Source: a virus (Duplodnaviria; Caudoviricetes). Taken from it: a stretch of DNA of 64,000 nucleotides. The stretch lies in the IMG/VR virus record IMGVR_UViG_3300010279_000001, positions 32,001-96,000 of that record. One strand, given 5' to 3'. Numbering within the stretch: position 1 is the first letter of the stretch; each line of letters begins with the position of its first letter. Of this stretch, positions 1 through 64,000 are shown in pieces. The notes beneath the pieces are model-generated. The model saw only the letters and a list, made by a program, of their open reading frames with translations, searched no databases and had not been told where the DNA came from. Both the position numbers and the translations under genes were made by a program.

Positions 1-186
1 TTACGTTTTGATACTTATTACCACAACAGGTTTAATGATTTGTATTACATTATTCGTAGCGACAATCCTGAAAAAGTTCTATTTTGTCGTGAGCCTTTTA
101 AAGGTGATAAGGTAGAGTCTGAAATGAGTGTTAGCCACCTTGCAACGATGTTGCTTATGGGCGACTTGGTAGAGGCAGTATTCTAA
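1..186 (+). CDS. 3' end of hypothetical protein (partial)
   Basis: Open frame from base 1 to TAA at 184-186. Confidence 0.6.
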   Translation, partial: LRFDTYYHNRFNDLYYIIRSDNPEKVLFCREPFKGDKVESEMSVSHLATMLLMGDLVEAVF

Positions 187-204
187 ACCGGACAGGGGGG
201 GTTT

Positions 205-390
205 ATGAAGCACTATTGTCTGTCTGGTAGGATGGGTGTTGACTGCGATTGGGTTTTCTTAAAACTTGTCAGTGTCAGAACGTCCATTCCTGTAGAAGAG
301 CAGGAGAGTGAATTGATGTCGTGGATTAATTACTACGGCAACACTTTCCGGTATGTCAAAATGGAAGAGCTGCCAAGTGAGGACGAGTAA
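205..390 (+). CDS. hypothetical protein
   Basis: ORF in + operon, stop/start overlap with next gene. Confidence 0.65.
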   Translation: MKHYCLSGRMGVDCDWVFLKLVSVRTSIPVEEQESELMSWINYYGNTFRYVKMEELPSEDE

Positions 391-686
391 TGAAACTCTT
401 TGCGTGGTTTAAAAAGTTTAAATATAAGGCTGTGGCTATTTTGCCGTGGTCTATCCAGTGGGTTGATGAAGCAGGTCTACCAATACCTGGTGACAAAGAT
501 TCAGGGTACTGGATTATGATGGAAAATGGGTTTGGAAAGCGAAAATTTATGTGCACAAACTCAACCCGATCTATACCTGAGAGAGTGCCCGGTTACAAGC
601 TTATGGTTGTGTGGAAAATGTCAGGCGTTCCTCCAGCCAATGCTCAATTTCTTACTGACAATCCTACCACAGTGGAGGAGAGCTGA
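390..686 (+). CDS. hypothetical protein
   Basis: ORF with GAGGA RBS, coupled to upstream gene. Confidence 0.75.
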   Translation: MKLFAWFKKFKYKAVAILPWSIQWVDEAGLPIPGDKDSGYWIMMENGFGKRKFMCTNSTRSIPERVPGYKLMVVWKMSGVPPANAQFLTDNPTTVEES

Positions 687-688
687 TA

Positions 689-970
689 ATGAAAAAGATT
701 AACAGTAGTGAAGTAGAGTTTAAACTTGTCGGGAAAGGCACCTATTGGGAAGTTCGTCAAAAGGTATACCTGTTCGGTCTTATCCCTTACTGGTCTAAAT
801 TTTACTGGGGGGCTAACGAGTGGGGAAGATACGCCACCAAATCAATGGCGCTTATTGGTATAGCAGAGTACATTGCAGCAAGAGATAGGGTTGGGGACAC
901 TTATTACTACACTGCTGACGAGATTCGTAACAGTGTTTACGTCCCACAACCACCAGAGGGAGACCGTTGA
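689..970 (+). CDS. hypothetical protein
   Basis: ORF with GGAG RBS. Confidence 0.75.
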   Translation: MKKINSSEVEFKLVGKGTYWEVRQKVYLFGLIPYWSKFYWGANEWGRYATKSMALIGIAEYIAARDRVGDTYYYTADEIRNSVYVPQPPEGDR

Positions 971-1194
971 TGAAAGTTAAAGTTTTAGATTCAAGCTTCT
1001 ATATTGGTCAGGAGCCTTTGGTTGGGAAAGTGTTCACCGCCATTCCCAATAAAGAGTATCCAGATCTTCTAAGGATAAAAGGATCGGACCTTATTGATGC
1101 TGGTGCATCTCCGGAGTGTTTTGACAGCCAGTGGACATACAACTTTGCCTTAGGTGAGGATGTTGAGATCGTGGAGGACGACTATGAAGGTTAA
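970..1194 (+). CDS. small paralogue-family protein (MKVKVL...IKGSDL...VEIVE)
   Basis: RBS; clear similarity to 1184, 3116 and 3384 ORFs. Confidence 0.8.
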   Translation: MKVKVLDSSFYIGQEPLVGKVFTAIPNKEYPDLLRIKGSDLIDAGASPECFDSQWTYNFALGEDVEIVEDDYEG

Positions 1195-1438
1195 AATTCT
1201 TGACTCTAACGTCTACTTAGGGCAATCCTTCCTGAAAGGGAAGGTGGTCCCTGCTGTATACTTTGAATGGTTGCCTGACAGCGATCCTGTTCGTCAGCAG
1301 CATTCCGCTGTATCACACTGTGTGGTATTTATCCGTGGTTCAGACCTGATCAAAGCTGGTGCCCCTGAGTATTACTTTGGGGAAGAACACTACTATGCTT
1401 TTGGTGTGGGAACAGACGTAGAGATCGTGGAGCTGTAG
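1184..1438 (+). CDS. small paralogue-family protein
   Basis: GGAGG RBS before ATG 1184; MKVKILDS...IRGSDLIKAGA...DVEIVEL. Confidence 0.8.
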   Translation: MKVKILDSNVYLGQSFLKGKVVPAVYFEWLPDSDPVRQQHSAVSHCVVFIRGSDLIKAGAPEYYFGEEHYYAFGVGTDVEIVEL

Positions 1439-1439
1439 T

Positions 1440-1838
1440 ATGAAGAACAAGCTTTTCAAAGTTACCATGAAAATTCGCGGAGCTTGGAGCGTAAAGCAAG
1501 GGCGCATCCCTGAATTCGAGAAAGATTTCTACGTAGTATCAACCTCCAAAGAGGCTGCATGCTGGCAGGCTGGCTATGCCTACGCAAGAACCTGGTACGA
1601 AGGATACCAGACTGGAGGTTATGATGGAGAAATTATTAGCAAGGGTGTGGAAGAAATTAATGTGTTGACAAGTGAAAAGGTTTTTGTTATAGTGCACCCA
1701 GATTCCAGAGTGAAGCATTACTGGAATGCTAAAACAAAAACCTGGACACCATTTGCGGACGCCGCTACACCGCTTTTAAACCGGAAAGCTCTTGACTCTG
1801 TTCCGAGTTACGGGATTGTTGAAGAAAAGCTAAACTGA
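1440..1838 (+). CDS. hypothetical protein, paralogue of 3716..4111
   Basis: Shared FV..HP.....YW......WTP....AT.L C-terminal motif. Confidence 0.8.
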   Translation: MKNKLFKVTMKIRGAWSVKQGRIPEFEKDFYVVSTSKEAACWQAGYAYARTWYEGYQTGGYDGEIISKGVEEINVLTSEKVFVIVHPDSRVKHYWNAKTKTWTPFADAATPLLNRKALDSVPSYGIVEEKLN

Positions 1839-1855
1839 AACAGTGAGGTGCCAAA

Positions 1856-2140
1856 ATGATGGATTTAGTTCTGAATATTGACAACGAAGGTGCTTTCGAG
1901 GCACCAAAGAGTATTGATCAGTCGTGCCCTGGTAAAATTGACTCGAAATGGACCTATAAGTTTGACGGGGAAATCTTTGCAAACGACTATAAGGTGGTTG
2001 ATGCTGCAGCAATTTTAAACGCTCTAGGATATGACCCTGTGAACTCTTTGATCAAGGATCCTATCGAGTTTGCAGAGCATACTCGGAAAATGGCAGATCT
2101 TGCTGCAGATATTTTAAAAACTATCGACAATAATCTGTAA
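1856..2140 (+). CDS. hypothetical protein
   Basis: GAGGTG RBS. Confidence 0.75.
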   Translation: MMDLVLNIDNEGAFEAPKSIDQSCPGKIDSKWTYKFDGEIFANDYKVVDAAAILNALGYDPVNSLIKDPIEFAEHTRKMADLAADILKTIDNNL

Positions 2141-2146
2141 AAACTG

Positions 2147-2175
2147 TTGACACAACGCTCCAGACTTAGTATTAT
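2147..2175 (+). promoter_or_regulatory. sigma70-type promoter upstream of hpf
   Basis: TTGACA-17-TATTAT. Confidence 0.75.
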
Positions 2176-2222
2176 TGTTTTCAAAGAGGGAATGGTTCCC
2201 TCTTCTGCAAAAGGAACACGTT

Positions 2223-2537
2223 ATGCAAATTGAAATCACTAGCAACGTAGAAATCACCGAAGGTATGGTATCTTTCATTTCCCATAAAATGTCCAAACTG
2301 GAGCGTCTGCATCCGTCTGTGAATCATGCACGTGTGAGTGTTAAGGTTGAAAATGACCACCAGGAAGTGATGGCATTTATTTTTGACACTTCTGGAAAAG
2401 AAGTTATTGCCAAAGCTAAGGGTAGTGATGCTTACGAGGCAACTGATCGCATGATCGATGTTGCAGCACGCCAACTGGCGAAATGCGGTGGCAAGAAAGG
2501 GAAGGGAAAGGGTAAAGGAAAGATTGACTTTGAGTAA
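2223..2537 (+). CDS. hpf: ribosome hibernation factor HPF/RaiA (S30AE) homologue
   Basis: MQIEIT..VEIT......I..K..KLER and A.A.GSD.YEA.D..ID...RQL match the HPF/YfiA family pattern. Confidence 0.85.
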   Translation: MQIEITSNVEITEGMVSFISHKMSKLERLHPSVNHARVSVKVENDHQEVMAFIFDTSGKEVIAKAKGSDAYEATDRMIDVAARQLAKCGGKKGKGKGKGKIDFE

Positions 2538-2549
2538 ACAGGTGCTATA

Positions 2550-2651
2550 ATGAGCTTACTTAAGAAATTAGTTCCAAGTGTAGAGATTGCATGCTTTGAA
2601 ATTATGTTTGCAATCGCAGTTGTAGTGAATGTGTTAGGTTACGGCTATTAA
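2550..2651 (+). CDS. 33-aa membrane peptide
   Basis: Manual translation MSLLKKLVPSVEIACFEIMFAIAVVVNVLGYGY; AGGTG RBS. Confidence 0.55.
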   Translation: MSLLKKLVPSVEIACFEIMFAIAVVVNVLGYGY

Positions 2652-2680
2652 TATCATCAACTAATTGAGGAGACTCCTAT

Positions 2681-2950
2681 ATGAAAATTAAACTGTTCAA
2701 AACTGAAGAAGCAGATAAGGCTTGCGGCCTGGTAGAAGGTATGGTCGTGGAAGCTCAGCTTGTTGACTATATGAAGCTTGTGCGTGATGCATTAGGTGAT
2801 GGTTTCGACTTAATGGAACCAGCTCTGCGAGAAGATATTATCGAGATGGCTAAAAAGCACACACCGGAAGGTTTGGCAGTGTTTGTGGCACCTGGTAACG
2901 GAGAAGAGTTGATTGTAACTCCGGATGTGTATGAGATTGTAGAGGAGTAA
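2681..2950 (+). CDS. small paralogue-family protein (MKIKL...YEIVEE)
   Basis: GAGGAG RBS; family termini. Confidence 0.8.
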   Translation: MKIKLFKTEEADKACGLVEGMVVEAQLVDYMKLVRDALGDGFDLMEPALREDIIEMAKKHTPEGLAVFVAPGNGEELIVTPDVYEIVEE

Positions 2951-2952
2951 TC

Positions 2953-3072
2953 ATGCTTGATTTGGCATACTTCCTTACCGTTATAGGTACACCCTTTGTT
3001 GCTGCCTACGGTGTATGGGTGGTTATGGAACGCAACACATTAAAAGATTTTCTTGTTAAGAAAGGCCTGTAA
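2953..3072 (+). CDS. 39-aa membrane peptide
   Basis: GAGGAG RBS; MLDLAYFLTVIGTPFVAAYGVWVVM... Confidence 0.6.
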   Translation: MLDLAYFLTVIGTPFVAAYGVWVVMERNTLKDFLVKKGL

Positions 3073-3115
3073 TTTGTAGGGGAATGGAATCCCTTCTTAA
3101 CAGAGGTGAGATTGT

Positions 3116-3379
3116 ATGATTATCTATTTTAAAACTTCAGGCGGCTATCCGGATTCTCAAAACTTAATTGGAAAAACGTGCACAGCATACTCACCTCTTG
3201 ATGAGGAAGTAAGCGATATCTTGCGAGATATGTATCGGATTGACCCTCAAGAAGCTTTTGATCAAAACCTTGTGTTTGTTAAGGGTTCGGATATTAAATC
3301 TTTGGGAGCATTTCCTGACGCAGATGATACTGCCGTTTATTCATTTATGACTCCTTTTGAAGCTATGATTGTAGGGTGA
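3116..3379 (+). CDS. small paralogue-family protein
   Basis: GAGGTG RBS; VFVKGSDIKSLGA motif. Confidence 0.8.
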   Translation: MIIYFKTSGGYPDSQNLIGKTCTAYSPLDEEVSDILRDMYRIDPQEAFDQNLVFVKGSDIKSLGAFPDADDTAVYSFMTPFEAMIVG

Positions 3380-3383
3380 GTAT

Positions 3384-3716
3384 ATGAAAGTACGTTTTAT
3401 TGGTGAAACAATCCCTGTGCACTTACGGTCTCCTGATGACTCTGCAGAACTTGCGTCCCAAAAGGCTAGGGGTTATGACAAGAAGGTTCATTCAACCACT
3501 GTAGAGCTTGAGGCCACCAGTCTTCCTGACCCTGCTGCATTCTTTAATCACTACGGCTACTATTTCAGTAACCTGATGAATATTGGCGAGCTTGTGTTTA
3601 TTAAAGGTGGTGAAATAGTTAGTAAGCTTGGTGGCGATCCAGGTATATTTCATGAAACTTGCCCTTTTGCATTTGTGGTGGGCTCAGACGTGGAAATTAT
3701 TGAGGAGGTTCGGTAA
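3384..3716 (+). CDS. small paralogue-family protein
   Basis: MKVRF...VFIKGGEI...DVEIIEE. Confidence 0.8.
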   Translation: MKVRFIGETIPVHLRSPDDSAELASQKARGYDKKVHSTTVELEATSLPDPAAFFNHYGYYFSNLMNIGELVFIKGGEIVSKLGGDPGIFHETCPFAFVVGSDVEIIEEVR

Positions 3717-4111
3717 TGGTAAGTCTGTATCGGGTGGAATATAGCTCAGACACTGTATACAATGTAAGAAGCAAAGACCGCAGCGATAGAGTGCAAGAAA
3801 TGTATGTTCTTGCCGACAGTCCGTTATCTGCAGCGTTCAAGGCAGGAGCCCTTGCATCTCGTTGGAAATTTGAGGGCGGGTCTTTCTATGAGGAAACCCT
3901 TGAAGATTCTGTTGTTATTTCTTCTGTAGAGGTCTCAGACGACTACGGTGGGAAGCAGTTTGTGATGCGACACCCGCACGACAATATGGCATATTACTGG
4001 GATGTTTTGAACAACGAGTGGACTCCAGATCTTCAAAAGGCCACTGTGCTAACACCGTTCTTGGCAGATAAGTTCCCTCCAGAAGGTAGTTTATCTGCAC
4101 TGTTTCAGTAA
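3716..4111 (+). CDS. hypothetical protein, paralogue of 1440..1838
   Basis: GGAGG RBS; shared motifs. Confidence 0.8.
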   Translation: MVSLYRVEYSSDTVYNVRSKDRSDRVQEMYVLADSPLSAAFKAGALASRWKFEGGSFYEETLEDSVVISSVEVSDDYGGKQFVMRHPHDNMAYYWDVLNNEWTPDLQKATVLTPFLADKFPPEGSLSALFQ

Positions 4112-4129
4112 TTTTCCGGCACATAGGTG

Positions 4130-4158
4130 TTGACAACACCAACCCTGTGTGCAATAAT
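4130..4158 (+). promoter_or_regulatory. sigma70-type promoter
   Basis: TTGACA-17-AATAAT with extended TG. Confidence 0.65.
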
Positions 4159-4190
4159 ACCTTCATCTTAACAAGATAGGAGACTGATTG

Positions 4191-4448
4191 ATGAAAATTA
4201 AACTGAAAAACCTTGAAACGGCAGAGATTCAAGATGGTGTTGATTTCCGTTCTAAAGATGGTGACATCTTAGAGGTGAATCTTCCGACCTACGAGCTGAT
4301 TAAAGGTTTTGGCAACGTCCCTGAGGAAGGCATCGCAGACGTTCTTCTAATGTTGATCATTAATGGAACAGTGTTCTTAGGCGAAGGTGAGAACGCCATC
4401 GCAATCCCGAGCAATTTTTATGAAATAGTTGACGAAGAGGTACTGTAA
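4191..4448 (+). CDS. small acidic paralogue-family protein
   Basis: AGGAG RBS; MKIKL...FYEIVDE. Confidence 0.8.
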   Translation: MKIKLKNLETAEIQDGVDFRSKDGDILEVNLPTYELIKGFGNVPEEGIADVLLMLIINGTVFLGEGENAIAIPSNFYEIVDEEVL

Positions 4449-4799
4449 ATGAAAGTAGAAATCACAGGTTTTGATATGAATGCGGTCCCGGAAGATATCT
4501 TAGCTAAACTTCCGGAAGATTTTGGTAACGGTGTGGTAGTGGATGCTATTCCACCAACCAAAGACATCCTGCTGCAATATGGTGTGGTAGCAGACGATGT
4601 AGATAAAGTTCTGACAATGATGGCAATCGATCGTGTTGTCGTTGTTCAAGGTCTGGAAGGTTTTGCTAACGATCCTCTGATTATCCGTGGAGATGATTAT
4701 CGTATCATCGACAACGAAGGACAAGAGTTCTACGAACCTTCTGCTGAAGATGTTCTTAATTTACTACTGGAAGCAGGCACCCAAGAGGAGGACGAATAA
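4449..4799 (+). CDS. small acidic paralogue-family protein
   Basis: MKVEI...DAIPPT...DYRIID. Confidence 0.8.
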   Translation: MKVEITGFDMNAVPEDILAKLPEDFGNGVVVDAIPPTKDILLQYGVVADDVDKVLTMMAIDRVVVVQGLEGFANDPLIIRGDDYRIIDNEGQEFYEPSAEDVLNLLLEAGTQEEDE

Positions 4800-5128
4800 T
4801 GAATATTGATCCGTTACTGAAAGCTCGTGCAGAAAAAGCTTACATCATCAAACTTACTAATCTGGTTCCTGATTGTCATCCGGATGTGGGTTGGCCTGAA
4901 GGTCTGACAGAAGGGACTGTAACAACTGCATATCTTCCAAATATTAAATACCTCATGGAAATCCTAGAGATTGATGAGGACATGGCAAAACAGTTCCAGT
5001 TTGACATGCAGCGCAATGGAGCTCTGGTTATCCATGGGTGGTATAACACTAAAGATGAAGAAGACCCTCTGGTGACTTCAAACCTGGCATATGAAATTTT
5101 AGGACCTTTGGATCTGGAGGGTGCTTGA
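4799..5128 (+). CDS. small paralogue-family protein
   Basis: GGAGG RBS; TAYLP...AYEILG. Confidence 0.8.
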   Translation: MNIDPLLKARAEKAYIIKLTNLVPDCHPDVGWPEGLTEGTVTTAYLPNIKYLMEILEIDEDMAKQFQFDMQRNGALVIHGWYNTKDEEDPLVTSNLAYEILGPLDLEGA

Positions 5129-5415
5129 TGAACAGCTTGGTAAAGATTAAGATTAAGGACACCAACGGAGAACTCAGTCATTTCGGAATTAACGATGGTG
5201 ATGAGCTGATTGCATACCTTCCCACTAAAGAAACCGTTAGCAAAGCTGTCGCTGGTGAGAAGGAAGCAATGCAGGAAGCTGGGGTGGACGAAAACTTTGT
5301 AGCTATGTGCATGTGTAGGGATCAAGTTGTTCTATATAAGGCGTATCGCCCTAACGGCGCTGTAGAATGGCTTGTTTTCCGTCCTGATGGATATGAGGTT
5401 ATGGAGTATTTGTGA
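5128..5415 (+). CDS. small paralogue-family protein
   Basis: GGAGG RBS; VKIKIK...IAYLPT...GYEVME. Confidence 0.8.
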   Translation: MNSLVKIKIKDTNGELSHFGINDGDELIAYLPTKETVSKAVAGEKEAMQEAGVDENFVAMCMCRDQVVLYKAYRPNGAVEWLVFRPDGYEVMEYL

Positions 5416-5495
5416 TGAACATGTCCAAAGTTGTAACAGCAGCATTGGTAATCACCATCATATCCACTGTGTTGTTGTGCGTTTTTGGGCACTGA
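5415..5495 (+). CDS. 26-aa membrane peptide
   Basis: Manual translation MNMSKVVTAALVITIISTVLLCVFGH. Confidence 0.5.
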   Translation: MNMSKVVTAALVITIISTVLLCVFGH

Positions 5496-5505
5496 GAGGT
5501 GCCCT

Positions 5506-5772
5506 GTGAATATCTTAATGTGGGGCATAACAGTAGCCTTTGTAGCGTGTTTTTTCAGCTGGGTTGCTGTCAGGGTTTCTGTAGCCGTTCTTAGAAGACT
5601 TGGGTTTTCAGAGTGGGAGATTAGCATTCTTTCTTTCCGCAACGAAACAATATCCGCAGCCCTGCTTTGCAAGAGGTTTAAGTGGGAACCTTGGGAAGTC
5701 ATGAACTACATAAAAACAGGAGAGATTCCTGAAAGATTTAAAAAAGTTCTTGACTCTACAAACGATAGGTAG
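5506..5772 (+). CDS. hypothetical membrane protein
   Basis: GAGGTG RBS before GTG; N-terminal hydrophobic segment. Confidence 0.65.
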   Translation: MNILMWGITVAFVACFFSWVAVRVSVAVLRRLGFSEWEISILSFRNETISAALLCKRFKWEPWEVMNYIKTGEIPERFKKVLDSTNDR

Positions 5773-5800
5773 TATTATGCACTTCAACAAGGGGGAATGA

Positions 5801-5941
5801 ATGACTGATTTTACTGAAGCTTTGGCGATGGCTCTGTCTGTTTTAGCGTTATCGGTGTGTTTTGGAGCAGTATTCACTTCCTTGGTTAAAATTTTGCATA
5901 CTGTATTCTCACCTAAGGGGCACGATAATGACAAAGATTGA
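5801..5941 (+). CDS. 46-aa membrane peptide
   Basis: Manual translation MTDFTEALAMALSVLALSVCFGAVF...; downstream of TTGACT...TATTAT promoter. Confidence 0.55.
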   Translation: MTDFTEALAMALSVLALSVCFGAVFTSLVKILHTVFSPKGHDNDKD

Positions 5942-6179
5942 ATTAAACGCTGGGGATCATGTTGTTGTCAAATGTATCGGAGATTATCTCGGATTTACAA
6001 TTGGAAACACCTACGAGGCGATGGTAGCTAAGATCTATCATGATAAAGTCCTAAGTCTTGTGTTTGACTGTGACGATGATGGTGATGACCGCTATGTCTG
6101 CGAGGTTTTGGCACGAGACGATAGCGAAGACCAGAAATTCCTGGTTATTGAACTGAACGGCATTTTTGTAGAACGTTAA
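5928..6179 (+). CDS. small SH3-like family protein (VKC...FT.G..Y...DDDGD)
   Basis: Motif shared with ORFs at 28.8-31.5 kb. Confidence 0.7.
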   Translation: MTKIELNAGDHVVVKCIGDYLGFTIGNTYEAMVAKIYHDKVLSLVFDCDDDGDDRYVCEVLARDDSEDQKFLVIELNGIFVER

Positions 6180-6204
6180 TTAAAAATATAAGGAGACTCT
6201 TACT

Positions 6205-6510
6205 ATGGCTAAATCTAAAGTTGAACTGTTCACCTCCCTGCCTTCTGACATTGCAGAACGTGATCGCCTCCGTAAAACCATCGAAGAGCTGGTGGAACTT
6301 CAGCTTCAGATTAAAGATCTGAAAGATGCTATCAAGGATATCATTCTTGTTGAGAAACAGGATCACTTGTATTCTCCTAAATTCATCAAATCTCTGGTAG
6401 CTACTGAATTCGATATTCGCTACGAAGCTGAAAAACGTCGCGCTAAGCTGGAAGAAGAAGTTGAACACATGTCTGAAGCAGATATCCTGTTCAAACGAGC
6501 TGCAGAATAA
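6205..6510 (+). CDS. T4 DsbA/GapR-like dsDNA-binding protein
   Basis: Coiled L...IEE.......I.D....IKDI....K pattern; AGGAG RBS; followed by a terminator. Confidence 0.6.
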   Translation: MAKSKVELFTSLPSDIAERDRLRKTIEELVELQLQIKDLKDAIKDIILVEKQDHLYSPKFIKSLVATEFDIRYEAEKRRAKLEEEVEHMSEADILFKRAAE

Positions 6511-6516
6511 TGTCAC

Positions 6517-6541
6517 AGAGGGGCTCCGGCCCCTCTTTTTC
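6517..6541 (+). terminator. intrinsic terminator
   Basis: AGAGGGGC-tccg-GCCCCTCT followed by T-tract. Confidence 0.8.
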
Positions 6542-6562
6542 TATCTACAAAAAGGACCAGTT

Positions 6563-6889
6563 ATGAGAATACCTGTTACAGTGAAAGAGCTCAATGATCG
6601 CGATGTGGGTGGACTCTGGCCTGCACGAAAAATCCGCTGCGTTTACATGAAAGAGAGTCTGGTGCATCTTGAGCAGCAGATTAATGTTGGAGATATCTTT
6701 GAAGTTCTCTACTCAAACCGTCGAAACTGGGAAACCATTCAACCTTCAGGTTTTGTTCTTGCCCGACTGGATACCGGAGAAGTAATTATTCCAGGCCTAG
6801 ACATTGTCTTTGAAATTATTCAGGAGTGGGATCCTGATAAGATGAAATATGAAGAGCTGTTCGGTGAGGATATTATCAAACCTGTGTGA
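6563..6889 (+). CDS. hypothetical protein
   Basis: AAGGA RBS before ATG 6563. Confidence 0.7.
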   Translation: MRIPVTVKELNDRDVGGLWPARKIRCVYMKESLVHLEQQINVGDIFEVLYSNRRNWETIQPSGFVLARLDTGEVIIPGLDIVFEIIQEWDPDKMKYEELFGEDIIKPV

Positions 6890-6896
6890 GGTGACT

Positions 6897-7193
6897 ATGG
6901 CTACAACCGCTAAATACTCCTATTTGCCAGCTACCTCTGCAGAAATAGACTTCAGTTTTGATGTATTCCCACTGTTTGAGATAGTTCTGACATATCCGGA
7001 CAGAGTATCTGCCCCTGAATCACTGGTCCCTGTTGGATTGAAAAACGCTATGCATTCCATCCACTATAACAACAAGTGCAGGCACAAGTGGTGTCAGGAT
7101 GAAGAAAAGGATCTGGAGAGCTTAAAAGGCTTTGACGAGCACCTTTTGGAACCTTTTAGCTACTCAAATCTGGATAAACCTGGATGGGTATAG
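6897..7193 (+). CDS. hypothetical protein
   Basis: GAGGTG RBS before ATG 6897. Confidence 0.7.
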   Translation: MATTAKYSYLPATSAEIDFSFDVFPLFEIVLTYPDRVSAPESLVPVGLKNAMHSIHYNNKCRHKWCQDEEKDLESLKGFDEHLLEPFSYSNLDKPGWV

Positions 7194-7406
7194 TTAAATA
7201 TCAATTTTAAGGCTTCTGTGACGCTCTGTGGCGTCCTTTTTTGTCATCAGGCTACTATTACCTATCCTGAGTAGTCGATTGCGTTACAGAGAGTTTTAGA
7301 GAGTTTCTCCACACAACATTCTTTTCGAGCGTAGCGAGAACGCACGCCCGTTTTGACCCAAACTACTATACGCTCGGATTTTAACCAAACCCTCGCGGCG
7401 TTCCTG

Positions 7407-7435
7407 TTGACACATTCCTCCCCCCGTGATAGTAT
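7407..7435 (+). promoter_or_regulatory. sigma70-type promoter
   Basis: TTGACA-17-TAGTAT with extended TG. Confidence 0.7.
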
Positions 7436-7465
7436 CCACACATAGTTTAAAGAGGAGTGTGCACC

Positions 7466-7552
7466 ATGAAAACATCATCTGAAGTTTTAATCGTAATTCT
7501 GATGATCATTGTCGCTATAGCAGCAGTTGCTGAGATACTTTACACCTTATAG
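7466..7552 (+). CDS. 28-aa membrane peptide
   Basis: GAGGAG RBS; MKTSSEVLIVILMIIVAIAAVAEILYTL. Confidence 0.65.
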   Translation: MKTSSEVLIVILMIIVAIAAVAEILYTL

Positions 7553-7560
7553 AGGTAAAC

Positions 7561-7737
7561 ATGACCAACACATATACACCTAAAGAGCCGGTGAAAGAGG
7601 AAAACTCCAATTCTGAAGGCACTGTGCCGCAATCTCAGGGCGATCCGGAGGCGGCTGACCTCACTTGGGAAGATATTGTAGACATCTGGTTTGCCATTAT
7701 GCCTGAGCACGAAGAGTTTAGAGGTGGCAGACTATGA
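7561..7737 (+). CDS. 58-aa acidic protein
   Basis: GAGGT RBS; manual translation. Confidence 0.6.
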   Translation: MTNTYTPKEPVKEENSNSEGTVPQSQGDPEAADLTWEDIVDIWFAIMPEHEEFRGGRL

Positions 7738-7904
7738 AGCACCGAGCCCACACAAGTTTCTCATGCTAAGGCATGGCCTGAAGAGCCGCCCGAAGGGGTG
7801 ACCTAGTCACCTGGCATAGCCAGCGAAAGAGGCAAACGTATATAAATTCCAGTGTATTGGAGAGTATAAACCCTGTTCACACTTTTATTTCTAAAGGAGA
7901 TTGC

Positions 7905-8126
7905 ATGAAGATAGAAATATTTGGTGGTGCTGACAACACTCGTGGCCTGATTTATCTTGAATTCGATGAATCCTATCTGCCAGAAGTGTTGAATATGAAT
8001 GCTGTGGCTGAGGCTCTGGGAATAAGTCCTAAAGATCTCTACTCTGATGCTGAGATTGATGGTTGGGAAGAGACTATAAACATTGATTTCAGTGAAGTTG
8101 ACTGGATTGACCCCGAAAGCGTTTAG
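7905..8126 (+). CDS. small acidic protein
   Basis: AAGGAG RBS before ATG 7905. Confidence 0.7.
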   Translation: MKIEIFGGADNTRGLIYLEFDESYLPEVLNMNAVAEALGISPKDLYSDAEIDGWEETINIDFSEVDWIDPESV

Positions 8127-8206
8127 CTCCTGAACTAAATTTCCCACCAACAGAATGACTTACCTTCCTCACGTGACTGTTTGCTTGTTTAGTGAGCAGT
8201 CATGCC

Positions 8207-8236
8207 TTGACATTTTCCCACACCTGCTGATAAAAT
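8207..8236 (+). promoter_or_regulatory. sigma70-type promoter firing into the non-coding block
   Basis: TTGACA-18-TAAAAT with extended TG; no credible ORF downstream. Confidence 0.6.
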
Positions 8237-9148
8237 GAAGGCCTTCTCTTTTCTTTTACCGAGTAATTCGGGTTTTCTGTTCTCTTCGGTTTGAAGGGGT
8301 ATGGAGATACACCTGAGTGAACAGGGTGAACAACCGAATCTTTGGCTATGGCATTAGCATGGCGAAGCGAACGGGTGACGAAAGAGGGGCCGGAGGACAC
8401 CAGTCACTGCCATATGATATATGGGTGATAACCTGAAGAGTCTGAATAAGTGTTTAAGTACCAGTCAGAGGAAAAGGTGAATGGTAGCCGAAGGGGGAGG
8501 GGGGTTTCTTGTATCTTTAATTTGTATATTATGTATACACTCGTAAACCAATATCATATGAATCTGTTTACCACACAAAGCGGATAGAGACAAATATTAC
8601 CTATTAAACTTGAATTATTTATAGAAAATACCACAACACCACTTAAGTCTTTGATTTTACACAAAAATCTCACAGATATTCACCCTCCATATTTAACATA
8701 CTTGTAACATATTCCATACTCTACCTATCTGATCAATTTACCCAACCACATCCTTCATATTTTCCCTGTCTGTACCACCCCTGCCCCGCCGGGAGTCCCG
8801 TCACATCTGGCTTTCCTGCAAATATCACATCCACAAATATCATCACCTGAAGAGGGTTTCATCCCATAATACATGCCTTACCTGAAGAGCGCTTCATACA
8901 CCACGTAATTTTTTATTGACCCGCAATTTTTCTGACACATCCCCTCTTGCCCTATAAGAGTTTCACCGGGGGTGAAATCTGCCATGCAGACCCCCTGCCC
9001 CGCCGGAGGGGTTGGCTTTTCCCACACAGACCTGAAGAGTCAGCCAGAAATATCTGAAGGGGTCCGTTCTGCCACGATTTTGACCTGACCTACAGGAGTG
9101 CTTCCCTGTCAGGAGCCTGTAGCGACTGGAGTGCTGCCAGGCGGACGA

Positions 9149-9302
9149 AATGGGAATACTTCTCATTCTTATAATGATTCTCAAATATCGAGGCTGTTTA
9201 CGCGATTGATAGCTCTGACCGTTCACATAGTGGCATGGCTTTTGCAGGATCATTGTGTGGGTGCACCTGATAATTACTCTCATTGTGATAATAGTTCTCA
9301 TT
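9149..9302. promoter_or_regulatory. four Fur-box-like sites in two pairs
   Basis: 9149 AATGGGAATACTTCTCATT, 9167, 9266 CCTGATAATTACTCTCATT, 9284 TGTGATAATAGTTCTCATT versus the 9-1-9 consensus AATGAKAATNATTMTCATT. Confidence 0.65.
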
Positions 9303-9454
9303 ACACGGCATTTAACATAATACCCATTATGCGCACCACTGGCGATCCATACAGGGATTGATAACATGAGTTACAGTTTACGCATATAACAATCATATTT
9401 CTTACTATTTGTGTGGGATATAGTTAGCAGCCGATAGATTAGATATTGACCTGT

Positions 9455-9486
9455 GGACTTCCAACCGTCTAGACGTCTAAACGCCC
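9455..9486. promoter_or_regulatory. MetJ-operator-like array of four in-phase Met boxes
   Basis: GGACTTCC AACCGTCT AGACGTCT AAACGCCC versus consensus AGACGTCT. Confidence 0.6.
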
Positions 9487-9657
9487 ACACAACAAGGATT
9501 ATACATACATTACTGAATGTAAACAGGGCCGCAAAAATGCTACCATACCAGTTTGTAAATTTTTCATGCAGCACTTGACAAAGAGGAGGAAAACTTGTCT
9601 GACACTTTAGACACAATAGTGACATAATGGTGACACTGAACATAATTGACATGCCTG

Positions 9658-9807
9658 ACTGTTTACGCTGTCATTATCCACGCTAGTAATATTCACTCGC
9701 TTACTATTCACGCTCTTACTGTTTACATGCTTAATGGTTTACATGCTTAATAGACTGCATGTCTAATAGTTTACATAGCCAACTGTTCACGCATAGATTG
9801 TTTACTC
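9658..9807. repeat. degenerate tandem array of ten 15-16 bp units, core TRTTYAC
   Basis: Units start at 9658, 9673, 9688, 9703, 9718, 9733, 9749, 9765, 9781 and 9797. Confidence 0.8.
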
Positions 9808-9892
9808 AAAAATGATAAGCCATGCCATTCGTTTGCATGATAAAGATTAGCAAGTTAATAGTCTTTCACTGGCTATGATGACATAATATAAA

Positions 9893-9973
9893 AGCAGGGC
9901 AACTATTAGCAGATCTATAGTTGCCTTGCTTGTCATGTCATGATTGATTGATTATAAGGCAACTATAGATCTG
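9893..9973. repeat. nested inverted repeats of a GGCAACTAT motif
   Basis: 9893-9906/9917-9930 14-bp IR with one mismatch; 9910-9927/9956-9973 perfect 18-bp IR. Confidence 0.8.
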
Positions 9974-10682
9974 ATTAATAGATTGCAGACAAACTATCAC
10001 GGGGGTGATGGTTACTGCTTTTATATTATGTCGCGACTCCGTCGCGCCATGCCATTCGTTTGCATAGTTGCCTTATTGTTACTGATAAAACAATTGCATT
10101 GTTAATTATTTCTTATCTTTCTCTTAGTCATCTAATGATTCCAGTTAGTATAGTAATGTACAGTAAACATTAGACGACTAAAGATTTCTCTGCTTATGAT
10201 AACTTACCGTGACAATTACAGACTGTTTACGAAAAATGTTGACACCTGAGCTGATTTATGTTATGCAGTTTGCACGAATAATTATTTTATGCAGGTATTG
10301 ACTATTCCGTTATTCTACGGTTGGAATAAATACTTAGCATGCTATAGAATGGTGACGCTACGTGAATTCTGAGATTCTGCGGCTATAGTTATACCCGATT
10401 TTTCACGTAGAGCACGCTTTTGCAGTGGTGTAAGTGTATGACTTATAAGGGTTTTTAGTTGTTGACAAGATACTGAAGATGTGCATCAGGTTAAAATTTG
10501 TGCAATAGCGGCATTACGTGCAATTTTGAGAGGAAAAACGGGTAAAAATGGCCTTGCTACCACACAATGAAAGATTATGCAATAGTTATTTTCTATGCAT
10601 ATTTGTACAGTGGGGGTAATTGCTGGCTTGTCGATTATTCCACTTGCCAGGTGGGGCCGTTTGTGGTAGTGGAAGGATAGAC

Positions 10683-10708
10683 AAAAAGAAAGGGGCCTTT
10701 AAGCCCCT
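10683..10708 (-). terminator. intrinsic terminator ending the early region
   Basis: AAGGGGC-ttaaag-GCCCCTT plus U-tract on the - strand. Confidence 0.75.
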
Positions 10709-10728
10709 TGATAGTTTAAGTTAAGAGA

Positions 10729-11148
10729 TTATAATGCTTCATAGATTTCATAGATTCGATTTGCCAGGTCGTTACGGTAACGGAATTTTTCATCACGTTT
10801 GATCATCAGGTCTTTGAAGCCGAACTCTTTCAGCGCTTCATTAACTTTGTGGCGGCTAACCACCATGTTATCCTGAGCGTCACCAATAAACTTGTTGCTA
10901 TGTTGCATTGCTTTAATTTCTTCTTCCAGGACCAGGGCAACTATGCGGACCGGATCAAGCTGATATGCGGTAACATCCATGCGGCATTGTAAACGGCTTT
11001 TAACGTCTGCCACCGGATATACTGCAACCTCTTCCCCGTCAACATTTACAATAACCAGTTTGCCATCAATTTCAAAACCTTTTGCGGCGGGGCCGTGGCA
11101 AAAAGCGTTATCAAAGCTGTATGCAGGATTGTTAGATTTAATGTTCAT
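10729..11148 (-). CDS. early hypothetical protein
   Basis: GAGGT RBS; own promoter at 11195-11223. Confidence 0.8.
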   Translation of the reverse strand: MNIKSNNPAYSFDNAFCHGPAAKGFEIDGKLVIVNVDGEEVAVYPVADVKSRLQCRMDVTAYQLDPVRIVALVLEEEIKAMQHSNKFIGDAQDNMVVSRHKVNEALKEFGFKDLMIKRDEKFRYRNDLANRIYEIYEAL

Positions 11149-11284
11149 GGTGTTTACCTCTTAGTTAATTTTCTTACAACTTCCCTTCAAAAAGAATATA
11201 GCAAAACTGCCGATCCCTGTCAACAAGGGATAGCATAATTTTTGTGTGGGCAATAGGGGCCGTAGCCCCTGGTTGTATCGCCTG

Positions 11285-11548
11285 TTATTTGTTATTCATC
11301 CAGTTTTCCCAAGATGCCTGATACTCGGCCTCACTGCGGCGGATCTCTTCTTGTTCTGCAAGGCGGATCTCTTCTTCCAGGTAGCCTAAGATGTCAGCTT
11401 TTTTGGTCTGGCGTAACATCCAATCGTCCTTTTTGCGAGTAAAGATTTTATATGCTTTCTCACAAACTTCTTTTTTGCTACCTTTCTGTACTTCAAGGAT
11501 ACGGTAGGCCATGTATTGAACTAATTTAAGTTGGTCGATACGTTTCAT
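11285..11548 (-). CDS. early hypothetical protein
   Basis: GAGGA RBS. Confidence 0.8.
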   Translation of the reverse strand: MKRIDQLKLVQYMAYRILEVQKGSKKEVCEKAYKIFTRKKDDWMLRQTKKADILGYLEEEIRLAEQEEIRRSEAEYQASWENWMNNK

Positions 11549-11607
11549 GATGTTTTCCTCTTTTGTGGTCTTGATTAGTGGGCCTTTCGGCCCGTGTCAT
11601 TATCTTA

Positions 11608-11880
11608 TTACTTACGGCGGCAGAATTCAAGGGTTTTTAATTGATAATCTTCCTCGGCCTGGAGTACAACCGCCTCGATCATTTCGTTGGCATTGTTGAA
11701 GCCATAACCTTTAGCGAACTCATCCGCACCACCTTTGTGATCATGTTCTGCGTTCATCGCTTCCACAAAATGGAATTCCAGATTGTTAAGGTATGGGCTT
11801 GATGTTCCGTCCTCTTTTTCGATGAGATCCCAAATAGCGTTAAAACGTGATTCAACTTCTTGATTAATCCAGCTTGCCAT
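11608..11880 (-). CDS. early acidic hypothetical protein
   Basis: GAGGA RBS, leader hairpin, promoter. Confidence 0.8.
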   Translation of the reverse strand: MASWINQEVESRFNAIWDLIEKEDGTSSPYLNNLEFHFVEAMNAEHDHKGGADEFAKGYGFNNANEMIEAVVLQAEEDYQLKTLEFCRRK

Positions 11881-11984
11881 AATATTTTCCTCTCTCCTGG
11901 TTGTTGTGTGGGCACCTTTGCCCCTTCAAAACAAATGTTACCCTACCTCCTGGCAGGTGTCAACGGTTTTTATGGTTTTTATAT

Positions 11985-12033
11985 GGCAGGCAGGCCCGGT
12001 GGTTGTCTCCCCCTGTCGCCAGGTGCCTGCCGT
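11985..12033 (-). ncRNA. putative promoter-driven hairpin RNA, copy 1 (GGGAGACAA family)
   Basis: Starts 7 nt after TG-T-TATACT; GGCAGGC/GCCTGCC stem; similar copies at 21618 and 21772. Confidence 0.5.
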
Positions 12034-12091
12034 AAAACAAGTATAACAAAAAACAGGACCATTGCAAGCCCTGTTTTATAGTTTATAAGGA

Positions 12092-12283
12092 CTATATTTT
12101 TTCGCCTATATAGTCCGGTCTGTTTTTCTCTGTCATGCGCTTAATCAATTCTTGCACAATACATATTGCGGTCAATGTCTCGTCTTCGCGCTTTGAGTCA
12201 ACATAATCAGGATCGTTTATAACTTTTGTCTGATTATGATATCTCAATACTGCCAACACTTTTACAGCTTCATCAGTGGTCAT
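12092..12283 (-). CDS. early hypothetical protein
   Basis: AGGTG RBS. Confidence 0.7.
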   Translation of the reverse strand: MTTDEAVKVLAVLRYHNQTKVINDPDYVDSKREDETLTAICIVQELIKRMTEKNRPDYIGEKI

Positions 12284-12291
12284 TATCGCAC

Positions 12292-12426
12292 CTAAAACAA
12301 TGAGTTAATATAGGACACCAGATCGCTAACAGCCAGAACAATACTGATTAAAACATGTTTCACCATGATGGGCAGCATTGCCAGGGCCGCCAGGATCGCT
12401 ATTGCAATAACTGTATTTTTCATCAT
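12292..12426 (-). CDS. 44-aa membrane peptide
   Basis: Manual translation MMKNTVIAIAILAALAMLPIMVKHVLISIVLAV... Confidence 0.55.
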   Translation of the reverse strand: MMKNTVIAIAILAALAMLPIMVKHVLISIVLAVSDLVSYINSLF

Positions 12427-12428
12427 AT

Positions 12429-12710
12429 CTAGCGGCTTACATAGGTTTTACTATTTACAGTCATGGGGATGACTTTAAGATCTGGATCTTCTTGAAGGTC
12501 GCGGACTATTTCGCCGCACCGTGGGCCTTCATATCCTTGATACTCTGTTTCACCGTTTGCGTGATGGATAACAGCCAGGCACATCTTATAATTTACACCT
12601 ATGCTATTAACAGCCTTGATATCGACGAAGTCTATAGCTTTCGGCAATTCTTTTGCTGCCATGGAACAGGTGGAAGTTAAAAGGGCAATAATTGCAATCA
12701 TCTTTTTCAT
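12429..12710 (-). CDS. secreted/periplasmic hypothetical protein
   Basis: Signal peptide MKKMIAIIALLTSTCSMA; GAGGA RBS. Confidence 0.75.
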   Translation of the reverse strand: MKKMIAIIALLTSTCSMAAKELPKAIDFVDIKAVNSIGVNYKMCLAVIHHANGETEYQGYEGPRCGEIVRDLQEDPDLKVIPMTVNSKTYVSR

Positions 12711-12759
12711 GGTGTCTATCCTCTTTCTATTGCGGGGGCGTTACCACTTCGTTTATGGT

Positions 12760-12996
12760 TTATTGATTGATGTTATAATGAAAGTTATTTTCTTCAATAA
12801 CTTTTAAAATAAAAGCCGTGATCGCTTTCGTGTCTACTTGTTCGAACGTATCGGAATAGCACCAATAATGATCATCCCCTACTTTCGGCGGGTAAACCTG
12901 GACAAGGAGATCGCCACCTGGTTGATCTATAATCTCAACATGCAAGCCGGATGATTCAGCGGTTTTAACGGCGGTTAATACTGTTGCAATACTCAT
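12760..12996 (-). CDS. early hypothetical protein
   Basis: AAGGA RBS. Confidence 0.75.
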   Translation of the reverse strand: MSIATVLTAVKTAESSGLHVEIIDQPGGDLLVQVYPPKVGDDHYWCYSDTFEQVDTKAITAFILKVIEENNFHYNINQ

Positions 12997-13076
12997 AATC
13001 TTTTCCTTTCCGATGTGGGGGCGTTGCCTTATTGCCCCGCCCTACGAAATACATTCTATCAGATAACAAATTATCG

Positions 13077-13223
13077 TTAAGATTTATTTTTTACTTCCCA
13101 AACGGAAAATTCACTACCTATCGGGAGCATTCTTTTAATCTTGTTTGCTGCCGCTACCAGATCCACGGCTTGCACTGTAATAATATAACCAATTGTCGAG
13201 GCTGTTGCGTTGAAAGTTTTCAT
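13077..13223 (-). CDS. early hypothetical protein
   Basis: GAGGA RBS before ATG 13223. Confidence 0.7.
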   Translation of the reverse strand: MKTFNATASTIGYIITVQAVDLVAAANKIKRMLPIGSEFSVWEVKNKS

Positions 13224-13294
13224 TATATTATCCTCTAATCCAGGCCGCCCTACGTGATACATCTTACACTATTTGAAAATGTTGTCAAACTATT

Positions 13295-13474
13295 TTAACG
13301 ATAATCATCATATGCTTTATTTACCTGGCGAATATAACATTCAAAAGCCAGATCAATAGATTCATATTCACGGATATATTCACCATAGGAAACCACGTAC
13401 ATCTTTATAGCTTCCTCATATACTAGGAGAATAGAATCTAACCCTACGATCTCAGTCTTTGCAATAATAGCCAT
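13295..13474 (-). CDS. 59-aa early hypothetical protein
   Basis: GAGGA RBS; manual translation MAIIAKTEIVG... Confidence 0.7.
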   Translation of the reverse strand: MAIIAKTEIVGLDSILLVYEEAIKMYVVSYGEYIREYESIDLAFECYIRQVNKAYDDYR

Positions 13475-13549
13475 GATTTTTATCCTCTTTGTGGTTGGCG
13501 GGGCTTGTTGCCCCCTTTGATTTATATATTACAGTTTTATATGGTCATG

Positions 13550-13783
13550 TCAACTATTTTCAAAAAATTTTTCTGCTGTGATATTTTTCCCGGTAGGGTT
13601 CGCTACTTTCAAAATTCTATCATGCACCGGACGCCCGAAAGAATAAGATCCGTATACAGTAAACCAATAATCACCGTCAGGCTGTACTATTACCGCCGCA
13701 TATGGTACGCCTTTTTCGTTATTGCTCACAAAATAGATCACATTGCCATTAATAGCCTCAGCGCGTTTAATTTGTTCCATCAT
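13550..13783 (-). CDS. early hypothetical protein
   Basis: GAGGT RBS. Confidence 0.75.
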   Translation of the reverse strand: MMEQIKRAEAINGNVIYFVSNNEKGVPYAAVIVQPDGDYWFTVYGSYSFGRPVHDRILKVANPTGKNITAEKFFENS

Positions 13784-13845
13784 GATAATTTACCTCTTTT
13801 TATTTTCATAATCTCAGGTTAGGGGCCTTATCGGCCCCTCCAGGC

Positions 13846-14130
13846 TTATTTATTGATAGCGTGCAGCGGGAAAGGTACGCCAGGTTGATAAATAACTTTT
13901 ACAACCTCATCAGGGCAAAAGAAGTTGCAGAACTCACCCCGATAAGCTTCCTCTTCTTTCAATTCGTCATCAACATACTCGAAAAAATAATCTACGCTTG
14001 GATAGTCCTGCCCTGGGTTGTAGTCAACCATTGTAAGCACCAGTTCAAGATCATTGCGGATGATATGCATACCCGCTTTTAAATATTTTGCTTCCATTTT
14101 TACTACATCGCCAGCGGTAACAATAGCCAT
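13846..14130 (-). CDS. early hypothetical protein
   Basis: AGGAG RBS. Confidence 0.8.
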   Translation of the reverse strand: MAIVTAGDVVKMEAKYLKAGMHIIRNDLELVLTMVDYNPGQDYPSVDYFFEYVDDELKEEEAYRGEFCNFFCPDEVVKVIYQPGVPFPLHAINK

Positions 14131-14334
14131 GGTTTTAACTCCTGTTCAGGTTAATGATTGATTGGAGGCATCACCTCCTGACAACTCCTATTATCCACAT
14201 TGTCAGGCTTGATGCAAGCAATTATTTAAAAAATTTTTAAGCGCCCTGGAGGCTGTTGTAACGCCAAAATAATAAAGGCTATGCAATCGCATAGCCAATA
14301 GGTGATTATGTTGCTGTAGGCCCTGCCAGGGGCC

Positions 14335-14685
14335 TTATTTTGCATTCTTGCCTGTATTGCCGCCACGGTACCAGCGTTTACGGTGAAAATGGTAATAATC
14401 TCCATCAGCATTGAACATCAGATGATTTTCAATAACCAGTTTACGAAGGTGGGCCGGATCTTGTTCCATTCTTGCCAGATTCCGGCGGCTGTTACGTAAG
14501 CGGATAAACTCCATATTCAGGCCGTTGATCGCAGTATGGATGTCAAAGTAACCACCTTTAAGACGTTCACGCATGGCGTTAAGTTCGGAACTGTATACAG
14601 ATTTTTCACAAATCAGGGCATTAGCCAGGGCGCGGACCTTGGCAAGGGGGTTAAGCTCATTAAGGTAATATAGTTTAACTTTCAT
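14335..14685 (-). CDS. early hypothetical protein
   Basis: AGGTG RBS. Confidence 0.75.
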   Translation of the reverse strand: MKVKLYYLNELNPLAKVRALANALICEKSVYSSELNAMRERLKGGYFDIHTAINGLNMEFIRLRNSRRNLARMEQDPAHLRKLVIENHLMFNADGDYYHFHRKRWYRGGNTGKNAK

Positions 14686-14702
14686 AAAATCACCTGCTGA
14701 AA

Positions 14703-15008
14703 TTAGTTTGAGAAAACATCGTTCACAATAGCTATAACAATGCCGTTCACCTTGTCACGGTCAACAATACACAAATCACCATAAATCATGTGGTAGTCTG
14801 GATGATCTTTGACAGAGTAGTCAATCAATGTTTTCTTATCGTCCAGCTTTTTAACTTCCATGGTCATTGTGATGAATTGCTCGTTAAAAGCGCTATTGCG
14901 GAAGACCATCACTTGACCGCCTTGACATCCAGTGATCTCCACTTCCACGCCGTCTACGATCTGACCATCAAAGAAATAAAGATTATTGGCAGGTATAAAC
15001 ATAATCAT
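14703..15008 (-). CDS. early hypothetical protein
   Basis: AAGGAG RBS. Confidence 0.8.
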   Translation of the reverse strand: MIMFIPANNLYFFDGQIVDGVEVEITGCQGGQVMVFRNSAFNEQFITMTMEVKKLDDKKTLIDYSVKDHPDYHMIYGDLCIVDRDKVNGIVIAIVNDVFSN

Positions 15009-15045
15009 TGCTCCTTTCGGTACTGATTATTTAACAGGGTTTAAA

Positions 15046-15089
15046 TTTACTTTATTGATGGCCCTGGTGTCAAGGCCATCTAAAAATAA
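15046..15089. repeat. 44-bp long-stem hairpin repeat, copy 1 (RNase III-site-like)
   Basis: Identical to 19333-19376; variant at 19965-20010. Confidence 0.85.
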
Positions 15090-15091
15090 AT

Positions 15092-15292
15092 TTATAAGCC
15101 TACAATCTCTTTGATTCGTCTAACTGCTGCCTCAGCGCCTTGAGGATAGAAATTATGGTAACCAATCACGCGAGTGATACTAATAGCCGCTTGATGATCT
15201 TCATAATCGCCTTTGAAGATTTCTTGACCATCAACCAGAACAGCCAGTTTTTCATCTTTTTTGAAGTTGATAACGCGGATATTCTTGCTCAT
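15092..15292 (-). CDS. early hypothetical protein
   Basis: AAGGAG RBS before ATG 15292. Confidence 0.8.
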   Translation of the reverse strand: MSKNIRVINFKKDEKLAVLVDGQEIFKGDYEDHQAAISITRVIGYHNFYPQGAEAAVRRIKEIVGL

Positions 15293-15435
15293 TTTTCTTT
15301 CTCCTTTCCAGGTCTTTGTTTGTGTAGTGGGGATGTCTCCCCGTTGATTGTTATTATCCACATTGCGGACCGGATTGCAACATTCTGGAAGAAAAATTTT
15401 TGAAAAAGTTAAGCCCCCATGATCGGGGGCCGTTA

Positions 15436-15558
15436 TCAGTTACTTACAGCTATAAAGTACATTCCCACGCCTAGCAATATTTCAAGGGCGATGATCTCCA
15501 GCCATACTATAACATGTTGCACCTTGCCGCCAGGCTTAGGCTTATCCTTGGTTGTCAT
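15436..15558 (-). CDS. 40-aa membrane peptide
   Basis: GGGAG RBS; MTTKDKPKPGGKVQHVIVWLEIIALEILLGVGMYFIAVSN. Confidence 0.6.
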   Translation of the reverse strand: MTTKDKPKPGGKVQHVIVWLEIIALEILLGVGMYFIAVSN

Positions 15559-15667
15559 CGTCTCCCCCTTTCATTTTGTTGGTGATGACGTGATTTGCAA
15601 TGGCCCCCAGGAGGCCTATCACTACGCACATTGCGAGAAAAATTATTTCTACCGTTGTTCGATCCAT
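15542..15667 (-). CDS. small membrane peptide
   Basis: GAGGA RBS; MDRTTVEIIFLAMCVVIGLLGAIA... Confidence 0.6.
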   Translation of the reverse strand: MDRTTVEIIFLAMCVVIGLLGAIANHVITNKMKGGDDDNQG

Positions 15668-15789
15668 TGTTATAAAATTCCTCAAGGTCAGGTTTGAAAA
15701 TAAACTCTTCGGTGTCGAATCCATCACGCCAGGCGGCTGGCTTCAGATCTTTACTAAAGGGATTAATTAGCGCGGCATTGTTGAGACGG

Positions 15790-16149
15790 TTAGCCCACAT
15801 ATTTTCTATTTCTCTCAAATAAGCGATCCGCTTCAGTTAAACATATTTCATGGGCCTGATCTCTGGTTTTAGCCTCATCAAAAACTTGTTGTGCCAGGCT
15901 GCAGCGCAAGGAGACTGGAAGATCGCTATAATAGGCATTAACAAAAGTTTGTGCGTCATACAAGTCTGAAAATACTTTACCCTTTCTATTATTGCCATTG
16001 TCAACAATTGCAAGGATGACCAGTATAATAGTTGCAACCACTCCCAGGAAAATAGATATAACAAACCATAAGAAAGCTGACCTGCCTATCTTGCCAGCGA
16101 TCCAGGCGTTAAACAAGGCAACTAATACAGCTAAAATAATAAATTCCAT
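15790..16149 (-). CDS. two-TM membrane protein
   Basis: GAGGT RBS; two hydrophobic helices. Confidence 0.75.
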   Translation of the reverse strand: MEFIILAVLVALFNAWIAGKIGRSAFLWFVISIFLGVVATIILVILAIVDNGNNRKGKVFSDLYDAQTFVNAYYSDLPVSLRCSLAQQVFDEAKTRDQAHEICLTEADRLFERNRKYVG

Positions 16150-16213
16150 TCTATGTACCTCTCTTACATTTCTACTTAACAATAAGGCGGCAAATATGCC
16201 GCCTGTTGCCTGG

Positions 16214-16594
16214 TTAAAAGTTATCGCCGTAAATTTTACCGCTTTCTACCCATACCACAACACGCGGCATATTATCCCATACATCTTGTTTTAGATTGAG
16301 GGAGTGCAATTCTTCGGTGGTGCTCATACCTGGCACGGGTTGATTGTATACTGCAAAACGACCGCCTGCATAATCATAAGCCAGAGTTAAATCACACTGG
16401 ATCATCTTTTTGATCATGGCGTTAAGCATAGCGGTAGCCGCATGCTGGTCACGTTTTAAAGGTAACGCTTTAATCAGTTTGCGATAGTTTTCGATATGGT
16501 CGCACACTGTTTCACGTGGAAGATCTTTCATATCTTCACGGAAGGTAACCAGGTTAAACATAACAGTGTCAATAGCTTTCGCGGTGTTTTTCAT
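16214..16594 (-). CDS. early hypothetical protein
   Basis: GAGGA RBS, leader hairpin, promoter. Confidence 0.8.
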   Translation of the reverse strand: MKNTAKAIDTVMFNLVTFREDMKDLPRETVCDHIENYRKLIKALPLKRDQHAATAMLNAMIKKMIQCDLTLAYDYAGGRFAVYNQPVPGMSTTEELHSLNLKQDVWDNMPRVVVWVESGKIYGDNF

Positions 16595-16684
16595 AATGTT
16601 ATCCTCTTCGTTTTGTGTGGGGGCAAACGTCTTGCCCCCTTGAGTTTTAATATAGCACGTTTTTAGATTATTGCAACACTTTAC

Positions 16685-17308
16685 TTATGAAAAACTCATC
16701 TCGCCAGATTCATCGACATCAAACCGCCAGTCGTTGGCCTGGATGAGGCCGATCAAGTTCTCTGCCGTGAACTGTTCAAGATATGCCTCTTCAAGGCTTG
16801 CGTAAACCTTGCAAGATAGCTCCCGCACCGTCTCGGTGATCAACTCTTCCAGCTCTTCCACTTTGTCTTCTTGTTTGGCGGTCAGATCCAGCCAGGTAGC
16901 ATCAATATACCCGTTGATAGTATTTTCGTGACTATAGCGGCTGTATGCGTCACGTTCAACACTGGCTGATAGCTCGCCATCATGCATTGTTCCGAACAAG
17001 TGACGGATTGAGCGGAACTTAGTCAGCGCCTTGACTTTACGCAGGAATTTTTCCAGATCTACATTTTCAGCGCTAATTGATGCACCGTCGCCCTGACACC
17101 AAAAGCCGGACCAATGTACTTCAGTATCTTCAAGGCCATACTCTGGAAAAACATATTCTTTATAGTATTCAATTACACTTTCTGCGAAAAAGTTATCACC
17201 GCTATTTTCTTCCCTTTCGCGGACCATTTCAACGGCTTTTTCTTTTTGTTCGTCGGTCAGCACGTCGAAAGATAAATTGTAACCTGCAGTAATGTTAACG
17301 GTAGTCAT
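16685..17308 (-). CDS. acidic hypothetical protein (SGFWxQGDGA family, often annotated antitoxin-like on mobile elements)
   Basis: F..L.DE.KEKA and WSGFWCQGDGAS motifs recalled from MGE proteins; function uncertain. Confidence 0.6.
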   Translation of the reverse strand: MTTVNITAGYNLSFDVLTDEQKEKAVEMVREREENSGDNFFAESVIEYYKEYVFPEYGLEDTEVHWSGFWCQGDGASISAENVDLEKFLRKVKALTKFRSIRHLFGTMHDGELSASVERDAYSRYSHENTINGYIDATWLDLTAKQEDKVEELEELITETVRELSCKVYASLEEAYLEQFTAENLIGLIQANDWRFDVDESGEMSFS

Positions 17309-17384
17309 GATATTTTCTCCTGTTTTCTTTTAAGTGGTGGCGGGAATTGTTCCCACCTATGTGGTTAAGTATACTTGTTTAATC

Positions 17385-17645
17385 TTACTTGTCAACACTA
17401 TTTTTTAAATTATTGTGGCGTAAAAAGTTCAAGATCTCTTCAACATTGTCAACACGGCGGCAATTTTTGAACGCTACCAATTGCCCCAGGATTTTAATCA
17501 CCGGGCGGCCCTGGCAGTAGCCTTGAAGAAAGCGCGCCTTAACTTTATCGGTGGAACTATCACGCCACCAAACCGCTTTATTGTTGCAGTAGTAAAAATT
17601 ATTCAGGACTACATCAACTTTATCAAAATTTTTTAATTTACGCAT
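17385..17645 (-). CDS. early basic hypothetical protein
   Basis: AAGGAG RBS. Confidence 0.75.
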   Translation of the reverse strand: MRKLKNFDKVDVVLNNFYYCNNKAVWWRDSSTDKVKARFLQGYCQGRPVIKILGQLVAFKNCRRVDNVEEILNFLRHNNLKNSVDK

Positions 17646-17709
17646 GGTGTTTACTCCTTCTCTCGTTTAGATGCGGTTAGTATACCCTGGCTATTCCAGA
17701 TGTCAAGCC

Positions 17710-17880
17710 TTAAATTAAATCACTGTCAAAATAAACTGCTTCATTTTCATCAATGATCTCAATCTTTTTCTTTCCTAGCTCTAGGACCATGTACCAGGCT
17801 TGATCCTGAGCGGCGTTGAGATTATCATACCATGCAATATTAACGCCTTTTTCTGTTACGTAAAACATTTTATTTTCCAT
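17710..17880 (-). CDS. 56-aa hypothetical protein
   Basis: GGGGA RBS; manual translation MENKMFYVTEKG... Confidence 0.65.
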   Translation of the reverse strand: MENKMFYVTEKGVNIAWYDNLNAAQDQAWYMVLELGKKKIEIIDENEAVYFDSDLI

Positions 17881-17891
17881 AATGTTTCCCC

Positions 17892-17990
17892 TTATTTGGA
17901 ATTGCTAATGATAAAGCCTGCAAGCAAACAACCTATAACAAAACATAGGCCGCACATTATTAGTGGATTTTTAATCAGCTCGGTTAGCAT
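17892..17990 (-). CDS. 32-aa membrane peptide
   Basis: MLTELIKNPLIMCGLCFVIGCLLAGFIISNSK. Confidence 0.55.
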   Translation of the reverse strand: MLTELIKNPLIMCGLCFVIGCLLAGFIISNSK

Positions 17991-17995
17991 TTTAT

Positions 17996-18226
17996 TTACG
18001 CTTCCAATGTCATGATCTCGAACCTGGCTATAATAATCCCTACATCCACAAAGCATACAGGATCAACCATCTGGTTACATATAACCAGATGATCATCTTC
18101 CTCGTCGATGTACCAGTCATTATTGGCCTGTATTTCGTCCAGGTCATAGTAATGGCCTGCTTTGTATTTGCATTGTGCCTTGTAGTTAGAAAAATCGCAA
18201 TAGACCATGTTTTTTGTCTCCTGCAC
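17996..18226 (-). CDS. small hypothetical protein
   Basis: ORF; start uncertain. Confidence 0.65.
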   Translation of the reverse strand: MQETKNMVYCDFSNYKAQCKYKAGHYYDLDEIQANNDWYIDEEDDHLVICNQMVDPVCFVDVGIIIARFEIMTLEA

Positions 18227-18432
18227 CTTTCCCTTTCTTTAAATGCATCATGCTATAAAGTGTTATCCTTGTCAATGATATTTTTAACGCCATAAAACGG
18301 CCCTAGACGATGTTTTCAGGTTAAGGAAGGTGATTGCATAGGTGGGGGCGTTTATGGCTGTTGTAGGGCCAACCGGGGGCGCTATTTGAGGATAGAAATA
18401 AAAAGCCCCGCCATTGTGCGGGGCTATGGTTG

Positions 18433-18630
18433 TTATTCTTCTTTGTGTCGGTATCTTTCTGCCTGGCGTTCACGTTCAAGAAGCAAACCAGGTAACTTAC
18501 GGTCGTAATGGTTGCGCCATAGCTTGCCAAATCTTTTTGGTTTGTTTAGCTTGTTGTTACGCTGGCGGCGTTCCGGCAACTCTTCGGAATCATGGGAACG
18601 CTTTACAATTTTTTCGAAATTAATTTTCAT
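18433..18630 (-). CDS. T7 gp1.1-like small basic protein
   Basis: NFEK..KRS...KLNK.KR resembles T7 gp1.1 as recalled. Confidence 0.55.
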   Translation of the reverse strand: MKINFEKIVKRSHDSEELPERRQRNNKLNKPKRFGKLWRNHYDRKLPGLLLERERQAERYRHKEE

Positions 18631-18973
18631 AAATTCCCCCTTTGCTAATTTCAATATTTGCCTGAATCGCCCGGATACGACGTTTTATGACCTCCTGATC
18701 CTTGCAATCATATCCCCAAAAGTCTACGATCTTTGCGCCTCCGGCCTCTAGGCGATATAGTGTTTCTTGCATTTTGTAAGCGGGGATCGGTCGCGGTGTT
18801 ACCTGGTCGCCCTCCTTATTCTTATATTTGATAATATAATCTTCGTTATCGTTGAATACCCAAAATGGATATTCTGCAATAGTATTATTTTCTTTTTCGT
18901 TTTTAGATTGGATCTTATTTACAATTAATGCTGTTGCAATAGCTCCGATGATAAAACTTGCCCCACTAATCAT
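18620..18973 (-). CDS. membrane-anchored hypothetical protein
   Basis: AAGGAG RBS; N-terminal TM segment. Confidence 0.7.
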   Translation of the reverse strand: MISGASFIIGAIATALIVNKIQSKNEKENNTIAEYPFWVFNDNEDYIIKYKNKEGDQVTPRPIPAYKMQETLYRLEAGGAKIVDFWGYDCKDQEVIKRRIRAIQANIEISKGGIYEN

Positions 18974-19049
18974 AGTTCTTTCTCCTTTCATTGTGTTAAT
19001 AAATTATCTTTATAGATGGCCCTGTTACCAGGACCACCGAAAAAACAAT

Positions 19050-19295
19050 TTATTTCACAATCCCCACAAAACAGATCCCACCTTCACCAACATAAGCAAT
19101 ATCGGTAACTTTGTAATTGGTTAAGATTTGTTTATTCAGCTCATTAATAAAATCATCCATAGCTGCGGTGTAGTTGTCTTCCATATCCAAGGCATAATCC
19201 CAGGTATAAACCTTTTTACGTCCGAACCCTTTTACCATGATGCGGGCGCTTTTGGTGTTGGTCGGTGCATAGTGTTTGGTGATTAATGCTGCCAT
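19050..19295 (-). CDS. phage hypothetical protein (ITK...PTN...ARI motif)
   Basis: AAGGAG RBS. Confidence 0.8.
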   Translation of the reverse strand: MAALITKHYAPTNTKSARIMVKGFGRKKVYTWDYALDMEDNYTAAMDDFINELNKQILTNYKVTDIAYVGEGGICFVGIVK

Positions 19296-19332
19296 GATTT
19301 TAACTCCTTTGTAAGTGTTAACAGTTTTTTAG

Positions 19333-19376
19333 TTTACTTTATTGATGGCCCTGGTGTCAAGGCCATCTAAAAATAA
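19333..19376. repeat. 44-bp hairpin repeat, copy 2
   Basis: Identical to 15046-15089. Confidence 0.85.
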
Positions 19377-19378
19377 GC

Positions 19379-19729
19379 TTACTCGTTTTCTTCCAGCTCT
19401 GTAAGCTCTTCTTTCACTTCTTCAAGCTCTGCCTGCAATTCTTGATAGTCTTCATCGTCTTCAATATCCAAGCTATCAATATAATCGCTAAATCCGCAAC
19501 GGTAAGCGATAGGATCTAACTCACTAAGGATACGTGACGGAGAGAAAGAGATACAGCCGATCATAATTTCACCGTGGATCTCATCCAACCATTCATCATA
19601 TTTTTCGTCGTATTTGTCCTCGTCGATCTCGAAATTATCGATCTTGTCTTCAAGTTCTGCGATCTGTTTTTTCAGAGCAGCGATCTGCATAGCTTTTTCT
19701 GCGTCAGTCATAGTGATCGTGGTATTCAT
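19379..19729 (-). CDS. highly acidic early protein, DNA-mimic candidate
   Basis: About 37 D/E versus 9 K/R in 116 aa (manual count); AAGGAG RBS. Confidence 0.75.
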   Translation of the reverse strand: MNTTITMTDAEKAMQIAALKKQIAELEDKIDNFEIDEDKYDEKYDEWLDEIHGEIMIGCISFSPSRILSELDPIAYRCGFSDYIDSLDIEDDEDYQELQAELEEVKEELTELEENE

Positions 19730-19808
19730 AATGTTTTCTCCTTTTATGTGCTCTGGGATGTACTCCCGTTTACGTGTTTAAGTATACTGATTTAAGTTAG
19801 CTTGTCAA

Positions 19809-19925
19809 TTAAAAGTTTAAGAAAAATTTTGCAAAACTGTTAGCACTACTCATCAACATTCCCGCCAGGATATAACTAACAATGCAAGCAATTACAGTTA
19901 TTTTTGTATAACTATGTTTACTCAT
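19809..19925 (-). CDS. 38-aa membrane peptide
   Basis: GGGGAG RBS; MSKHSYTKITVIACIVSYILAGMLM... Confidence 0.55.
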   Translation of the reverse strand: MSKHSYTKITVIACIVSYILAGMLMSSANSFAKFFLNF

Positions 19926-19964
19926 CTTATATACTCCCCTTTTTGTAGTATTCTCTATATCTAA

Positions 19965-20010
19965 TTTATTTTATTTGATGGCCCTGGTTATCAAGGCCAT
20001 CTAAAAATAA
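19965..20010. repeat. hairpin repeat, copy 3 (variant loop)
   Basis: GATGGCCCTGGTTATCAAGGCCATCTAAAAATAA. Confidence 0.8.
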
Positions 20011-20012
20011 AC

Positions 20013-20399
20013 TCAGTAATTTTTCAACACTTTCCCGTCCAGTCTGTCAAGCTGGATCTCAATAGCTGCGGAGAATCTATTATACACCACGTCGCCCATG
20101 GAGTCCAACCAATCTATAATATTATATACTTGCTCCTTGTTCTTGCAAGTACGTATCCGTTTCATAACGTATGCCGGATCAATATTGTTACTTCCGTGTT
20201 TATGGTCTTGCGCCAGGCTTGCAATAGCTTTCACCACCACTTGAAAGGGCTTCAAGGTGCCTTTTGCGTTCATCTCACGCGCTTTTGCGGCGCGGTTGTT
20301 ATAGGTTACGATACGGCGGCAAATATTGACTAAATGCATGTCAATAATTTTTTCATCGTTTGCCAGCTCATTCATGATGCGACGGATATTTTTGTTCAT
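20013..20399 (-). CDS. early hypothetical protein
   Basis: AGGAG RBS, leader hairpin, promoter. Confidence 0.8.
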   Translation of the reverse strand: MNKNIRRIMNELANDEKIIDMHLVNICRRIVTYNNRAAKAREMNAKGTLKPFQVVVKAIASLAQDHKHGSNNIDPAYVMKRIRTCKNKEQVYNIIDWLDSMGDVVYNRFSAAIEIQLDRLDGKVLKNY

Positions 20400-20486
20400 A
20401 GTGTTTTCTCCTAGTTGTGTTGGCGGGAATGTTTCCCGCCTTTGATATCTAGTCTACTTAAATTTTGCGGCGTGTCAAACTATTTT

Positions 20487-20885
20487 TTATTCGTGGGCGC
20501 ATGTCACAATGTGCTTTTTATACCCCAGGTGGGCAGCAAGTGCTGACAAAAATTCTTCCTCATAGATCCAGCCGTTGGCAGTGATCCCCATAGCATTTAA
20601 TGCGCTTTCAAGTGCTGCGTTGGCCTTATCATAACCGTGTCCGCTGGCCTTGCCGCCAGTATAACCGTACTTATTGTTCTTGCTGTCGTGCATCCAAAAG
20701 ACGCAATAATGAGTGTTACCGCTAGAGGCGGCATAATACCGGATCTCGGCTACTTCGTGTAAATTATTATCATCGTCCAGGCCAACCAGATTATAAGCCT
20801 TGTAAAATCCACGATCACGGCGGCAGTTCTTGACATCAGAAAAAGAGAAGTCGGCATTGTCAAAATTAAAGGTTGTGGTTTTCAT
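20487..20885 (-). CDS. phage hypothetical protein (ASG.GYDK motif)
   Basis: GAGGA RBS. Confidence 0.8.
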   Translation of the reverse strand: MKTTTFNFDNADFSFSDVKNCRRDRGFYKAYNLVGLDDDNNLHEVAEIRYYAASSGNTHYCVFWMHDSKNNKYGYTGGKASGHGYDKANAALESALNAMGITANGWIYEEEFLSALAAHLGYKKHIVTCAHE

Positions 20886-20949
20886 GATTTTATCCTCTTA
20901 GTGTCTTTTGTGATTTCAGTATATTTTGTGTCGGGGAGTATGTCAATAC

Positions 20950-21147
20950 TTATTTTTTATTAAACCAGTGATTGATCTGACCTTTTGTCAGGGCGCAACG
21001 ATTAAGCTGTTGCAGGGTATAGCTATGACCGCGACGAAATTTATAAAGGCCTTGCCCGTTGTTGATGGTTACGTCTACCTGGCAAACCATTTGATCGGTG
21101 ACCACCTGGCGAGCGTTGCGACGTGCTTTGATTCCGTATACGTTCAT
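20950..21147 (-). CDS. early basic hypothetical protein
   Basis: GAGGA RBS before ATG 21147. Confidence 0.7.
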   Translation of the reverse strand: MNVYGIKARRNARQVVTDQMVCQVDVTINNGQGLYKFRRGHSYTLQQLNRCALTKGQINHWFNKK

Positions 21148-21228
21148 AATGTTTTCCTCTTTGCTAGTTAGTGCGGCGTTGTTCACCTTGTAGGGAAAGA
21201 ATACCAGGATTAACCAGGTTGTCAATAA

Positions 21229-21399
21229 CTATTTCAAATTATTTTTAGGGTAGAATTCACCAGCGGCAGCACCTGCAGCCTCAACCATCATTTTTTCATA
21301 GTCCAACCAGTTGACCAGGGCATCACGCGCCGCTTTCTCACGTCTTGCATCGATATCTTTACTGTTCACTACGATATCTTTTTTATCTTTACCTTTCAT
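21229..21399 (-). CDS. early hypothetical protein
   Basis: GGAGG RBS before ATG 21399. Confidence 0.65.
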   Translation of the reverse strand: MKGKDKKDIVVNSKDIDARREKAARDALVNWLDYEKMMVEAAGAAAGEFYPKNNLK

Positions 21400-21573
21400 T
21401 TTATTTTCCTCCCCTTGTTGGGTATCTCTTCTTCCTGATTCTTTTATACTACTCCCCAGGGCCTGGCGCAACCATTTTATAACTTTCCTCCCTGGTCCGG
21501 TCGGACATACCAGGCTGGCCCCGCCAGGCTGCAGCGGTTGGCGCACCTGGTTAGAAAATTTTTTGAAAAAGTG

Positions 21574-21665
21574 TTGACAGCGGCCCCGCCAGGTGGCATA
21601 ATGCACTCATCGAAAGGACGGCAGGCACCGGTGACGGGGGAGACAACCACCGGGGATGGGCGCTA
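21574..21665 (+). ncRNA. promoter TTGACA-17-CATAAT plus putative hairpin RNA, copy 2
   Basis: CCGGTG/CACCGG stem with loop ACGGGGGAGACAAC; no ORF. Confidence 0.5.
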
Positions 21666-21670
21666 TATAA

Positions 21671-21854
21671 AATGAGAACGGTTATCATTATCGTCTAAAA
21701 ATTTATGCGAAAAATCCTTGCTTTCTTTGTCCTGCGTGATACTATAATAACAAGCCGGGGCAACAGGGGCCGGGAGACAAACACCGGGCCTGCCCGTTAT
21801 TTAGCAAACGAGAATGATTATCATTCAAAATTCTAAATGAGAACTCCTCGCATT
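21671..21854. promoter_or_regulatory. three Fur-box-like sites
   Basis: 21671 AATGAGAACGGTTATCATT (16/18), 21807 AACGAGAATGATTATCATT (17/18), 21836 (14/18). Confidence 0.7.
21718..21800 (+). ncRNA. promoter TTGCTT-16-TACTAT plus putative hairpin RNA, copy 3
   Basis: GGGAGACAAACACCGGGCCTGCC is 22/23 identical to copy 1. Confidence 0.45.
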
Positions 21855-21896
21855 TACTAAATTTAATTAGCATGCTAATTACCTACCGTGACAATT

Positions 21897-22120
21897 CTAC
21901 ATAAAATAATACTCCATAAAATATTTCCATATAGAAATTTTGAAAATCTATTTCCGAAAACGAAAAATCGATTTCGTTCCCAAAAATTTCAGATCGATCG
22001 CCAGACCAATTTCCAGAAAATCCGATTCAGAAAACGAAAAACAGATCGAGTACTGAAAATTTATCGAGACAGATTTCTACAAAATCGGATAGCCAGAACG
22101 AAAAACAGATCGAGTACCGG
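21897..22120. repeat. phased A-tract region with a 21-bp direct repeat
   Basis: AACGAAAAACAGATCGAGTAC at 22033-22053 and 22097-22117. Confidence 0.75.
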
Positions 22121-22429
22121 GGAAGCTGTGCCGAAACTTGTCGATGGCAGTAAGCTTGTTGTGGTAAAGGTGCAAGGTTAAGCCAGATAAGCACAGGTGG
22201 AGGAGGGTATATGTACGATAGGTGCAAGAAGATGATTTAAAGGAACAGTGCTAACGAGTGGAGGATTAGGTAGGCGTGTACCTCTTGTGTGGGAAAAATC
22301 CATTTTAGTTTTCGATCCATTTTCTGATTTTCTAAGAATCTTGAAATATCTGGGCAGGTAAAATATCAAAAGGAGGAAATCCATTTTAGAAATCCTCCCG
22401 GTCTCTGGCAACCTACTAACTTAAAAATA

Positions 22430-22762
22430 TCAGGTTCCCAGTGTGTTCTTTCCTTTGTACAACCGTAAGGGTATAGTTTTTGTAACAGTCCATCTCCCCA
22501 CACCTTCCCAGTTCCAGTTGTAGGTATGGTACCCAGTTATGCATGCACTGCTAGAGTGGTCATAGGCATAAGAGAACGCTATACGCACCAAATGGAACCA
22601 GTCTTTCCACGGTTGTGGTCCGTAAGCTTTTCTCCAACACCGACACAAACTAAATGTCTCAAGAATAGGCAGGATAACAAATCCATACACAGCCACCAGA
22701 ATGGTCAACGCAATGATTGTCAGGAATACATACCCTGCAGTTGAAATGATGATCTCTGTCAT
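22430..22762 (-). CDS. membrane protein
   Basis: GGAGG RBS; N-terminal TM segment. Confidence 0.75.
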   Translation of the reverse strand: MTEIIISTAGYVFLTIIALTILVAVYGFVILPILETFSLCRCWRKAYGPQPWKDWFHLVRIAFSYAYDHSSSACITGYHTYNWNWEGVGRWTVTKTIPLRLYKGKNTLGT

Positions 22763-22962
22763 TCGTCCTCCCCCTTCTTACGGATATAGATATGTGATCC
22801 GGACTTGATATAAATTTCTCGACCGTCTTCCGTGTAGATGTGGAATACACGATCACCCGCATACTCTATACGAGATATCTTCATAACAGTCTTGCCACCT
22901 GGGATGCGGATCTCATCACCAACAGCAATGTTCCATGCAGATTTAAGCTTAAACATTAGCAT
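22759..22962 (-). CDS. small beta (SH3-like) hypothetical protein
   Basis: A..I.VGD.I pattern. Confidence 0.7.
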   Translation of the reverse strand: MLMFKLKSAWNIAVGDEIRIPGGKTVMKISRIEYAGDRVFHIYTEDGREIYIKSGSHIYIRKKGEDE

Positions 22963-23194
22963 CTCCCTTTGGTAGCTTGAACTCCGGCATAGCCATATAC
23001 GCTACAACAGGGTGGTGGTCAAAGTAGAACTGACCGTTAATTATTCCAGTCTTGTGCACATGTTCACCAGACCCTGCAAGAACAACCTCGCACACCCCAA
23101 AAGTAACATCGCCATCCTTATCAGCCATGGCTACGATATACTTTCCAAGGGGCATGTTTTTAACGCCATCCACGAATGTCCACTCTTTATTCAT
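22949..23194 (-). CDS. DUF551-like hypothetical protein
   Basis: W......MP...Y.V and VVAYM.MPE pattern. Confidence 0.6.
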   Translation of the reverse strand: MNKEWTFVDGVKNMPLGKYIVAMADKDGDVTFGVCEVVLAGSGEHVHKTGIINGQFYFDHHPVVAYMAMPEFKLPKGDANV

Positions 23195-23214
23195 TATCTC
23201 TCTCCTACACTCTT

Positions 23215-23571
23215 TTAAGGTAGCCAGTAAACAATATCGCCTTTCAGCTTCATGTCGTTTCCAACATAAATTTGCCAGCCATCCATCTTAGCCGTTGTAG
23301 GAGTAAAATCTTCAGAGCCTCTAACTTCTTTCCAGCAGTTATAGTCTGGCTGCCAGATATAAAATCCACCCTCTTTGTCCCATGCGCCGTACACCACGTT
23401 CCATAGGTTGCCCATTGCAACAATAGTGGGCCGTGGGAATAATACATCTACAGATGCGCCACAATTTCGGGTATCTTTTAAATTGCAATCCCAGAAGATG
23501 TCTGCCAGTGTAGCGGCGTTAGCTTTACGTCTTTCTAATGTTACCATAGCCTGATACTCACTTGTTGTCAA
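23215..23571 (-). CDS. hypothetical protein
   Basis: ORF in - operon; start uncertain. Confidence 0.7.
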   Translation of the reverse strand: MTTSEYQAMVTLERRKANAATLADIFWDCNLKDTRNCGASVDVLFPRPTIVAMGNLWNVVYGAWDKEGGFYIWQPDYNCWKEVRGSEDFTPTTAKMDGWQIYVGNDMKLKGDIVYWLP

Positions 23572-23749
23572 GAAGTTCTAAAACTTTCTGTTTTACTTTG
23601 TCGATGTCTGTTGATTCAAAAACTGTTCGGTATCCCCAACTTTGCCCATAGGAGTGGCTGCAATCTCCGTAACACCATTGTTCAACCTGGTAGTATTCAA
23701 GGAATTGGTGCTGCCTGACTATGATACCGTCTCGATTAAAAATCACCAT
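23558..23749 (-). CDS. hypothetical protein
   Basis: GAGGG RBS; promoter at 23787-23814. Confidence 0.7.
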   Translation of the reverse strand: MVIFNRDGIIVRQHQFLEYYQVEQWCYGDCSHSYGQSWGYRTVFESTDIDKVKQKVLELLDNK

Positions 23750-23818
23750 AATATGGTACCCTCTTTGCCTGTTAGTTTATGCTAGTATTATACACAACCT
23801 CTTTCAGATGTCAACCTT

Positions 23819-24013
23819 TTATAGATTGCTCCAGTATAATCGGCACTTGCACTTAGGGCAATGAGGTTCTTTTATGTAATATCCGTCAGTCTTTGGAACA
23901 CTTTTCGGTGCGGTTTTAATATTGTATTTGGTAAAGCACCGGAAGCAGGTTACCTCTCCAACCTGTTGGTCATTGACCCACTCACCAGAGTAAAGATCTT
24001 TCTTGTTTCTCAT
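23819..24013 (-). CDS. small zinc-ribbon protein
   Basis: CFRC and CPKC pairs; GAGGAG RBS. Confidence 0.7.
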   Translation of the reverse strand: MRNKKDLYSGEWVNDQQVGEVTCFRCFTKYNIKTAPKSVPKTDGYYIKEPHCPKCKCRLYWSNL

Positions 24014-24022
24014 AAGGTCTCC

Positions 24023-24232
24023 TCAATCCTCTACCAGAACAAATACCAGCTTTCCTGTGGACGTCCTTGCAAAGTGATATCCTGGATATTCATCACTCTT
24101 GTGTAGCCACCATGTGTCTCCGTCCGGAAGTTGAACAAGAATGGTATATTCGTTAGGCTCATCTATTACAGGATATTCTTCAAACAGTTCCCACTTATCC
24201 GATTGCGTGGATACACACATACAGGTCTTCAT
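24023..24232 (-). CDS. small SH3-like family protein
   Basis: ATG 24232 with GGAG RBS. Confidence 0.65.
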   Translation of the reverse strand: MKTCMCVSTQSDKWELFEEYPVIDEPNEYTILVQLPDGDTWWLHKSDEYPGYHFARTSTGKLVFVLVED

Positions 24233-24399
24233 ACTAAAATCTCCAGCCACCAGGCGCACGGAAACACTTTGAGGATTGAATCTTTGTCCGGCTCAGCTGT
24301 TCTTTCTCCATAAGGAAGGTAGAAATACCCTCCTGCAGATTCGAACACAACACCTTCGGTTGTATCTATTACAGTGAGAATTAAGATTTTAGTCTCCAT
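24229..24399 (-). CDS. 56-aa hypothetical protein
   Basis: GAGGAG RBS; manual translation METKILILTV... Confidence 0.65.
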   Translation of the reverse strand: METKILILTVIDTTEGVVFESAGGYFYLPYGERTAEPDKDSILKVFPCAWWLEILV

Positions 24400-24453
24400 A
24401 GTGGTCTCCTCTCTTAGTCGTTGTGGAAACTATATCACCTCAGAAGATGGTTG

Positions 24454-24912
24454 TCAACACTTTTTGTACTCTACCACGATCACATCAATGTCCATGGTGG
24501 CAAGATTAATGACATCCTCTACATGTTCCCACTTCAGACCACCAATACCACATCCGATCTTAGGAATGTAGAATGGTACGCTTGACCCTTTGAATACCTC
24601 ATTCACTTGCTCAAAACCCTTCATGATTGAGAAGTATTCTGCATTAGGACCTGGATAGAACTGGGTATACATATTGATCCCGTATACAACCCTATTCTTT
24701 GCAAAATATTCCCAATAAGAGAACGTTCCTAACTTATCCAAGTGACCATAGGCAGTCTCTTTGTCAGCTTCCAATGCTTGAGGGAACTCACGGACAATAT
24801 CTTTCGCTATGCCTGCACCCATTGTGTGGAAGCAGTTGCAACCGTGGATCATGTGGCCTGCACCTTTCTTGAAAAGGGAGATCAAATCTCCCTCTACAGT
24901 ATCTACAATCAT
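24454..24912 (-). CDS. macro-domain (ADP-ribose-binding/hydrolase) protein, T4 Tk.4-like
   Basis: GDL, HGCNC..TMGAGIA, N.YTQ and P.IGCGIGGL.W..V motifs. Confidence 0.85.
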   Translation of the reverse strand: MIVDTVEGDLISLFKKGAGHMIHGCNCFHTMGAGIAKDIVREFPQALEADKETAYGHLDKLGTFSYWEYFAKNRVVYGINMYTQFYPGPNAEYFSIMKGFEQVNEVFKGSSVPFYIPKIGCGIGGLKWEHVEDVINLATMDIDVIVVEYKKC

Positions 24913-25328
24913 AGCGCCAATTCCTCTTCTGCAATTTCCAGGAACTCCTCCCAACCTTGTGGCATGCTGGTGTTGCCGAAGTGGCTTTCGTAGTAAAGAT
25001 TTTTACCGCTCGGAAGGTAGAAATCTGTTACCTCGTAGAATCCACAATCGTCGCACTCACCTTCTTCAAATTTGGCTTTAACCTTAATGCCAAGGAAGGT
25101 GAAAAGCTTGTAGATATCGTCAGTCTCGAACTCCCACCGGATGTTATTTTCCGCATCAGTGTAGAACTGGATCAGCAGGCCATTCTCCAGCTTTCCAAAA
25201 TACTCGATGAAGTAACCTCCTTCTGTCCAAAAATCTTTGTGGCAAATGATGTCCATACGGTTACCCAGGATAAAGGTGTGGGCGTTCTGTTCATCGTCAC
25301 GAATCAGTTTCGGCATTTCATAAATCAT
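24909..25328 (-). CDS. hypothetical protein
   Basis: GGAG RBS; CDDC motif. Confidence 0.75.
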   Translation of the reverse strand: MIYEMPKLIRDDEQNAHTFILGNRMDIICHKDFWTEGGYFIEYFGKLENGLLIQFYTDAENNIRWEFETDDIYKLFTFLGIKVKAKFEEGECDDCGFYEVTDFYLPSGKNLYYESHFGNTSMPQGWEEFLEIAEEELAL

Positions 25329-25383
25329 CGTGGTTCTCCAGGTTCAACAGGTGGTGCCACAGGAAGATCATAGAACATAATTA

Positions 25384-25740
25384 TCACTCCCCTTTCCCAT
25401 AAAGCATGGCTTCGCGACAATCGTTCCACCCTTCAGCATAGTCACTATAGGCAAGAGGCCAACCTCTTATGTATTCACGCGGCAACTTATCAGGTACTAC
25501 TAGCGCTGGCGGGGCGGTATAAAGGTCGTAGCTTCCATCAGACAATGGGTGACCTACATACTCACCGAATCCATCAATACACATTTCCCCATCTTCAACA
25601 ATGCACGATGCTACAGGCTCCGCTTCCAGCGATGCCAGAGCAATTTCATAAGCACGGCGCTCAATATCGTCTCGAATGTTCTGGCTGTCTATACGCTCTT
25701 TGAGCTCTTTAATCAGTTCTTTGTCGGTGGAAGTGCTCAT
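25384..25740 (-). CDS. lambdoid Eaa/Ea22-like protein
   Basis: IALASLEAEPVA, LYTAPPA.VVP and GWN.CR.AML motifs typical of P22/lambdoid Eaa proteins. Confidence 0.7.
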   Translation of the reverse strand: MSTSTDKELIKELKERIDSQNIRDDIERRAYEIALASLEAEPVASCIVEDGEMCIDGFGEYVGHPLSDGSYDLYTAPPALVVPDKLPREYIRGWPLAYSDYAEGWNDCREAMLYGKGE

Positions 25741-25750
25741 ATCAGCCCCC

Positions 25751-25948
25751 TTACACAGGAATTGCTTCAAACAAACCGTTATCGATACCGTCCTTAATGT
25801 AGAGATTATACTCGATATCGGTATCTGTGAAAAGGGCTGCATCTAGCATCCTGTCTGTGAGTCCATCCATCGGGTGGAGAAACCACCACCCACGCCAGTC
25901 AAAGTAACAGCCTGGTGCATCTTCTCTTACACGGATTCGATAAATCAT
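25751..25948 (-). CDS. hypothetical protein
   Basis: GGAGG RBS. Confidence 0.7.
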   Translation of the reverse strand: MIYRIRVREDAPGCYFDWRGWWFLHPMDGLTDRMLDAALFTDTDIEYNLYIKDGIDNGLFEAIPV

Positions 25949-26044
25949 GGGCAGTGGCCTCCTGTTAGTTATACATCCCAGTTTTCTTCGTTCATCACGT
26001 CCTCCCGTTTTATGAAGCTATAATGACACACCTTTCAACCTGTG

Positions 26045-26461
26045 TCAACAGAAAACTTCAATAAATTCTTCCACAGTTTTAATGTCGTGGGAAAAAGGTT
26101 TACGGCTATAACGAGCGATAGCCCCGTCAACCACAGCGCGATACTTCAAATCTTCAGAATACTTCATGAAGCATTGCAGCGTCTCTGGGCAGATAGCTAA
26201 ATAGCTCCACCACCCCTCTTCAGATTGGTAGTCGAATCCCATACTCTCCAACCATGAAGCGTACACACCTGCACCCTCTAGCCAGTGGGTATTTTCATCA
26301 AGAAATTTATTCACCGACATGTGTGCTTCCAGGCACTCGTCAAGCTCTTTTCCGTTAACCAGCCATGCACTGACTGTGGCGCATCCGAGGTCTACAGATT
26401 GAGTTGACAGGTTGTATTGGTCATAGTTCTCAGGTTTAACAATGATATCTTCTAATGTCAT
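26045..26461 (-). CDS. hypothetical protein
   Basis: AAGGAG RBS. Confidence 0.8.
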   Translation of the reverse strand: MTLEDIIVKPENYDQYNLSTQSVDLGCATVSAWLVNGKELDECLEAHMSVNKFLDENTHWLEGAGVYASWLESMGFDYQSEEGWWSYLAICPETLQCFMKYSEDLKYRAVVDGAIARYSRKPFSHDIKTVEEFIEVFC

Positions 26462-26480
26462 TTTTCAGATCTCCTTATAC

Positions 26481-26509
26481 AAAAATGCCCCACCCTTTCG
26501 GGCAGGGCT
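26481..26509 (-). terminator. intrinsic terminator (hairpin repeated at 37476-37501)
   Basis: GCCCTGCCC-GAAA-GGGTGGGGC plus U-tract. Confidence 0.75.
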
Positions 26510-26523
26510 ATGTTAACTAGATG

Positions 26524-27102
26524 TTAGAAGTATTCATAGAAGTATCCATCTGGAGCTGGAATTTTTTCATGAATGTAGTAACCAACATATATTCCGGTTT
26601 CTCTGCTGCAAGAGTTGTGGGATACCCATTCTTTAAGAACGTTGCCATTCATGTCCAACCTCCTTACATTTTTGCACCGTCTACCGCTGGTGCTTCTATG
26701 TAACAGAATATCCTCTGTCTGCTTGTCCTTATTTTCTCCCCAAGTCGTTAAACGGATATTATCAAAAGAGTATCCTTTGAAATCGTCTATCCTGTCACAA
26801 GAAGGCTTTTTCCTTTTGTCGTATCCGCTGGCTACCCATTGGTCATACAACTCTTTGTAACCGTTTAGGTATAGCCACTCTTTAAACTCTTTTTTGGTGT
26901 AAGTCGGAGGAGGGTGACCTCTTTGCTTGCTGTTGCACTTTTGAGTCTTGTACAACACACGTATTACACCTTTTTCTGAAGAGTCTTTAGCAAATTGGTC
27001 AGCCTCCCTGCTGGCCTTCTTACAGCACTCTTTGCACGTTGATTTGTTGCTGGTGTAGAAGTCGGAGGCCTCCTTGTCCTCCCCACAACGTTTGCATTTC
27101 AT
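26524..27102 (-). CDS. free-standing HNH-type homing endonuclease with N-terminal Zn finger and NUMOD1-like C-terminus
   Basis: CKRC...F...CKEC; S.DRID...GYS.DNI......EN; LD.NG...KEW.S.....RETGI. Confidence 0.7.
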   Translation of the reverse strand: MKCKRCGEDKEASDFYTSNKSTCKECCKKASREADQFAKDSSEKGVIRVLYKTQKCNSKQRGHPPPTYTKKEFKEWLYLNGYKELYDQWVASGYDKRKKPSCDRIDDFKGYSFDNIRLTTWGENKDKQTEDILLHRSTSGRRCKNVRRLDMNGNVLKEWVSHNSCSRETGIYVGYYIHEKIPAPDGYFYEYF

Positions 27103-27110
27103 AACTGACC

Positions 27111-28334
27111 TCAGAAAGGGATCGAGTCATCAAACTCATACTGTGCTGGATTCTGATCCATCGGGTCATCTTCCTCGTCATTTACAGGAGGAGCATCTAC
27201 AGTGTTTTGCTGTGGGTCGGCTTCCTGTTTGGCAGCCTGTGGTTCAGGTTGTTGAGTGGTAGCACCGTTCTTGATCCAATCATACAATGGTTCAGCCAAA
27301 TTAGTCAAGACATCTTTCGCTTCTGTAGTAATTGCTGCCGCAAAATTCTCAACTTTTGTTTTCTTGTCAATACGGCGACAAGCGTTCAACACCGCATTAC
27401 CGACACTGGCACCTACTTCATCTTCAGTTCGGTTGGTGGCTTGAGCATACTCTTTCTTAAGCTCGATGGTGACTACGTGCAGTGTTTTAGCCACGCCTAG
27501 GGGGTCGTCTACCTTAAACCCACGATCCAGGATGATCTGCAACGCATTGATGCTATGCCCCGTCTCCACACCGATAGGGTCGTAAGAGGATTTACGCTTG
27601 CCACCAGAGCCTTGAGTGCCGTTCTCTGCCTTAGGTGGGTAGGCTTTGAAACCACTGATAATGTTTCCGGTATCTTTGTCCACAATGGCTGCAACACGAC
27701 CACCTACCACCAGGTCTTTAAGCTGCTCATCAGTTACAACCATAGCACCTTCGCCAATCTTGTGGTCATTTACAGTAACCACGTTGCCAACAATCTGAGT
27801 AACATCACCATAGATGCGTAAAACGTCCTGATTGGCATTCTGCTGAGGTTTCTGCTTCTGGCCTTGTGATTGTGCACCTTGTTGCTGTTTTTGCTGCTGA
27901 GTCGCTGCTGGAGCCTCTCCTGCACCCAGCTTAACCATCTTAGCCAGTGAGCCCTTGTAATAGGTCTTACCGTTATGCTCGTTTGCTTTCAAAGGGATAT
28001 TTACGATCCATCCTGGTGTTACGGTTTCCCACTTGTCATCAATCTTAACAGAGACAGAGTCTTGATGACCTGGTTTAAGCAGCTTATCACCCATGCTGAT
28101 CCAGACTTCTTCACCACCTTGAAGCAGGTTATCAGAGGAATCCAGTTCAGAAATCAGTAAAGAGATGGTGTGGCTGGATTCAATTTTCTTACCTTGCCAC
28201 ACAGTGGTTTTAATACCTGTTGTAGGATCAGCACCTTTGATAGGCTTGATGCTAACACGTTTAATCATGCCGTGAGCCAGTAAAACAGTTTCACGCGGAT
28301 TCATTGGGTTAGCGAATTGTTGAATAACGCTCAT
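27111..28334 (-). CDS. putative single-stranded DNA-binding protein
   Basis: Q-rich linkers and acidic SSB-type tail FDDSIPF. Confidence 0.55.
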   Translation of the reverse strand: MSVIQQFANPMNPRETVLLAHGMIKRVSIKPIKGADPTTGIKTTVWQGKKIESSHTISLLISELDSSDNLLQGGEEVWISMGDKLLKPGHQDSVSVKIDDKWETVTPGWIVNIPLKANEHNGKTYYKGSLAKMVKLGAGEAPAATQQQKQQQGAQSQGQKQKPQQNANQDVLRIYGDVTQIVGNVVTVNDHKIGEGAMVVTDEQLKDLVVGGRVAAIVDKDTGNIISGFKAYPPKAENGTQGSGGKRKSSYDPIGVETGHSINALQIILDRGFKVDDPLGVAKTLHVVTIELKKEYAQATNRTEDEVGASVGNAVLNACRRIDKKTKVENFAAAITTEAKDVLTNLAEPLYDWIKNGATTQQPEPQAAKQEADPQQNTVDAPPVNDEEDDPMDQNPAQYEFDDSIPF

Positions 28335-28699
28335 TATTTGTCTCCTTGTTCTTCGTTAGTGCTTGCCGTGTGTGCGAACCCTGCTTGAATTAATTTGTCC
28401 TGAACTTGAGCCAACAGGCCCATTGCAAAACTTGTGGTCCCAGAGAGGGCCATCAGCATATCCCGTTGTTGAGCTACCCAACCTAAGGCATAGTCCAAAC
28501 GACGATATTTTTCTTCTTCACGCAAAGCTTGGAATAATTGTTCAGCCTCTGGCTGTTGTGTGAGCTCCTGAAGTCTTCCCATGAAAGAAGAAAGCACTAG
28601 CAGAAGAGACACTTGATCTTTACTTAACCCTAAGAAAAATTCTTGAGGTTGTTCTTGCTCGTTCATCGCAACCGACGCTTGATCGTTCATTTGTTCCAT
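28334..28699 (-). CDS. hypothetical protein
   Basis: GGAG RBS; coupled to the SSB-like gene. Confidence 0.75.
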   Translation of the reverse strand: MEQMNDQASVAMNEQEQPQEFFLGLSKDQVSLLLVLSSFMGRLQELTQQPEAEQLFQALREEEKYRRLDYALGWVAQQRDMLMALSGTTSFAMGLLAQVQDKLIQAGFAHTASTNEEQGDK

Positions 28700-28782
28700 T
28701 ATGGAATCTCCGATTTTATTTGAACAACATAGAAGGAGACACTATTTTAGCATCCCCTTCTGTAAATTACAATAGGTATTTG

Positions 28783-29028
28783 TTAGCCAATCACTTCGAA
28801 AGTTCCCCAATTCCCGTCCAGCAGGCAGGTGATCGGATCTCCATCGTCGTCAAAGATTTCAAAGTTTTCAGCATCCAGGATGTGGCCCTCGAACACAATA
28901 CTCTCGTCGCCACCACCAGAAATAACAGCGTATTCCTTACCTTGAGTCAAGTTTTGACACCCTTTGCCACCAAAACCTACTTCCACACAACGTACTTTCT
29001 GTCCTGCGCGAGCAACTACTTTAGCCAT
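28783..29028 (-). CDS. small SH3-like family protein
   Basis: KVRC...LT.GKEY...I.DDDGD...FEVI. Confidence 0.75.
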   Translation of the reverse strand: MAKVVARAGQKVRCVEVGFGGKGCQNLTQGKEYAVISGGGDESIVFEGHILDAENFEIFDDDGDPITCLLDGNWGTFEVIG

Positions 29029-29045
29029 CTTAAGGTCTCCTGATA

Positions 29046-29348
29046 TTAATCGTCAAGTTCAAAATAGATTTTAACAGCTTCATCAAAGATTGGAATCCCG
29101 ATGTTGTTGATAAGCTGCCAAACTACCATATCTTTACCTGGGTCTGGGAGAATGTCAACCTTTCTCCATGCGCTGTATATCCAGTTCGGACCACCTTCTG
29201 CACTAACTGGCAGATTTTCACCAGCCTCCTGCAGATACTTATACAGCAAAAGATATTCTGGATACTCTAGAACACTGTCCTCTGTAGTGTATAGCAGTTC
29301 ACGGTATACTTTTAAGAACCCTGCGGGGGTGATGTTTTCAGTCTTCAT
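29046..29348 (-). CDS. hypothetical protein
   Basis: GAGG RBS before ATG 29348. Confidence 0.7.
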   Translation of the reverse strand: MKTENITPAGFLKVYRELLYTTEDSVLEYPEYLLLYKYLQEAGENLPVSAEGGPNWIYSAWRKVDILPDPGKDMVVWQLINNIGIPIFDEAVKIYFELDD

Positions 29349-29727
29349 TTGCTGCCTCTCCTGCATTCATCAGGTCTTTCATAGCGTCTCCCACAAAGAG
29401 AACTACTACATCGTTAACTGCTTCAGCATCATCTTTATTGACGTTGCTGAATTTAGGACACACTGCAATAACCATATAGGCCCCACTCCCCAACTGCACA
29501 GTGCGTGTGGTACACATCAGGGCAGTGTTTGTGCCCTCTTTGAAGGCAAATCCTTGCAGACGTTCTTCCAGAGAGTCTCCTGTTGATTTCAGCAATGCCA
29601 GCTCGTCCAAGGCATAGAGGATATCTCCAGAAGTCAGTGTTGCCTTGCCATCAGACACTATAATCACCCCATCAGCACCGTCAAGCTTGGAGGCTTCAAA
29701 GATATTAATATCCCAAATGTTTTTCAT
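29338..29727 (-). CDS. hypothetical protein
   Basis: GAGGA RBS. Confidence 0.75.
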   Translation of the reverse strand: MKNIWDINIFEASKLDGADGVIIVSDGKATLTSGDILYALDELALLKSTGDSLEERLQGFAFKEGTNTALMCTTRTVQLGSGAYMVIAVCPKFSNVNKDDAEAVNDVVVLFVGDAMKDLMNAGEAANED

Positions 29728-29987
29728 CACGCTTCCTCGTCGTCTAAGGAGTTGAAGATTTCACCGAAGTATTCTAAGACTTCTAGCTCCCGTGTGGTGC
29801 AGAAAACACAGTCACCGTTGTCATCCTCGATAACGGCCTCTTTGCCCAGAATATCTACTTCAAGTTCATCGTTCAACAGGACGGCCCCTGTGTAAACTTT
29901 GTCAGCTGTGCAGTCCCGAAAAGCAGAGTCCTTCTCCAGATAGTCTGGCTTAACCTTGGCTTTAATTCGTTGGTATTGTTTGGTCAT
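29727..29987 (-). CDS. small SH3-like family protein, paralogue of 30051
   Basis: AF.DCT...VY and DD.GD.V.CT..E shared. Confidence 0.75.
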   Translation of the reverse strand: MTKQYQRIKAKVKPDYLEKDSAFRDCTADKVYTGAVLLNDELEVDILGKEAVIEDDNGDCVFCTTRELEVLEYFGEIFNSLDDEEA

Positions 29988-30050
29988 TACTGTGGTCCCC
30001 TTTCGTTTTGATAGGGCCATTATATTAGGCCCCATCACTGTTGTCAAGTA

Positions 30051-30305
30051 TTAATGTTCAGGTTTTACAAAAACGACTTCATTAACAGTGCACCAGACAG
30101 AGTCTCCTTCATCATCTTTAAAGGTGAGGCACTGTGCCGCCTGTTCCAGTTCATCAATCTCTTCTTGAGATAAAGGGGCACCCTCTTCCAGGAGAGCTTT
30201 TACCAGAGGGTTATCACAAAACTTGGCTTCATAAATAGCACCAAGTGTGCAATCTTTAAAAGCTCGGTCATTTGCAACGCACTCTGGTTTTAACATGATT
30301 TTCAT
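30051..30305 (-). CDS. small SH3-like family protein
   Basis: GAGGAG RBS; paralogue of 29727. Confidence 0.75.
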   Translation of the reverse strand: MKIMLKPECVANDRAFKDCTLGAIYEAKFCDNPLVKALLEEGAPLSQEEIDELEQAAQCLTFKDDEGDSVWCTVNEVVFVKPEH

Positions 30306-30380
30306 TTCGAGGTCTCCTCAGTTATTTAGCAATGAACTCTCTGTTTGTGTGAAGCATCTTACTACCAATTTCACTTCTTG

Positions 30381-30752
30381 TCAACGACTATTTTCAATCA
30401 TCCACCAGGGATCGAGATAAGTTTGTTGACTTTTTGCCCACTGGCAAACATCTTCGTACATCTGGACTTCGTTTTCAGTTAGCTCACGAATAGGTTCGTC
30501 TATGCCTACATCTTTGTGGTAATCCCAACTGGCATCGATTTCCCACAGCCATGGCTTGTTGTCACCACGCTTACGCACACAGAAGTCGCCAGGACGACCT
30601 GCCAGTGCGTTTAAGAACTCATTCTCCGCTCGCTCCTGAAGAACACTAAGGAGCAAAACGTTGGAGCATGACCGTAAAATATGCTTCAGCTCACAATCAT
30701 CGATCTCAACTTCAATACGTTGCTTAACGGTGTGGGTACCTTTTACTAACAT
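30381..30752 (-). CDS. hypothetical protein
   Basis: GGAGG RBS before ATG 30752. Confidence 0.75.
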   Translation of the reverse strand: MLVKGTHTVKQRIEVEIDDCELKHILRSCSNVLLLSVLQERAENEFLNALAGRPGDFCVRKRGDNKPWLWEIDASWDYHKDVGIDEPIRELTENEVQMYEDVCQWAKSQQTYLDPWWMIENSR

Positions 30753-30762
30753 TCTACCTCCT

Positions 30763-30957
30763 CTATACAAACTCTGCAAGGGTTGTGTTGCTCATCGCAC
30801 TGCGGTAAATAGAATATCCTAACCCGTTAGAGTGTAAAAACCACGGTGTGCCGAAATTATCTTTCACGTAGACATCCCCGTTGCTTGTAAAGGGCCAATA
30901 TTCTTCCCCAAGGGTAAAATACCTACTCATGCCTTCAGCCAGATACTTTACTTTCAT
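30763..30957 (-). CDS. small SH3-like family protein
   Basis: FT.G.EY...VKDN.G..W. Confidence 0.7.
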   Translation of the reverse strand: MKVKYLAEGMSRYFTLGEEYWPFTSNGDVYVKDNFGTPWFLHSNGLGYSIYRSAMSNTTLAEFV

Positions 30958-31181
30958 AGAGCCTCTTCTACAGCTTCAAACTTAGCAAGCAGGGTAGTCC
31001 CGTAGATATGGTATTCACCATTCGCCATATGCGAGACGCACCAGGTGATACCTTCCTCGTCTTCGATCATATTGTTTCTTCGATCCTTATCGTAATAAAC
31101 CTTGTAGACCTTTCCTTCTTTAAAGAATGTTAGGTCTGCCATCTTCTCTTCTACAAACGTAGCTTTAACTAAAGTTGTCAT
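30954..31181 (-). CDS. small SH3-like family protein
   Basis: FF..GKVY.V...IEDE.G..W. Confidence 0.7.
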   Translation of the reverse strand: MTTLVKATFVEEKMADLTFFKEGKVYKVYYDKDRRNNMIEDEEGITWCVSHMANGEYHIYGTTLLAKFEAVEEAL

Positions 31182-31495
31182 TGGTCTGTCTCCTTCTTGT
31201 TGAGTCTGAATACTGCAATAATAGCATTCCCAAGGTGCAGTGTCAAGTCGTTTCCAAGATACCACAGCATCCCACGGTCATCTTTAATGAAAGGGTAACA
31301 ATCTGGTGCCTTCCAGACATTGTACACTCTCCCAACCTGAAAGAAATCAGGCCCTGTTGGGATTTTGGTGCCAGGCCACACTTGAGATACCTGAACACAC
31401 TCCACCTGCATAATAACAGGGATAGTCATGGATGTAAATGTTTTTGTTGGTTCTACTACCATAAAAGTCTCCTCTTTGCTCAACAACACTTCCAT
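31178..31495 (-). CDS. small SH3-like family protein
   Basis: FF.VGRVY.V...IKDD.G..W; start uncertain. Confidence 0.65.
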   Translation of the reverse strand: MEVLLSKEETFMVVEPTKTFTSMTIPVIMQVECVQVSQVWPGTKIPTGPDFFQVGRVYNVWKAPDCYPFIKDDRGMLWYLGNDLTLHLGNAIIAVFRLNKKETDQ

Positions 31496-31511
31496 GTGTT
31501 GATAGTTTACA

Positions 31512-31865
31512 TTAGTGACAATCACCCCAATTACGACCACACAAGTATTCACCTGTGATCTGGAACGGGACTCCCATCATTTTAGAAGCTTGCCAGAAGC
31601 AATGCACCACCATTTCACCCACAGGGCTCCAGATAAGTTCAAGCTTTCCGTCATCGTTCAGGATAGGATCGTACACCGTGTTTCCGTCTCTGTCAACCAC
31701 TTCGTTTCCGTCCTCATCCTTGCGTGCCTTTTTGTACTTATGACCGTCGAACACATGAAGTTTGGCCTCCTGCTCTGCCTTAAATGCTTCCAGTTCTTCA
31801 ATTGTGTCGAAGGTGTACACAGTCTTATACTTCGGTGTGTCAGGCACTTGAAGTTGGTACTCATC
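31512..31865 (-). CDS. DNA polymerase (family A), exon 2
   Basis: Begins DEYQ, completing motif C (H/DE); ends GRNWGDCH as in Pol A C-termini. Confidence 0.9.
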   Translation of the reverse strand, partial: DEYQLQVPDTPKYKTVYTFDTIEELEAFKAEQEAKLHVFDGHKYKKARKDEDGNEVVDRDGNTVYDPILNDDGKLELIWSPVGEMVVHCFWQASKMMGVPFQITGEYLCGRNWGDCH

Positions 31866-32141
31866 CAATAGTTCAGGTAGGTCGTTAAGCTACCCCGCAC
31901 CATTACGTGCATAGCCATACGTTTTCACGTAGGATCGGACCATCTCACATTCCTATGGTAAGCAACCACAGGAATCCTCCCATTTCGACCGCACTTGCTG
32001 GTCTACTTCCTTTCGGAATGGCCTCTGAGCGTTCGCTCTTTTGAGCGCTTCGTTGCGGATTACCTTGCCATAAGGTTTAGGCTTCCCGCAGTTAAAGAGG
32101 TTATTCGACATAGATTACTCTATGAAGCCACAATGTTATTT
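31866..32141 (-). ncRNA. group I intron (IA2-like), 276 nt, no internal ORF
   Basis: 5' exon ends in U paired with G (CCAU/GUGG, P1); P10 CAUU/GAUG; P AACUGCGGGAA; Q AAUCCGCAAC; P7 GGCCA/UGGUC; P7.1, P7.2, P8 and P9-9.2 hairpins; terminal G; splicing restores the frame. Confidence 0.92.
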
Positions 32142-34565
32142 ATGGTAATAAATAATACGACGGACACCTTCATCGTACCACCCACGCTTCACCATTTGGT
32201 GGTGCATGAGTATCCCAACTAAGTCACACAGCGATGCACCACCATTCTGTTGGTATGCATTAAGTAAAGAGTGTTTAGATCGGGTCCAGATAGCATGACC
32301 ATCAAAAGAGTAGATAAACTTCTTACCTGTTGCTTCCCAGAATTTCTCCAGATCCTCTTTGCGCCCCTTAAGACCAGGGTTGGCATCCCAGAGTGCATCG
32401 ATTACTCTTTGTCCTAACTCTGGAGAGATGTCCAGCATATCTGCAACTTTATCTTTTTGTGCCCCATACATAACCCCATACGTGATAGGTTTACCGTCGT
32501 TACGGGACACCTCTCTGCCTGCTACTTTTGTATATGCCTCAGCATTGTTTTGGTGTGCGTCTCCGTTACTTACAACATCATAATACAAGCCGTTGTCGAA
32601 CTCAAAGGCACCCCAGGCCCCGATAAGCTGCTCTAAGTTGGACCCGTCAATACCGATCTCAAAGTATCCTGGAGGAACACCCCACAGACTACGCATCTCT
32701 TTACCCATAACCACTTTAGGGGATGGTTTAGGCATGTTTGCACAAATACTGTGTTTCTGTCTGGAAGTGTTTGTTAATCCAGAGCTTTTAGCAGGAAGCT
32801 TATGGTCAATCTTCAAACGTGGGTGATTAAGAAGACCAGTATCAACCTTATCCTCCTTGATTGGATCAAGGACCGATCTGCGGTTTCGCAATGATAACCA
32901 CAAGACGATATCTTTAGCCATCTCTCCGTTCAATTTTTCAAGATTCGGACATAGGTGTCCAAACGTATCTTTCAGTTGCGGAGAAGTAATAAGTGCCCTG
33001 GCTTTTCTACGTATTTTCCCGAACACTTCCTTTTTAATCCTTTCGGAGTTAGGAAAGCTTCGGAACTTGTGCACGGTTGTCTGGAACTTGGCATCAGTTT
33101 TGTTCCAGAAGTTGATAATCAGGTCACAATACTCTGACTCTAAAAGCTCGTCCATATATGCATATACTCGTGCATCAACATCCGCATCAGGTAGAGCTTT
33201 CTTCTTGCTATCTTTAGTTACATCTTTAGTTCTCCACATTGTCGGTAGCCAGCCAGCACTGATCAGATACCGCTTAATGTCGTCCTGATTGCTGATTTTC
33301 ATAGGTATCTTGCAGTCCGGCATTCGCTTCTGCTGTAGATCACTTATTGCCTGATCCATCAGCTCTTTAGGCAAAGGGTGGGGTGTGGAAGTGCCCTTAA
33401 TATAGCCTCTCAAGAAATCAGCCATCTTATCGGGGTCTTTGCAGCCCATCTCTTCACACCATTTTATCCCTATCTTGCTGACATCCCCTGTAGAGGTAAA
33501 TGCTCGCTTAGGCGGGGCTTTGAACTCTAAAGCGCTCATGTCTACAGGATAGCCAAGCTTATCTTTTAACCATTTCCAACCATTATTAGAGATTGTCCCG
33601 TCTTGGTTAAACGGCTTTTCAGGGAACTTGGGCCGCTGAGACATTGACAGCTCTTTTAAAGGCAGCTGTGGTTCAACACGATCAGCGATTTCTTTCATCC
33701 ACGCATCGCAACGGTCACGTAAAGCAATAGCTCCATCTATGTCGAAGTATACACCCTGACGGGCCTGCAGCTCCATCAGGAAGTGCTGCAGCATGCCTCG
33801 ACGTAGTGCGTTCTTCCAGGTGATCTTCTTGAACCCTTTCGGCTTCTCTTTGGCTGGATCGTACATAAAGTTCTGCATGTCAGATTTGCCGTAGAATACA
33901 CCTTTTGATTCCGCTACCAGCTCTTTCCAGAGCAGCTCCTGGATGATAACGTCCTCGAATACACGATCCACATACTTCCACAACGGAAGATCGCGCCAGT
34001 CATCAATTTGAACTTTCTGGTTACCAAGGGCGTAGCCCCATGCCATAAGGCCGTGAGGACCAACAGGCTGCATTTTCTTAGTAACCGGGTTGAATACAGA
34101 GTCCGGACAACCTTTTGGTAAAGGGCGATCAGGCCACAAGATTCGGCTCATCGCCAACGTATCAAACAGATTAACCTGGTGGTCGTTGATAGTCCCCATG
34201 CACTTAGGATCACGGAACATATCAAAATGAATACCGGATAATCTCTCCATCAGCATAAAGTCGTAACTGAAGCAGTTATGACAGTTCAAAGCCGTAGGTG
34301 ACCAGTCTGAGTTACCTGTAAGCCAACCTTCCAACTCTGAAAAATCTGCTATGCGAATTTCAAAATCTTTATAAAGAGTTTTCTTTGCCAGAATAAAGTT
34401 CTTAGCCTTCTCTATATCCTCTTCGGAGTAGTGTGTGCTGTCATTTAGAGGAAGGAACAACATAAAACGGTTCTTATTCAGCTCTTTAAACAAACCACAG
34501 TGATAATAAAGATCTAAGTCTTCCAAAAGCCCGGAGGCCTCCAGATCGAACGACCACATACTCAT
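32142..34565 (-). CDS. DNA polymerase (family A), exon 1
   Basis: ExoI FDLEASGL, motif A IDGSNLE, motif B R..GK.ITYGVMYG; ends YYH. Confidence 0.92.
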
Positions 34566-34623
34566 ATACAGTTCTCCTTAAAGGGGAGGCGGTTGTACTA
34601 CCCCTCCCACTCTTGGTTAAACA

Positions 34624-36702
34624 TTAAAAAGGTGTTTCATCGTCTTCAAAACCTGGAACAGGGTCAGAGGACGGATCATCATACGGGAGGTCTTCTTGTG
34701 TGTCAACAGTGTTAACAGTGGGAGTTACAACCTTATCAGCCACAACCTTGCCCACAGGTGTTTCTACAACTGCATGCTCCTGATCCTCAAACATAGCTTG
34801 AGGTCTCCAAACAACCTCCCCACCTTCTCCGTCTGTAAACATCTGCATTTCTTTGTCCCAGTACCAATTGCTGGCATCATGGAACTTGCCTGTGTGGGGA
34901 TCCATAACTAGAGTGTCTGCAATACCTAACGTTTTTGCTGGGCGGTTTTTAAGACCTACCAGTCGGACACGTCCACGGGAACGATCCACCATCTCTTCTG
35001 CCTCTACCCCAACAACCACCCAGCTAAGTTGCTCCAGTCCGGCACTACCTCGCAGGTTCTCTTTTCGTACAGGGTACCAGAAAGGCAACGGATTTCCATC
35101 CTTATCCTTGGGAGGTACAATCTCTGTGCGTTTAAGGTGAGCAATCACTAAAATAAACACGTTGAACTGTTTACAGAACGCAGCTAGTTGAGTCATAGCC
35201 ATGTCAAGCTCTTTGCGCTCATCCTTAACATTAAGTCCTGAAATCACCATGGACAGGTGATCCAGCACAATGTAACGGCAGTGATACAGACACACCATTT
35301 GTTTAAGCTTAGTGATCAGTTCATCTACAGGGATAGATCCGAAATGCTTGAACACTTTGATTTTTCCAGCCTTGGCCCAAGATTGGTGAATCTCAGCATG
35401 CTCCTGATCGGTCAGGAACTGACTAGGGTCTTCAACAAACTCTTTAACATCAAACCCCAACTGGTTGGCGTATAGAGAGTTAATTGCTTCCTCAGGGTCC
35501 TCTTCAAGGTGAATCAGACACAGGCGATCATCCTCTTCATAATCATCGGCTTTAGGGCATGTCGGATCCATCAAGTATTTTGCAATGCAGTGCTCTAGTT
35601 TCTTGGCTACAGTTGTTTTACCACCGCCAGATGGGCCTGTCAGCATCATCAAGGTGCCTTTGTGGAGTCCTTTCAGCATCTTCTGCAATTTAGGGAACTC
35701 CGCGCTGATATCTACGCCATTAGAAGTCTTCTTACGAAGAGATTCAATGGAGAAGTCTTCTAAATCAGATACAGCATCGGGCACATATTTGACTGGGTGA
35801 CGGAACATGTTGACAATATCTTCCAGCTTTTTAGCCTTCAGCATGTCACGGATATCTTTTACACCGTCAGGGTCGTTTACCTCGCTGGGGTATTCCACGT
35901 GGTAAACGTTATCAGCCATCAAAAATGCCGCGATATTATGTGTGGCTTCAACACCTTTGATAACGTGTTTTTGCTTCTCTACCTCGTTAGCTGCATCGTT
36001 GTCCATTGCAAGGACCACTGTTCCGTAGCTACGGATAAATTTCTCATTGTTTGCAAAAGTATCTACTGCGTTTGCACATCCACAGTTAATTCCAACAAAA
36101 GGTAGGCAGGGTTTTCCTGCCAGATCACCCCCGTTGATAACTGCATCGATCCCGTCCTGGACCTCTTTAGCCCACTGTTTCACCTTTGCCGGGGCTTTAG
36201 CGTTGGTGAGAATCCCTTTTACTTGTATCTGATATGCAGCCTGCCATGCTGCAATAACATCGCCTTCCCCCTCACAAACGTTAATCTGCTTACGGTTGTT
36301 AGAAGATGCACACAGCTTTTGCCCAAACATTTGGGAGTTAGCCTTTACGATCCCAACCGTCGTAAAGTGCCCACGTTGCTCTTTGGGGATCGTCCAGTCA
36401 CGCTTTTTGAAACCGGACAGATTCCCGTAGCGGTCGTAATATGGGAAATATGTTGCAGTAACTGTCACACCGTCTTCTTGGGACAATGCTGATCGCACAC
36501 CAAAATATTGTGCAGCCATCAGACCGATATTTTGTTGTGGGACAGGGACGATTTTAGTATTTTCTAAAACAGTCTCTACAGTTTCAACCTCTTTTTCATC
36601 ACGATAGTCTCGTTTCACACTTCCACCACTTTTATACTTAGTTGCTTTCGGGTTTGGCTCACCGAAACGGTTATATGCAGATGCCATAAATTTACTTCCC
36701 AT
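34624..36702 (-). CDS. T7 gp4-like primase-helicase
   Basis: TOPRIM CEGEGD and MDND; Walker A GPSGGGKTT; LDHLS; LRGSAGLEQLS; KNR. Confidence 0.92.
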   Translation of the reverse strand: MGSKFMASAYNRFGEPNPKATKYKSGGSVKRDYRDEKEVETVETVLENTKIVPVPQQNIGLMAAQYFGVRSALSQEDGVTVTATYFPYYDRYGNLSGFKKRDWTIPKEQRGHFTTVGIVKANSQMFGQKLCASSNNRKQINVCEGEGDVIAAWQAAYQIQVKGILTNAKAPAKVKQWAKEVQDGIDAVINGGDLAGKPCLPFVGINCGCANAVDTFANNEKFIRSYGTVVLAMDNDAANEVEKQKHVIKGVEATHNIAAFLMADNVYHVEYPSEVNDPDGVKDIRDMLKAKKLEDIVNMFRHPVKYVPDAVSDLEDFSIESLRKKTSNGVDISAEFPKLQKMLKGLHKGTLMMLTGPSGGGKTTVAKKLEHCIAKYLMDPTCPKADDYEEDDRLCLIHLEEDPEEAINSLYANQLGFDVKEFVEDPSQFLTDQEHAEIHQSWAKAGKIKVFKHFGSIPVDELITKLKQMVCLYHCRYIVLDHLSMVISGLNVKDERKELDMAMTQLAAFCKQFNVFILVIAHLKRTEIVPPKDKDGNPLPFWYPVRKENLRGSAGLEQLSWVVVGVEAEEMVDRSRGRVRLVGLKNRPAKTLGIADTLVMDPHTGKFHDASNWYWDKEMQMFTDGEGGEVVWRPQAMFEDQEHAVVETPVGKVVADKVVTPTVNTVDTQEDLPYDDPSSDPVPGFEDDETPF

Positions 36703-37456
36703 TAATTCTGCTCCTTACTACAGGCTCGTTTGCTAAGAATACAGCTTTTGCCCAACCACGTGGTGTGAGGCTTCGGATCATCTTCGTTCTTGCACTCTTT
36801 CCACCCAGCTTAGCGTGTTGCATGGAGTACCCACTAACCGCGTCAACTATTTGCGGGACAGGTTTTGTGTCCGGGATTATAAATCCATTACCTATCCAGC
36901 CGCAAGTTATTTTTGGATAGGCATCACGTGGAGCTATAAATTCAGGAAACCGGGGGTTTACATCATCCTCCGGTAAATACCCGCCATAGTCAGAAGGGTG
37001 AAAACGGTAATCAGGTTTGCGCCACAGTGTGGACATAACACCCACAGGATTCTCTACATGCCACGGGCAATCGTAAATCTCTCCCAACTCTTCTGCAACC
37101 CGAGCATCCTTTACAGCATTAATCTGGATCAGCGGGTCCTTAGCCAGCTTCTTCTTAAAGTGTGCAGCACCTGACACCGCTAAGTGGGTGCACGGAGGAA
37201 ATGCAAGAACAAAGTCTGGAGCGGGATACATGCAAAAAGTTTCCTGGGGGAACCATGGATCGATCCAATAGTCAACATAGTGGATATTGGGGTGATCGGT
37301 TATTACCTCTGCATAGCTGCCGTGATCAGCCCCTTCTGCGTTAAAGCACAGGCACAAGTATCCGGCTTTTGCCCAGTCAATGACAGCACCGCCAGATCCG
37401 TCAAATAGGCTCCACACAACACCTTTATGATAGTGCTCTTTGTAGATAAATTTCAC
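36692..37456 (-). CDS. DNA cytosine-C5 methyltransferase
   Basis: SLFDGSG, FPPCT (PC catalytic) and ENPV motifs; GTG start with GGAGG RBS. Confidence 0.8.
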   Translation of the reverse strand: MKFIYKEHYHKGVVWSLFDGSGGAVIDWAKAGYLCLCFNAEGADHGSYAEVITDHPNIHYVDYWIDPWFPQETFCMYPAPDFVLAFPPCTHLAVSGAAHFKKKLAKDPLIQINAVKDARVAEELGEIYDCPWHVENPVGVMSTLWRKPDYRFHPSDYGGYLPEDDVNPRFPEFIAPRDAYPKITCGWIGNGFIIPDTKPVPQIVDAVSGYSMQHAKLGGKSARTKMIRSLTPRGWAKAVFLANEPVVRSRINGK

Positions 37457-37507
37457 CTTACTGCCTCCTAATGCAAAAAGCCCCACCCTTTCGGGCAGGG
37501 CCTAGTG

Positions 37508-37990
37508 TTAAACCCGGATACCTATTGTATACTCGGTGGATACCAATGTCAAATCTAAATTTAGAATTTCTTGCATCTCATAGTATGCGTCCAGGGTGAG
37601 ATACATTTCCCCATCCTTTTCTACATACTTGTCAAGGTGTTTGAGGCACTTTGGATAACTATTAAGGGCAGCCTTTAGGCACTCAAACTCTGTACTGTTG
37701 ATGAATCCTTCCATCTTGGCTACCCGTTCTGGGGTAACGATAGCACTGTAGTGAGATTTAGCTTCCTGAATGCAATGGGTCCAAGCATCAACTTTCTCTT
37801 CGAAAAGTCCGAAGAACTTCTTTTTGGTGAGCTTCAGATTCTTTAAGTGCTTAAGCACTCGGTTGCCGATCACAGATACATCACGAAACTTAAAGATCAC
37901 TTTGTCAATATCCTCGCGGCCTATTTTTACAAAGCAAGCCTCGCACATTTCAGGAGAGGCATAACCTACTTTCCACATAAAATCTGACAT
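37508..37990 (-). CDS. hypothetical protein
   Basis: GGAG RBS. Confidence 0.75.
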   Translation of the reverse strand: MSDFMWKVGYASPEMCEACFVKIGREDIDKVIFKFRDVSVIGNRVLKHLKNLKLTKKKFFGLFEEKVDAWTHCIQEAKSHYSAIVTPERVAKMEGFINSTEFECLKAALNSYPKCLKHLDKYVEKDGEMYLTLDAYYEMQEILNLDLTLVSTEYTIGIRV

Positions 37991-38002
37991 AACACTCTCT
38001 CC

Positions 38003-38398
38003 TTATTCCTGAAAAGCAACGATATCATATGCACTTACCAATGATTCCGGTGAAGAATGACTCCAGTCCAGGTTATCAGAGTATCCAGCGTGCTGTGCAC
38101 CGCTACGTAGTTTGTATTTTACCCACTTACCTGGTGCAGGGTTTTCACCACCTTCCCATGCTTCCCAGTCTTCTGACAGGCCGTCCTGAGAGCAGTCATC
38201 CACTCCACTGATAATCTTAGGGTTTGGCACCAAGATCCCTGCAGGCCCCTCCTTCCGGATAAGTGTCCACACAGCGTAGGTGTCTGAGCAGGAGCAAGAT
38301 AGTAAAGTATATCCACTATTAATAACTTCTGCAAGCTCTTTTTCAGCATCTTCCAGCTTGGTCAGAGAGTATTGGATAATCTTGACATCTGTAACCAT
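38003..38398 (-). CDS. hypothetical protein
   Basis: GGAGG RBS; W.GGE.P motif. Confidence 0.75.
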   Translation of the reverse strand: MVTDVKIIQYSLTKLEDAEKELAEVINSGYTLLSCSCSDTYAVWTLIRKEGPAGILVPNPKIISGVDDCSQDGLSEDWEAWEGGENPAPGKWVKYKLRSGAQHAGYSDNLDWSHSSPESLVSAYDIVAFQE

Positions 38399-38703
38399 CA
38401 GAAACCTCCTACTTCTTCGGCAAACGCAGCCGCTGTTGTTGCTGCGTCTAGGTAAGACTCCAGTTCACGAGTTGCACGTTTGTAAATCGAGTGGCGCAGA
38501 GCGTTTGGCAGTTGGTGAAAGTCCACCTCTTCTCCGTTGTGGTAAACATGTACATCAGTGATCTGTCTAAATCCGTAATAGTCAACATCAGAATCACGGC
38601 ACTCCGGATCTGGCAACTGGACAACTGCCTGAGCTTCTACAGTAAACATGTCATCCAGTTCGAAATCGATTTCAAAAGTATATGGTTTATAACGTTTCAT
38701 CAT
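38398..38703 (-). CDS. hypothetical protein
   Basis: AAGGAG RBS. Confidence 0.75.
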   Translation of the reverse strand: MMKRYKPYTFEIDFELDDMFTVEAQAVVQLPDPECRDSDVDYYGFRQITDVHVYHNGEEVDFHQLPNALRHSIYKRATRELESYLDAATTAAAFAEEVGGF

Positions 38704-38759
38704 TTGGTGCTCTCCTTAGTTTTTGTGGGGAGGAGTGCCTCCCCTTTATGCTTTACATC

Positions 38760-39104
38760 TTACTGCAAATCTTCTTCAGGGTCAAGCTCAAAAAGAATCA
38801 AACTGTGCATGTTTGCAGAAAGTTCAACACATCCTGCAACAACAAGTGTCTGGTAGTAAGGTTCAGCACCTTCAATAGACTCATTAAAATCTACAACAAG
38901 GTAATCTCCTTTGTTGAAGACATACTTATCTGTTGTGAATGCAAAACCTACCCAATCCCCATCTATAGGATCTTCATCTACCACTTTTGTCAGCAGTAGG
39001 TCTTTTTCACGAGATCTTTTAGTGAAATCGTGAACCACAACATCCTTTTCTTCCTGCTCGGGGTTGCCACACACATAGTTGATTATATTTCTCCACAAGC
39101 TCAT
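38760..39104 (-). CDS. hypothetical protein
   Basis: GGAGG RBS. Confidence 0.75.
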   Translation of the reverse strand: MSLWRNIINYVCGNPEQEEKDVVVHDFTKRSREKDLLLTKVVDEDPIDGDWVGFAFTTDKYVFNKGDYLVVDFNESIEGAEPYYQTLVVAGCVELSANMHSLILFELDPEEDLQ

Positions 39105-40471
39105 ACGGCCTCCTCTTCTGCTCTGGTTTCAAAATCTTTCCTGACCTTCTCGTCAAGGCCGGGGAAAGTTGTATTATAGAATTCCACCACCCTTGGGTCA
39201 ACTATAATATCAAGCTCTCTCAACGGGCGCAACAAATTTATCCCTTGTATGGTCTTAACGCGGCTCAAAGCTACATACGTCATCCCAGGGGAGAAAGCTC
39301 CGTTCTTCCCAAGATCTAAGTTGTAGCAATCTAATGTAAGCCCTTGACTTTTGTGTGATGTTACAGCGTATCCAGATTTCAAAGGCAGTTGCTCATAAGA
39401 CCCGATCACAACCCTTTCTATAAATTTCTCCATCTTCCTTTCGGCAATATTGTACCTCTGGGAAGGCTTGTACTCGTTATTCTCCCACAATCTCGGCTCA
39501 ATTTCAACCTGTGTTCCGTCTTCCAGCTCAACCACCACAGACTTGGTCTTGAATTTGACCACTGTAGCCCGTGTCCCGTTGACATAATATGGGACTTTGT
39601 GTGTAGGGTCAACATCGTTTGAGGTTATCATAACCTTCATCCCGATCTTCAGCTTCATTTCCTGCTCAACAGGTAGCGTGGAAGGGAACTTACCTTTCAT
39701 TTTGCCAGTGTAGGTCTTCTCTGGGGACTTGATGGCATCATAGAAACGTCTGTTCACCTCTTCTGCTTGCTTATTGGTGGCACAGATAGTCAGGGCATCT
39801 GTCGGGACACCACCATGGTAGCAACGGGTGTTAAGCTCTGCTACAACCTCTTTTATGCGACGACCTTCACGAACACAGTTCAACATTGTGGCGAAGCGAA
39901 CAGATTCCTGACGGAACTGGTCCACCAAGGCTATGTTGTGAAGATCAAGATCCTTCCAGGAGTCTGTATAGCAACACAGGTCTGTGTGGTAGAAGTTGAA
40001 GTAGGCCTCCTTCTCCATGGAAGAGACAACTGGGGGTGCTTGGTAGAAATCTCCAAACAATAGCACCTGAATGCCTCCGAAAGGTTTGTCATTTTTCCGA
40101 AGAAAGCGGAGCTTTCTATCCATCTCTATGAACTTGTCAGCACGGATCATAGAGATTTCATCTATAATTAGGATGGTAAATGCTTTGCTTTTCAAAGGCT
40201 TTGCAGTTTTTGCCCTTATTGCTGTCCAGTCTGACTCCATGCTTACACCTGCGGCAAGATCGAAAGTTCGGTGCGCTGTTGCTCCATTAACGTTTAAAGC
40301 GGCTACCCCTGTCGGGGCAACCGTTATGCAAGAGTCTCCATACATTGACTGGATCATGTTGATGAGATATGTCTTGCCTGTACCACCGGGCCCACTCACA
40401 AAGACATTCTCACCACTCATGATTGCAACAAGGGCAGCATCTGTGCCTACATCATACTGCCCTTTTTCCAT
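39101..40471 (-). CDS. PIF1/RecD-like SF1B DNA helicase
   Basis: GPGGTGKT, APTGVAA, IDEISM, FGGIQ..FGDFYQ, HKSQGLTL, YVALSR. Confidence 0.92.
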   Translation of the reverse strand: MEKGQYDVGTDAALVAIMSGENVFVSGPGGTGKTYLINMIQSMYGDSCITVAPTGVAALNVNGATAHRTFDLAAGVSMESDWTAIRAKTAKPLKSKAFTILIIDEISMIRADKFIEMDRKLRFLRKNDKPFGGIQVLLFGDFYQAPPVVSSMEKEAYFNFYHTDLCCYTDSWKDLDLHNIALVDQFRQESVRFATMLNCVREGRRIKEVVAELNTRCYHGGVPTDALTICATNKQAEEVNRRFYDAIKSPEKTYTGKMKGKFPSTLPVEQEMKLKIGMKVMITSNDVDPTHKVPYYVNGTRATVVKFKTKSVVVELEDGTQVEIEPRLWENNEYKPSQRYNIAERKMEKFIERVVIGSYEQLPLKSGYAVTSHKSQGLTLDCYNLDLGKNGAFSPGMTYVALSRVKTIQGINLLRPLRELDIIVDPRVVEFYNTTFPGLDEKVRKDFETRAEEEAV

Positions 40472-41679
40472 TACGCCTCCTCGTAGATAATGTCGATAGT
40501 GTTACCGTCACGGTCAACCACGTATTCAATCGGGTCTCCGTCTTTGCGTGGTTCCGGAGCTACTACAATTTCGTAGCGGCATGCACGGCACTTAGCACTG
40601 TTGTGTTGGTAGGGTACACTAACTACATCAGCAGGGTCAACCATAACCGTCATCACGGTACCGTAGCTCTCAGCATACTCTTTGCTGGCGCAGTGCAGGC
40701 CATAAGAGCATGCAGCTTCCGGATCGTCCTCTACGAAGTTACGAGGCATGGACACAAAAGTACCTTGATATTGTGGAACTTTACCGCTATGCCAGTCAAC
40801 CCACTTGCTACCGTTGAACTGCACCCCTTTGTAGCAGATGATTCTACCATCTTCAGCAATCTGAATATCGTTAGCCTGCATGAAATCGTAAAGCATGTTC
40901 ACAGATTTTGCAGACGGGTTGCGTAACAGGCGCACCAGGAATTTAACGTAGCGGTCATCCAGTGTCCCATCAGCATAATCTTTCTCAATCTTCACTGCAA
41001 TTGTGGATTTCATCTCCACACCGTAGTAATAAAGTTTTCCATCCTTCAGGATCAGATTGTCTGCCAGTGTGGTGAACTCATTCTTGCGTTCCAGCCAGAC
41101 AAGGATTTCACCAATTGCTTCGTCATATTCCTGAACAGAGATATGGTTGAAGACTTTCTGATAAACCTCTTCATCATCGCTACGGCGAATCTCAAAAATA
41201 CCTTCGTTGCAGGTGATCTGTAAGAGTTCTCCACAAATAACCACCAAAGGCTCGATGCTTCGTGTCTGTTGCTGAGACACACTGCTCACCACTTCTAACA
41301 CCGGATCCTTAACCTCTGCTACGGCAGGTTCTTCCGACTTAACTGCTACCCCGCTGAATCCGACATCATGCGCTACGCACAGAGGATAGACAACACACCA
41401 ACGTTTAGGCTCTGAAGCTCCACGGTCTACAATTCGGGCATACTTACCATCATCCTCCAGTCCATACCGGAACAAGCGTGCCTCTTCTCGTGTTTCAAAA
41501 TCTTCACTGGTATAGCAAACACTGTCACGGTCAGGATCGAACAGACCTGGAGCACCAATTGCCAATACCCATGTTTTATCCGTCTTCTCTAAGGCACAAA
41601 TAAAACCTTTTTTCTCAAGCTCAGCACGACGATCACGGGCTTCACTACGGGTTTTAAAATGCTGGTAAATGAAAATCAT
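40471..41679 (-). CDS. rIIB: rIIB-like protein
   Basis: NPS.....LY.F, DG..I.YK.V, MPRN.V.DDP...CS.GLH, VDPADVVSVP, K.R.CRY. Confidence 0.88.
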   Translation of the reverse strand: MIFIYQHFKTRSEARDRRAELEKKGFICALEKTDKTWVLAIGAPGLFDPDRDSVCYTSEDFETREEARLFRYGLEDDGKYARIVDRGASEPKRWCVVYPLCVAHDVGFSGVAVKSEEPAVAEVKDPVLEVVSSVSQQQTRSIEPLVVICGELLQITCNEGIFEIRRSDDEEVYQKVFNHISVQEYDEAIGEILVWLERKNEFTTLADNLILKDGKLYYYGVEMKSTIAVKIEKDYADGTLDDRYVKFLVRLLRNPSAKSVNMLYDFMQANDIQIAEDGRIICYKGVQFNGSKWVDWHSGKVPQYQGTFVSMPRNFVEDDPEAACSYGLHCASKEYAESYGTVMTVMVDPADVVSVPYQHNSAKCRACRYEIVVAPEPRKDGDPIEYVVDRDGNTIDIIYEEA

Positions 41680-41689
41680 CTCGGTCTCC

Positions 41690-43672
41690 TTATTTGGTGT
41701 TGTTCTTTGCATCAATCAGTTCACGGTATTCAATCATAGCAGGGGTGTCCCAGTATTTCAAGCCCACATGCTCTAAAAGTGGGTATTTCTTTTCCAGCCT
41801 TGCAATGTAGGCTTTCCCACATTTAACTCTGTTAGTTAGCAAGTTCAGGGCTCGACGGTTCAACTCGCGATACTTCCACGAAGTATTACCTTCCCATTTG
41901 TGGAAATGTGGCTGATAGTTTCCAAAATCTTGCATAGGGATAATTTTACCCAATTGTCGAGACAAACTGTCATAAGAGGTTTCATTTGCTGCACGGTTTA
42001 GTAAGAATTTCCAGGCATCCTCTTTCAGCAAATGCTCTACATTCTTCTCTGTAGCATACTGGCAATCAGGATCAGTCCAAAGTAGACGAGATTCTGATAC
42101 CAGATACAGATCCTCTCCTTCAGGAATCTGCAATGCTTCACGTATACGGTTATAGTCTTGTTGGTAGATGTTACTCATCTGACCTAACCAACAACTCCCA
42201 CGTTGGATATCTCCTTCATATGGAATGCAATGTTTAATCTTCTTGAACTCTGCCTTAGTGATACGTTCACGATGAAAGTAACCATCCTTTCCGAGCTTTT
42301 TAACCCAGTAGCCTGGTTCGTAGTGGGTTTTGTTTTCACCTTTCTTTACAGGTCTGCGAGGAAGCTCTGACAACAATTTGACCGTATCGGCAAAGAACGG
42401 GTTGTGCGCTGCCTCTTTAAACTTCTCTGCAAGATCTGTGTCTCGGCAATAGAAAACGTTTCGCCCTGTAATCTCACTTAAATAGTTGCACTTATTGCGG
42501 TTATACTTACCGTCCCCGTCATTAAATACTAGGTATACACCTCGTAAAAATTCTGTCTTACCATAAAGGGCATAACCTATGCGACCCTTATTTAAGCCGC
42601 CACCAAATATTTCACAATCACCCAGGTTGCCCAGACCTGTCTCTTCCCAGCGGTTCCACATGAAGTTTTTACCGAAGATGTGTCCAAACACCCCGCTGTT
42701 CTTCATCATCTCACGTGCCTCTGCTGAGGTTTTTGCTGTCTCTAATTCTGCAACTACTTCAGCCCCACGGAGACGGATACCTTCTTTGACAAAAGCTTCA
42801 AGACGCTCCTGGAATCCACCATCATCGTGCCCCTCTATGGTCCATTCGCGACCTGGGTTAATATTGCAATCTCCGATAGGAATCTCCACACAGATTGCAG
42901 GGTAGTCTGTCAATGTTTCCAAGAACTTTGAGCGGTAAGGTTGGTGACCCATCACCACACGGCTCTCGTCAGAGCTGGTATAACCTTTCAGAATGGTCAT
43001 TTTCCAACCATCTTTCTCGTATTGATACTGTGCCTCAACTTTGTCACCTTCCAGCATCTTACTGGTCATAGGATCGGTGACGGTGAACGGGAATTTTGCA
43101 TAACGTAGGCACGATGCAATAGCAGTTCGATATTTCAGAACATGTTCTTTCTTAACATGAAACTGAACTTTTACCCCGTTGTGCTCTTCAGTCTTCTGCT
43201 CACGGATCTTGGTGACGTTAGGGATACCTTGATCCAGAAACAGCAAATAAGTGCTCTCCACTCCGTTGTGGACACTGATCACGTCGAAAGTATCAACCAT
43301 ACTGAACGGGGCTTTAGATCCAACACCTTTGTTACCTACCAGTTCGTTGCTATTACGTTTGGTGGATTCCCCAAGATTCATGAAGGTGTTGCGGACCATC
43401 TCTTCGGACATACCTAGGCCGACGTCCTGCACAAAGAAGTATGGCTCAAGATCTGTAGGAGAGTGAATGATGATCGGCACATCACCTCTCCCAGACTCTA
43501 CATGGGAGTCCACAGCGTTGAAGATTGGCTCACGACAACTTGCCAGCACCTTATCTTCGTAAATACCTTTAATGATTAGTCCGAAAGTCTCTTTATTCAA
43601 AGAGATCGTGCCTCGGGTTACCTCCAGGTCTCCTGTCAATACTGCTTTAGTTTCATTACTGTTTACAATCAT
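41690..43672 (-). CDS. rIIA: rIIA-like protein (GHKL ATPase N-terminus)
   Basis: RE...NA.DSH, D.G.GMS, STKR, G..GVGSK; directly upstream of rIIB. Confidence 0.88.
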   Translation of the reverse strand: MIVNSNETKAVLTGDLEVTRGTISLNKETFGLIIKGIYEDKVLASCREPIFNAVDSHVESGRGDVPIIIHSPTDLEPYFFVQDVGLGMSEEMVRNTFMNLGESTKRNSNELVGNKGVGSKAPFSMVDTFDVISVHNGVESTYLLFLDQGIPNVTKIREQKTEEHNGVKVQFHVKKEHVLKYRTAIASCLRYAKFPFTVTDPMTSKMLEGDKVEAQYQYEKDGWKMTILKGYTSSDESRVVMGHQPYRSKFLETLTDYPAICVEIPIGDCNINPGREWTIEGHDDGGFQERLEAFVKEGIRLRGAEVVAELETAKTSAEAREMMKNSGVFGHIFGKNFMWNRWEETGLGNLGDCEIFGGGLNKGRIGYALYGKTEFLRGVYLVFNDGDGKYNRNKCNYLSEITGRNVFYCRDTDLAEKFKEAAHNPFFADTVKLLSELPRRPVKKGENKTHYEPGYWVKKLGKDGYFHRERITKAEFKKIKHCIPYEGDIQRGSCWLGQMSNIYQQDYNRIREALQIPEGEDLYLVSESRLLWTDPDCQYATEKNVEHLLKEDAWKFLLNRAANETSYDSLSRQLGKIIPMQDFGNYQPHFHKWEGNTSWKYRELNRRALNLLTNRVKCGKAYIARLEKKYPLLEHVGLKYWDTPAMIEYRELIDAKNNTK

Positions 43673-44169
43673 TTAGTGCGCTCCTTGTAGTAGATATGAT
43701 TTCCGAACTGAGCTGTTCGTTGCATCTTCTTTGCCCACTTCGGTCGTACTTTGGTTGTGTGGTAATGTGTTGCCCCACCTGTTATGTCCATCGCCATGTA
43801 TGCAACATAGTTGTTATTATAGACCTTTAAAAGCATCTTTGCAAGACTTTTAGCGTGATCCCATGAATCTTTTTCTGTCACCTTAAAAGTTTTGCCATAT
43901 GTTGTCCATGAAAACTGATGAGGCTGGTAGACAATCTTCCTCACAGTGTCTGGGTACTTGGGGTGAGACTTCCTGTTAAGTGTGGCAAACCCAGATGCCA
44001 GCATCCCCATCGTTCCGTCCCCTCTGGCCTCTCTATAAATATTACAGGCCAGAATGTTCTCTTTAGTGTCTGAGGGTTTACAGGTATGATATACTTTCTG
44101 TTTTGGTGCTGCAACAACAGGCAGCGATAAAAATGCGCTCAAAATAATAGCAAAGATCTTACTTTTCAC
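43669..44169 (-). CDS. cell wall hydrolase, SleB/Hydrolase_2 family, with signal peptide
   Basis: LA.NIY.EARG, QFSW, T.GATHYH, P.WA, G.HI.Y. Confidence 0.88.
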   Translation of the reverse strand: MKSKIFAIILSAFLSLPVVAAPKQKVYHTCKPSDTKENILACNIYREARGDGTMGMLASGFATLNRKSHPKYPDTVRKIVYQPHQFSWTTYGKTFKVTEKDSWDHAKSLAKMLLKVYNNNYVAYMAMDITGGATHYHTTKVRPKWAKKMQRTAQFGNHIYYKERTK

Positions 44170-44184
44170 AATAACTCCAAATAG

Positions 44185-44206
44185 AAAATCCCCGCCGAAG
44201 CGGGGT
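44185..44206 (-). terminator. intrinsic terminator
   Basis: CCCCGC-TTCG-GCGGGG plus ATTTT. Confidence 0.75.
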
Positions 44207-44218
44207 TGGTCTTAGACA

Positions 44219-44599
44219 TTAGTCGTAGTATGCCAGAATCTCCTCATCGTTGCAAGTTCCCTCTACAAAATTGTGGAGATTCATACACTCATCTTGGTAG
44301 AAGAACTTGCCGCTCTTCAGTCGTAGGCCAAACAGCTCCGCATCTCCACGATGGCAAGCCTCTACAAGTTCGTAGATTTCATACGGCAACTCACCATCGT
44401 CATGGAAGAATCCTGCCTTATCATTGACATAGATGAAGAAGTAATCACTGCTGTCGCAAGCGTCCAGTATTTCAAACCAGATTTCATCCACATCTTTTTC
44501 TCGGATATCGATCACACAGGTAGAGCAGCATTCGTACTCCTTCTCTGGTGCATTGGTCAATACCACTAAGTAGTTTCCACGCTTACCTACTTTAGCCAT
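44219..44599 (-). CDS. acidic hypothetical protein
   Basis: GGAGG RBS. Confidence 0.75.
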   Translation of the reverse strand: MAKVGKRGNYLVVLTNAPEKEYECCSTCVIDIREKDVDEIWFEILDACDSSDYFFIYVNDKAGFFHDDGELPYEIYELVEACHRGDAELFGLRLKSGKFFYQDECMNLHNFVEGTCNDEEILAYYD

Positions 44600-44608
44600 G
44601 CAACCTCC

Positions 44609-45793
44609 TCAAGCTTTAGCCAGAATAGCACTGAACTCTTCGCCAAACTCTTTTACAATCTTCATCAGGTTTGGATATGCTTTGATCAGCTGTGCAACGA
44701 TTTTATCACGTCCCTTACCAACAAGTAATGCATTACCCAGGGCGTTCGGTTTCATCATTGCCATAAAGACAGAGAATACAAAGTCGCGGTTCTCGTCCTT
44801 AAAGTTTTCCCAAAGGAAATCCAGGAAGTTGGCTACACAGCTTACAAGATCTTCGTCAGAGATACTTGCATTTTCCATCATATTACGAATAGCGATGCAA
44901 CCTTCAGACCCAAGAATCCACAGAATATCTGGTTGCTTAGGACCAACATATTCTTTGTGGACACCTGCCATAATCTGACCGATTTCTGGCAAGTTGCGTT
45001 TCTTAGTGTGGTAGGTCCAGATTTCTACTGCTGCAGTGTGACCAATAGCTCCTTGCAGAAGAACACGAGCCATAGAGTCAGAAATAAGGCCACTGTCAAA
45101 ATCATGCAAAATGTCTGATGCAGCAACCCAAGATCGTGGCGTAGCAAACGAAGGGCAGTTAATCTCAGCCATAGCTTCATAGTTATCAATAGCAGACGGA
45201 ACTCTTTTCAGGTATCCAATCACAGACGAGTGCACACCATTAAGGAAGGCATAGTCCTCAATAAACACCTCTGCATTACTGGTAACCTCTACAATGATAA
45301 ATCGGTTAGCCAGTGGTGCTTCAAGGGCTGAAAGCACAGCACCATCTGTAGAACGGTTTCCTGCAGCTACAAAAACGGAAGCTTTAGGGAAAGTATAGGT
45401 GCCACACTTATGATCCAGCATGATCTGCATTGCAACCTTTTGCAGGTAGTTATCTGCATGGGTAAGCTCATCCAAGAAGATAATTCCACTCCAGTTTGGA
45501 TCTGCAGGCCAAAATTCTGGAATTGCGAACACTGTGCGTGTATTACCGTCTGCCTCTACAGGAATAGGCAGCCCAGACAGGTCAGCAGGGTCTTTATCTG
45601 ACAGTCGCACGTCAACCAGGTTGTCATCACGTTTACCAAACATGTTATCAGCGATCTGCTTCATCACTTGGCTCTTTCCAACACCCATCGGTCCCAAAAT
45701 CAAGACAGATCGGTTATGACGTTGAGCAAACTTGATAACGGCTGGCAACTCACGAACAGTGATCTGACCGCCTTCAAATACGTTTCTAGACAT
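44609..45793 (-). CDS. MoxR-like AAA+ ATPase
   Basis: GPMGVGKS, DVRLS, DL.G.P, IFLDEL, AAGNR, L.NRF, TPRSW. Confidence 0.9.
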   Translation of the reverse strand: MSRNVFEGGQITVRELPAVIKFAQRHNRSVLILGPMGVGKSQVMKQIADNMFGKRDDNLVDVRLSDKDPADLSGLPIPVEADGNTRTVFAIPEFWPADPNWSGIIFLDELTHADNYLQKVAMQIMLDHKCGTYTFPKASVFVAAGNRSTDGAVLSALEAPLANRFIIVEVTSNAEVFIEDYAFLNGVHSSVIGYLKRVPSAIDNYEAMAEINCPSFATPRSWVAASDILHDFDSGLISDSMARVLLQGAIGHTAAVEIWTYHTKKRNLPEIGQIMAGVHKEYVGPKQPDILWILGSEGCIAIRNMMENASISDEDLVSCVANFLDFLWENFKDENRDFVFSVFMAMMKPNALGNALLVGKGRDKIVAQLIKAYPNLMKIVKEFGEEFSAILAKA

Positions 45794-46062
45794 TAGTAAA
45801 AGTCCTCTACTTGTGTGTAAGTGTTTTCAAAGTTTTCTAAAACAGACATTACATCAGATCTGTCAATATCATACGCGACTCCCCAGTTATATGCAACCCT
45901 TTCTGCTGTTGCCTCTTCCGGCTCTAGTCGTCTACTGGCATAAAAGAATGTTGGAGTGCACTTTCTTGCTTGCCCTCTAACTTTCCCATAATAATATCTG
46001 TGAATATCTTTGTCAAAATTTAATTCTTTTTCTGCACGAAGTTCATACTGCTGGTATAACAT
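45793..46062 (-). CDS. hypothetical protein
   Basis: AAGGAG RBS. Confidence 0.7.
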   Translation of the reverse strand: MLYQQYELRAEKELNFDKDIHRYYYGKVRGQARKCTPTFFYASRRLEPEEATAERVAYNWGVAYDIDRSDVMSVLENFENTYTQVEDFY

Positions 46063-46107
46063 ATTTACTACTCCTTAAGCAGCATCCTTGCTGCCATCAC
46101 CTGCTCA

Positions 46108-46494
46108 CTAGAATGCAGTCCGAATCCAAACAAGGTTTTTATCTGCCCAATCATAAAGGCAAGTCATTGCACTGTTGAATTGCTCGTATGGGGGATAATC
46201 CTCTTCCATTCGGCGCATAGCAGACCCTTGAGGGAAATGATTCATTGCTGCAAACCACGAATCATAATCATCGACAGTGTCGAAGTAGTATACAACATCC
46301 TCCAATTCAGGATCGAACTTTGAATTATCAGGATCCAGTTGCTCAGGGAACTTGGCGCGTAACTTTCCAGCTACGATACTCGCCAGCTCACTAACATGCT
46401 TGTTATCCCAATCCACCAGTTTCCCGTCTTCAGCGATGCGCCCTAACCACTGTTCATGGAGATCAACTGTTGTTTTCCACTGAGCCATTATCAA
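46108..46494 (-). CDS. hypothetical protein
   Basis: ORF in operon; LYDWAD...VWI C-terminus. Confidence 0.75.
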   Translation of the reverse strand: MIMAQWKTTVDLHEQWLGRIAEDGKLVDWDNKHVSELASIVAGKLRAKFPEQLDPDNSKFDPELEDVVYYFDTVDDYDSWFAAMNHFPQGSAMRRMEEDYPPYEQFNSAMTCLYDWADKNLVWIRTAF

Positions 46495-46748
46495 TTCACC
46501 TCTTCTTCTCGTTGCAGTTCAAGATATCCGTAAGCCTGAACATCTGCAAGAGAGTGGAAATCTCCGTCAGCAGCCAGGGCGCGGACAACGCGGCGCAGAA
46601 CTGCATAAGGAACTTCATCCAGTCCCAAGTTCAGTGCAGGGAAAACCTTATCTGCTTCAACAAAGTGAACAAACTGGAGTTCACCCGGCTCGAAAGGAGT
46701 GTCTTCGATAAACATCTTTTCAGCATTGGTTAAAATCTGCACTTTCAT
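46491..46748 (-). CDS. hypothetical protein
   Basis: GGAGG RBS. Confidence 0.75.
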   Translation of the reverse strand: MKVQILTNAEKMFIEDTPFEPGELQFVHFVEADKVFPALNLGLDEVPYAVLRRVVRALAADGDFHSLADVQAYGYLELQREEEVN

Positions 46749-47101
46749 TATTCTGCCTCCTCTTCTTTTTCTTCGGTATTGGTCTCAATACCCCACTCTG
46801 GAGTTTCCACTTCAATGGTAAACTCACGCACTACACGGTAATTGCCCATGAAGCGTTCCACTTCTTCAAGGCTCATAGCCAAGCCGTTGGTGATCAGGTC
46901 TGCAGCACCTTCTTCTACCAGGTAGTCCAGATTTGCTTCCAGAGCTTCAGGCTCAAACCCTGTCAATGCAATTAGATAACCTTCTCCTTCATCAGGGAGA
47001 ACAATACAGCCCAACTGATTTTCTTTAAAAAGGCAGTGACCGTCACTATTGATCGGTTGTTCATTGCAGTAAATAGCAGCACGATAAGTAACTTTAGACA
47101 T
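46748..47101 (-). CDS. acidic hypothetical protein
   Basis: GGAGG RBS. Confidence 0.75.
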   Translation of the reverse strand: MSKVTYRAAIYCNEQPINSDGHCLFKENQLGCIVLPDEGEGYLIALTGFEPEALEANLDYLVEEGAADLITNGLAMSLEEVERFMGNYRVVREFTIEVETPEWGIETNTEEKEEEAE

Positions 47102-47114
47102 TAGTAAGGCCTCC

Positions 47115-47393
47115 TTAGGCAGTTGTCATTTTACATTCTTGGAATTTTAGCACAAGACGGTGATTGTGTCGAGGGTCTAAAAATATTTTTTCAACCATCA
47201 GACACACAGTGTAACCGTCCATCTTGTTAACAACAAAATCCCCCTGGTGGGGAAGGATGTCTCCTGGGCTGGGAAAACACAATCCGCTCAGAAAGGCATC
47301 GTCGGTGGTGGATTTAATAGATTTCCACACACTGTCTGCCTGAACATGTTCACCGACATAATACACACTACCACAAGCCTTCATCATAGTCAA
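47115..47393 (-). CDS. hypothetical protein
   Basis: GAGGA RBS. Confidence 0.7.
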   Translation of the reverse strand: MTMMKACGSVYYVGEHVQADSVWKSIKSTTDDAFLSGLCFPSPGDILPHQGDFVVNKMDGYTVCLMVEKIFLDPRHNHRLVLKFQECKMTTA

Positions 47394-48289
47394 ATCCTCG
47401 CGTAAATTAAACTGGTGTCAGTATACTTCTTTAAAGGATAGATCTCAGGACCGTAAATGAAGTCATTGAACACTTCATCTACCCATAGGCTACTCTTATA
47501 GCCCATCATCTCTAAGACATCCATCTCTTCTTCAGTAAATCTATCACCACTTTTGCAGGATGTCAACACCTCATTCTGAACTCTTGCCACCTCGAAGCGG
47601 TTATTGGCAATATCACTGTTGGCGATCAAATACTCACCTAAGGGGTGTTCAGCATCAAAGATGCACAGAGGTCGGTTGACATAATAATCTCCAGGTGTAT
47701 AGAAATTATTAATATCTTTTACCAAAACATTCTTATCTTTAACTTCATTTACAACCTCGTGCATGTTGCACATCTTTATGTTCTTGAGGATCCCATCTCC
47801 CATCACAAAATAAAAACTTGCCGAGACACCTTCTGCATAAAGCTTGCTAGACCCGTTGTAGTTGTACCTTACACGAATACTCACCGGAGTTTTGCCTGCC
47901 GAGTTAGCCATCATCCAAAGGAATGGCAGCTCATACTTCTCCTCTGAAGAAACAAAAGGTGAAGTAGCTAGAGATCGGAAACCACCAGAGAAGTTGAAAG
48001 TTACACACCCGCTCCGACGGTAGGACACTGCGTATTCTACTTTTATATCAACATACCCGTTGGAGTAGGTGTGCCCCCCATTATCCAAGTATGTCCACTT
48101 ATCAGATCCTGACACCAATCTACGCTCAATCACCTTCATTACTATAGGAACTAACGGGTTGGTACAAACCGATTTTGGGGTAGCTTTAGCATCCAAAGCT
48201 TCATACATTGCAGAAAGGATATCGCCTGCTGAGAGGCTGGTTGTATGATCATGTTGCCAACGCGTGCTGAAACTGTTAAGATCTGACAT
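47390..48289 (-). CDS. hypothetical protein
   Basis: AGGAG RBS before ATG 48289. Confidence 0.75.
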   Translation of the reverse strand: MSDLNSFSTRWQHDHTTSLSAGDILSAMYEALDAKATPKSVCTNPLVPIVMKVIERRLVSGSDKWTYLDNGGHTYSNGYVDIKVEYAVSYRRSGCVTFNFSGGFRSLATSPFVSSEEKYELPFLWMMANSAGKTPVSIRVRYNYNGSSKLYAEGVSASFYFVMGDGILKNIKMCNMHEVVNEVKDKNVLVKDINNFYTPGDYYVNRPLCIFDAEHPLGEYLIANSDIANNRFEVARVQNEVLTSCKSGDRFTEEEMDVLEMMGYKSSLWVDEVFNDFIYGPEIYPLKKYTDTSLIYARI

Positions 48290-48329
48290 GGTTAAGTGCT
48301 CCTGTGTTCGTTTTCTTTCGAATGGGTGC

Positions 48330-48400
48330 ACTATACATCAAACTTATAGGAGAGTCAATACATTTTTGAGGTTGACATCTGCTGAGGCATTTGATAAGAT
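48330..48400. promoter_or_regulatory. divergent sigma70 promoters
   Basis: - strand TTGACT-17-TATAGT (48330-48358); + strand TTGACA-17-TAAGAT (48372-48400). Confidence 0.75.
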
Positions 48401-48431
48401 TTCTTCATCCACAGAGCACAAGGGACAACTC

Positions 48432-49418
48432 ATGAATCTTGAAAAATATTATACACCAGAAGAGCTGGAGCGCTTGCTCAAAAAATATAGACGCAAACAG
48501 AATAATGCACGAAAACGAGGTATAGTGTTCGACCTGTCATGGGAAGAATACCTCCTGTTTGGTAAAAAACTTTTAGGGGAGGGAGTATGCGACTACACCC
48601 TCATCCCTTTTGACATGCACACAGATGAAAACGGGCTGGGAAATCCCTTCTACCCATCTCTGGAGCGAATAGATGATGAAGGTCCTTACGCAATTGATAA
48701 CTGTTGTGTGGTGGGACTTCGGTGCAACTCTCTTAAAGATTGCCTGGTAGATAAAAAGACCGCAATCTTGATTAAAGACAAAACTGATCGAAAAATTGTC
48801 CAACAAATGATGCTCCACCTAAGTGAAGAGAGGATGGAGGAATTAAAAGATGAGTATACTTTTGAAGATTTCATCTTGCAATACGGGACAGAAGAAGATA
48901 AACTAGCACTATTTGACGAAGAGGAAGAAGATATGTCACCAATGCAGGACTTTAAAAATTTTATGGCTGATCGTGCAGCCAACAAACACATTTCAGACAT
49001 CGTAAACGGGCCTGTGACAGAAGAAATTGAAGAAATGGTGCAACAGGCCAATGAAGAGGAGAAAGAGCCTCAGGAGGTTGAAGAAGAGCTTACAGAGGAG
49101 GTTCCTGCACTACCTGATGATGTTGAGATTGCTAAAGCTTACACCTTCTATTGTCAAACGTTCTACGATGCAGGTATGAAAGTTGATCTGTCATTCAGCC
49201 AATTTAAAAGTGCGTATATTCGCAAATGCTGTGCTTTAACTGGTGAACGTCTCGGGGCCGGACTTAAACCTCTGTTGGTTACCGACTGGAATAAAGGTTT
49301 CACTAAAGGGAACTTCATGGTAGTATCTCCAATTATGGAGAAAGCTATGACAGATCTCATGAAGACCACCCGCATGACGATGACCGAGTTGGCAGGCGTT
49401 TTCAAACACGTTAAATAA
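48432..49418 (+). CDS. T4 Srd-like protein (HNH-like fold), two Srd-like domains
   Basis: A.KRGI.FDLS...C.YT..PF...SLERID...Y..DN..V....N..K recalled from T4 Srd. Confidence 0.6.
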   Translation: MNLEKYYTPEELERLLKKYRRKQNNARKRGIVFDLSWEEYLLFGKKLLGEGVCDYTLIPFDMHTDENGLGNPFYPSLERIDDEGPYAIDNCCVVGLRCNSLKDCLVDKKTAILIKDKTDRKIVQQMMLHLSEERMEELKDEYTFEDFILQYGTEEDKLALFDEEEEDMSPMQDFKNFMADRAANKHISDIVNGPVTEEIEEMVQQANEEEKEPQEVEEELTEEVPALPDDVEIAKAYTFYCQTFYDAGMKVDLSFSQFKSAYIRKCCALTGERLGAGLKPLLVTDWNKGFTKGNFMVVSPIMEKAMTDLMKTTRMTMTELAGVFKHVK

Positions 49419-49451
49419 TGATAGGGGCCATTGGCCCCTTCTGGAGTTTTA

Positions 49452-50912
49452 ATGGATAGCAGAAGTTCAGAAATCATTGCCTCACAAAAAGATGATGCCC
49501 TGAGAATGTTGCAGGCTGCACGTATGTATCTCCTTGAAAAGCTGCCGTTTTATGGCACGTTGTTGTCAGGGCTACAGTTCGTAGAAAACCACACATGGTG
49601 CTCTACCATGGCAACCGATCATAAACGCATCTACTATAGCCCTGAGTTTATTGTAGGGTTTGCTGATGAGCGTAGGGCCATTCTTAAAGCTTCTCTTACC
49701 GACGAGCAGTTTGAGATGGCTGAGGTTTTCTATTCCCCCAAGTCTGTGAAAGAGGTGGCCTTTCTCCTGTCACATGAGGTAGGTCATATTATTGCTGATC
49801 ATCTTGTTAGAGGTAAAAGCTTCGAGCCAGAGTTGTTCAACATCGCTTGTGATCACGTTATCAACACAGGCCTTGTGGTTGATTTCAGCAAGCCACCTTG
49901 CGTTTTCTTCCCGAAAGGTAAAAGCACCACATTTGTAAAAGGAAAGCCTTTTGGCTTCCTGGCTAACTGCTACTGTGATATGAAGTTCCACGGATGGATC
50001 GCAGAGAACGTTTACGCCGTTCTTGATAAGCAAAGAGATCAGAATAGTGGTAAAGGGAAAAATGGAAAAGGTGAGAACCCTCAAGAAGATAAACGACAAA
50101 CTGATGATCACATGAACGGGAACGGTGGCACCAGTGATGATCTTGGGAAGGCTATGGGATATGATCAACCACAACCAGTGATCAGTCAGTCTGATAAAGA
50201 GCAGGCCATGCAGGACTCTGGTGACATGCTGGAAGCAGCAATGCAGGCTTCTGGAGGTCGTTGCCCTGAGGCGGTGCGCGATTTTGTCAAGAACAGAGGC
50301 AAGCCCGTAATCAACTACATAGACATCATTAAGCAACGCATGTTGTCTAAACGAAAAGCTGAGCTGACTTACAGAAAGCCCGGTCGCCGATCAGGGTCTT
50401 TGACCAGCACAATGCGAAAAGTTGGTGCTATAAACAAGCATCAGCACGTTATTGTTCCTGGACGAAACCCGGAAAACACTATAGATATTGTGATTGCTTT
50501 GGACGTTTCTGGCTCAATATCCCAAAGAACTCTGAATAAAATGTTCAATGAAATCACAGGGTTGTGCAATCTGTATAAAGAGTTTAAGGTGACCATGTTC
50601 TGCTGGTCAACAGAGGTTGGTGAAGTCAAGGTATACACCCGTGGCAATATTGATGACATGATCAATTACAAGGTACACTCCACATGGGGAACAACGGCAG
50701 GTTGCGTGTTTGAGTATCTTGATGCTAATATACCTAATGCTAAAGATGTCATCGTTCTGACCGACTTGTACTTTGAGCACGACTTTGAGAAAAAAGCTGT
50801 TGACAACAAGTGGAAAAAGTACGATACTTTGTGGGTTCTCACCGATGGATATAATAAAAATTATGTCCCAAGCTTTGGGAAAACTGTAGAGCTAATCGAG
50901 TATGCTAAGTAA
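49452..50912 (+). CDS. metallopeptidase-like plus VWA domain protein (DUF2201-like)
   Basis: PFYG, TMATD, HEVGH (HExxH), NIACD..IN; VWA MIDAS DVSGS, GTT, LTD. Confidence 0.85.
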   Translation: MDSRSSEIIASQKDDALRMLQAARMYLLEKLPFYGTLLSGLQFVENHTWCSTMATDHKRIYYSPEFIVGFADERRAILKASLTDEQFEMAEVFYSPKSVKEVAFLLSHEVGHIIADHLVRGKSFEPELFNIACDHVINTGLVVDFSKPPCVFFPKGKSTTFVKGKPFGFLANCYCDMKFHGWIAENVYAVLDKQRDQNSGKGKNGKGENPQEDKRQTDDHMNGNGGTSDDLGKAMGYDQPQPVISQSDKEQAMQDSGDMLEAAMQASGGRCPEAVRDFVKNRGKPVINYIDIIKQRMLSKRKAELTYRKPGRRSGSLTSTMRKVGAINKHQHVIVPGRNPENTIDIVIALDVSGSISQRTLNKMFNEITGLCNLYKEFKVTMFCWSTEVGEVKVYTRGNIDDMINYKVHSTWGTTAGCVFEYLDANIPNAKDVIVLTDLYFEHDFEKKAVDNKWKKYDTLWVLTDGYNKNYVPSFGKTVELIEYAK

Positions 50913-50923
50913 GAGAGGACTTT

Positions 50924-51181
50924 ATGGCAACAGAGGTAGTAATTAAGACTGAACGCCCAGTTAAAAAGGCCATCAACACGTTCCCTGTAGGAACTGTTGT
51001 GGGCATGATTACAGAGTCAGGCCGTGTAGCCACTTTGTTAATTGTGAAATCTGCATATTCTTCTTGTGTATGGGCTTACGATCTGGACGAGAAAGAACTG
51101 AGAGATTTTGTTGGAGAGCTGAAAGTAACCGAGCTAGATGCTCGTATCGAAGTATTTGGTGAAACTATGGAGGAAGAGTAA
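50924..51181 (+). CDS. hypothetical protein, tandem paralogue 1
   Basis: GAGGA RBS; I..F..G..V and terminal beta strand shared with the next two ORFs. Confidence 0.75.
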   Translation: MATEVVIKTERPVKKAINTFPVGTVVGMITESGRVATLLIVKSAYSSCVWAYDLDEKELRDFVGELKVTELDARIEVFGETMEEE

Positions 51182-51444
51182 TGACCACGAAAATCACTAT
51201 CGCAGAACCGAAAGCTAACACCCAACCTATTGAAAAATTCAAGGGTGGTGAAATTGTAACATTTACACCTGACAACGAAGACACCAAAATCTTCGCTATG
51301 GTTACCTCCGAGTGGATGTGTGACAATACCACACAGGTGCTGCGTTTCGACACCTACCTTACGGATGAGATCCGCAACGATAAGATTGTAACAGGTGTGG
51401 ACACAGAAATCGTCTTATACAAAAGCTTCCTGGAGGGCTTCTGA
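51181..51444 (+). CDS. hypothetical protein, tandem paralogue 2
   Basis: IEKFKGGEIV. Confidence 0.75.
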   Translation: MTTKITIAEPKANTQPIEKFKGGEIVTFTPDNEDTKIFAMVTSEWMCDNTTQVLRFDTYLTDEIRNDKIVTGVDTEIVLYKSFLEGF

Positions 51445-51445
51445 T

Positions 51446-51679
51446 ATGGCAAGCATTAGAAAAGTAGCCAACAAACGAATTGTAAAAGATTTTGAAGCCG
51501 GAGAAATTTTGTATGTTCGTGATGCAGATGATGAAGGTGAAGATCTTGTCATGCTGGTGGGTCACGCTGAAGACGGATGTATCCAGGCGGTTTTCCTTGA
51601 AACAGCCATGGTGCACTGGATAGAGCTGGATCTGAAAGCACGCAAACCGAAAGCAGAAATCCTTGTTTACGAAGATTAA
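51446..51679 (+). CDS. hypothetical protein, tandem paralogue 3
   Basis: GGAGG RBS; VKDFEAGEIL. Confidence 0.75.
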   Translation: MASIRKVANKRIVKDFEAGEILYVRDADDEGEDLVMLVGHAEDGCIQAVFLETAMVHWIELDLKARKPKAEILVYED

Positions 51680-51696
51680 CAGAAGAGGGCTGACCC

Positions 51697-52143
51697 ATGT
51701 TGAGTAAACGTGAATGCGATAGCGTTAACCTGAATTCCTGGAAGAAACAGTGGTTTGGGGTAGAGGTTTGCCGACTACGGCTCGGCTCCTACCTGAACTT
51801 CGTTTATTACGAGAGTGACAGTCGTATCGTTTCTTATGAAGTGTTTTATACCAAGAATACCTTCGAGCTGCGCCGTAAAGTAGATGGTGACAGAACTGTC
51901 CAGAATAACTGGGAAACTATTCTACCAACAGATGTTATAGGAAGCCCATTGAATGTATCTGAAGATGAAAATCTTATGGTTCATGCTATGATGGGACTTG
52001 ACAGCTTGGAGCTGGCGATCTATGATATGTCCATCGAAGCAGTTAAACTGGACTACATCGAGAACACTCTCGAAGAAGGTATTAAGAAGTTTCTTGGTGA
52101 GAAATTGAAAGCCCATTTTCATAAGGAGCTATGCCTGTTATGA
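51697..52143 (+). CDS. hypothetical protein
   Basis: GAGGG RBS. Confidence 0.75.
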   Translation: MLSKRECDSVNLNSWKKQWFGVEVCRLRLGSYLNFVYYESDSRIVSYEVFYTKNTFELRRKVDGDRTVQNNWETILPTDVIGSPLNVSEDENLMVHAMMGLDSLELAIYDMSIEAVKLDYIENTLEEGIKKFLGEKLKAHFHKELCLL

Positions 52144-52385
52144 AAACCCGTAAAGAACGCAACAAGATTTTACCTGGCGCTCTAGAGCACATGATGAAGT
52201 GCAGATCTATCTGGCACTCTGCCAAGGAGGGGCAGCATGTAGTTGTGGTTAGTGATAATACCAACCCGTTCGGTGATTATGTCACCATGATGACTCCATA
52301 CATCCGTGATGGTGTTGTGGAAGTGGTCCCTTATGAGGGTCTGCATGAGCGTCATTTTGAAAGCGCTTTGTTAGTGGAGTTATAA
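52140..52385 (+). CDS. hypothetical protein
   Basis: AAGGAG RBS; overlaps the upstream stop. Confidence 0.7.
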   Translation: MKTRKERNKILPGALEHMMKCRSIWHSAKEGQHVVVVSDNTNPFGDYVTMMTPYIRDGVVEVVPYEGLHERHFESALLVEL

Positions 52386-52387
52386 TC

Positions 52388-52954
52388 ATGGCGGTCAATG
52401 TAGCTTACAACACAGGAAAGCTTGAAAGGGATATCGGGTGTCTTGTCCTTTCCGATACAGAAGAGTACTGGGGTTATGGGTTGCTGTCAGACCCACACCC
52501 CAGCAATCTTGTATCAACAGTGCTCTATCGCTACGACCCTGTTCCAACAGTTCATGACAGAGATATTCACGACCTCCGGATCAAGTGCCTGGAAGATCTG
52601 CTGAACAGTGGCTGCAACGATCTACAGGTGGCTAAGAAGAAGCTTACGACCATCCACAAAAAGGAGGTGATGAGTACCCTAAGCAAAAGAGCAGTGCACA
52701 AAAAGATGATGCTGAACTTTGCGATGGGTATCTACATGAACGGGTATAAGGGCGGGGACCCGATTCTCAAGCTTCGCTGCCCAACACTGTGGGAAAGAGT
52801 GGTTGACAGCAAGGACGGCACTGCCCTGCTTGAGCTCCACACCGCAGGTTGGATATGGCGGTATGTTGATGGATACCCTCTGTGGGCGTGTGGACCCGGA
52901 GAGTTTGTTGACAGACCTAGTGCAGTAGTGGATCTGCTGCTGCAGTTTGAGTAA
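52388..52954 (+). CDS. hypothetical protein
   Basis: GGAG RBS. Confidence 0.75.
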   Translation: MAVNVAYNTGKLERDIGCLVLSDTEEYWGYGLLSDPHPSNLVSTVLYRYDPVPTVHDRDIHDLRIKCLEDLLNSGCNDLQVAKKKLTTIHKKEVMSTLSKRAVHKKMMLNFAMGIYMNGYKGGDPILKLRCPTLWERVVDSKDGTALLELHTAGWIWRYVDGYPLWACGPGEFVDRPSAVVDLLLQFE

Positions 52955-52968
52955 AGGAGGACACAAAT

Positions 52969-53427
52969 ATGAGTTTCCCAGAGGTAAAGTACCCACACAG
53001 TAAATATACCATTCATTCTGACGAAGTTACCAGCAGGATTGCCTGGCTTCTGAAGCCTGACGGGACAAAAGTAAAGTTTACTTATCCTATGAAAGGTATA
53101 TACTTTAAAATCTTAGGTCTGTGGGCCAGGTACTTAAAAACATGTAAAGAAAGTTGCGGCAGGGTAAAGCCTTGCAAGGTAACCGTAAACGGTATAGCCT
53201 CGCTGTTAGGGATGGATCGTAAGACAGTAAGGGAAGCTATACACATTCTTGAAGAGGTTGGAGTGATATCTTTTCTGGAATCAGAGGAGGCAGGGTCTCC
53301 TACGGGAAGGACGTTGCTTAAAATTGCACCTCTGCACACAGTAGAGGATGGCTCAAATGTTATACATTCTATCTGGTGGTATGGTTTAGATAACAACGGA
53401 AAAACTTTCAGTGAATGGCGGGTTTAG
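52969..53427 (+). CDS. winged-HTH DNA-binding protein, replication-initiator-like
   Basis: TVNGIASLLGMDRKTVREAIHILEEVGVI; AAGGAGG RBS. Confidence 0.75.
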   Translation: MSFPEVKYPHSKYTIHSDEVTSRIAWLLKPDGTKVKFTYPMKGIYFKILGLWARYLKTCKESCGRVKPCKVTVNGIASLLGMDRKTVREAIHILEEVGVISFLESEEAGSPTGRTLLKIAPLHTVEDGSNVIHSIWWYGLDNNGKTFSEWRV

Positions 53428-53446
53428 TAGGAAATTACGAGTAAAA

Positions 53447-53550
53447 CCCGGGGAATTTTCCCCACCCTTGACCTGGGGAATTTTCATCAGTTAACCGGGG
53501 ATTTTTCCTCACTTACCTGGGGAATTTTCCCCTAATATAATATATAATAT
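53447..53550. repeat. four iteron-like GGGGAWTTTTC repeats followed by an AT-only stretch
   Basis: GGGG runs at 53450, 53475, 53497 and 53519 (spacing 25, 22, 22); then TAATATAATATATAATAT. Confidence 0.8.
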
Positions 53551-53559
53551 AGGAGTAAT

Positions 53560-53925
53560 CGCTTCGCTTGCAGCTCATCTCAACTACCTGCCCTCCTCCG
53601 TCTGTAGACGTTATCGGTCATGGAATTGAACTGAACTGACAGGAACCGATAACTCTCAGTAAAACTCATTGCATTCGTTAACTGAGAGCAGCTCCGACTC
53701 ACTCGCTTCCTGCCCAAGCTCGACTCCGCACGTCGGATGTAAAACACAAATGACCGTTCACTTTGTCTTCCTGATGAATCTTAAGTCAGTTAAGTTAAGT
53801 ATCATCAGGGAAGACTATTGTGTGGTTAAGCGCAGTGCGTTAGCACAAGCATTCTAATGTGGCGTTCGGATAAGAGACTTCTGTTTCCAATCCGAACCGT
53901 TTAAGCGAGGGGATCTCTCGCGCGA
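53560..53925. other. non-coding array of 6-7 consecutive stem-loops
   Basis: 53610/53645, 53653/53681, 53693/53732, 53765/53802-53815, 53864/53890, 53906-53922. Confidence 0.7.
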
Positions 53926-53993
53926 TAAAAACTCTTGCAATCCCACCGAGCTTAAGGTATAGTTCTTACATCGACAACACAGGAGAGACTGAA

Positions 53994-54269
53994 ATGACGA
54001 AAGAAGAAGCTGACGTATTAGACTTTGCACTGGAGGCTACACAGGAGGCTCTGGTGTTAGCATGGCAAATGAATCAACGTGCTGCAGAATGCAACCGCCG
54101 CATCAATGAGATCCTGGATATGCCTATGGATGATTTCACCATGCATGCTGGAGAGATTCCAGAGCTGACTGCTGAGATGGCTGATCTTGACAATAAGATC
54201 AATATCATCCTGAAGACAGCAGAAACAACCCACCAAACCGCCCGTAAATTCATTAATGAGAAGGTGTGA
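53994..54269 (+). CDS. coiled-coil hypothetical protein
   Basis: AGGAG RBS; upstream promoter. Confidence 0.75.
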   Translation: MTKEEADVLDFALEATQEALVLAWQMNQRAAECNRRINEILDMPMDDFTMHAGEIPELTAEMADLDNKINIILKTAETTHQTARKFINEKV

Positions 54270-54745
54270 GTATGGACTACAGCTACTGTGGGGAAGAAAT
54301 TCCTTTCAACTACAGCAACCTGACCACGAGTAATCCTTACGAGACTCGTTACGGCACACACATTATCGCTATCGATTTTGATGGAACGTTTAATGCAAAC
54401 CCTCTCGTTTTCGCCCGTATGATCCGAGAGCTGAAGAAAGAGCGGTGGACCGTCTACTTTGTTACTTTCCGATTTATCACTCAGGACAACGTAGACATCG
54501 AATACTGGCGCAAAGAACTGGATATTGGCGTATTCTATACAGGTGGTGTTCAGAAGGCTGCCTTCCTTGCCCAGTTCGAAATCTACCCTGACATCTGGAT
54601 GGATGATTCTCCGGCTTGCATCCCAGCTAAGAACCAGCTAGAATTTGCAATGAAGGAGATTGAGTATAAATCTGATGCCAAACGTAAAGGCTGGCCTTTT
54701 ATCATTGAAGATTATCCAGACCCTGAACCGGAGAAAGAGCCATGA
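54266..54745 (+). CDS. HAD-superfamily hydrolase
   Basis: IAIDFDGT, VT.R, K and DD.P motifs. Confidence 0.8.
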   Translation: MSMDYSYCGEEIPFNYSNLTTSNPYETRYGTHIIAIDFDGTFNANPLVFARMIRELKKERWTVYFVTFRFITQDNVDIEYWRKELDIGVFYTGGVQKAAFLAQFEIYPDIWMDDSPACIPAKNQLEFAMKEIEYKSDAKRKGWPFIIEDYPDPEPEKEP

Positions 54746-54912
54746 AACGAAGATATCATTACCTGATGTGGAAGCTATACCAAAATGCTGCCAAAGCTTA
54801 TCGTATTATGTTTGGAAACGATGATCATTACATCATGCTGCACCTGACTGCCATTGAGCATCACAATGAGTGGATTCATGCAATCGTGGTAGGTGATAAA
54901 GACTTTAAGTAG
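54742..54912 (+). CDS. 56-aa hypothetical protein
   Basis: ATGA overlap with the upstream stop; manual translation. Confidence 0.55.
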   Translation: MKRRYHYLMWKLYQNAAKAYRIMFGNDDHYIMLHLTAIEHHNEWIHAIVVGDKDFK

Positions 54913-55039
54913 AATATGCCTCAAAAACGCAACAGAATGCTCTCTGACGCACTTAACTTACCATAGGGGTAAGATTGCATTGCCAGGTAGTTTTGTGCGT
55001 CATTTTGCGTTACAGGGCTTTATAGCGGAGACTGATGAA

Positions 55040-55420
55040 ATGTGCAAGTGTAAATCCTACAATTGGAAAGTGAAAGGTGCCAAGCACCAGAATGTTATCG
55101 TTGATGTGCCTAAAAAGCTCCGTGACGGCAAAAACAAAGTATGCCTGGACAAGTGCATGGCTAAGCCGATCATGAGCCTGTGGGCTGCAGGGTTGAAGAC
55201 TCTCAACTGCTGCTGTGGTCATAACAAGGATGTTCCGAGCATCATTATCCCAGAAGATGCAGATCCTAAGGCTTATGCCAAAATACTGACCCGATACCCT
55301 AGCACCTTCCTGATCGGAAAATGGTGTCACGATGAACTTCAATGGTGGATAGCCTATGGCAGTATAGGCACCACTTTTGGCTTCCCAGCCTTGTCAGAGC
55401 GCTCTGTAAAGGTGTCATAA
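55040..55420 (+). CDS. Cys-rich hypothetical protein (CLD.C...LW..G..T..CCCGH)
   Basis: GGAG RBS before ATG 55040. Confidence 0.7.
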   Translation: MCKCKSYNWKVKGAKHQNVIVDVPKKLRDGKNKVCLDKCMAKPIMSLWAAGLKTLNCCCGHNKDVPSIIIPEDADPKAYAKILTRYPSTFLIGKWCHDELQWWIAYGSIGTTFGFPALSERSVKVS

Positions 55421-55583
55421 TCAATTTTAAGGCCTCAAACGAGGCCTGTGCCTTCATAAATTGCCCTACCCTATGTGATTGCCTTCCTGAAACAAACACC
55501 CTCTTAAATCGCTTAAAATTAAGCTTGACATCAACGCAGAATTTTTATATGATTATCCCACCAACCAAGCAGAGGAGACTGTC

Positions 55584-55991
55584 ATGGATAATCTTACAAA
55601 TATAAAAGTCGAAATTGTTAAGCTAAAATTCTTAGGCTTTCGAGACCCCAGCTCTATAACAGCTATAATCATGGATACCCACTTTACAGCAGGCAAGGAA
55701 TACACTGCCGTCCGTTATACTTGCGGGGATCATAAATCTGCCTACAGTGTTAATACAAACCTCGGTGAGGGATATTTTATCCGTGATATTACGGATCATT
55801 TGTGGGGAATGTGGGAGTTGGTGAAGGAAGAGGGTAACTCACTCCCCAAAGAGATTTGGGTGCATACCTTCCACACAGGTAAGTTTGGAGGCACGGAACA
55901 TAAATCTATTCACTACGATGAAGAAAGCGCCCTCAAGCAACAAGCTGTTCTTGGCGGGTCTGTAGAAAAATTTATTAAATGCGAGGACTGA
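55584..55991 (+). CDS. hypothetical protein with SH3-like N-terminal part
   Basis: GAGGAG RBS; promoter at 55525-55553; FTAGKEY. Confidence 0.75.
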   Translation: MDNLTNIKVEIVKLKFLGFRDPSSITAIIMDTHFTAGKEYTAVRYTCGDHKSAYSVNTNLGEGYFIRDITDHLWGMWELVKEEGNSLPKEIWVHTFHTGKFGGTEHKSIHYDEESALKQQAVLGGSVEKFIKCED

Positions 55992-55994
55992 TAA

Positions 55995-56195
55995 ATGGCT
56001 GATTTTTGTAAAGACTGTTCTGAAGAGTTGTTTGGTCACGATTGCGGAGATCTGGAAGGACTAATCACAGAAGATCAGTGGAAGGAAGGTTATGCAGCAC
56101 CTGTTATCTGCGAAGGTTGCGGCTATATCTACGTTGACCACAAAGGTAAACGCGTCCAGCCGTCTGAAGATGGGTCGTGTTGGGAATATTATTAA
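55995..56195 (+). CDS. small zinc-binding protein
   Basis: CKDC and CEGCG. Confidence 0.75.
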   Translation: MADFCKDCSEELFGHDCGDLEGLITEDQWKEGYAAPVICEGCGYIYVDHKGKRVQPSEDGSCWEYY

Positions 56196-56199
56196 TTAT

Positions 56200-56233
56200 A
56201 AAAAGAAAGGGGCCGTTTGGCCCCTTTTTATTT
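56200..56233. terminator. bidirectional terminator
   Basis: AAAGGGGCC-gttt-GGCCCCTTT flanked by A and T tracts between convergent genes. Confidence 0.85.
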
Positions 56234-56241
56234 ACCCTCCG

Positions 56242-59200
56242 TTAACGAGAGAAAGTTGCATAAGCTTCAAGATCATACTGCTGATCACCAGGAAGCATGG
56301 CACCTATGGAGCCAAACCCCATGACCCTGCCTTCTACTGCCAACTGCAGTCTGAACCCTACCCATCCGGAACTTCTTGCAGCCTCGATGTTATCGCTATA
56401 CCCGAAAGTAGCAAGCTCGTCAACTCCAGATCCGAACAGCAACTGGATCTGATTTCTCGGAAGCCCTATAATTTCAGGAATATATGCGCCGAAGTACACC
56501 ATTTGCCCTACTTTAGGACCGCTGCCATACTCCATCGGTCTGCTTGCAGAGAAAGTCTTCATTCCTGAAGTCCCTGCCGGATTTGGGTATGCCCCGTTTG
56601 TTGCTCTGCCTATCCACATTCTCCACTGTGGTGTCATCTGTTTGACAGTGAAAGATGTTGAAGACGTCTTGCGGCCTGCATCATCCGTAACTACAAACGT
56701 TATGTTGACATTACCGGGCGCTTTAAATGTTACCAGTCCTGTGTTAGCATCAACGGTTGCTATGCCAGTATTACTACTTTCCCAAGTCTTTCTGATCCCT
56801 GTTACGTTGGAAGGGGTGATAGAGGGTTCCTGCATCTGCAGTTTACCGCCAACAATACCTATGCCATTGCCAGGGTTATACAACACCCCAACCTCATCTA
56901 CAATATTCCCAGCCTTGAGGCTGTATTTTCTTGAGAAGTTGTAGGTTCCGTTATAAGTATGTGTCCCTGAGAATGTGACATCGGCCTTGCCGTGGGAGAT
57001 GCAAACCAAAGCATACTTCCTGTCAGGCAATGTAGCCCCGGTCTCTGGGTGAGTTTTACCCACTTGGAACACGCCAGGATCGGTAGAGTCGTGGCTATCC
57101 CTGATAGAGCTTGGACCACCCATTAACTGAGACAAGCAATCCCTTACCCACGTCCAGTTATTATCACTGGAGAAGTCAACAGTCAAATCAAACACAACCC
57201 ACTCGTTAGGCTTCCAAACAGGTGTTGTAATAGACTTGCCTACGCCACCACCCTGAAGGGTAGATGACTGCTCAGTGATCAATGCTGCATAAGCCAAAGT
57301 CCCTAAACGCAAGGTCTGGCTTGCGGTTCTCACCACCTTAGAATCGGCATCTGTGAAGTTGTTGATAACCTGGAAGGTGCCATAAGTGTTTTTACAGGTG
57401 ATTCTTGCATTCAGTGTGTCAATCTTTCTCACATCTGCCATGGCAGTGTTAGACACAGAGAAGTCAGAAGCTTTGGCTGAGTTTGCTGCAACAACCGGAA
57501 CAACGTTAAGAGTTGCGTTGAACTGGCAAGCAGGAGTAACCAGCAGCCTGTTATCACCTATTTGCTTCCATGAAACACTTTGAACAGGTAGATTCCATTT
57601 GATACCTGAGAAAACTTTAGCAACCCTTGGTCCCAGAGCTCCAGTCCTGTTGTCTTTACAACACATAGACATGGTGATCGTTGACGGAGTGGCCTGACCA
57701 AACAATTGCTGTGCTTTTGCAGAAGACATGGTGTAGAAATTGTCCTTAACAAACTCATCAGCTGCTAACGATCCGTCAGATTTCCACCACTGCACCTGAT
57801 ACCCTGTCTTATCCCAGCCCCCAACCTGCTTCAAGTCTTCCCAAGAGATTTCCAGATCTCCCGTGGTAGGATTGATTGCAGCAGTCCCTGGTGTGCCGGA
57901 TGACCACAATGGAATATCGAACCACGCTGGTTTAACAGATTGCACTGCGTTAGGACCTATTGCAGCAGCAAGTTGTTGGCCCATCAATACGCGAGCATCT
58001 TTTACCAGACCCCACTCAATCATGGATCCAGAGTAACCTTCTTTCTTGTAGGCCGAGGATCCGTTTAAGTGGATAAGTCTGCTTGTGCCGAAGTTATACG
58101 CTCCACCACCGTTGTCGTCTGCAAAGTTGTACACAATTCTATCCCTGGTGTCTTTCCACGCTCTACCACCTATTTCATAGTTGTGGTCATAGCAACGTTG
58201 CAGTGTTGTCCAGCAAATGATAGCCATCCTTCTGCCATTGCTGAAGCCGAAGGCATTATCGTTAAGCTCTCTCCACAAATAGCAGTTGGTAGTCCACATG
58301 GCTCTGTGGATGTTAAACCAGTTGACAGATCTTGCAGCATTGTTGTAGTCGGTTCCCTCTAGAGTAGGCCACACTGCATTAACCAGCATGTCTTCTGTCC
58401 CCGCATCCATCAGGAATCCTCTTACCTTTTTACCCATTCCTACTCTGTCTTTAGCAATCCAGCTGCCAAACAGTCTCAGTTTGGGGCCAATAACAGTTTC
58501 CTCCGGATGCTCAAGAGAAACATATTTCAAGTGTACTGTAGGATCACCATAGGTGCCATCGCAGACACTTTTGTGCATGTTTTCACCAAGGTCCAGACGA
58601 ATACCTGTAAGAGTTTTTGTGTTGTCTGTGAGTTTGTCTGTCAAGTCAAACTCATACCACCACCATCCAGCACCTAACAATACCTTCTTACAACGCTGTG
58701 CATCTGTATCAGATATTCTCTTATCCCCTGCAAAAGGCGAATCTGCAAATTGGTAGTGCAGAGCAATTTCAAACGGGTGTGTTGATGTTCCGTTTTCAGC
58801 AGGAACTTGCTTACCTATCAGGTCGCACTTAATGATCATCACGACACGTCTGTATCCATTGGCTACCGGAACGTCGAACGGATACTTCTCTCCGTTCATA
58901 TTTGCATGGACAGACGAGAAGACTATATACGGGTCAACAGCATTACCCAGGGTTTCAGGACCAGGGATCATTTTGTATTTCTTGACTTGCCCCATAATAT
59001 AGTCGCTGCCATAGGTTGCAGCCTCGAAGCAAGATCCCTCGTTAGGTAGTTCCCCCGGACCCCAGAAAAATGCGCCATAACAGTTATAAAACCACTTGTT
59101 AGGGTCGTATTTGTTCTTGAAGGTCTGAACCTCGTTGGCCTGTTTTGTCAAGAAAACCTGCGTATCTGTGAAGATTGCAGGGTTTACTCTCGCCTGACGC

Positions 59201-61878
59201 GGAGGGTAACCTGTAGTCTGGTTAAACCACTGATTACAAGAGATATCTCTCATATAGTCATAATCGGAATATTTGTTTGCATCTTCGTTCCAACACAGGT
59301 TCAGGTTGGTGCCGCCCATGCACACAATATATTCTGTGACATATTTATCACTTCTGGTTGGGATTCCTATGAACCATCTGTTAACAGGCTCGTCCCAAGC
59401 TGTCCGCTCATCTTTAACGCAGATAGCGATCCAGTCATGTGTTCCTGTTTTCTTGCACACATCGCGCTTCATACCATAATAAAACTCTTTAGTATTTGGC
59501 TCAGGTGCATTTATCAGGTAACTCCACGCCTGATTTGCATAGGTTCCATTGGTGCGAGGATCATGGTCAAAGGCATACATGATGATCCTTTCTCCACCAA
59601 GATGTTCACCGAGGGTAACTTTGATGTTTACATCACCGTAACCGTTACGAACTATATCCATATTGTCAATAGAGATGCCTCTAGGGGTGTAGGCAATTTT
59701 CAGAGAACTATCTTCACTGGTACCACCCAGAGTAATACCTATATTGTTTGTTGTTCCATCAACATATTTTACTGTAGCTTCCCAACGTATCCCGAAATAC
59801 CCTGCGTTGTGGCTAACAACTTTCAGTGTGAGAGCACCTGGGTGAGGCTTACCAGGATCAGGCCATGGATCAGCATGCTCGTGCACTGTTAACGATGTTC
59901 CGTTCTGCTCGTTAACCTGCAGCATCTTCCCGCCTTTGCCGTTAGGGTTGAACTCCCACAAGGCTTGTGTTTTCACAAGATTGTCATAGATACTGCGTCT
60001 CTGGTCGTAGATCTCCTGGGTCACATCATACGTGGTAGATCCGGCATCTTGCCTGTGAAGCCTAACCATATATGCTGTATCGCTTTCTGGAGCAGGCTGA
60101 GAGCCGTTAAGCCCAAAGTATACAGTATCGTTTACATGGAACTGTTTCTTCCTGCCAACAGTGTGCCATTTGCCGTCTGACGGATATGCAGGAACTATAA
60201 TGTTCCAGTTTAAGTTTCGTGTGGTGTGGGTTCTTCCAGCGCCATGTTTATCATGATAGGTGATCTTGACAGAATACAGACCGCGTCTGTTGATGTTACG
60301 GTTATGCTGGGTAACCACAACCTCGTTAGCACCGCCATGGTTCCAGTTAGTAGAGAACTGATAGTTTGCATCTGTAACAACAGTACCTGCAGCGTTCACG
60401 AGCTCAATCTTGTCAATAATGAACGTAGCACCCTCCGGTTGAGGTTTCAACTTCATTTTGACAGTGTCGCCAATGTATATATTGCTAACACTGCTTACAC
60501 CATTGACATCAAAGATGTCTTCGATACTCCAGCTATCTACCGGAACATTTTTATACCAATTCTCAGGAATCTCTGTGAACCCTTGGCTGTTAAGTCTGCC
60601 GCCGAACAGGTTATTAGAGCCTGAAAAACTGCCCCTTGGGATACCTGACCACCAAAGTTTGCCATTAACAACGGTAAAGGTTCCTAAAAAACCCTCTCTG
60701 TGGATACCCTGGAAGTAAACACTCTCTGTCCAGCTCACTGGCAGACGTTGCTCAACATATTTAGCTGTAGCAAGGGCCTGATAGTGAATAAAATCGGCAC
60801 GAGGGTTATTGTTTGCAGATTGTGCGCCAATGTCGTTACACAGGTTGCGAGAGAAGCCACGATACTGCTTGGTCCCGTTGTTGAAGAAAATGCCACTAGT
60901 GCCGTAGCCACGGGCCATCATTACTTCATGCGTGTAAGTGATATTCAGTGCACGCCAGGTATCGTCACCCCAGACGTTTTGACCATAGAACACATTTACC
61001 AGTTGTTGGTCATCGGGCCTGTGCATTCTTTGTGTGGCAACCACTGCCCCGTTAGGTCCACACATAAAGCCTTTCCATTCCTCGTCCGCAGGAATCCCTT
61101 TCAGATCATTACGGGTGATCTGTACAGGAGGCCAAACAAGGGTGTTTCTGCTATTGTTTCTCAGGAAATCATATCCAGCAATCCAGAAACCTTTAGGTCC
61201 ACCAAAGATAACAGAGTTGTCATGCACCTCACAGTTGATGCTGGGATTTTTCCAAGGACCTGTTTCAGGATTTTCCGATGTCTCACCGATCTTTACAGGA
61301 GTTGCATGTTGGTTTTTATCCACGTGCAAAGATCCGTAGGTATTGTTACCAGATCCATACAGATTCAATATGCCAGTACCCTCTGCCTCTGCAATAACCC
61401 ATACGGTGTTGTTAATGCCACCCATTACTTCGATAAGGCGCTCTGGGTGGGTATCGAGGCGCAATCCTTTAACAATCTGCTCTGGAAGAGGAGTCCACTC
61501 GTTTACGCAAACATCATTACCGCCTGCCGCAGTGGATCCAATAAGACCTGCAGTGCAGCCGATGTAGAAAAACTGGTTATCAAAAGTGCGTATCACAAAC
61601 GCACGGTCTGCTCTCCACACATGATCAACGTTCCAGGCTGTCTCGCTCGGATAGTTTATGGGATTACGATCACCTGTGCGGCATTCTCCGAATTTGTTAT
61701 ATCCAGTGATGTTAAGTTGACCGTTATCAAAAAGTATAGCTAAGCTATTTACGTAGGATACTGTAGTGCTTGTACCGTTACTGTTGTCTATTGGGTATGA
61801 CAGAACAGCAAGTTCCTTAATACCACCTTTAGTGTCAAGGTGATGACGACCAAGTTTTAGCAAAGGGATTGGAAGCAT
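56242..61878 (-). CDS. large lateral tail fibre / receptor-binding protein, 1878 aa
   Basis: RCC1/propeller-like G.N..G repeats, CBM-like segment, FN3-like domain and Big2 Ig-like repeats (WESSNTGIATVD..TGLVT). Confidence 0.8.
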   Translation of the reverse strand: MLPIPLLKLGRHHLDTKGGIKELAVLSYPIDNSNGTSTTVSYVNSLAILFDNGQLNITGYNKFGECRTGDRNPINYPSETAWNVDHVWRADRAFVIRTFDNQFFYIGCTAGLIGSTAAGGNDVCVNEWTPLPEQIVKGLRLDTHPERLIEVMGGINNTVWVIAEAEGTGILNLYGSGNNTYGSLHVDKNQHATPVKIGETSENPETGPWKNPSINCEVHDNSVIFGGPKGFWIAGYDFLRNNSRNTLVWPPVQITRNDLKGIPADEEWKGFMCGPNGAVVATQRMHRPDDQQLVNVFYGQNVWGDDTWRALNITYTHEVMMARGYGTSGIFFNNGTKQYRGFSRNLCNDIGAQSANNNPRADFIHYQALATAKYVEQRLPVSWTESVYFQGIHREGFLGTFTVVNGKLWWSGIPRGSFSGSNNLFGGRLNSQGFTEIPENWYKNVPVDSWSIEDIFDVNGVSSVSNIYIGDTVKMKLKPQPEGATFIIDKIELVNAAGTVVTDANYQFSTNWNHGGANEVVVTQHNRNINRRGLYSVKITYHDKHGAGRTHTTRNLNWNIIVPAYPSDGKWHTVGRKKQFHVNDTVYFGLNGSQPAPESDTAYMVRLHRQDAGSTTYDVTQEIYDQRRSIYDNLVKTQALWEFNPNGKGGKMLQVNEQNGTSLTVHEHADPWPDPGKPHPGALTLKVVSHNAGYFGIRWEATVKYVDGTTNNIGITLGGTSEDSSLKIAYTPRGISIDNMDIVRNGYGDVNIKVTLGEHLGGERIIMYAFDHDPRTNGTYANQAWSYLINAPEPNTKEFYYGMKRDVCKKTGTHDWIAICVKDERTAWDEPVNRWFIGIPTRSDKYVTEYIVCMGGTNLNLCWNEDANKYSDYDYMRDISCNQWFNQTTGYPPRQARVNPAIFTDTQVFLTKQANEVQTFKNKYDPNKWFYNCYGAFFWGPGELPNEGSCFEAATYGSDYIMGQVKKYKMIPGPETLGNAVDPYIVFSSVHANMNGEKYPFDVPVANGYRRVVMIIKCDLIGKQVPAENGTSTHPFEIALHYQFADSPFAGDKRISDTDAQRCKKVLLGAGWWWYEFDLTDKLTDNTKTLTGIRLDLGENMHKSVCDGTYGDPTVHLKYVSLEHPEETVIGPKLRLFGSWIAKDRVGMGKKVRGFLMDAGTEDMLVNAVWPTLEGTDYNNAARSVNWFNIHRAMWTTNCYLWRELNDNAFGFSNGRRMAIICWTTLQRCYDHNYEIGGRAWKDTRDRIVYNFADDNGGGAYNFGTSRLIHLNGSSAYKKEGYSGSMIEWGLVKDARVLMGQQLAAAIGPNAVQSVKPAWFDIPLWSSGTPGTAAINPTTGDLEISWEDLKQVGGWDKTGYQVQWWKSDGSLAADEFVKDNFYTMSSAKAQQLFGQATPSTITMSMCCKDNRTGALGPRVAKVFSGIKWNLPVQSVSWKQIGDNRLLVTPACQFNATLNVVPVVAANSAKASDFSVSNTAMADVRKIDTLNARITCKNTYGTFQVINNFTDADSKVVRTASQTLRLGTLAYAALITEQSSTLQGGGVGKSITTPVWKPNEWVVFDLTVDFSSDNNWTWVRDCLSQLMGGPSSIRDSHDSTDPGVFQVGKTHPETGATLPDRKYALVCISHGKADVTFSGTHTYNGTYNFSRKYSLKAGNIVDEVGVLYNPGNGIGIVGGKLQMQEPSITPSNVTGIRKTWESSNTGIATVDANTGLVTFKAPGNVNITFVVTDDAGRKTSSTSFTVKQMTPQWRMWIGRATNGAYPNPAGTSGMKTFSASRPMEYGSGPKVGQMVYFGAYIPEIIGLPRNQIQLLFGSGVDELATFGYSDNIEAARSSGWVGFRLQLAVEGRVMGFGSIGAMLPGDQQYDLEAYATFSR

Positions 61879-61927
61879 TGTGTTCTCCAGATAATAAAAC
61901 CGCCCCCGTCAGGAGCGGTTAGATATA

Positions 61928-63673
61928 TTAACGTTGTGCAATTACCACGTCTACAATATCACCAACACCACAATATGTCAATTGCAGCAAGGTAACACTG
62001 TTAGCCTTGTTGTTAATAACAGGCGTTGCCGACAGGATAGCATACTTATCGTGCAAAGTCACGTTGTGACCTACAGCATCCTGGATGACATAGATAACTG
62101 CAGTAAATGGATACGGTTTATCTTCCGCTGATGTTCCGGGCCACTGTCCTATTGTAAAGTCACCTTTTGCGTGAACAACATACATATTGGCTTGCCCGCT
62201 AGGGGTCCATGTTCCGCTGGATGCATCAACCTCTTCTAAGTCAAAATCTACTTTTCCTGCATGGAAAGCAGGGGCAGTGATGGTTTTACCAGCCTCAATC
62301 TCTTGTGAAGTGGTTATCTTGCCGCTAGAGTTGATACCATTACAAATAAAGTTGACATTAGAGAAGTCTGGCAACCACCCAGTGACTGCACCTGATATTT
62401 CAAGGTTGTGGAGGGAGGTGGTTCCAGTCCCTGCGGCGTTCAAACTTACATCGCCATTAACTTGCAAGTTCCTGCTAACGTTGCAGTTTTCAGCGTTTGC
62501 AGTTTTTGCCGTTAAAGTGGTGGTAGTCAGGGAGGTAATCGCACCTTTGTTGGCGGTAAGCCCTTCTCCTTCGAAGGTTGCACGTTCGTTCACCCTCAAA
62601 GTATTTAAGGCTATGTCCTGAACAGAAGCTGTACCACGAATAACCACAGACCCGCCAACTTCTAAATCCCCATTGATCAGTGCATCCCCTGTGCTCTCGA
62701 TGTAGCTAGGGTAGATCATGGTTCCATCAACGGAGTGTGTGATCCCCGTAACGGTGCCTGTTACCTCAAGGTTCTTAACTCTGGTGATCCCGTCAACCTG
62801 CAATGTCGGTTCGGTTGCTGCCTTCATGGCATTCCCACGGATGTACACGTAGTCAAAGAAGTTATTTCCTAGACCGTCAAAATGCACATCGTTGTTATTT
62901 GCCACAGGCTTGCCAGATGTTATAGTGTCTGCTATAACTCTGTGAGTGGACACCTCATGAGGTTGCAGTTCTGTTCCTCTCCAGTCTGCATGCTTTGGAT
63001 CACTCCACGCAAAAGTGAGTGTGGAAGCATTTGCTGTGAGGATTAGGTTCCTGAAACGTGCAGTAGAGTCTGCTCCGTTAACAGGTCCTTGTAAGGTAAG
63101 GGTCCCACCGATTATGGTATTAGCAAGCTCTGTAAGACCTTTTACCACTAAAGACCCTACGGTAACCTTCATCCCTTCCATGGCTTCAAATATGCTGTCT
63201 ACATAGTCAACAACAAACTCTGTGTTTGCTATGGACTCAGACTTATCATCCATTGGGGGTGTCGGTACTCTAGGGTCACCTTCGAACCTTGGACTGTTAA
63301 GTTTTGCATAATACTTTGCCATTACTGCAGAATCGGTATATAATCTCCAGTTTGCAGATTGTGAAGGATCTGCTGGCATTCTAACCGGATTAGATTTTGA
63401 TGCTGCAGGAGCATACCACCACTGAGGGCCCGTGTCCCCTTTAAACTCATAAAGCTGGTTAAAAACCGTAGTGGATGCACCATACGCCCAAGGAATCGGT
63501 GGCGTTTTAAAATAAAGGTTGTCAAGCATGGCTTTCCGTACCGTAGGGATGGTAGTCCCATCCTCTACGACAACTTCATCCACAGCGTTACCGTTGACAA
63601 CCAAGTGCAGACGTTCAGAGTCAACAATTACTTGGTCTACCGCCTGCTCAAAGCTTGTCATGTCTTGCGCCAT
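61928..63673 (-). CDS. tail fibre protein
   Basis: YAKLNSP.F.G.P.VPT...IANTEFV fibre motif; L.V.G beta repeats; QDAVG C-terminal domain. Confidence 0.8.
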   Translation of the reverse strand: MAQDMTSFEQAVDQVIVDSERLHLVVNGNAVDEVVVEDGTTIPTVRKAMLDNLYFKTPPIPWAYGASTTVFNQLYEFKGDTGPQWWYAPAASKSNPVRMPADPSQSANWRLYTDSAVMAKYYAKLNSPRFEGDPRVPTPPMDDKSESIANTEFVVDYVDSIFEAMEGMKVTVGSLVVKGLTELANTIIGGTLTLQGPVNGADSTARFRNLILTANASTLTFAWSDPKHADWRGTELQPHEVSTHRVIADTITSGKPVANNNDVHFDGLGNNFFDYVYIRGNAMKAATEPTLQVDGITRVKNLEVTGTVTGITHSVDGTMIYPSYIESTGDALINGDLEVGGSVVIRGTASVQDIALNTLRVNERATFEGEGLTANKGAITSLTTTTLTAKTANAENCNVSRNLQVNGDVSLNAAGTGTTSLHNLEISGAVTGWLPDFSNVNFICNGINSSGKITTSQEIEAGKTITAPAFHAGKVDFDLEEVDASSGTWTPSGQANMYVVHAKGDFTIGQWPGTSAEDKPYPFTAVIYVIQDAVGHNVTLHDKYAILSATPVINNKANSVTLLQLTYCGVGDIVDVVIAQR

Positions 63674-63682
63674 GATTTCTCC

Positions 63683-63949
63683 TTAAGCTTTTTGCTCTTC
63701 GTTTTTAACGTGGTCAGGGTGCTGGCAACCCCACCGGAGCGAGATGAATTTACTAATAAGCTGGGGGCAAGCTACCGACGGTGCGTATATCCACGCATAC
63801 CATTCAGGAAGAGTATCATTATACCCCATATGAATAAACACCCCAGTCATCACTGCCATGCCGATATTTGACCATAGCTTAGACTGGGACACTTTCGTAG
63901 GGTCATCAGATGCCGCAACCAGTCCCCATAAAAACTGAGTTAGTTTCAT
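63683..63949 (-). CDS. small membrane protein (possibly holin-like)
   Basis: S.SKLW motif and two hydrophobic segments. Confidence 0.55.
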   Translation of the reverse strand: MKLTQFLWGLVAASDDPTKVSQSKLWSNIGMAVMTGVFIHMGYNDTLPEWYAWIYAPSVACPQLISKFISLRWGCQHPDHVKNEEQKA

Positions 63950-63959
63950 TTACCCTCTT

Positions 63960-64000
63960 TTAAGCATAAGATATAGTGATCCATTGACCATTTACAAGTT
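63960..64000 (-). CDS. 3' end of upstream gene (partial)
   Basis: ...LVNGQWITISYA*. Confidence 0.45.
   Translation of the reverse strand, partial: LVNGQWITISYA

Follow-up and report, generated by a model that had tools for sequence, protein, structure and literature searches.

Putative Fur operator arrays in a terminal-repeat block and a promoter island bracket the early genes of an rV5-like coliphage

Introduction

Enterobacterial Fur operators are dyads, described either by the 19-bp Fur box GATAATGATAATCATTATC or by the 7-1-7 unit TGATAATnATTATCA, and overlapping sites follow a 6-bp register. Their usual place is over the −35 and −10 elements of a promoter. Multicopy operators can derepress Fur-regulated genes, which underlies the Fur titration assay (FURTA); such decoys load a replicating element with multiple repressor operators that control no attached gene. 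Sites for host proteins also occur at phage packaging sites, as with IHF near the cut at lambda cos, and the short direct terminal repeats (DTRs) of T7-type packaging phages place physical ends in gene-free DNA.

A further parallel is T5, whose left terminal repeat contains the ORF-free, repeat-rich Untranslated Repeat Region 3/injection stop signal region (bioRxiv 10.1101/866236). This region is strongly conserved beside varying genes and lies at the inner border of the leftward-transcribed earliest genes, 7–9% from the left end. T5 degrades host DNA within minutes, and Fur goes unmentioned in the T5 paper (Davison, bioRxiv 10.1101/866236).

The locus described here combines features of all these systems. 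It shares with Fur operators the dyad motif and the 6-bp register, but the sites are on a virulent phage, in an ORF-free chromosome end and an internal promoter island, off the −35/−10 elements of iron-uptake genes and with a regular 29-bp spacing. Like operator decoys, it has many operator copies and no regulated gene, but position and spacing are conserved, which decoys do not need. As in T7-type phages the predicted ends lie in gene-free DNA, and as at lambda cos there are putative host-protein sites near the cut; the host factor would, however, be Fur rather than IHF, and a further cluster is found 12.5 kb from the nearest end. With the T5 region it shares the lack of ORFs, the repeats, the conservation beside varying genes and the position.

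Results

The window, the 64,000-nucleotide stretch that was analysed, belongs to an rV5-like (Vequintavirus) coliphage with a genome of 137,418 bp. Its early genes are transcribed leftward and are bracketed by a left and a right block. The first-pass annotation had called both blocks gene-free, at 8.2–10.7 and 21.4–21.9 kb, and had proposed that they share an inventory of host-factor motifs. Its motif coordinates were confirmed. Both blocks are effectively gene-free, with no PHROG family match for any of their ORFs, and the longest block ORF (8963–9367, minus strand) has a reading frame that is broken in relatives; the right block, however, spans ∼21400–22400 rather than ending at 21900.

Seven sites (starting at 9149, 9167, 9266, 9284, 21671, 21807 and 21836) fit the enterobacterial Fur operator in its 7-1-7 form, TGAKAATnATTMTCA:

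9149–9167 and 9167–9185, no strand assigned: putative Fur-type boxes 1 and 2, each differing at two positions from the phage 19-mer or the 7-1-7 core
9266–9284 and 9284–9302, no strand assigned: putative Fur-type boxes 3 and 4, 18 bp apart, 14/19 to the E. coli consensus
21671–21689, no strand assigned: putative Fur-type box 5, with the genome's highest score against the E. coli 19-mer (16/19 at 21674)
21807–21825 and 21836–21854, no strand assigned: putative Fur-type boxes 6 and 7, 29 bp apart

The four left and three right boxes claimed earlier are therefore confirmed, at a frequency far above chance. When the whole genome was searched with the phage consensus AATGAGAATNATTCTCATT, allowing up to four mismatches, seven sites were found, six of which are the boxes at 9149, 9266, 9284, 21671, 21807 and 21836; the 7-1-7 core also picks up the box at 9167. 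Of the seven best sites genome-wide, six fall within ∼0.4 kb of sequence, and the top scores against the E. coli 19-mer are those at 21674 (16/19) and 21810 (15/19). The dyad consensus persists in both orientations and across boxes of differing sequence; at core position 4, G (TGAGAAT) is preferred to the textbook T by ∼2:1. The flanks carry no information in an information-content profile, although choosing the sites by consensus match makes this profile partly circular.

The same pattern retrieved 51 sites from E. coli K-12, compared to seven for a reversed control. Checked against the annotation, these include the ryhB −10 region, gpmA, fhuF (two sites), fhuA, fepD-entS and fepB-entC, and several of these operators also carry GAGAAT half-sites. 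By sequence, the phage boxes are indistinguishable from genuine E. coli Fur operators. The −35 and −10 elements of protein-gene promoters are free of boxes, so the earlier statement to that effect holds, with the addition that a conserved promoter without an ORF (9345–9317, minus strand) is situated immediately upstream of the left boxes.

Comparison with annotated relatives predicts that the left block holds the ends of the linear chromosome, with the left end at 9140 by homology at 88% identity:

8151–9139: ORF-free unique DNA adjoining the terminal-repeat copy at the right end, with no PHROG hit for its ORFs
9140–9599: predicted DTR of ∼460 bp and physical genome ends, from homology with annotated records
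9317–9345, minus strand: sigma-70-type promoter without an ORF, inside the DTR (TCGCCA-17-TATTAT)

The 459-bp repeat_region of Gotham, identical at both ends of that record, maps to 9140–9599, and several GenBank relatives start at window position 9140, or at 9599 in reverse. In KPP-1, a 514-bp DTR was demonstrated by coverage and PhageTerm (PMC9862379); phage DP has an annotated 514-bp repeat and boxes at 398, 546, 853 and 911. The presence of the ends and the DTR, which the first-pass annotation lacked, is sufficient alone to explain why the left block is gene-free and repeat-rich. The predicted left end lies 10 bp from where boxes 1 and 2 begin. The DTR promoter is directly upstream of boxes 4 and 3 and is oriented to transcribe across boxes 4 to 1 in the direction of the left end; a 28-nt block covering its −10 element (9309–9336) is 89% conserved in CR9, phiTE and LNA4.

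The right cluster of three boxes lies 12.5 kb (9.1% of the genome) inside from the left end. The block around it is an internal island of sigma-70 promoters without ORFs, each followed by a 5′ hairpin:

21574–21602, plus strand: promoter P1 (TTGACA-17-CATAAT with TG, 11/12), conserved, with no ORF downstream
21719–21800, plus strand: promoter P2 (−10 at 21743–21748) and a 5′ hairpin with a conserved GAGACAAACACC loop
21867–21896, plus strand: TTAGCATGCTAA palindrome and 13-mer, readable from the sequence as a weak promoter P3 (−35 TTAGCA, 17 bp, −10 GACAAT)
21930–22120, no strand assigned: AT-rich tract containing direct repeats of the ACGAAAAACAGATCGAGTAC type and four GATC sites, part of the conserved island 21510–22120

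The module of P2 and hairpin is kept across six genera with stems that differ in each, and at the position of P3 relatives from other genera have TTGACT or TTGACA promoters.

Among 11 phages, boxes 1 and 2 are nearly invariant, and boxes 3 and 4 retain a Fur-like score (13–14/19, in the 6-bp register) in 11/11 relatives despite substitutions; box 5 rises to 17/19 in one relative. Within the genus, the right boxes are no better conserved than the spacers because the whole island 21510–22120 is conserved. Beyond the genus, ukendt, KpS8, CR9, phiTE and LNA4 have 4–8 boxes per genome, compared to none for the reversed control. Two clusters 10–12 kb apart in ORF-free or ORF-poor DNA, with 29 bp between boxes within a cluster, recur in five other genera, in support of the claim that the sites bracket the early region. 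The segment 21779–21854 is matched by blastn in Mydovirus, Seunavirus, Certrevirus and Phapecoctavirus, where the 29-bp spacing recurs. The two-cluster layout is conserved in Vequintavirinae, Phapecoctavirus and T5-like phages.

In the T5-like phage DT571/2, all boxes are in the terminal repeats, at position 231 and in an array at 6969–7581 beside DnaA boxes, with none in ∼90 kb of unique DNA. The array consists of tandem ∼24-bp repeats that carry the Fur-box core found in the window phage, and the pre-early ORFs point toward the left end, like its early genes. The suggested parallel with T5 injection stop is supported, since the tandem repeats at the untranslated end of the terminal repeat in T5-like phages are built from these boxes.

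The remaining motifs of the proposed inventory fared differently. The TTAGCAWGYTAW sites (9847, 10334 and 21867) and the 13-mer TACCGTGACAATT (10205 and 21884) do occur only at those positions in the whole genome. They are not conserved, however: the TTAGCA sites and both 13-mer copies are substituted or deleted in 6–10 relatives (85–90% identity) while the adjoining DNA is invariant, and they read as unconserved promoter-like sequence. The IHF consensus occurs once (8644), at chance level, and a DnaA box once (9674) where two are expected. Two further features are repeats:

9447–9486, no strand assigned: five tandem 8-bp Met-box-like units (5, 5, 6, 8 and 5 of 8), with a perfect AGACGTCT at 9471
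9656–9810, no strand assigned: tandem array of 15–16-bp period just inside the left arm (Tandem Repeats Finder rows 9690–9776)

The second array is what had been described as MarR- and Pho-like repeats; large indels change its copy number between close relatives. The MetJ-like operator is statistically unusual, as its score of 24/32 is the best in the genome and above 30/30 Markov shuffles, but it is not shared beyond the genus: it scores 23–25/32 across the genus and is absent from the five other genera in which the Fur boxes are retained. The shared multi-factor inventory is thus not upheld, the TTAGCA sites and 13-mer being unconserved and the IHF, DnaA, Pho- and MarR-like motifs being chance occurrences or unstable repeats.

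The left block also contains an element without an ORF:

9890–10022, plus strand: long near-perfect inverted repeat, then a terminator-like hairpin (9992–10013)

It folds with an MFE of −65.5 kcal/mol (z = −11) and is invariant in 11 phages. At the other side of the block, a strong plus-strand promoter (8207–8236, TTGACA-18-TAAAAT with TG) precedes a stretch, 8240–8540, that is almost invariant in 11 phages; the RNA fold of 8151–9139 gave z = −0.8.

Discussion

The boxes share a dyad-symmetric motif, are restricted to two places and are equivalent to E. coli Fur operators. We favour, with a probability of about 60%, the reading that a terminal-repeat left block and a promoter-island right block share Fur operator arrays that act as a boundary or roadblock bracketing the early genes. 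Host Fe2+-Fur would bind both arrays on infecting and replicating DNA, and the bound protein would most likely serve as a boundary or roadblock element. It would gate those ORF-less promoters whose transcription runs out of the early segment, leftward from the DTR promoter and rightward from P1–P3. Any titration of Fur off host genes would then be a by-product, not the function under selection. Points that count against this reading are the preference for G at core position 4, the absence of boxes from the protein-gene promoter elements where Fur operators usually sit, and the lack of preferential conservation of boxes over spacers in the right island within the genus.

An unlikely but serious alternative is that a phage-encoded dimeric protein (a terminase accessory, end-binding factor or early regulator) binds the boxes and that their likeness to Fur operators is convergent or incidental. 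Such a protein would suit boxes that lie as close as 10 bp to the predicted packaging cut, avoid protein-gene promoters and, unlike the textbook consensus, prefer G/C at core positions 4 and 12; in CR9, moreover, a gene annotated ‘DNA binding protein’ adjoins cluster A. Against this, the motif retrieves classic E. coli Fur operators with little background, several with GAGAAT half-sites, and no Fur-family gene was found in the phage. The motif is also kept in rV5-like, phAPEC8-like and T5-like families with otherwise unrelated early proteins, so a shared host protein is the easier explanation. We regard it as improbable that the 7–11 boxes per genome are a sponge, titrating Fur as genomes accumulate and derepressing host iron uptake or RyhB for phage metabolism. 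Several high-grade sites per genome, multiplied by copy number and away from protein-gene promoters, could act in this way, as multicopy operators do in FURTA. A decoy, however, does not require fixed placement (terminus and 7–9% inside) or regular 29-bp spacing near promoters, and titration would peak late, when new outer-membrane transporters hardly help. T5-like phages have the same arrays but destroy the DNA of their host in a matter of minutes (Davison), so derepression of host genes cannot be the shared purpose, and a role common to T5 would make titration the less likely function.

Recruitment of Fur, MetJ, SlyA/MarR, PhoB and IHF together through shared motifs appears more doubtful still. 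The exceptional Met-box array, kept within the genus, is what speaks for it; the loss of the TTAGCA sites and 13-mer in relatives, IHF and DnaA sites at or below chance expectation, the variable copy number of the 15–16-bp array and the lack of Met boxes in five other genera with Fur boxes all argue the other way. We give very little credence to the boxes acting as RNA or peptide (P1/P2 small RNAs, or mini-ORFs beginning MRT(V/I)II) or being chance AT-rich sequence. Several boxes do read ATG AGA ACN NTT ATC in one frame, and boxes lie 60–150 nt downstream of ORF-less promoters. These reading frames are broken in relatives, however, there is no Rfam family match, the dyad consensus is kept in both orientations while sequences vary from box to box, and the reversed pattern gave no hits in five genomes.

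Returning to the boundary or roadblock role, which is proposed by analogy, the arrays may also mark the first-entering segment, like the T5 repeat region; rV5-like phages, to our knowledge, are not known to transfer their DNA in two steps. The two systems differ in that T5 has 8–10-kb terminal repeats holding its pre-early genes, compared to 0.46 kb in the window phage, where no homologues of the T5 proteins A1 or A2 were found. T5 also has paired DnaA boxes, whereas in the window phage DnaA boxes are not enriched and do not form pairs. The Fur-box layout of the window phage occurs at the injection-stop region of T5.

Layout of the two non-coding blocks and predicted position of the genome ends

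The window comes from a coliphage of the rV5-like group and contains two ORF-poor blocks, one between the plus-strand genes and the early genes and one beyond the early genes, and both match more than 100 Vequintavirus records with 85–92% identity. The rV5 genome paper draws the left block as a mere box marked "non-coding" and treats the genome as circularly permuted (PMC3606486). No PHROG family was found for the ORFs inside the blocks, unlike the 56-aa gene at 21229–21399, which does have one. Coding readings of the longest ORF in the blocks (134 aa, minus strand, 8963–9367) and of the 'MRTxII' mini-ORFs were rejected, as their frames are broken in relatives. A tRNA scan gave no tRNA, and an Rfam scan of 7800–22600 at E ≤ 1 gave only two weak matches, both in early genes and far under the thresholds. 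GC skew follows gene orientation only, the same outcome as in the rV5 paper (PMC3606486).

Several GenBank relatives have records that start exactly at window position 9140, and one starts, reversed, at 9599. The Gotham record carries identical 459-bp repeat_regions at both of its ends, which map to 9140–9599. For KPP-1, of the same subfamily, a 514-bp terminal repeat was identified from twofold coverage and PhageTerm (PMC9862379), and a 514-bp repeat is annotated in phage DP. The record starts and the terminal repeats of these relatives argue for a left block in which a direct terminal repeat separates right-arm from left-arm non-coding DNA. By homology, the physical ends of the present genome probably lie in this block, with 9140–9599 as the repeat.

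Layout of the left block and the genes on either side of it
up to ~8150, plus strand: plus-strand genes
8151–9139: right-arm non-coding DNA
9140–9599: direct terminal repeat (~460 bp, predicted by homology)
9600–10728: left-arm non-coding DNA
21399 down to 10729, minus strand: early genes

The predicted physical termini are situated ~41 kb into the record and not at the contig ends. The 124-bp end repeat of the IMG/VR record, which is the source of its 'direct terminal repeat' flag, is an assembly overlap elsewhere in the genome.

The right island (21510–22120) is kept while the flanking genes diverge. Among close relatives the genes on its two sides (21200–21500 and 22120–22280) are replaced or strongly diverged and the island itself is >95% identical, behaving like an anchor flanked by variable gene cassettes.

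Fur-type boxes in the predicted terminal repeat and the right island

The first-pass annotation had reported Fur-like boxes in both blocks, and the genome-wide searches agree with this. A phage consensus, AATGAGAATNATTCTCATT, which includes the 7-1-7 unit TGAKAATnATTMTCA, was drawn from relatives and used to scan the 137 kb. Six of the seven best sites were in the blocks, at 9149, 9266 and 9284 on the left and at 21671, 21807 and 21836 on the right; the box at 9167 comes in through the core motif. Against the E. coli 19-mer, the top scores in the genome were at 21674 (16/19) and 21810 (15/19). The left boxes hold a Fur-like score in the 6-bp register across all the relatives aligned, substitutions notwithstanding, and the number of sites per genome is 7–11.

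In E. coli K-12, the pattern AATGAKAATNATTMTCATT had 51 sites and its reversed control 7. Comparison with the annotation placed sites at the ryhB −10 region, gpmA, fhuF (two sites), fhuA, fepD-entS and fepB-entC. Judged from these matches, the phage motif is that of proven Fur-regulated host promoters.

The two rightmost boxes of the left block (9284 and 9266) lie at approximately +8 to +45 relative to a conserved ORF-less promoter. The three boxes of the right island are situated between the plus-strand promoters P1 (21574–21602), P2 (−10 at 21743–21748) and P3 (21867–21896). As had been noted, no protein-gene promoter is involved at any box; the adjacent promoters are ORF-less. The operators bracket the leftward early genes and adjoin ORF-less promoters that fire outward. 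The distance between the predicted left end and the inner cluster is 12.5 kb, or 9.1% of the genome. Predicted Fur operators of textbook grade are confined, in this genome, to the putative chromosome end and the inner edge of the early gene cluster.

Conservation of the arrangement in other genera

A blastn search with a 75-nt piece of the right island (21779–21854), comprising the hairpin and boxes, gave matches in Mydovirus, Seunavirus, Certrevirus and Phapecoctavirus. Five genomes of other genera have 4–8 boxes each, compared to 0 for the reversed control. The boxes form two ORF-poor clusters with 10–12 kb between them and are often spaced by 29 bp. In the cluster of right-island type the order of the module is constant: a promoter, a hairpin with the GAGACAAACACC loop, the boxes and then the next promoter. 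The other cluster is homologous to the terminal repeat of the present phage, and shares with it a 28-nt block over the −10 of the minus-strand promoter at 9345–9317. In Mydovirus, this cluster straddles the mapped terminal repeat. The earlier claim that the sites bracket the early region is thus upheld: a conserved cis-architecture places Fur-type operators less than 1 kb from the left end and a second time 7–9% inside. This layout is found in three phage groups with few early proteins in common.

Comparison with T5-like phages

The exact box is frequent in viral contigs, among them the T5-like phage DT571/2. Every box of DT571/2 lies in its two terminal repeats, at position 231, at position 5464 and within 6969–7581, and there is none in the ~90 kb of unique DNA. 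Part of the 6969–7581 region is a tandem array of ~24-bp units built around the Fur-box centre, beside two DnaA boxes. The pre-early ORFs, which by size and order only we take to be dmp, A1 and A2, are oriented to the left end, like the early genes of the present phage.

At 7200–7600 of DT571/2, the ~24-bp repeats CTTAAATGAGAATCATTYCACTT are located at the untranslated end of the terminal repeat and directly adjoin the DnaA boxes TGTGGATAA.

In T5, the untranslated region is the site of the injection-stop signal, with DnaA proposed as the host factor; Fur is nowhere mentioned in that analysis (Davison, bioRxiv 10.1101/866236). The parallel to this region drawn in the first-pass annotation is supported. 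Like the present island, the T5 iss region consists of ORF-free conserved repeats at the inner border of the leftward earliest genes, ~8% from the left end, and the repeat core of DT571/2 is common to the boxes of the present phage. However, T5 has paired DnaA boxes, the A1 and A2 proteins and a long terminal repeat that contains the pre-early genes, whereas the present phage is without DnaA-box pairs, gave no homologue of A1 or A2 when its genome was searched, and has a repeat of only ~460 bp. These same differences argue against a true T5-type mechanism of first-step transfer operating in the present phage.

Possible roles of the boxes

We estimate a probability of roughly 0.6 that host Fur binds the phage boxes. 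A serious rival is that they are bound by a protein encoded by the phage itself; no Fur-family protein (PF01475) is encoded in its genome. Were Fur bound, the boxes might act as a sponge that titrates the host repressor, or their role might be positional: they could block or insulate non-coding transcription or, alternatively, mark the first-entering segment. We favour a positional role over the sponge because both the position and the spacing of the boxes are conserved, because titration would peak too late to be of benefit, and because T5 degrades the host DNA within minutes (Davison, bioRxiv 10.1101/866236).

A more far-reaching reading, which we consider improbable, is that the rV5-like, phAPEC8-like and T5-like phages have a common strategy, in which Fur on an array near the leading end and on a second array 7–9% inside would delimit the first-entering early segment. 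Fur might then pause DNA transfer at the inner array. Alternatively, the two arrays might be bridged into a closed loop that is supercoilable and insulated from neighbouring transcription. If this were correct, the host factor that the T5 injection-stop signal still lacks would be Fur, and in rV5-like phages, too, delivery or expression of the DNA would proceed in two steps, modulated by the iron state of the host.

Binding of Fur would in itself mean that large virulent coliphages either sense the iron state of the host or recruit an abundant host repressor for a structural role at boundaries. It would also supply a concrete, deletable candidate for what stops T5 DNA at 8%, a question that is 50 years old. 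The rV5-like phages are in use for typing and for gut therapy, and iron is limiting in the gut. To our knowledge, host-regulator sites on the DNA of virulent phages are seldom so consistently placed, and the literature that could be searched gave us no description of Fur sites or boxes in either Vequintavirinae or T5.

Other motifs in the blocks

Conservation of the remaining motifs was assessed on alignments to 10 relatives (left block) and 6 relatives (right block). All the motifs named in the first-pass annotation are correctly located, and the two rarer ones have no further copies in the 137-kb genome; the idea of a multi-factor inventory shared by the two blocks is not supported. The TTAGCAWGYTAW sites are substituted or deleted in relatives, with adjacent stretches invariant. 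The exact 13-mer present in both blocks (10205 and 21884) looks significant for the present genome alone, with ~0.04–0.1 occurrences expected. We nevertheless dismissed it as a functional element because both copies are substituted or deleted in relatives. At 21867–21896, TTAGCAWGYTAW and the 13-mer can be read as a weak −35/−10 pair, and clear promoters with TTGACT or TTGACA occur at the matching position in relatives from other genera.

The repeats described as MarR-like and Pho-like are really a 15–16-bp tandem array whose copy number is very different among close relatives, and the IHF consensus occurs no more often than expected by chance. There is one DnaA-like box where two are expected, and the density of GATC in the repeat tract is raised only a little.

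A MetJ operator was defined as at least two 8-bp Met boxes, in tandem and in register, near AGACGTCT. The Met-box-like array at 9447–9486 has five units, scoring 5, 5, 6, 8 and 5 of 8. With 24/32 it is the best in the genome and higher than any Markov shuffle reached (maxima 19.6 ± 0.7). It scores 23–25/32 in all 11 Vequintavirus sequences and is absent from five other genera; it is a candidate MetJ operator restricted to the genus. The search of E. coli for two consensus Met boxes is silent on specificity, since it gave 1 match compared to 3 in the control.

Further non-coding elements

At 8207–8540, a strong promoter without an ORF (plus strand; TTGACA-18-TAAAAT, TG present) precedes ~300 nt that are nearly invariant in 11 phages; outside this stretch the same phages differ by ~10%. 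The invariant stretch (8243–8545) matched no ORF family and its RNA fold is no better than shuffles (z = −0.8), so that a reading as RNA structure is without support. It is possibly a packaging or end-processing signal.

Approximately 300 bp inside the left arm, at 9890–10030, there is an invariant long inverted repeat (arms ~9898–9933 and 9955–9990) together with a terminator-like hairpin. The region folds with −65.5 kcal/mol (z = −11); a small RNA and a DNA cruciform are both conceivable. There are two exact copies of the 19-mer CCATGCCATTCGTTTGCAT, at 9820–9838 and 10047–10065, each of them invariant in 11/11 aligned phages.

The motif GCCCCGCC(A/G)G is the second that is truly common to both blocks. 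Its four copies in the 64-kb window (8783, 8997, 21518 and 21583) are all on the plus strand and all in the blocks, one of them in the P1 spacer and another in a terminator-like hairpin. The motif ACCTGAAGAG also has four copies in the window (8431, 8845, 8880 and 9030), every one in the non-coding part of the right arm adjoining the terminal repeat.

Promoter-proximal hairpins at 21618–21660, 21755–21800 and, on the minus strand, 11975–12040 have the common loop GAGACAA(A/C)CACC. Single-sequence folds show the hairpin kept in six genera, with an outer stem that differs in sequence from genus to genus. RNAalifold on a MAFFT alignment of these hairpins gave no consensus. Since the outer stems are built from different sequences across the six genera, the folds suggest a structured 5′ RNA element.

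Downstream of the three tandem ORF-less promoters, at 21930–22120, is a conserved AT-rich tract with direct repeats of the ACGAAAAACAGATCGAGTAC type and four GATC sites. By analogy, its layout recalls that of transcription-activated phage replication origins.

Follow-up and report, generated by a model that had tools for sequence, protein, structure and literature searches.

Among the described systems closest to the locus analysed here are the primary origin of phage T7 and oriF and oriG of phage T4, where, as in the present phage, tandem promoters fire into an AT-rich, repeat-bearing and gene-free segment. In contrast to these origins, the locus uses host sigma-70-type promoters with boxes for a host regulator placed between them, and it has iterons, which suggest an initiator protein; its origin is also a candidate only. 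The boxes in turn resemble the chromosomal operators of fepA-fes, fepB-entC, fepD-entS and fhuA in E. coli, which have the same palindromic 7-1-7 core and belong to Fur-regulated promoters. Unlike those operators, however, the boxes belong to a virulent phage and are found outside the promoters of annotated genes, they are arranged in arrays of 2-4 at 29-bp spacing that follow an RNA hairpin after 6-7 nt, and they lie upstream of, or overlap, the -35 element of the next promoter, with Fur binding being predicted. To our knowledge, the reading of host metabolic regulators is not a trait usually ascribed to virulent phages.

The DNA under study, hereafter the window, is a 64,000-nt stretch that corresponds to bases 32001-96000 in a viral record 137,418 bp long. 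Its identity to rV5-like E. coli phages (genus Vequintavirus) is 84-94%, and judged by its sequence it is part of a 137-kb virulent rV5-like (Vequintavirus) E. coli phage. A gene-free gap of ~1 kb (21400-22430) interrupts a long minus-strand gene block that runs from 8.9 to 48.3 kb, with small early genes to the left of the gap and nucleotide and replication genes to its right. The gap contains two tandem RNA modules, U1 and U2, together with their boxes, and a third, inverted module, copy A, lies elsewhere in the window (Table 1). In the paper on the rV5 genome, a non-coding box is mentioned and a primase-helicase of podovirus type is described, and its authors were unable to map the origin. 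The published literature on the rV5-like group yielded no account of an origin, of small RNAs or of Fur boxes, and the text portion of the HIDEN-SEQ paper on Bas54 leaves non-coding regions unmentioned.

Some further features of the window were observed. A second, larger gene-free block (8130-10700) holds many other repeats and palindromes besides Fur-type boxes, and a 13-mer at 21884, adjoining promoter P3, recurs inside it. On the minus strand, a group I intron match (RF00028, 59.8 bits) is located at 31916-32151, near the 3′ end of an 809-aa ORF (32136-34565). The sequencing runs that contain DNA of the phage are exclusively wastewater libraries, probably of DNA, where it is present as contigs with fragmentary cover. 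In contigs of all four wastewater runs, 371 bp at 25378-25750 are swapped for 14 other bases, which removes most of a 152-aa ORF (25384-25842) and represents an indel polymorphism among relatives.

Table 1. Positions of the promoters, RNA modules, Fur-type boxes and repeats in the window.
Feature	Position	Strand	Details
Promoter P1	21574..21602	+	TTGACA-17-CATAAT with TG extension, 11/12; inferred start near 21609
RNA module U1	21609..21662	+	leader and hairpin, loop GGAGACAACCACC; includes the initially annotated element 21618-21654
Core motif copies	21638, 21772, 12011	+, +, -	pattern scan
Fur-type box 1	21670..21690		21-bp palindrome, centre 21680; 27.0 bits
Promoter P2	21718..21745	+	TTGCTT-16-TACTAT with TG, 7/12; inferred start near 21752
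RNA module U2	21752..21804	+	hairpin, invariant loop GGAGACAAACACC, 3′ arm CCTGCCCG
Fur-type box 2	21806..21826		centre 21816; 28.9 bits
Fur-type box 3	21835..21855		weaker, centre 21845; 20.9 bits
Promoter P3	21853..21881	+	TTTACT-17-TAATTA with TG; read by eye from sequence and alignment, absent from promoter scan output
Iterons	21929..22117		three of ~51 nt, starts 21929, 22003, 22067; AT-rich DNA
Further Fur-type boxes	9148..9303		left gene-free block, centres 9158, 9275, 9293
Terminator hairpin	12040..12077	-	loop contains the -35, T-run the extended -10 of the copy A promoter
Copy A promoter		-	TTGCAA-16-TATACT with TG, 9/12
RNA module A	11979..12033	-	inverted third copy; repeat begins at inferred transcription start 12033
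Next promoter after copy A	11935..11963	-	TTGACA-17-TAACAT, for gene 11880-11608

The putative promoter-driven RNA modules

The three modules share a 17-nt core that, with up to 2 mismatches allowed, has exactly three occurrences in the 137,418-bp genome, all of them in the window, and none in 100 shuffles; in every copy it lies 24-31 nt past a sigma-70-type -10 element. The initial annotation had described an element at 21618-21654 (+) that recurs on the minus strand, and indeed its 37 nt align with 12033-11995 with two one-base gaps and 1 mismatch. The near-identity it assigned to a third copy (21772-21794) holds towards the minus-strand copy (22/23), but not towards the copy at 21638 (only 18/23). 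The tandem unit of promoter, hairpin and box, estimated at ~140 bp, measures 134-136 bp, as given by the motif positions 21644 and 21778 and by the box centres 21680 and 21816, and each copy does lie downstream of its own extended -10 promoter, with good matches for P1 and copy A and a weaker one for P2.

Although P2 departs considerably from the consensus in this phage, its -35 TTG and its -10 are kept across genera. Promoter-like sequence in the place of P3 is clear only in some other genera and is clearest in GAP31, a Salmonella phage and an Erwinia phage. A promoter matching at least 9/12 positions is found within 95 nt upstream in 30 of 33 motif instances, compared with 15% of random windows, and the distance between the -10 and the motif ranges across these instances from 24 to 61 nt. 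Since the distance varies and a promoter is nearly always present, the element appears to belong to the 5′ end of a transcript rather than to keep a constant spacing in the DNA. The scan of the + strand of the window revealed no intrinsic terminator following U1 or U2. U1, U2 and A are supported as putative promoter-driven, ORF-less elements of RNA level.

On the minus strand, the terminator and promoter at 12040-12077 form a compact cassette that is kept across genera, and the promoter following copy A occupies the slot that is held by Fur boxes after copy A in other genera. Just upstream of the P2 -35, a direct repeat GTAAA-N5-GTAAA, which we take to be a match to the CpxR box, is conserved in other genera (L005, L008, L010, L011, L012, L014) and absent from the window (21700-21717).

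U2 is the best-conserved copy across genera, and the covariance model R1 matches it at 21744-21804 with 65.9 bits; copy A scores 19.5 bits (11979-12040) and U1 gives a partial match of 12.7 bits (21619-21662). The initial annotation had placed GAGACAA in the loop of differently built stems. The stems do differ, and the heptamer is unpaired in the MFE folds of U2 and A, but in U1 its first two bases are paired. The RNAalifold consensus of plain alignments is weak (-3.4 and -2.6 kcal/mol), and the z-scores of single-sequence folding are modest, mostly -0.5 to -3. The outer stem shows covariation: in 14 U2 sequences the score is 0.197 compared with 0.124 in shuffles, of which 1/500 reached it, and two stem pairs vary on both sides (AU/GC and CG/UA/GC), while the named structure has 77.6% of cells paired as against 31-47% for slid controls. 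For the 33 R1-aligned instances, in an alignment that leans towards the model, the corresponding scores are 0.200 and 0.123 (0/500). Since the 5′ arms pair in different registers between lineages, the sequence is evidently more conserved than the structure.

The invariant 13-nt loop consists of GGAG followed by nine CA-rich bases. The same arrangement stands directly before the ATG in eight early genes of this phage, where GGAG(A/T)AAACAYY-ATG is shared, and two of the four genomic 13-mers nearest to the loop directly precede an ATG as real initiation regions. As the initiation regions of early genes share its arrangement, the loop resembles a ribosome-binding site that lacks a start codon, and, because frames across it are by eye not conserved, it is apparently not coding. 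Complementarity of the loop to the E. coli 16S, 23S and 5S rRNAs and to three tRNAs was no better than that of shuffled loops. An anti-GcvB sponge was considered and rejected at a duplex energy of -9.7 compared with a null of -10.7 kcal/mol.

Conservation and distribution of the RNA core

The promoter-RNA-box module is conserved across Vequintavirinae and Stephanstirmvirinae in the form of two inverted loci 8-10 kb apart, and the recorded hosts of these related phages are mostly Enterobacterales. U2 and its box are 80-88% identical in Seunavirus, Mydovirus, Certrevirus, Henunavirus, Phapecoctavirus and phage FBKp34; the alignment is lost in the DNA flanking them, and a comparable gene-free gap of ~1 kb is always present. 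Copy A is similarly kept, inverted and 8-10 kb from U2, and is followed by Fur-type boxes in several genera.

The U1 slot is occupied in Seuna-, Mydo-, Certre-, Henuna- and Phapecoctavirus by a different, highly conserved and promoter-driven RNA candidate of ~95 nt (L005:1307-1412, L010:518-623 and homologues), which shows a single AU/GC compensatory pair and matches no Rfam family. Several E. coli phage records have hypothetical proteins called across the non-coding gap, and one public record, that of a Klebsiella phage (OY978796.1, L005:878-1573), annotates three tRNAs there, a reading supported neither by ARAGORN nor by the Rfam tRNA model; the "anticodon arm" of this annotation is the Fur palindrome. 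The pseudo-ToxI of the related phage phiTE was also rejected as a counterpart, both locus and sequence being different.

Outside these phages, a 19-base pattern of the motif was found at 27 metagenome loci, of which ~20 appear real in having a consensus promoter followed by the motif, and it had a single match in 185,579 prokaryote genomes. In four contigs (L141, L148, L151 and L156) an intrinsic terminator follows the motif and the neighbouring genes run on the opposite strand, with five such promoter-motif-terminator units within 6 kb in L156. Two others (L161 and L165) pair the motif with Fur-type boxes, and a distant metagenome relative (L140) has it together with iterons like those of the window. 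The 13-nt core and the 3′ arm are kept in contigs with no other detected nucleotide similarity, and because such unrelated contigs of uncultured, phage-like DNA hold multi-copy promoter-motif-terminator units, the motif looks like a discrete small RNA. The units in L156 (530-4720) have perfect-consensus promoters, lie on one strand and are interleaved with opposite-strand genes, one of which codes for a DUF932 protein; a sixth promoter, at 4629, is followed by another short unit with a hairpin RNA. DUF932 (phrog_1221) was rejected as a shared neighbour, being near three metagenome copies and absent from this genome.

The stand-alone type of unit was found in none of 50,697 phage records and in none of 72,556 plasmids. 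In scans of IMG/VR a loose pattern gave mostly chance matches and a strict pattern none. The Rfam search proposed along with the initial annotation was carried out and matched no family: Rfam 15 has no relevant match in the window region, whether the threshold is the gathering score or an E of up to 10, and none where the motif lies in relatives and in the metagenome loci. Likewise, no paper on the RNA motif was found in the literature, and the motif string occurs in no relevant paper. The RNA core is a candidate for a new RNA family, one that would lie close to promoters, occur in several copies, be all but missing from cellular genomes and have no entry in Rfam. The new elements are the conservation of the module across two subfamilies, the RNA core in unrelated metagenomic contigs, its stand-alone form and its resemblance to initiation regions, and the availability of cultured carriers (rV5 and rV5-like phages of the BASEL collection) makes the RNA core directly testable.

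Fur-type boxes and the iteron region

The initial annotation placed Fur boxes directly after both tandem copies, and the sequences agree with this. Box 1 matches the 19-bp Fur consensus at 16/19 and box 2 at 15/19 positions; for the 7-1-7 core the values are 11/14 and 12/14, and only 8/14 for box 3. The consensus of 33 boxes from this phage and 11 relatives is a 21-bp palindrome with the 7-1-7 Fur motif TGATAATnATTATCA as its core and G or T at one half-site position. When a matrix built from phage boxes only was applied to 603-652 kb of E. coli K-12 (~49,000 positions), it placed all of its top 7 matches in the intergenic regions of fepA-fes, fepB-entC and fepD-entS, and these three bidirectional ent/fep promoter regions make up ~1.5% of the scanned sequence. 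On a second 49-kb E. coli stretch the best match was at the fhuA promoter; the second-best there, with 17.5 bits, is in the map-rpsB intergenic region (L173:44581-44601). Only 4 sites of at least 20 bits are present in the 137 kb of the phage (window 9158, 21680, 21816 and 21845), all in the two gene-free blocks. The recovery of host operators by a phage-derived matrix supports the boxes as sequence-equivalent to chromosomal Fur operators and as candidate Fur sites.

With respect to the next promoter, box 1 is centred at about -72 of P2 and box 2 at about -43 of P3, while box 3, set 29 bp apart from box 2, shares sequence with the -35 of P3. The centre-to-centre distance of 29 bp, or ~2.75 helical turns, is also that of the arrays in relatives, which in L010, L006 and L014 have 3-4 boxes each; it is exact in L006:1552-1618 and L014:801-896, and the last interval is longer in L010:739-843. 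Fur-type operator arrays of high quality are kept across two phage subfamilies with recorded hosts mostly among Enterobacterales, which would mean that the iron signal of the host is sensed, or titrated, by these phages at a probable replication control region.

The iterons, spaced by 74 and 64 bp, align across genera downstream of U2, where relatives also share a further repeat class. They are direct repeats that adjoin AT-rich DNA and are kept in relatives, as in iteron origins, and P1, P2 and P3 all face them, against the gene flow. The iteron region (21929..22117) is a probable replication origin. The cumulative GC skew follows the transcription units and their direction and is uninformative on the origin.

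Proposed function and known RNA systems

The explanation we consider about equally likely to be right or wrong as a whole is that of one conserved module that produces trans-acting decoy RNAs and in which Fur gates read-through towards the likely origin. A host-type sigma-70 promoter would start a short non-coding RNA, the first ~50 nt of which are predicted to fold into an imperfect hairpin exposing the invariant 13-nt loop. The RNAs may be abundant early transcripts made by the host polymerase, and the exposed loop would act in trans as a decoy, drawing off a factor specific for GGA(G) loops that resemble initiation regions. The two tandem modules would point via P3 at the three conserved iterons, and Fur-Fe at the boxes would couple both read-through and the firing of P2 and P3 into the iteron region to the iron status of the host. 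A broader form appears improbable to us, namely that the core marks a widespread class of early phage RNAs, each with a loop that mimics an initiation region (Shine-Dalgarno and spacer, no start codon) and serves as a high-copy decoy of a host or phage factor binding or cutting such regions, and that rV5-like phages have in addition linked the RNA to host Fur operators. In this form, iron status would choose between a short decoy and read-through into an iteron origin, which would amount to an iron-gated switch of replication or take-over in a virulent phage.

A decoy small RNA was among the hypotheses of the initial annotation and gains support because the motif occurs elsewhere as stand-alone, multi-copy units of promoter, motif and terminator; action in trans is what we infer beyond that. 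In contrast, the suggestion that a Fur roadblock sets the 3′ end of the hairpin is unlikely. Each box begins 6-7 nt past the hairpin stem, and a polymerase blocked there, with its footprint taken at our estimate of the usual value, would stop before the 3′ arm is made.

The best of the alternatives, although unlikely, is that the transcripts activate or prime the origin, the tandem promoters transcribing into the AT-rich iterons and the hairpin serving as a 5′ stabiliser or an aid to R-loop formation. The aim of P1, P2 and P3 at three conserved iterons against the gene flow fits it well, as do the podovirus-like primase-helicase and the unmapped origin of rV5 and the same layout in the distant relative L140. 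However, since the motif exists without iterons, the R-loop primer that the initial annotation had also proposed fails as a general function: self-contained units without iterons reach 5 copies per 6 kb, and copy A likewise has no iterons nearby. The other instances show by eye no consistent G excess, a primer needs no invariant 13-nt loop, and the GC skew, which tracks the direction of transcription, marks no origin.

Less probable than either of these is a sponge in which loop-presented GGA motifs titrate the host CsrA, an idea of the initial annotation. Enterobacterales, which are most of the recorded hosts of the relatives, have CsrA, GGA persists in almost every loop variant, including those in which the next bases differ, and U1 has three GGA motifs within ~50 nt (counted by eye). 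By the same count, U2 and copy A have one GGA each, and both G of the U2 motif would be paired within the inner helix; what follows GGA disagrees with the CsrA consensus, the CsrB/CsrC models have no match at E up to 10, and the invariance of CAAACACC is left unexplained.

We rate lower still a cis-acting leader that modifies the transcribing polymerase in the manner of the HK022 put antitermination RNA. The motif is always within 20-60 nt of the promoter start, terminators often come after it, and copy A and L157 are upstream of same-strand genes. Nevertheless, U1, U2 and the units in L141, L148, L151 and L156 face a convergent gene, which leaves no target for read-through, and the put-type placement upstream of terminators and same-strand genes is not that of U1, U2 or most metagenome units. 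Least probable of all are relics of early-gene cassettes of promoter, 5′ hairpin and ribosome-binding site that lost their ORF, or protein-binding DNA, with no RNA function, as suggested by a loop equal to an early-gene ribosome-binding site minus its ATG, by heterogeneous stems and by weak thermodynamic signals, but opposed by the 13-nt core and 3′ arm kept in contigs otherwise without detected nucleotide similarity, by copies that multiply instead of decaying, by compensatory stem changes and by the varying promoter distance.

Returning to the decoy RNA with Fur-gated read-through, the RNA part of the module has partial counterparts among known systems. Like the CsrB/RsmZ-type sponges, it would be a strongly promoted non-coding RNA with a Shine-Dalgarno-like GGA(G) in a loop and several copies per genome, whereas it has one motif per RNA, an additional invariant CA-rich tract and no similarity to them by sequence or model. 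The put RNAs of HK022 and the nut sites of lambda are likewise situated just downstream of early promoters at two divergently oriented loci; in contrast, the phage RNA is a single predicted hairpin that mostly has no same-strand genes downstream, and its loci are 9.7 kb apart. Finally, the PeSL cassettes of T4-type phages are also repeated units of an early promoter and a stem-loop scattered in early regions, but in the phage module the stem-loop follows the promoter and would be transcribed from it, and it carries an invariant loop that is common to unrelated elements.
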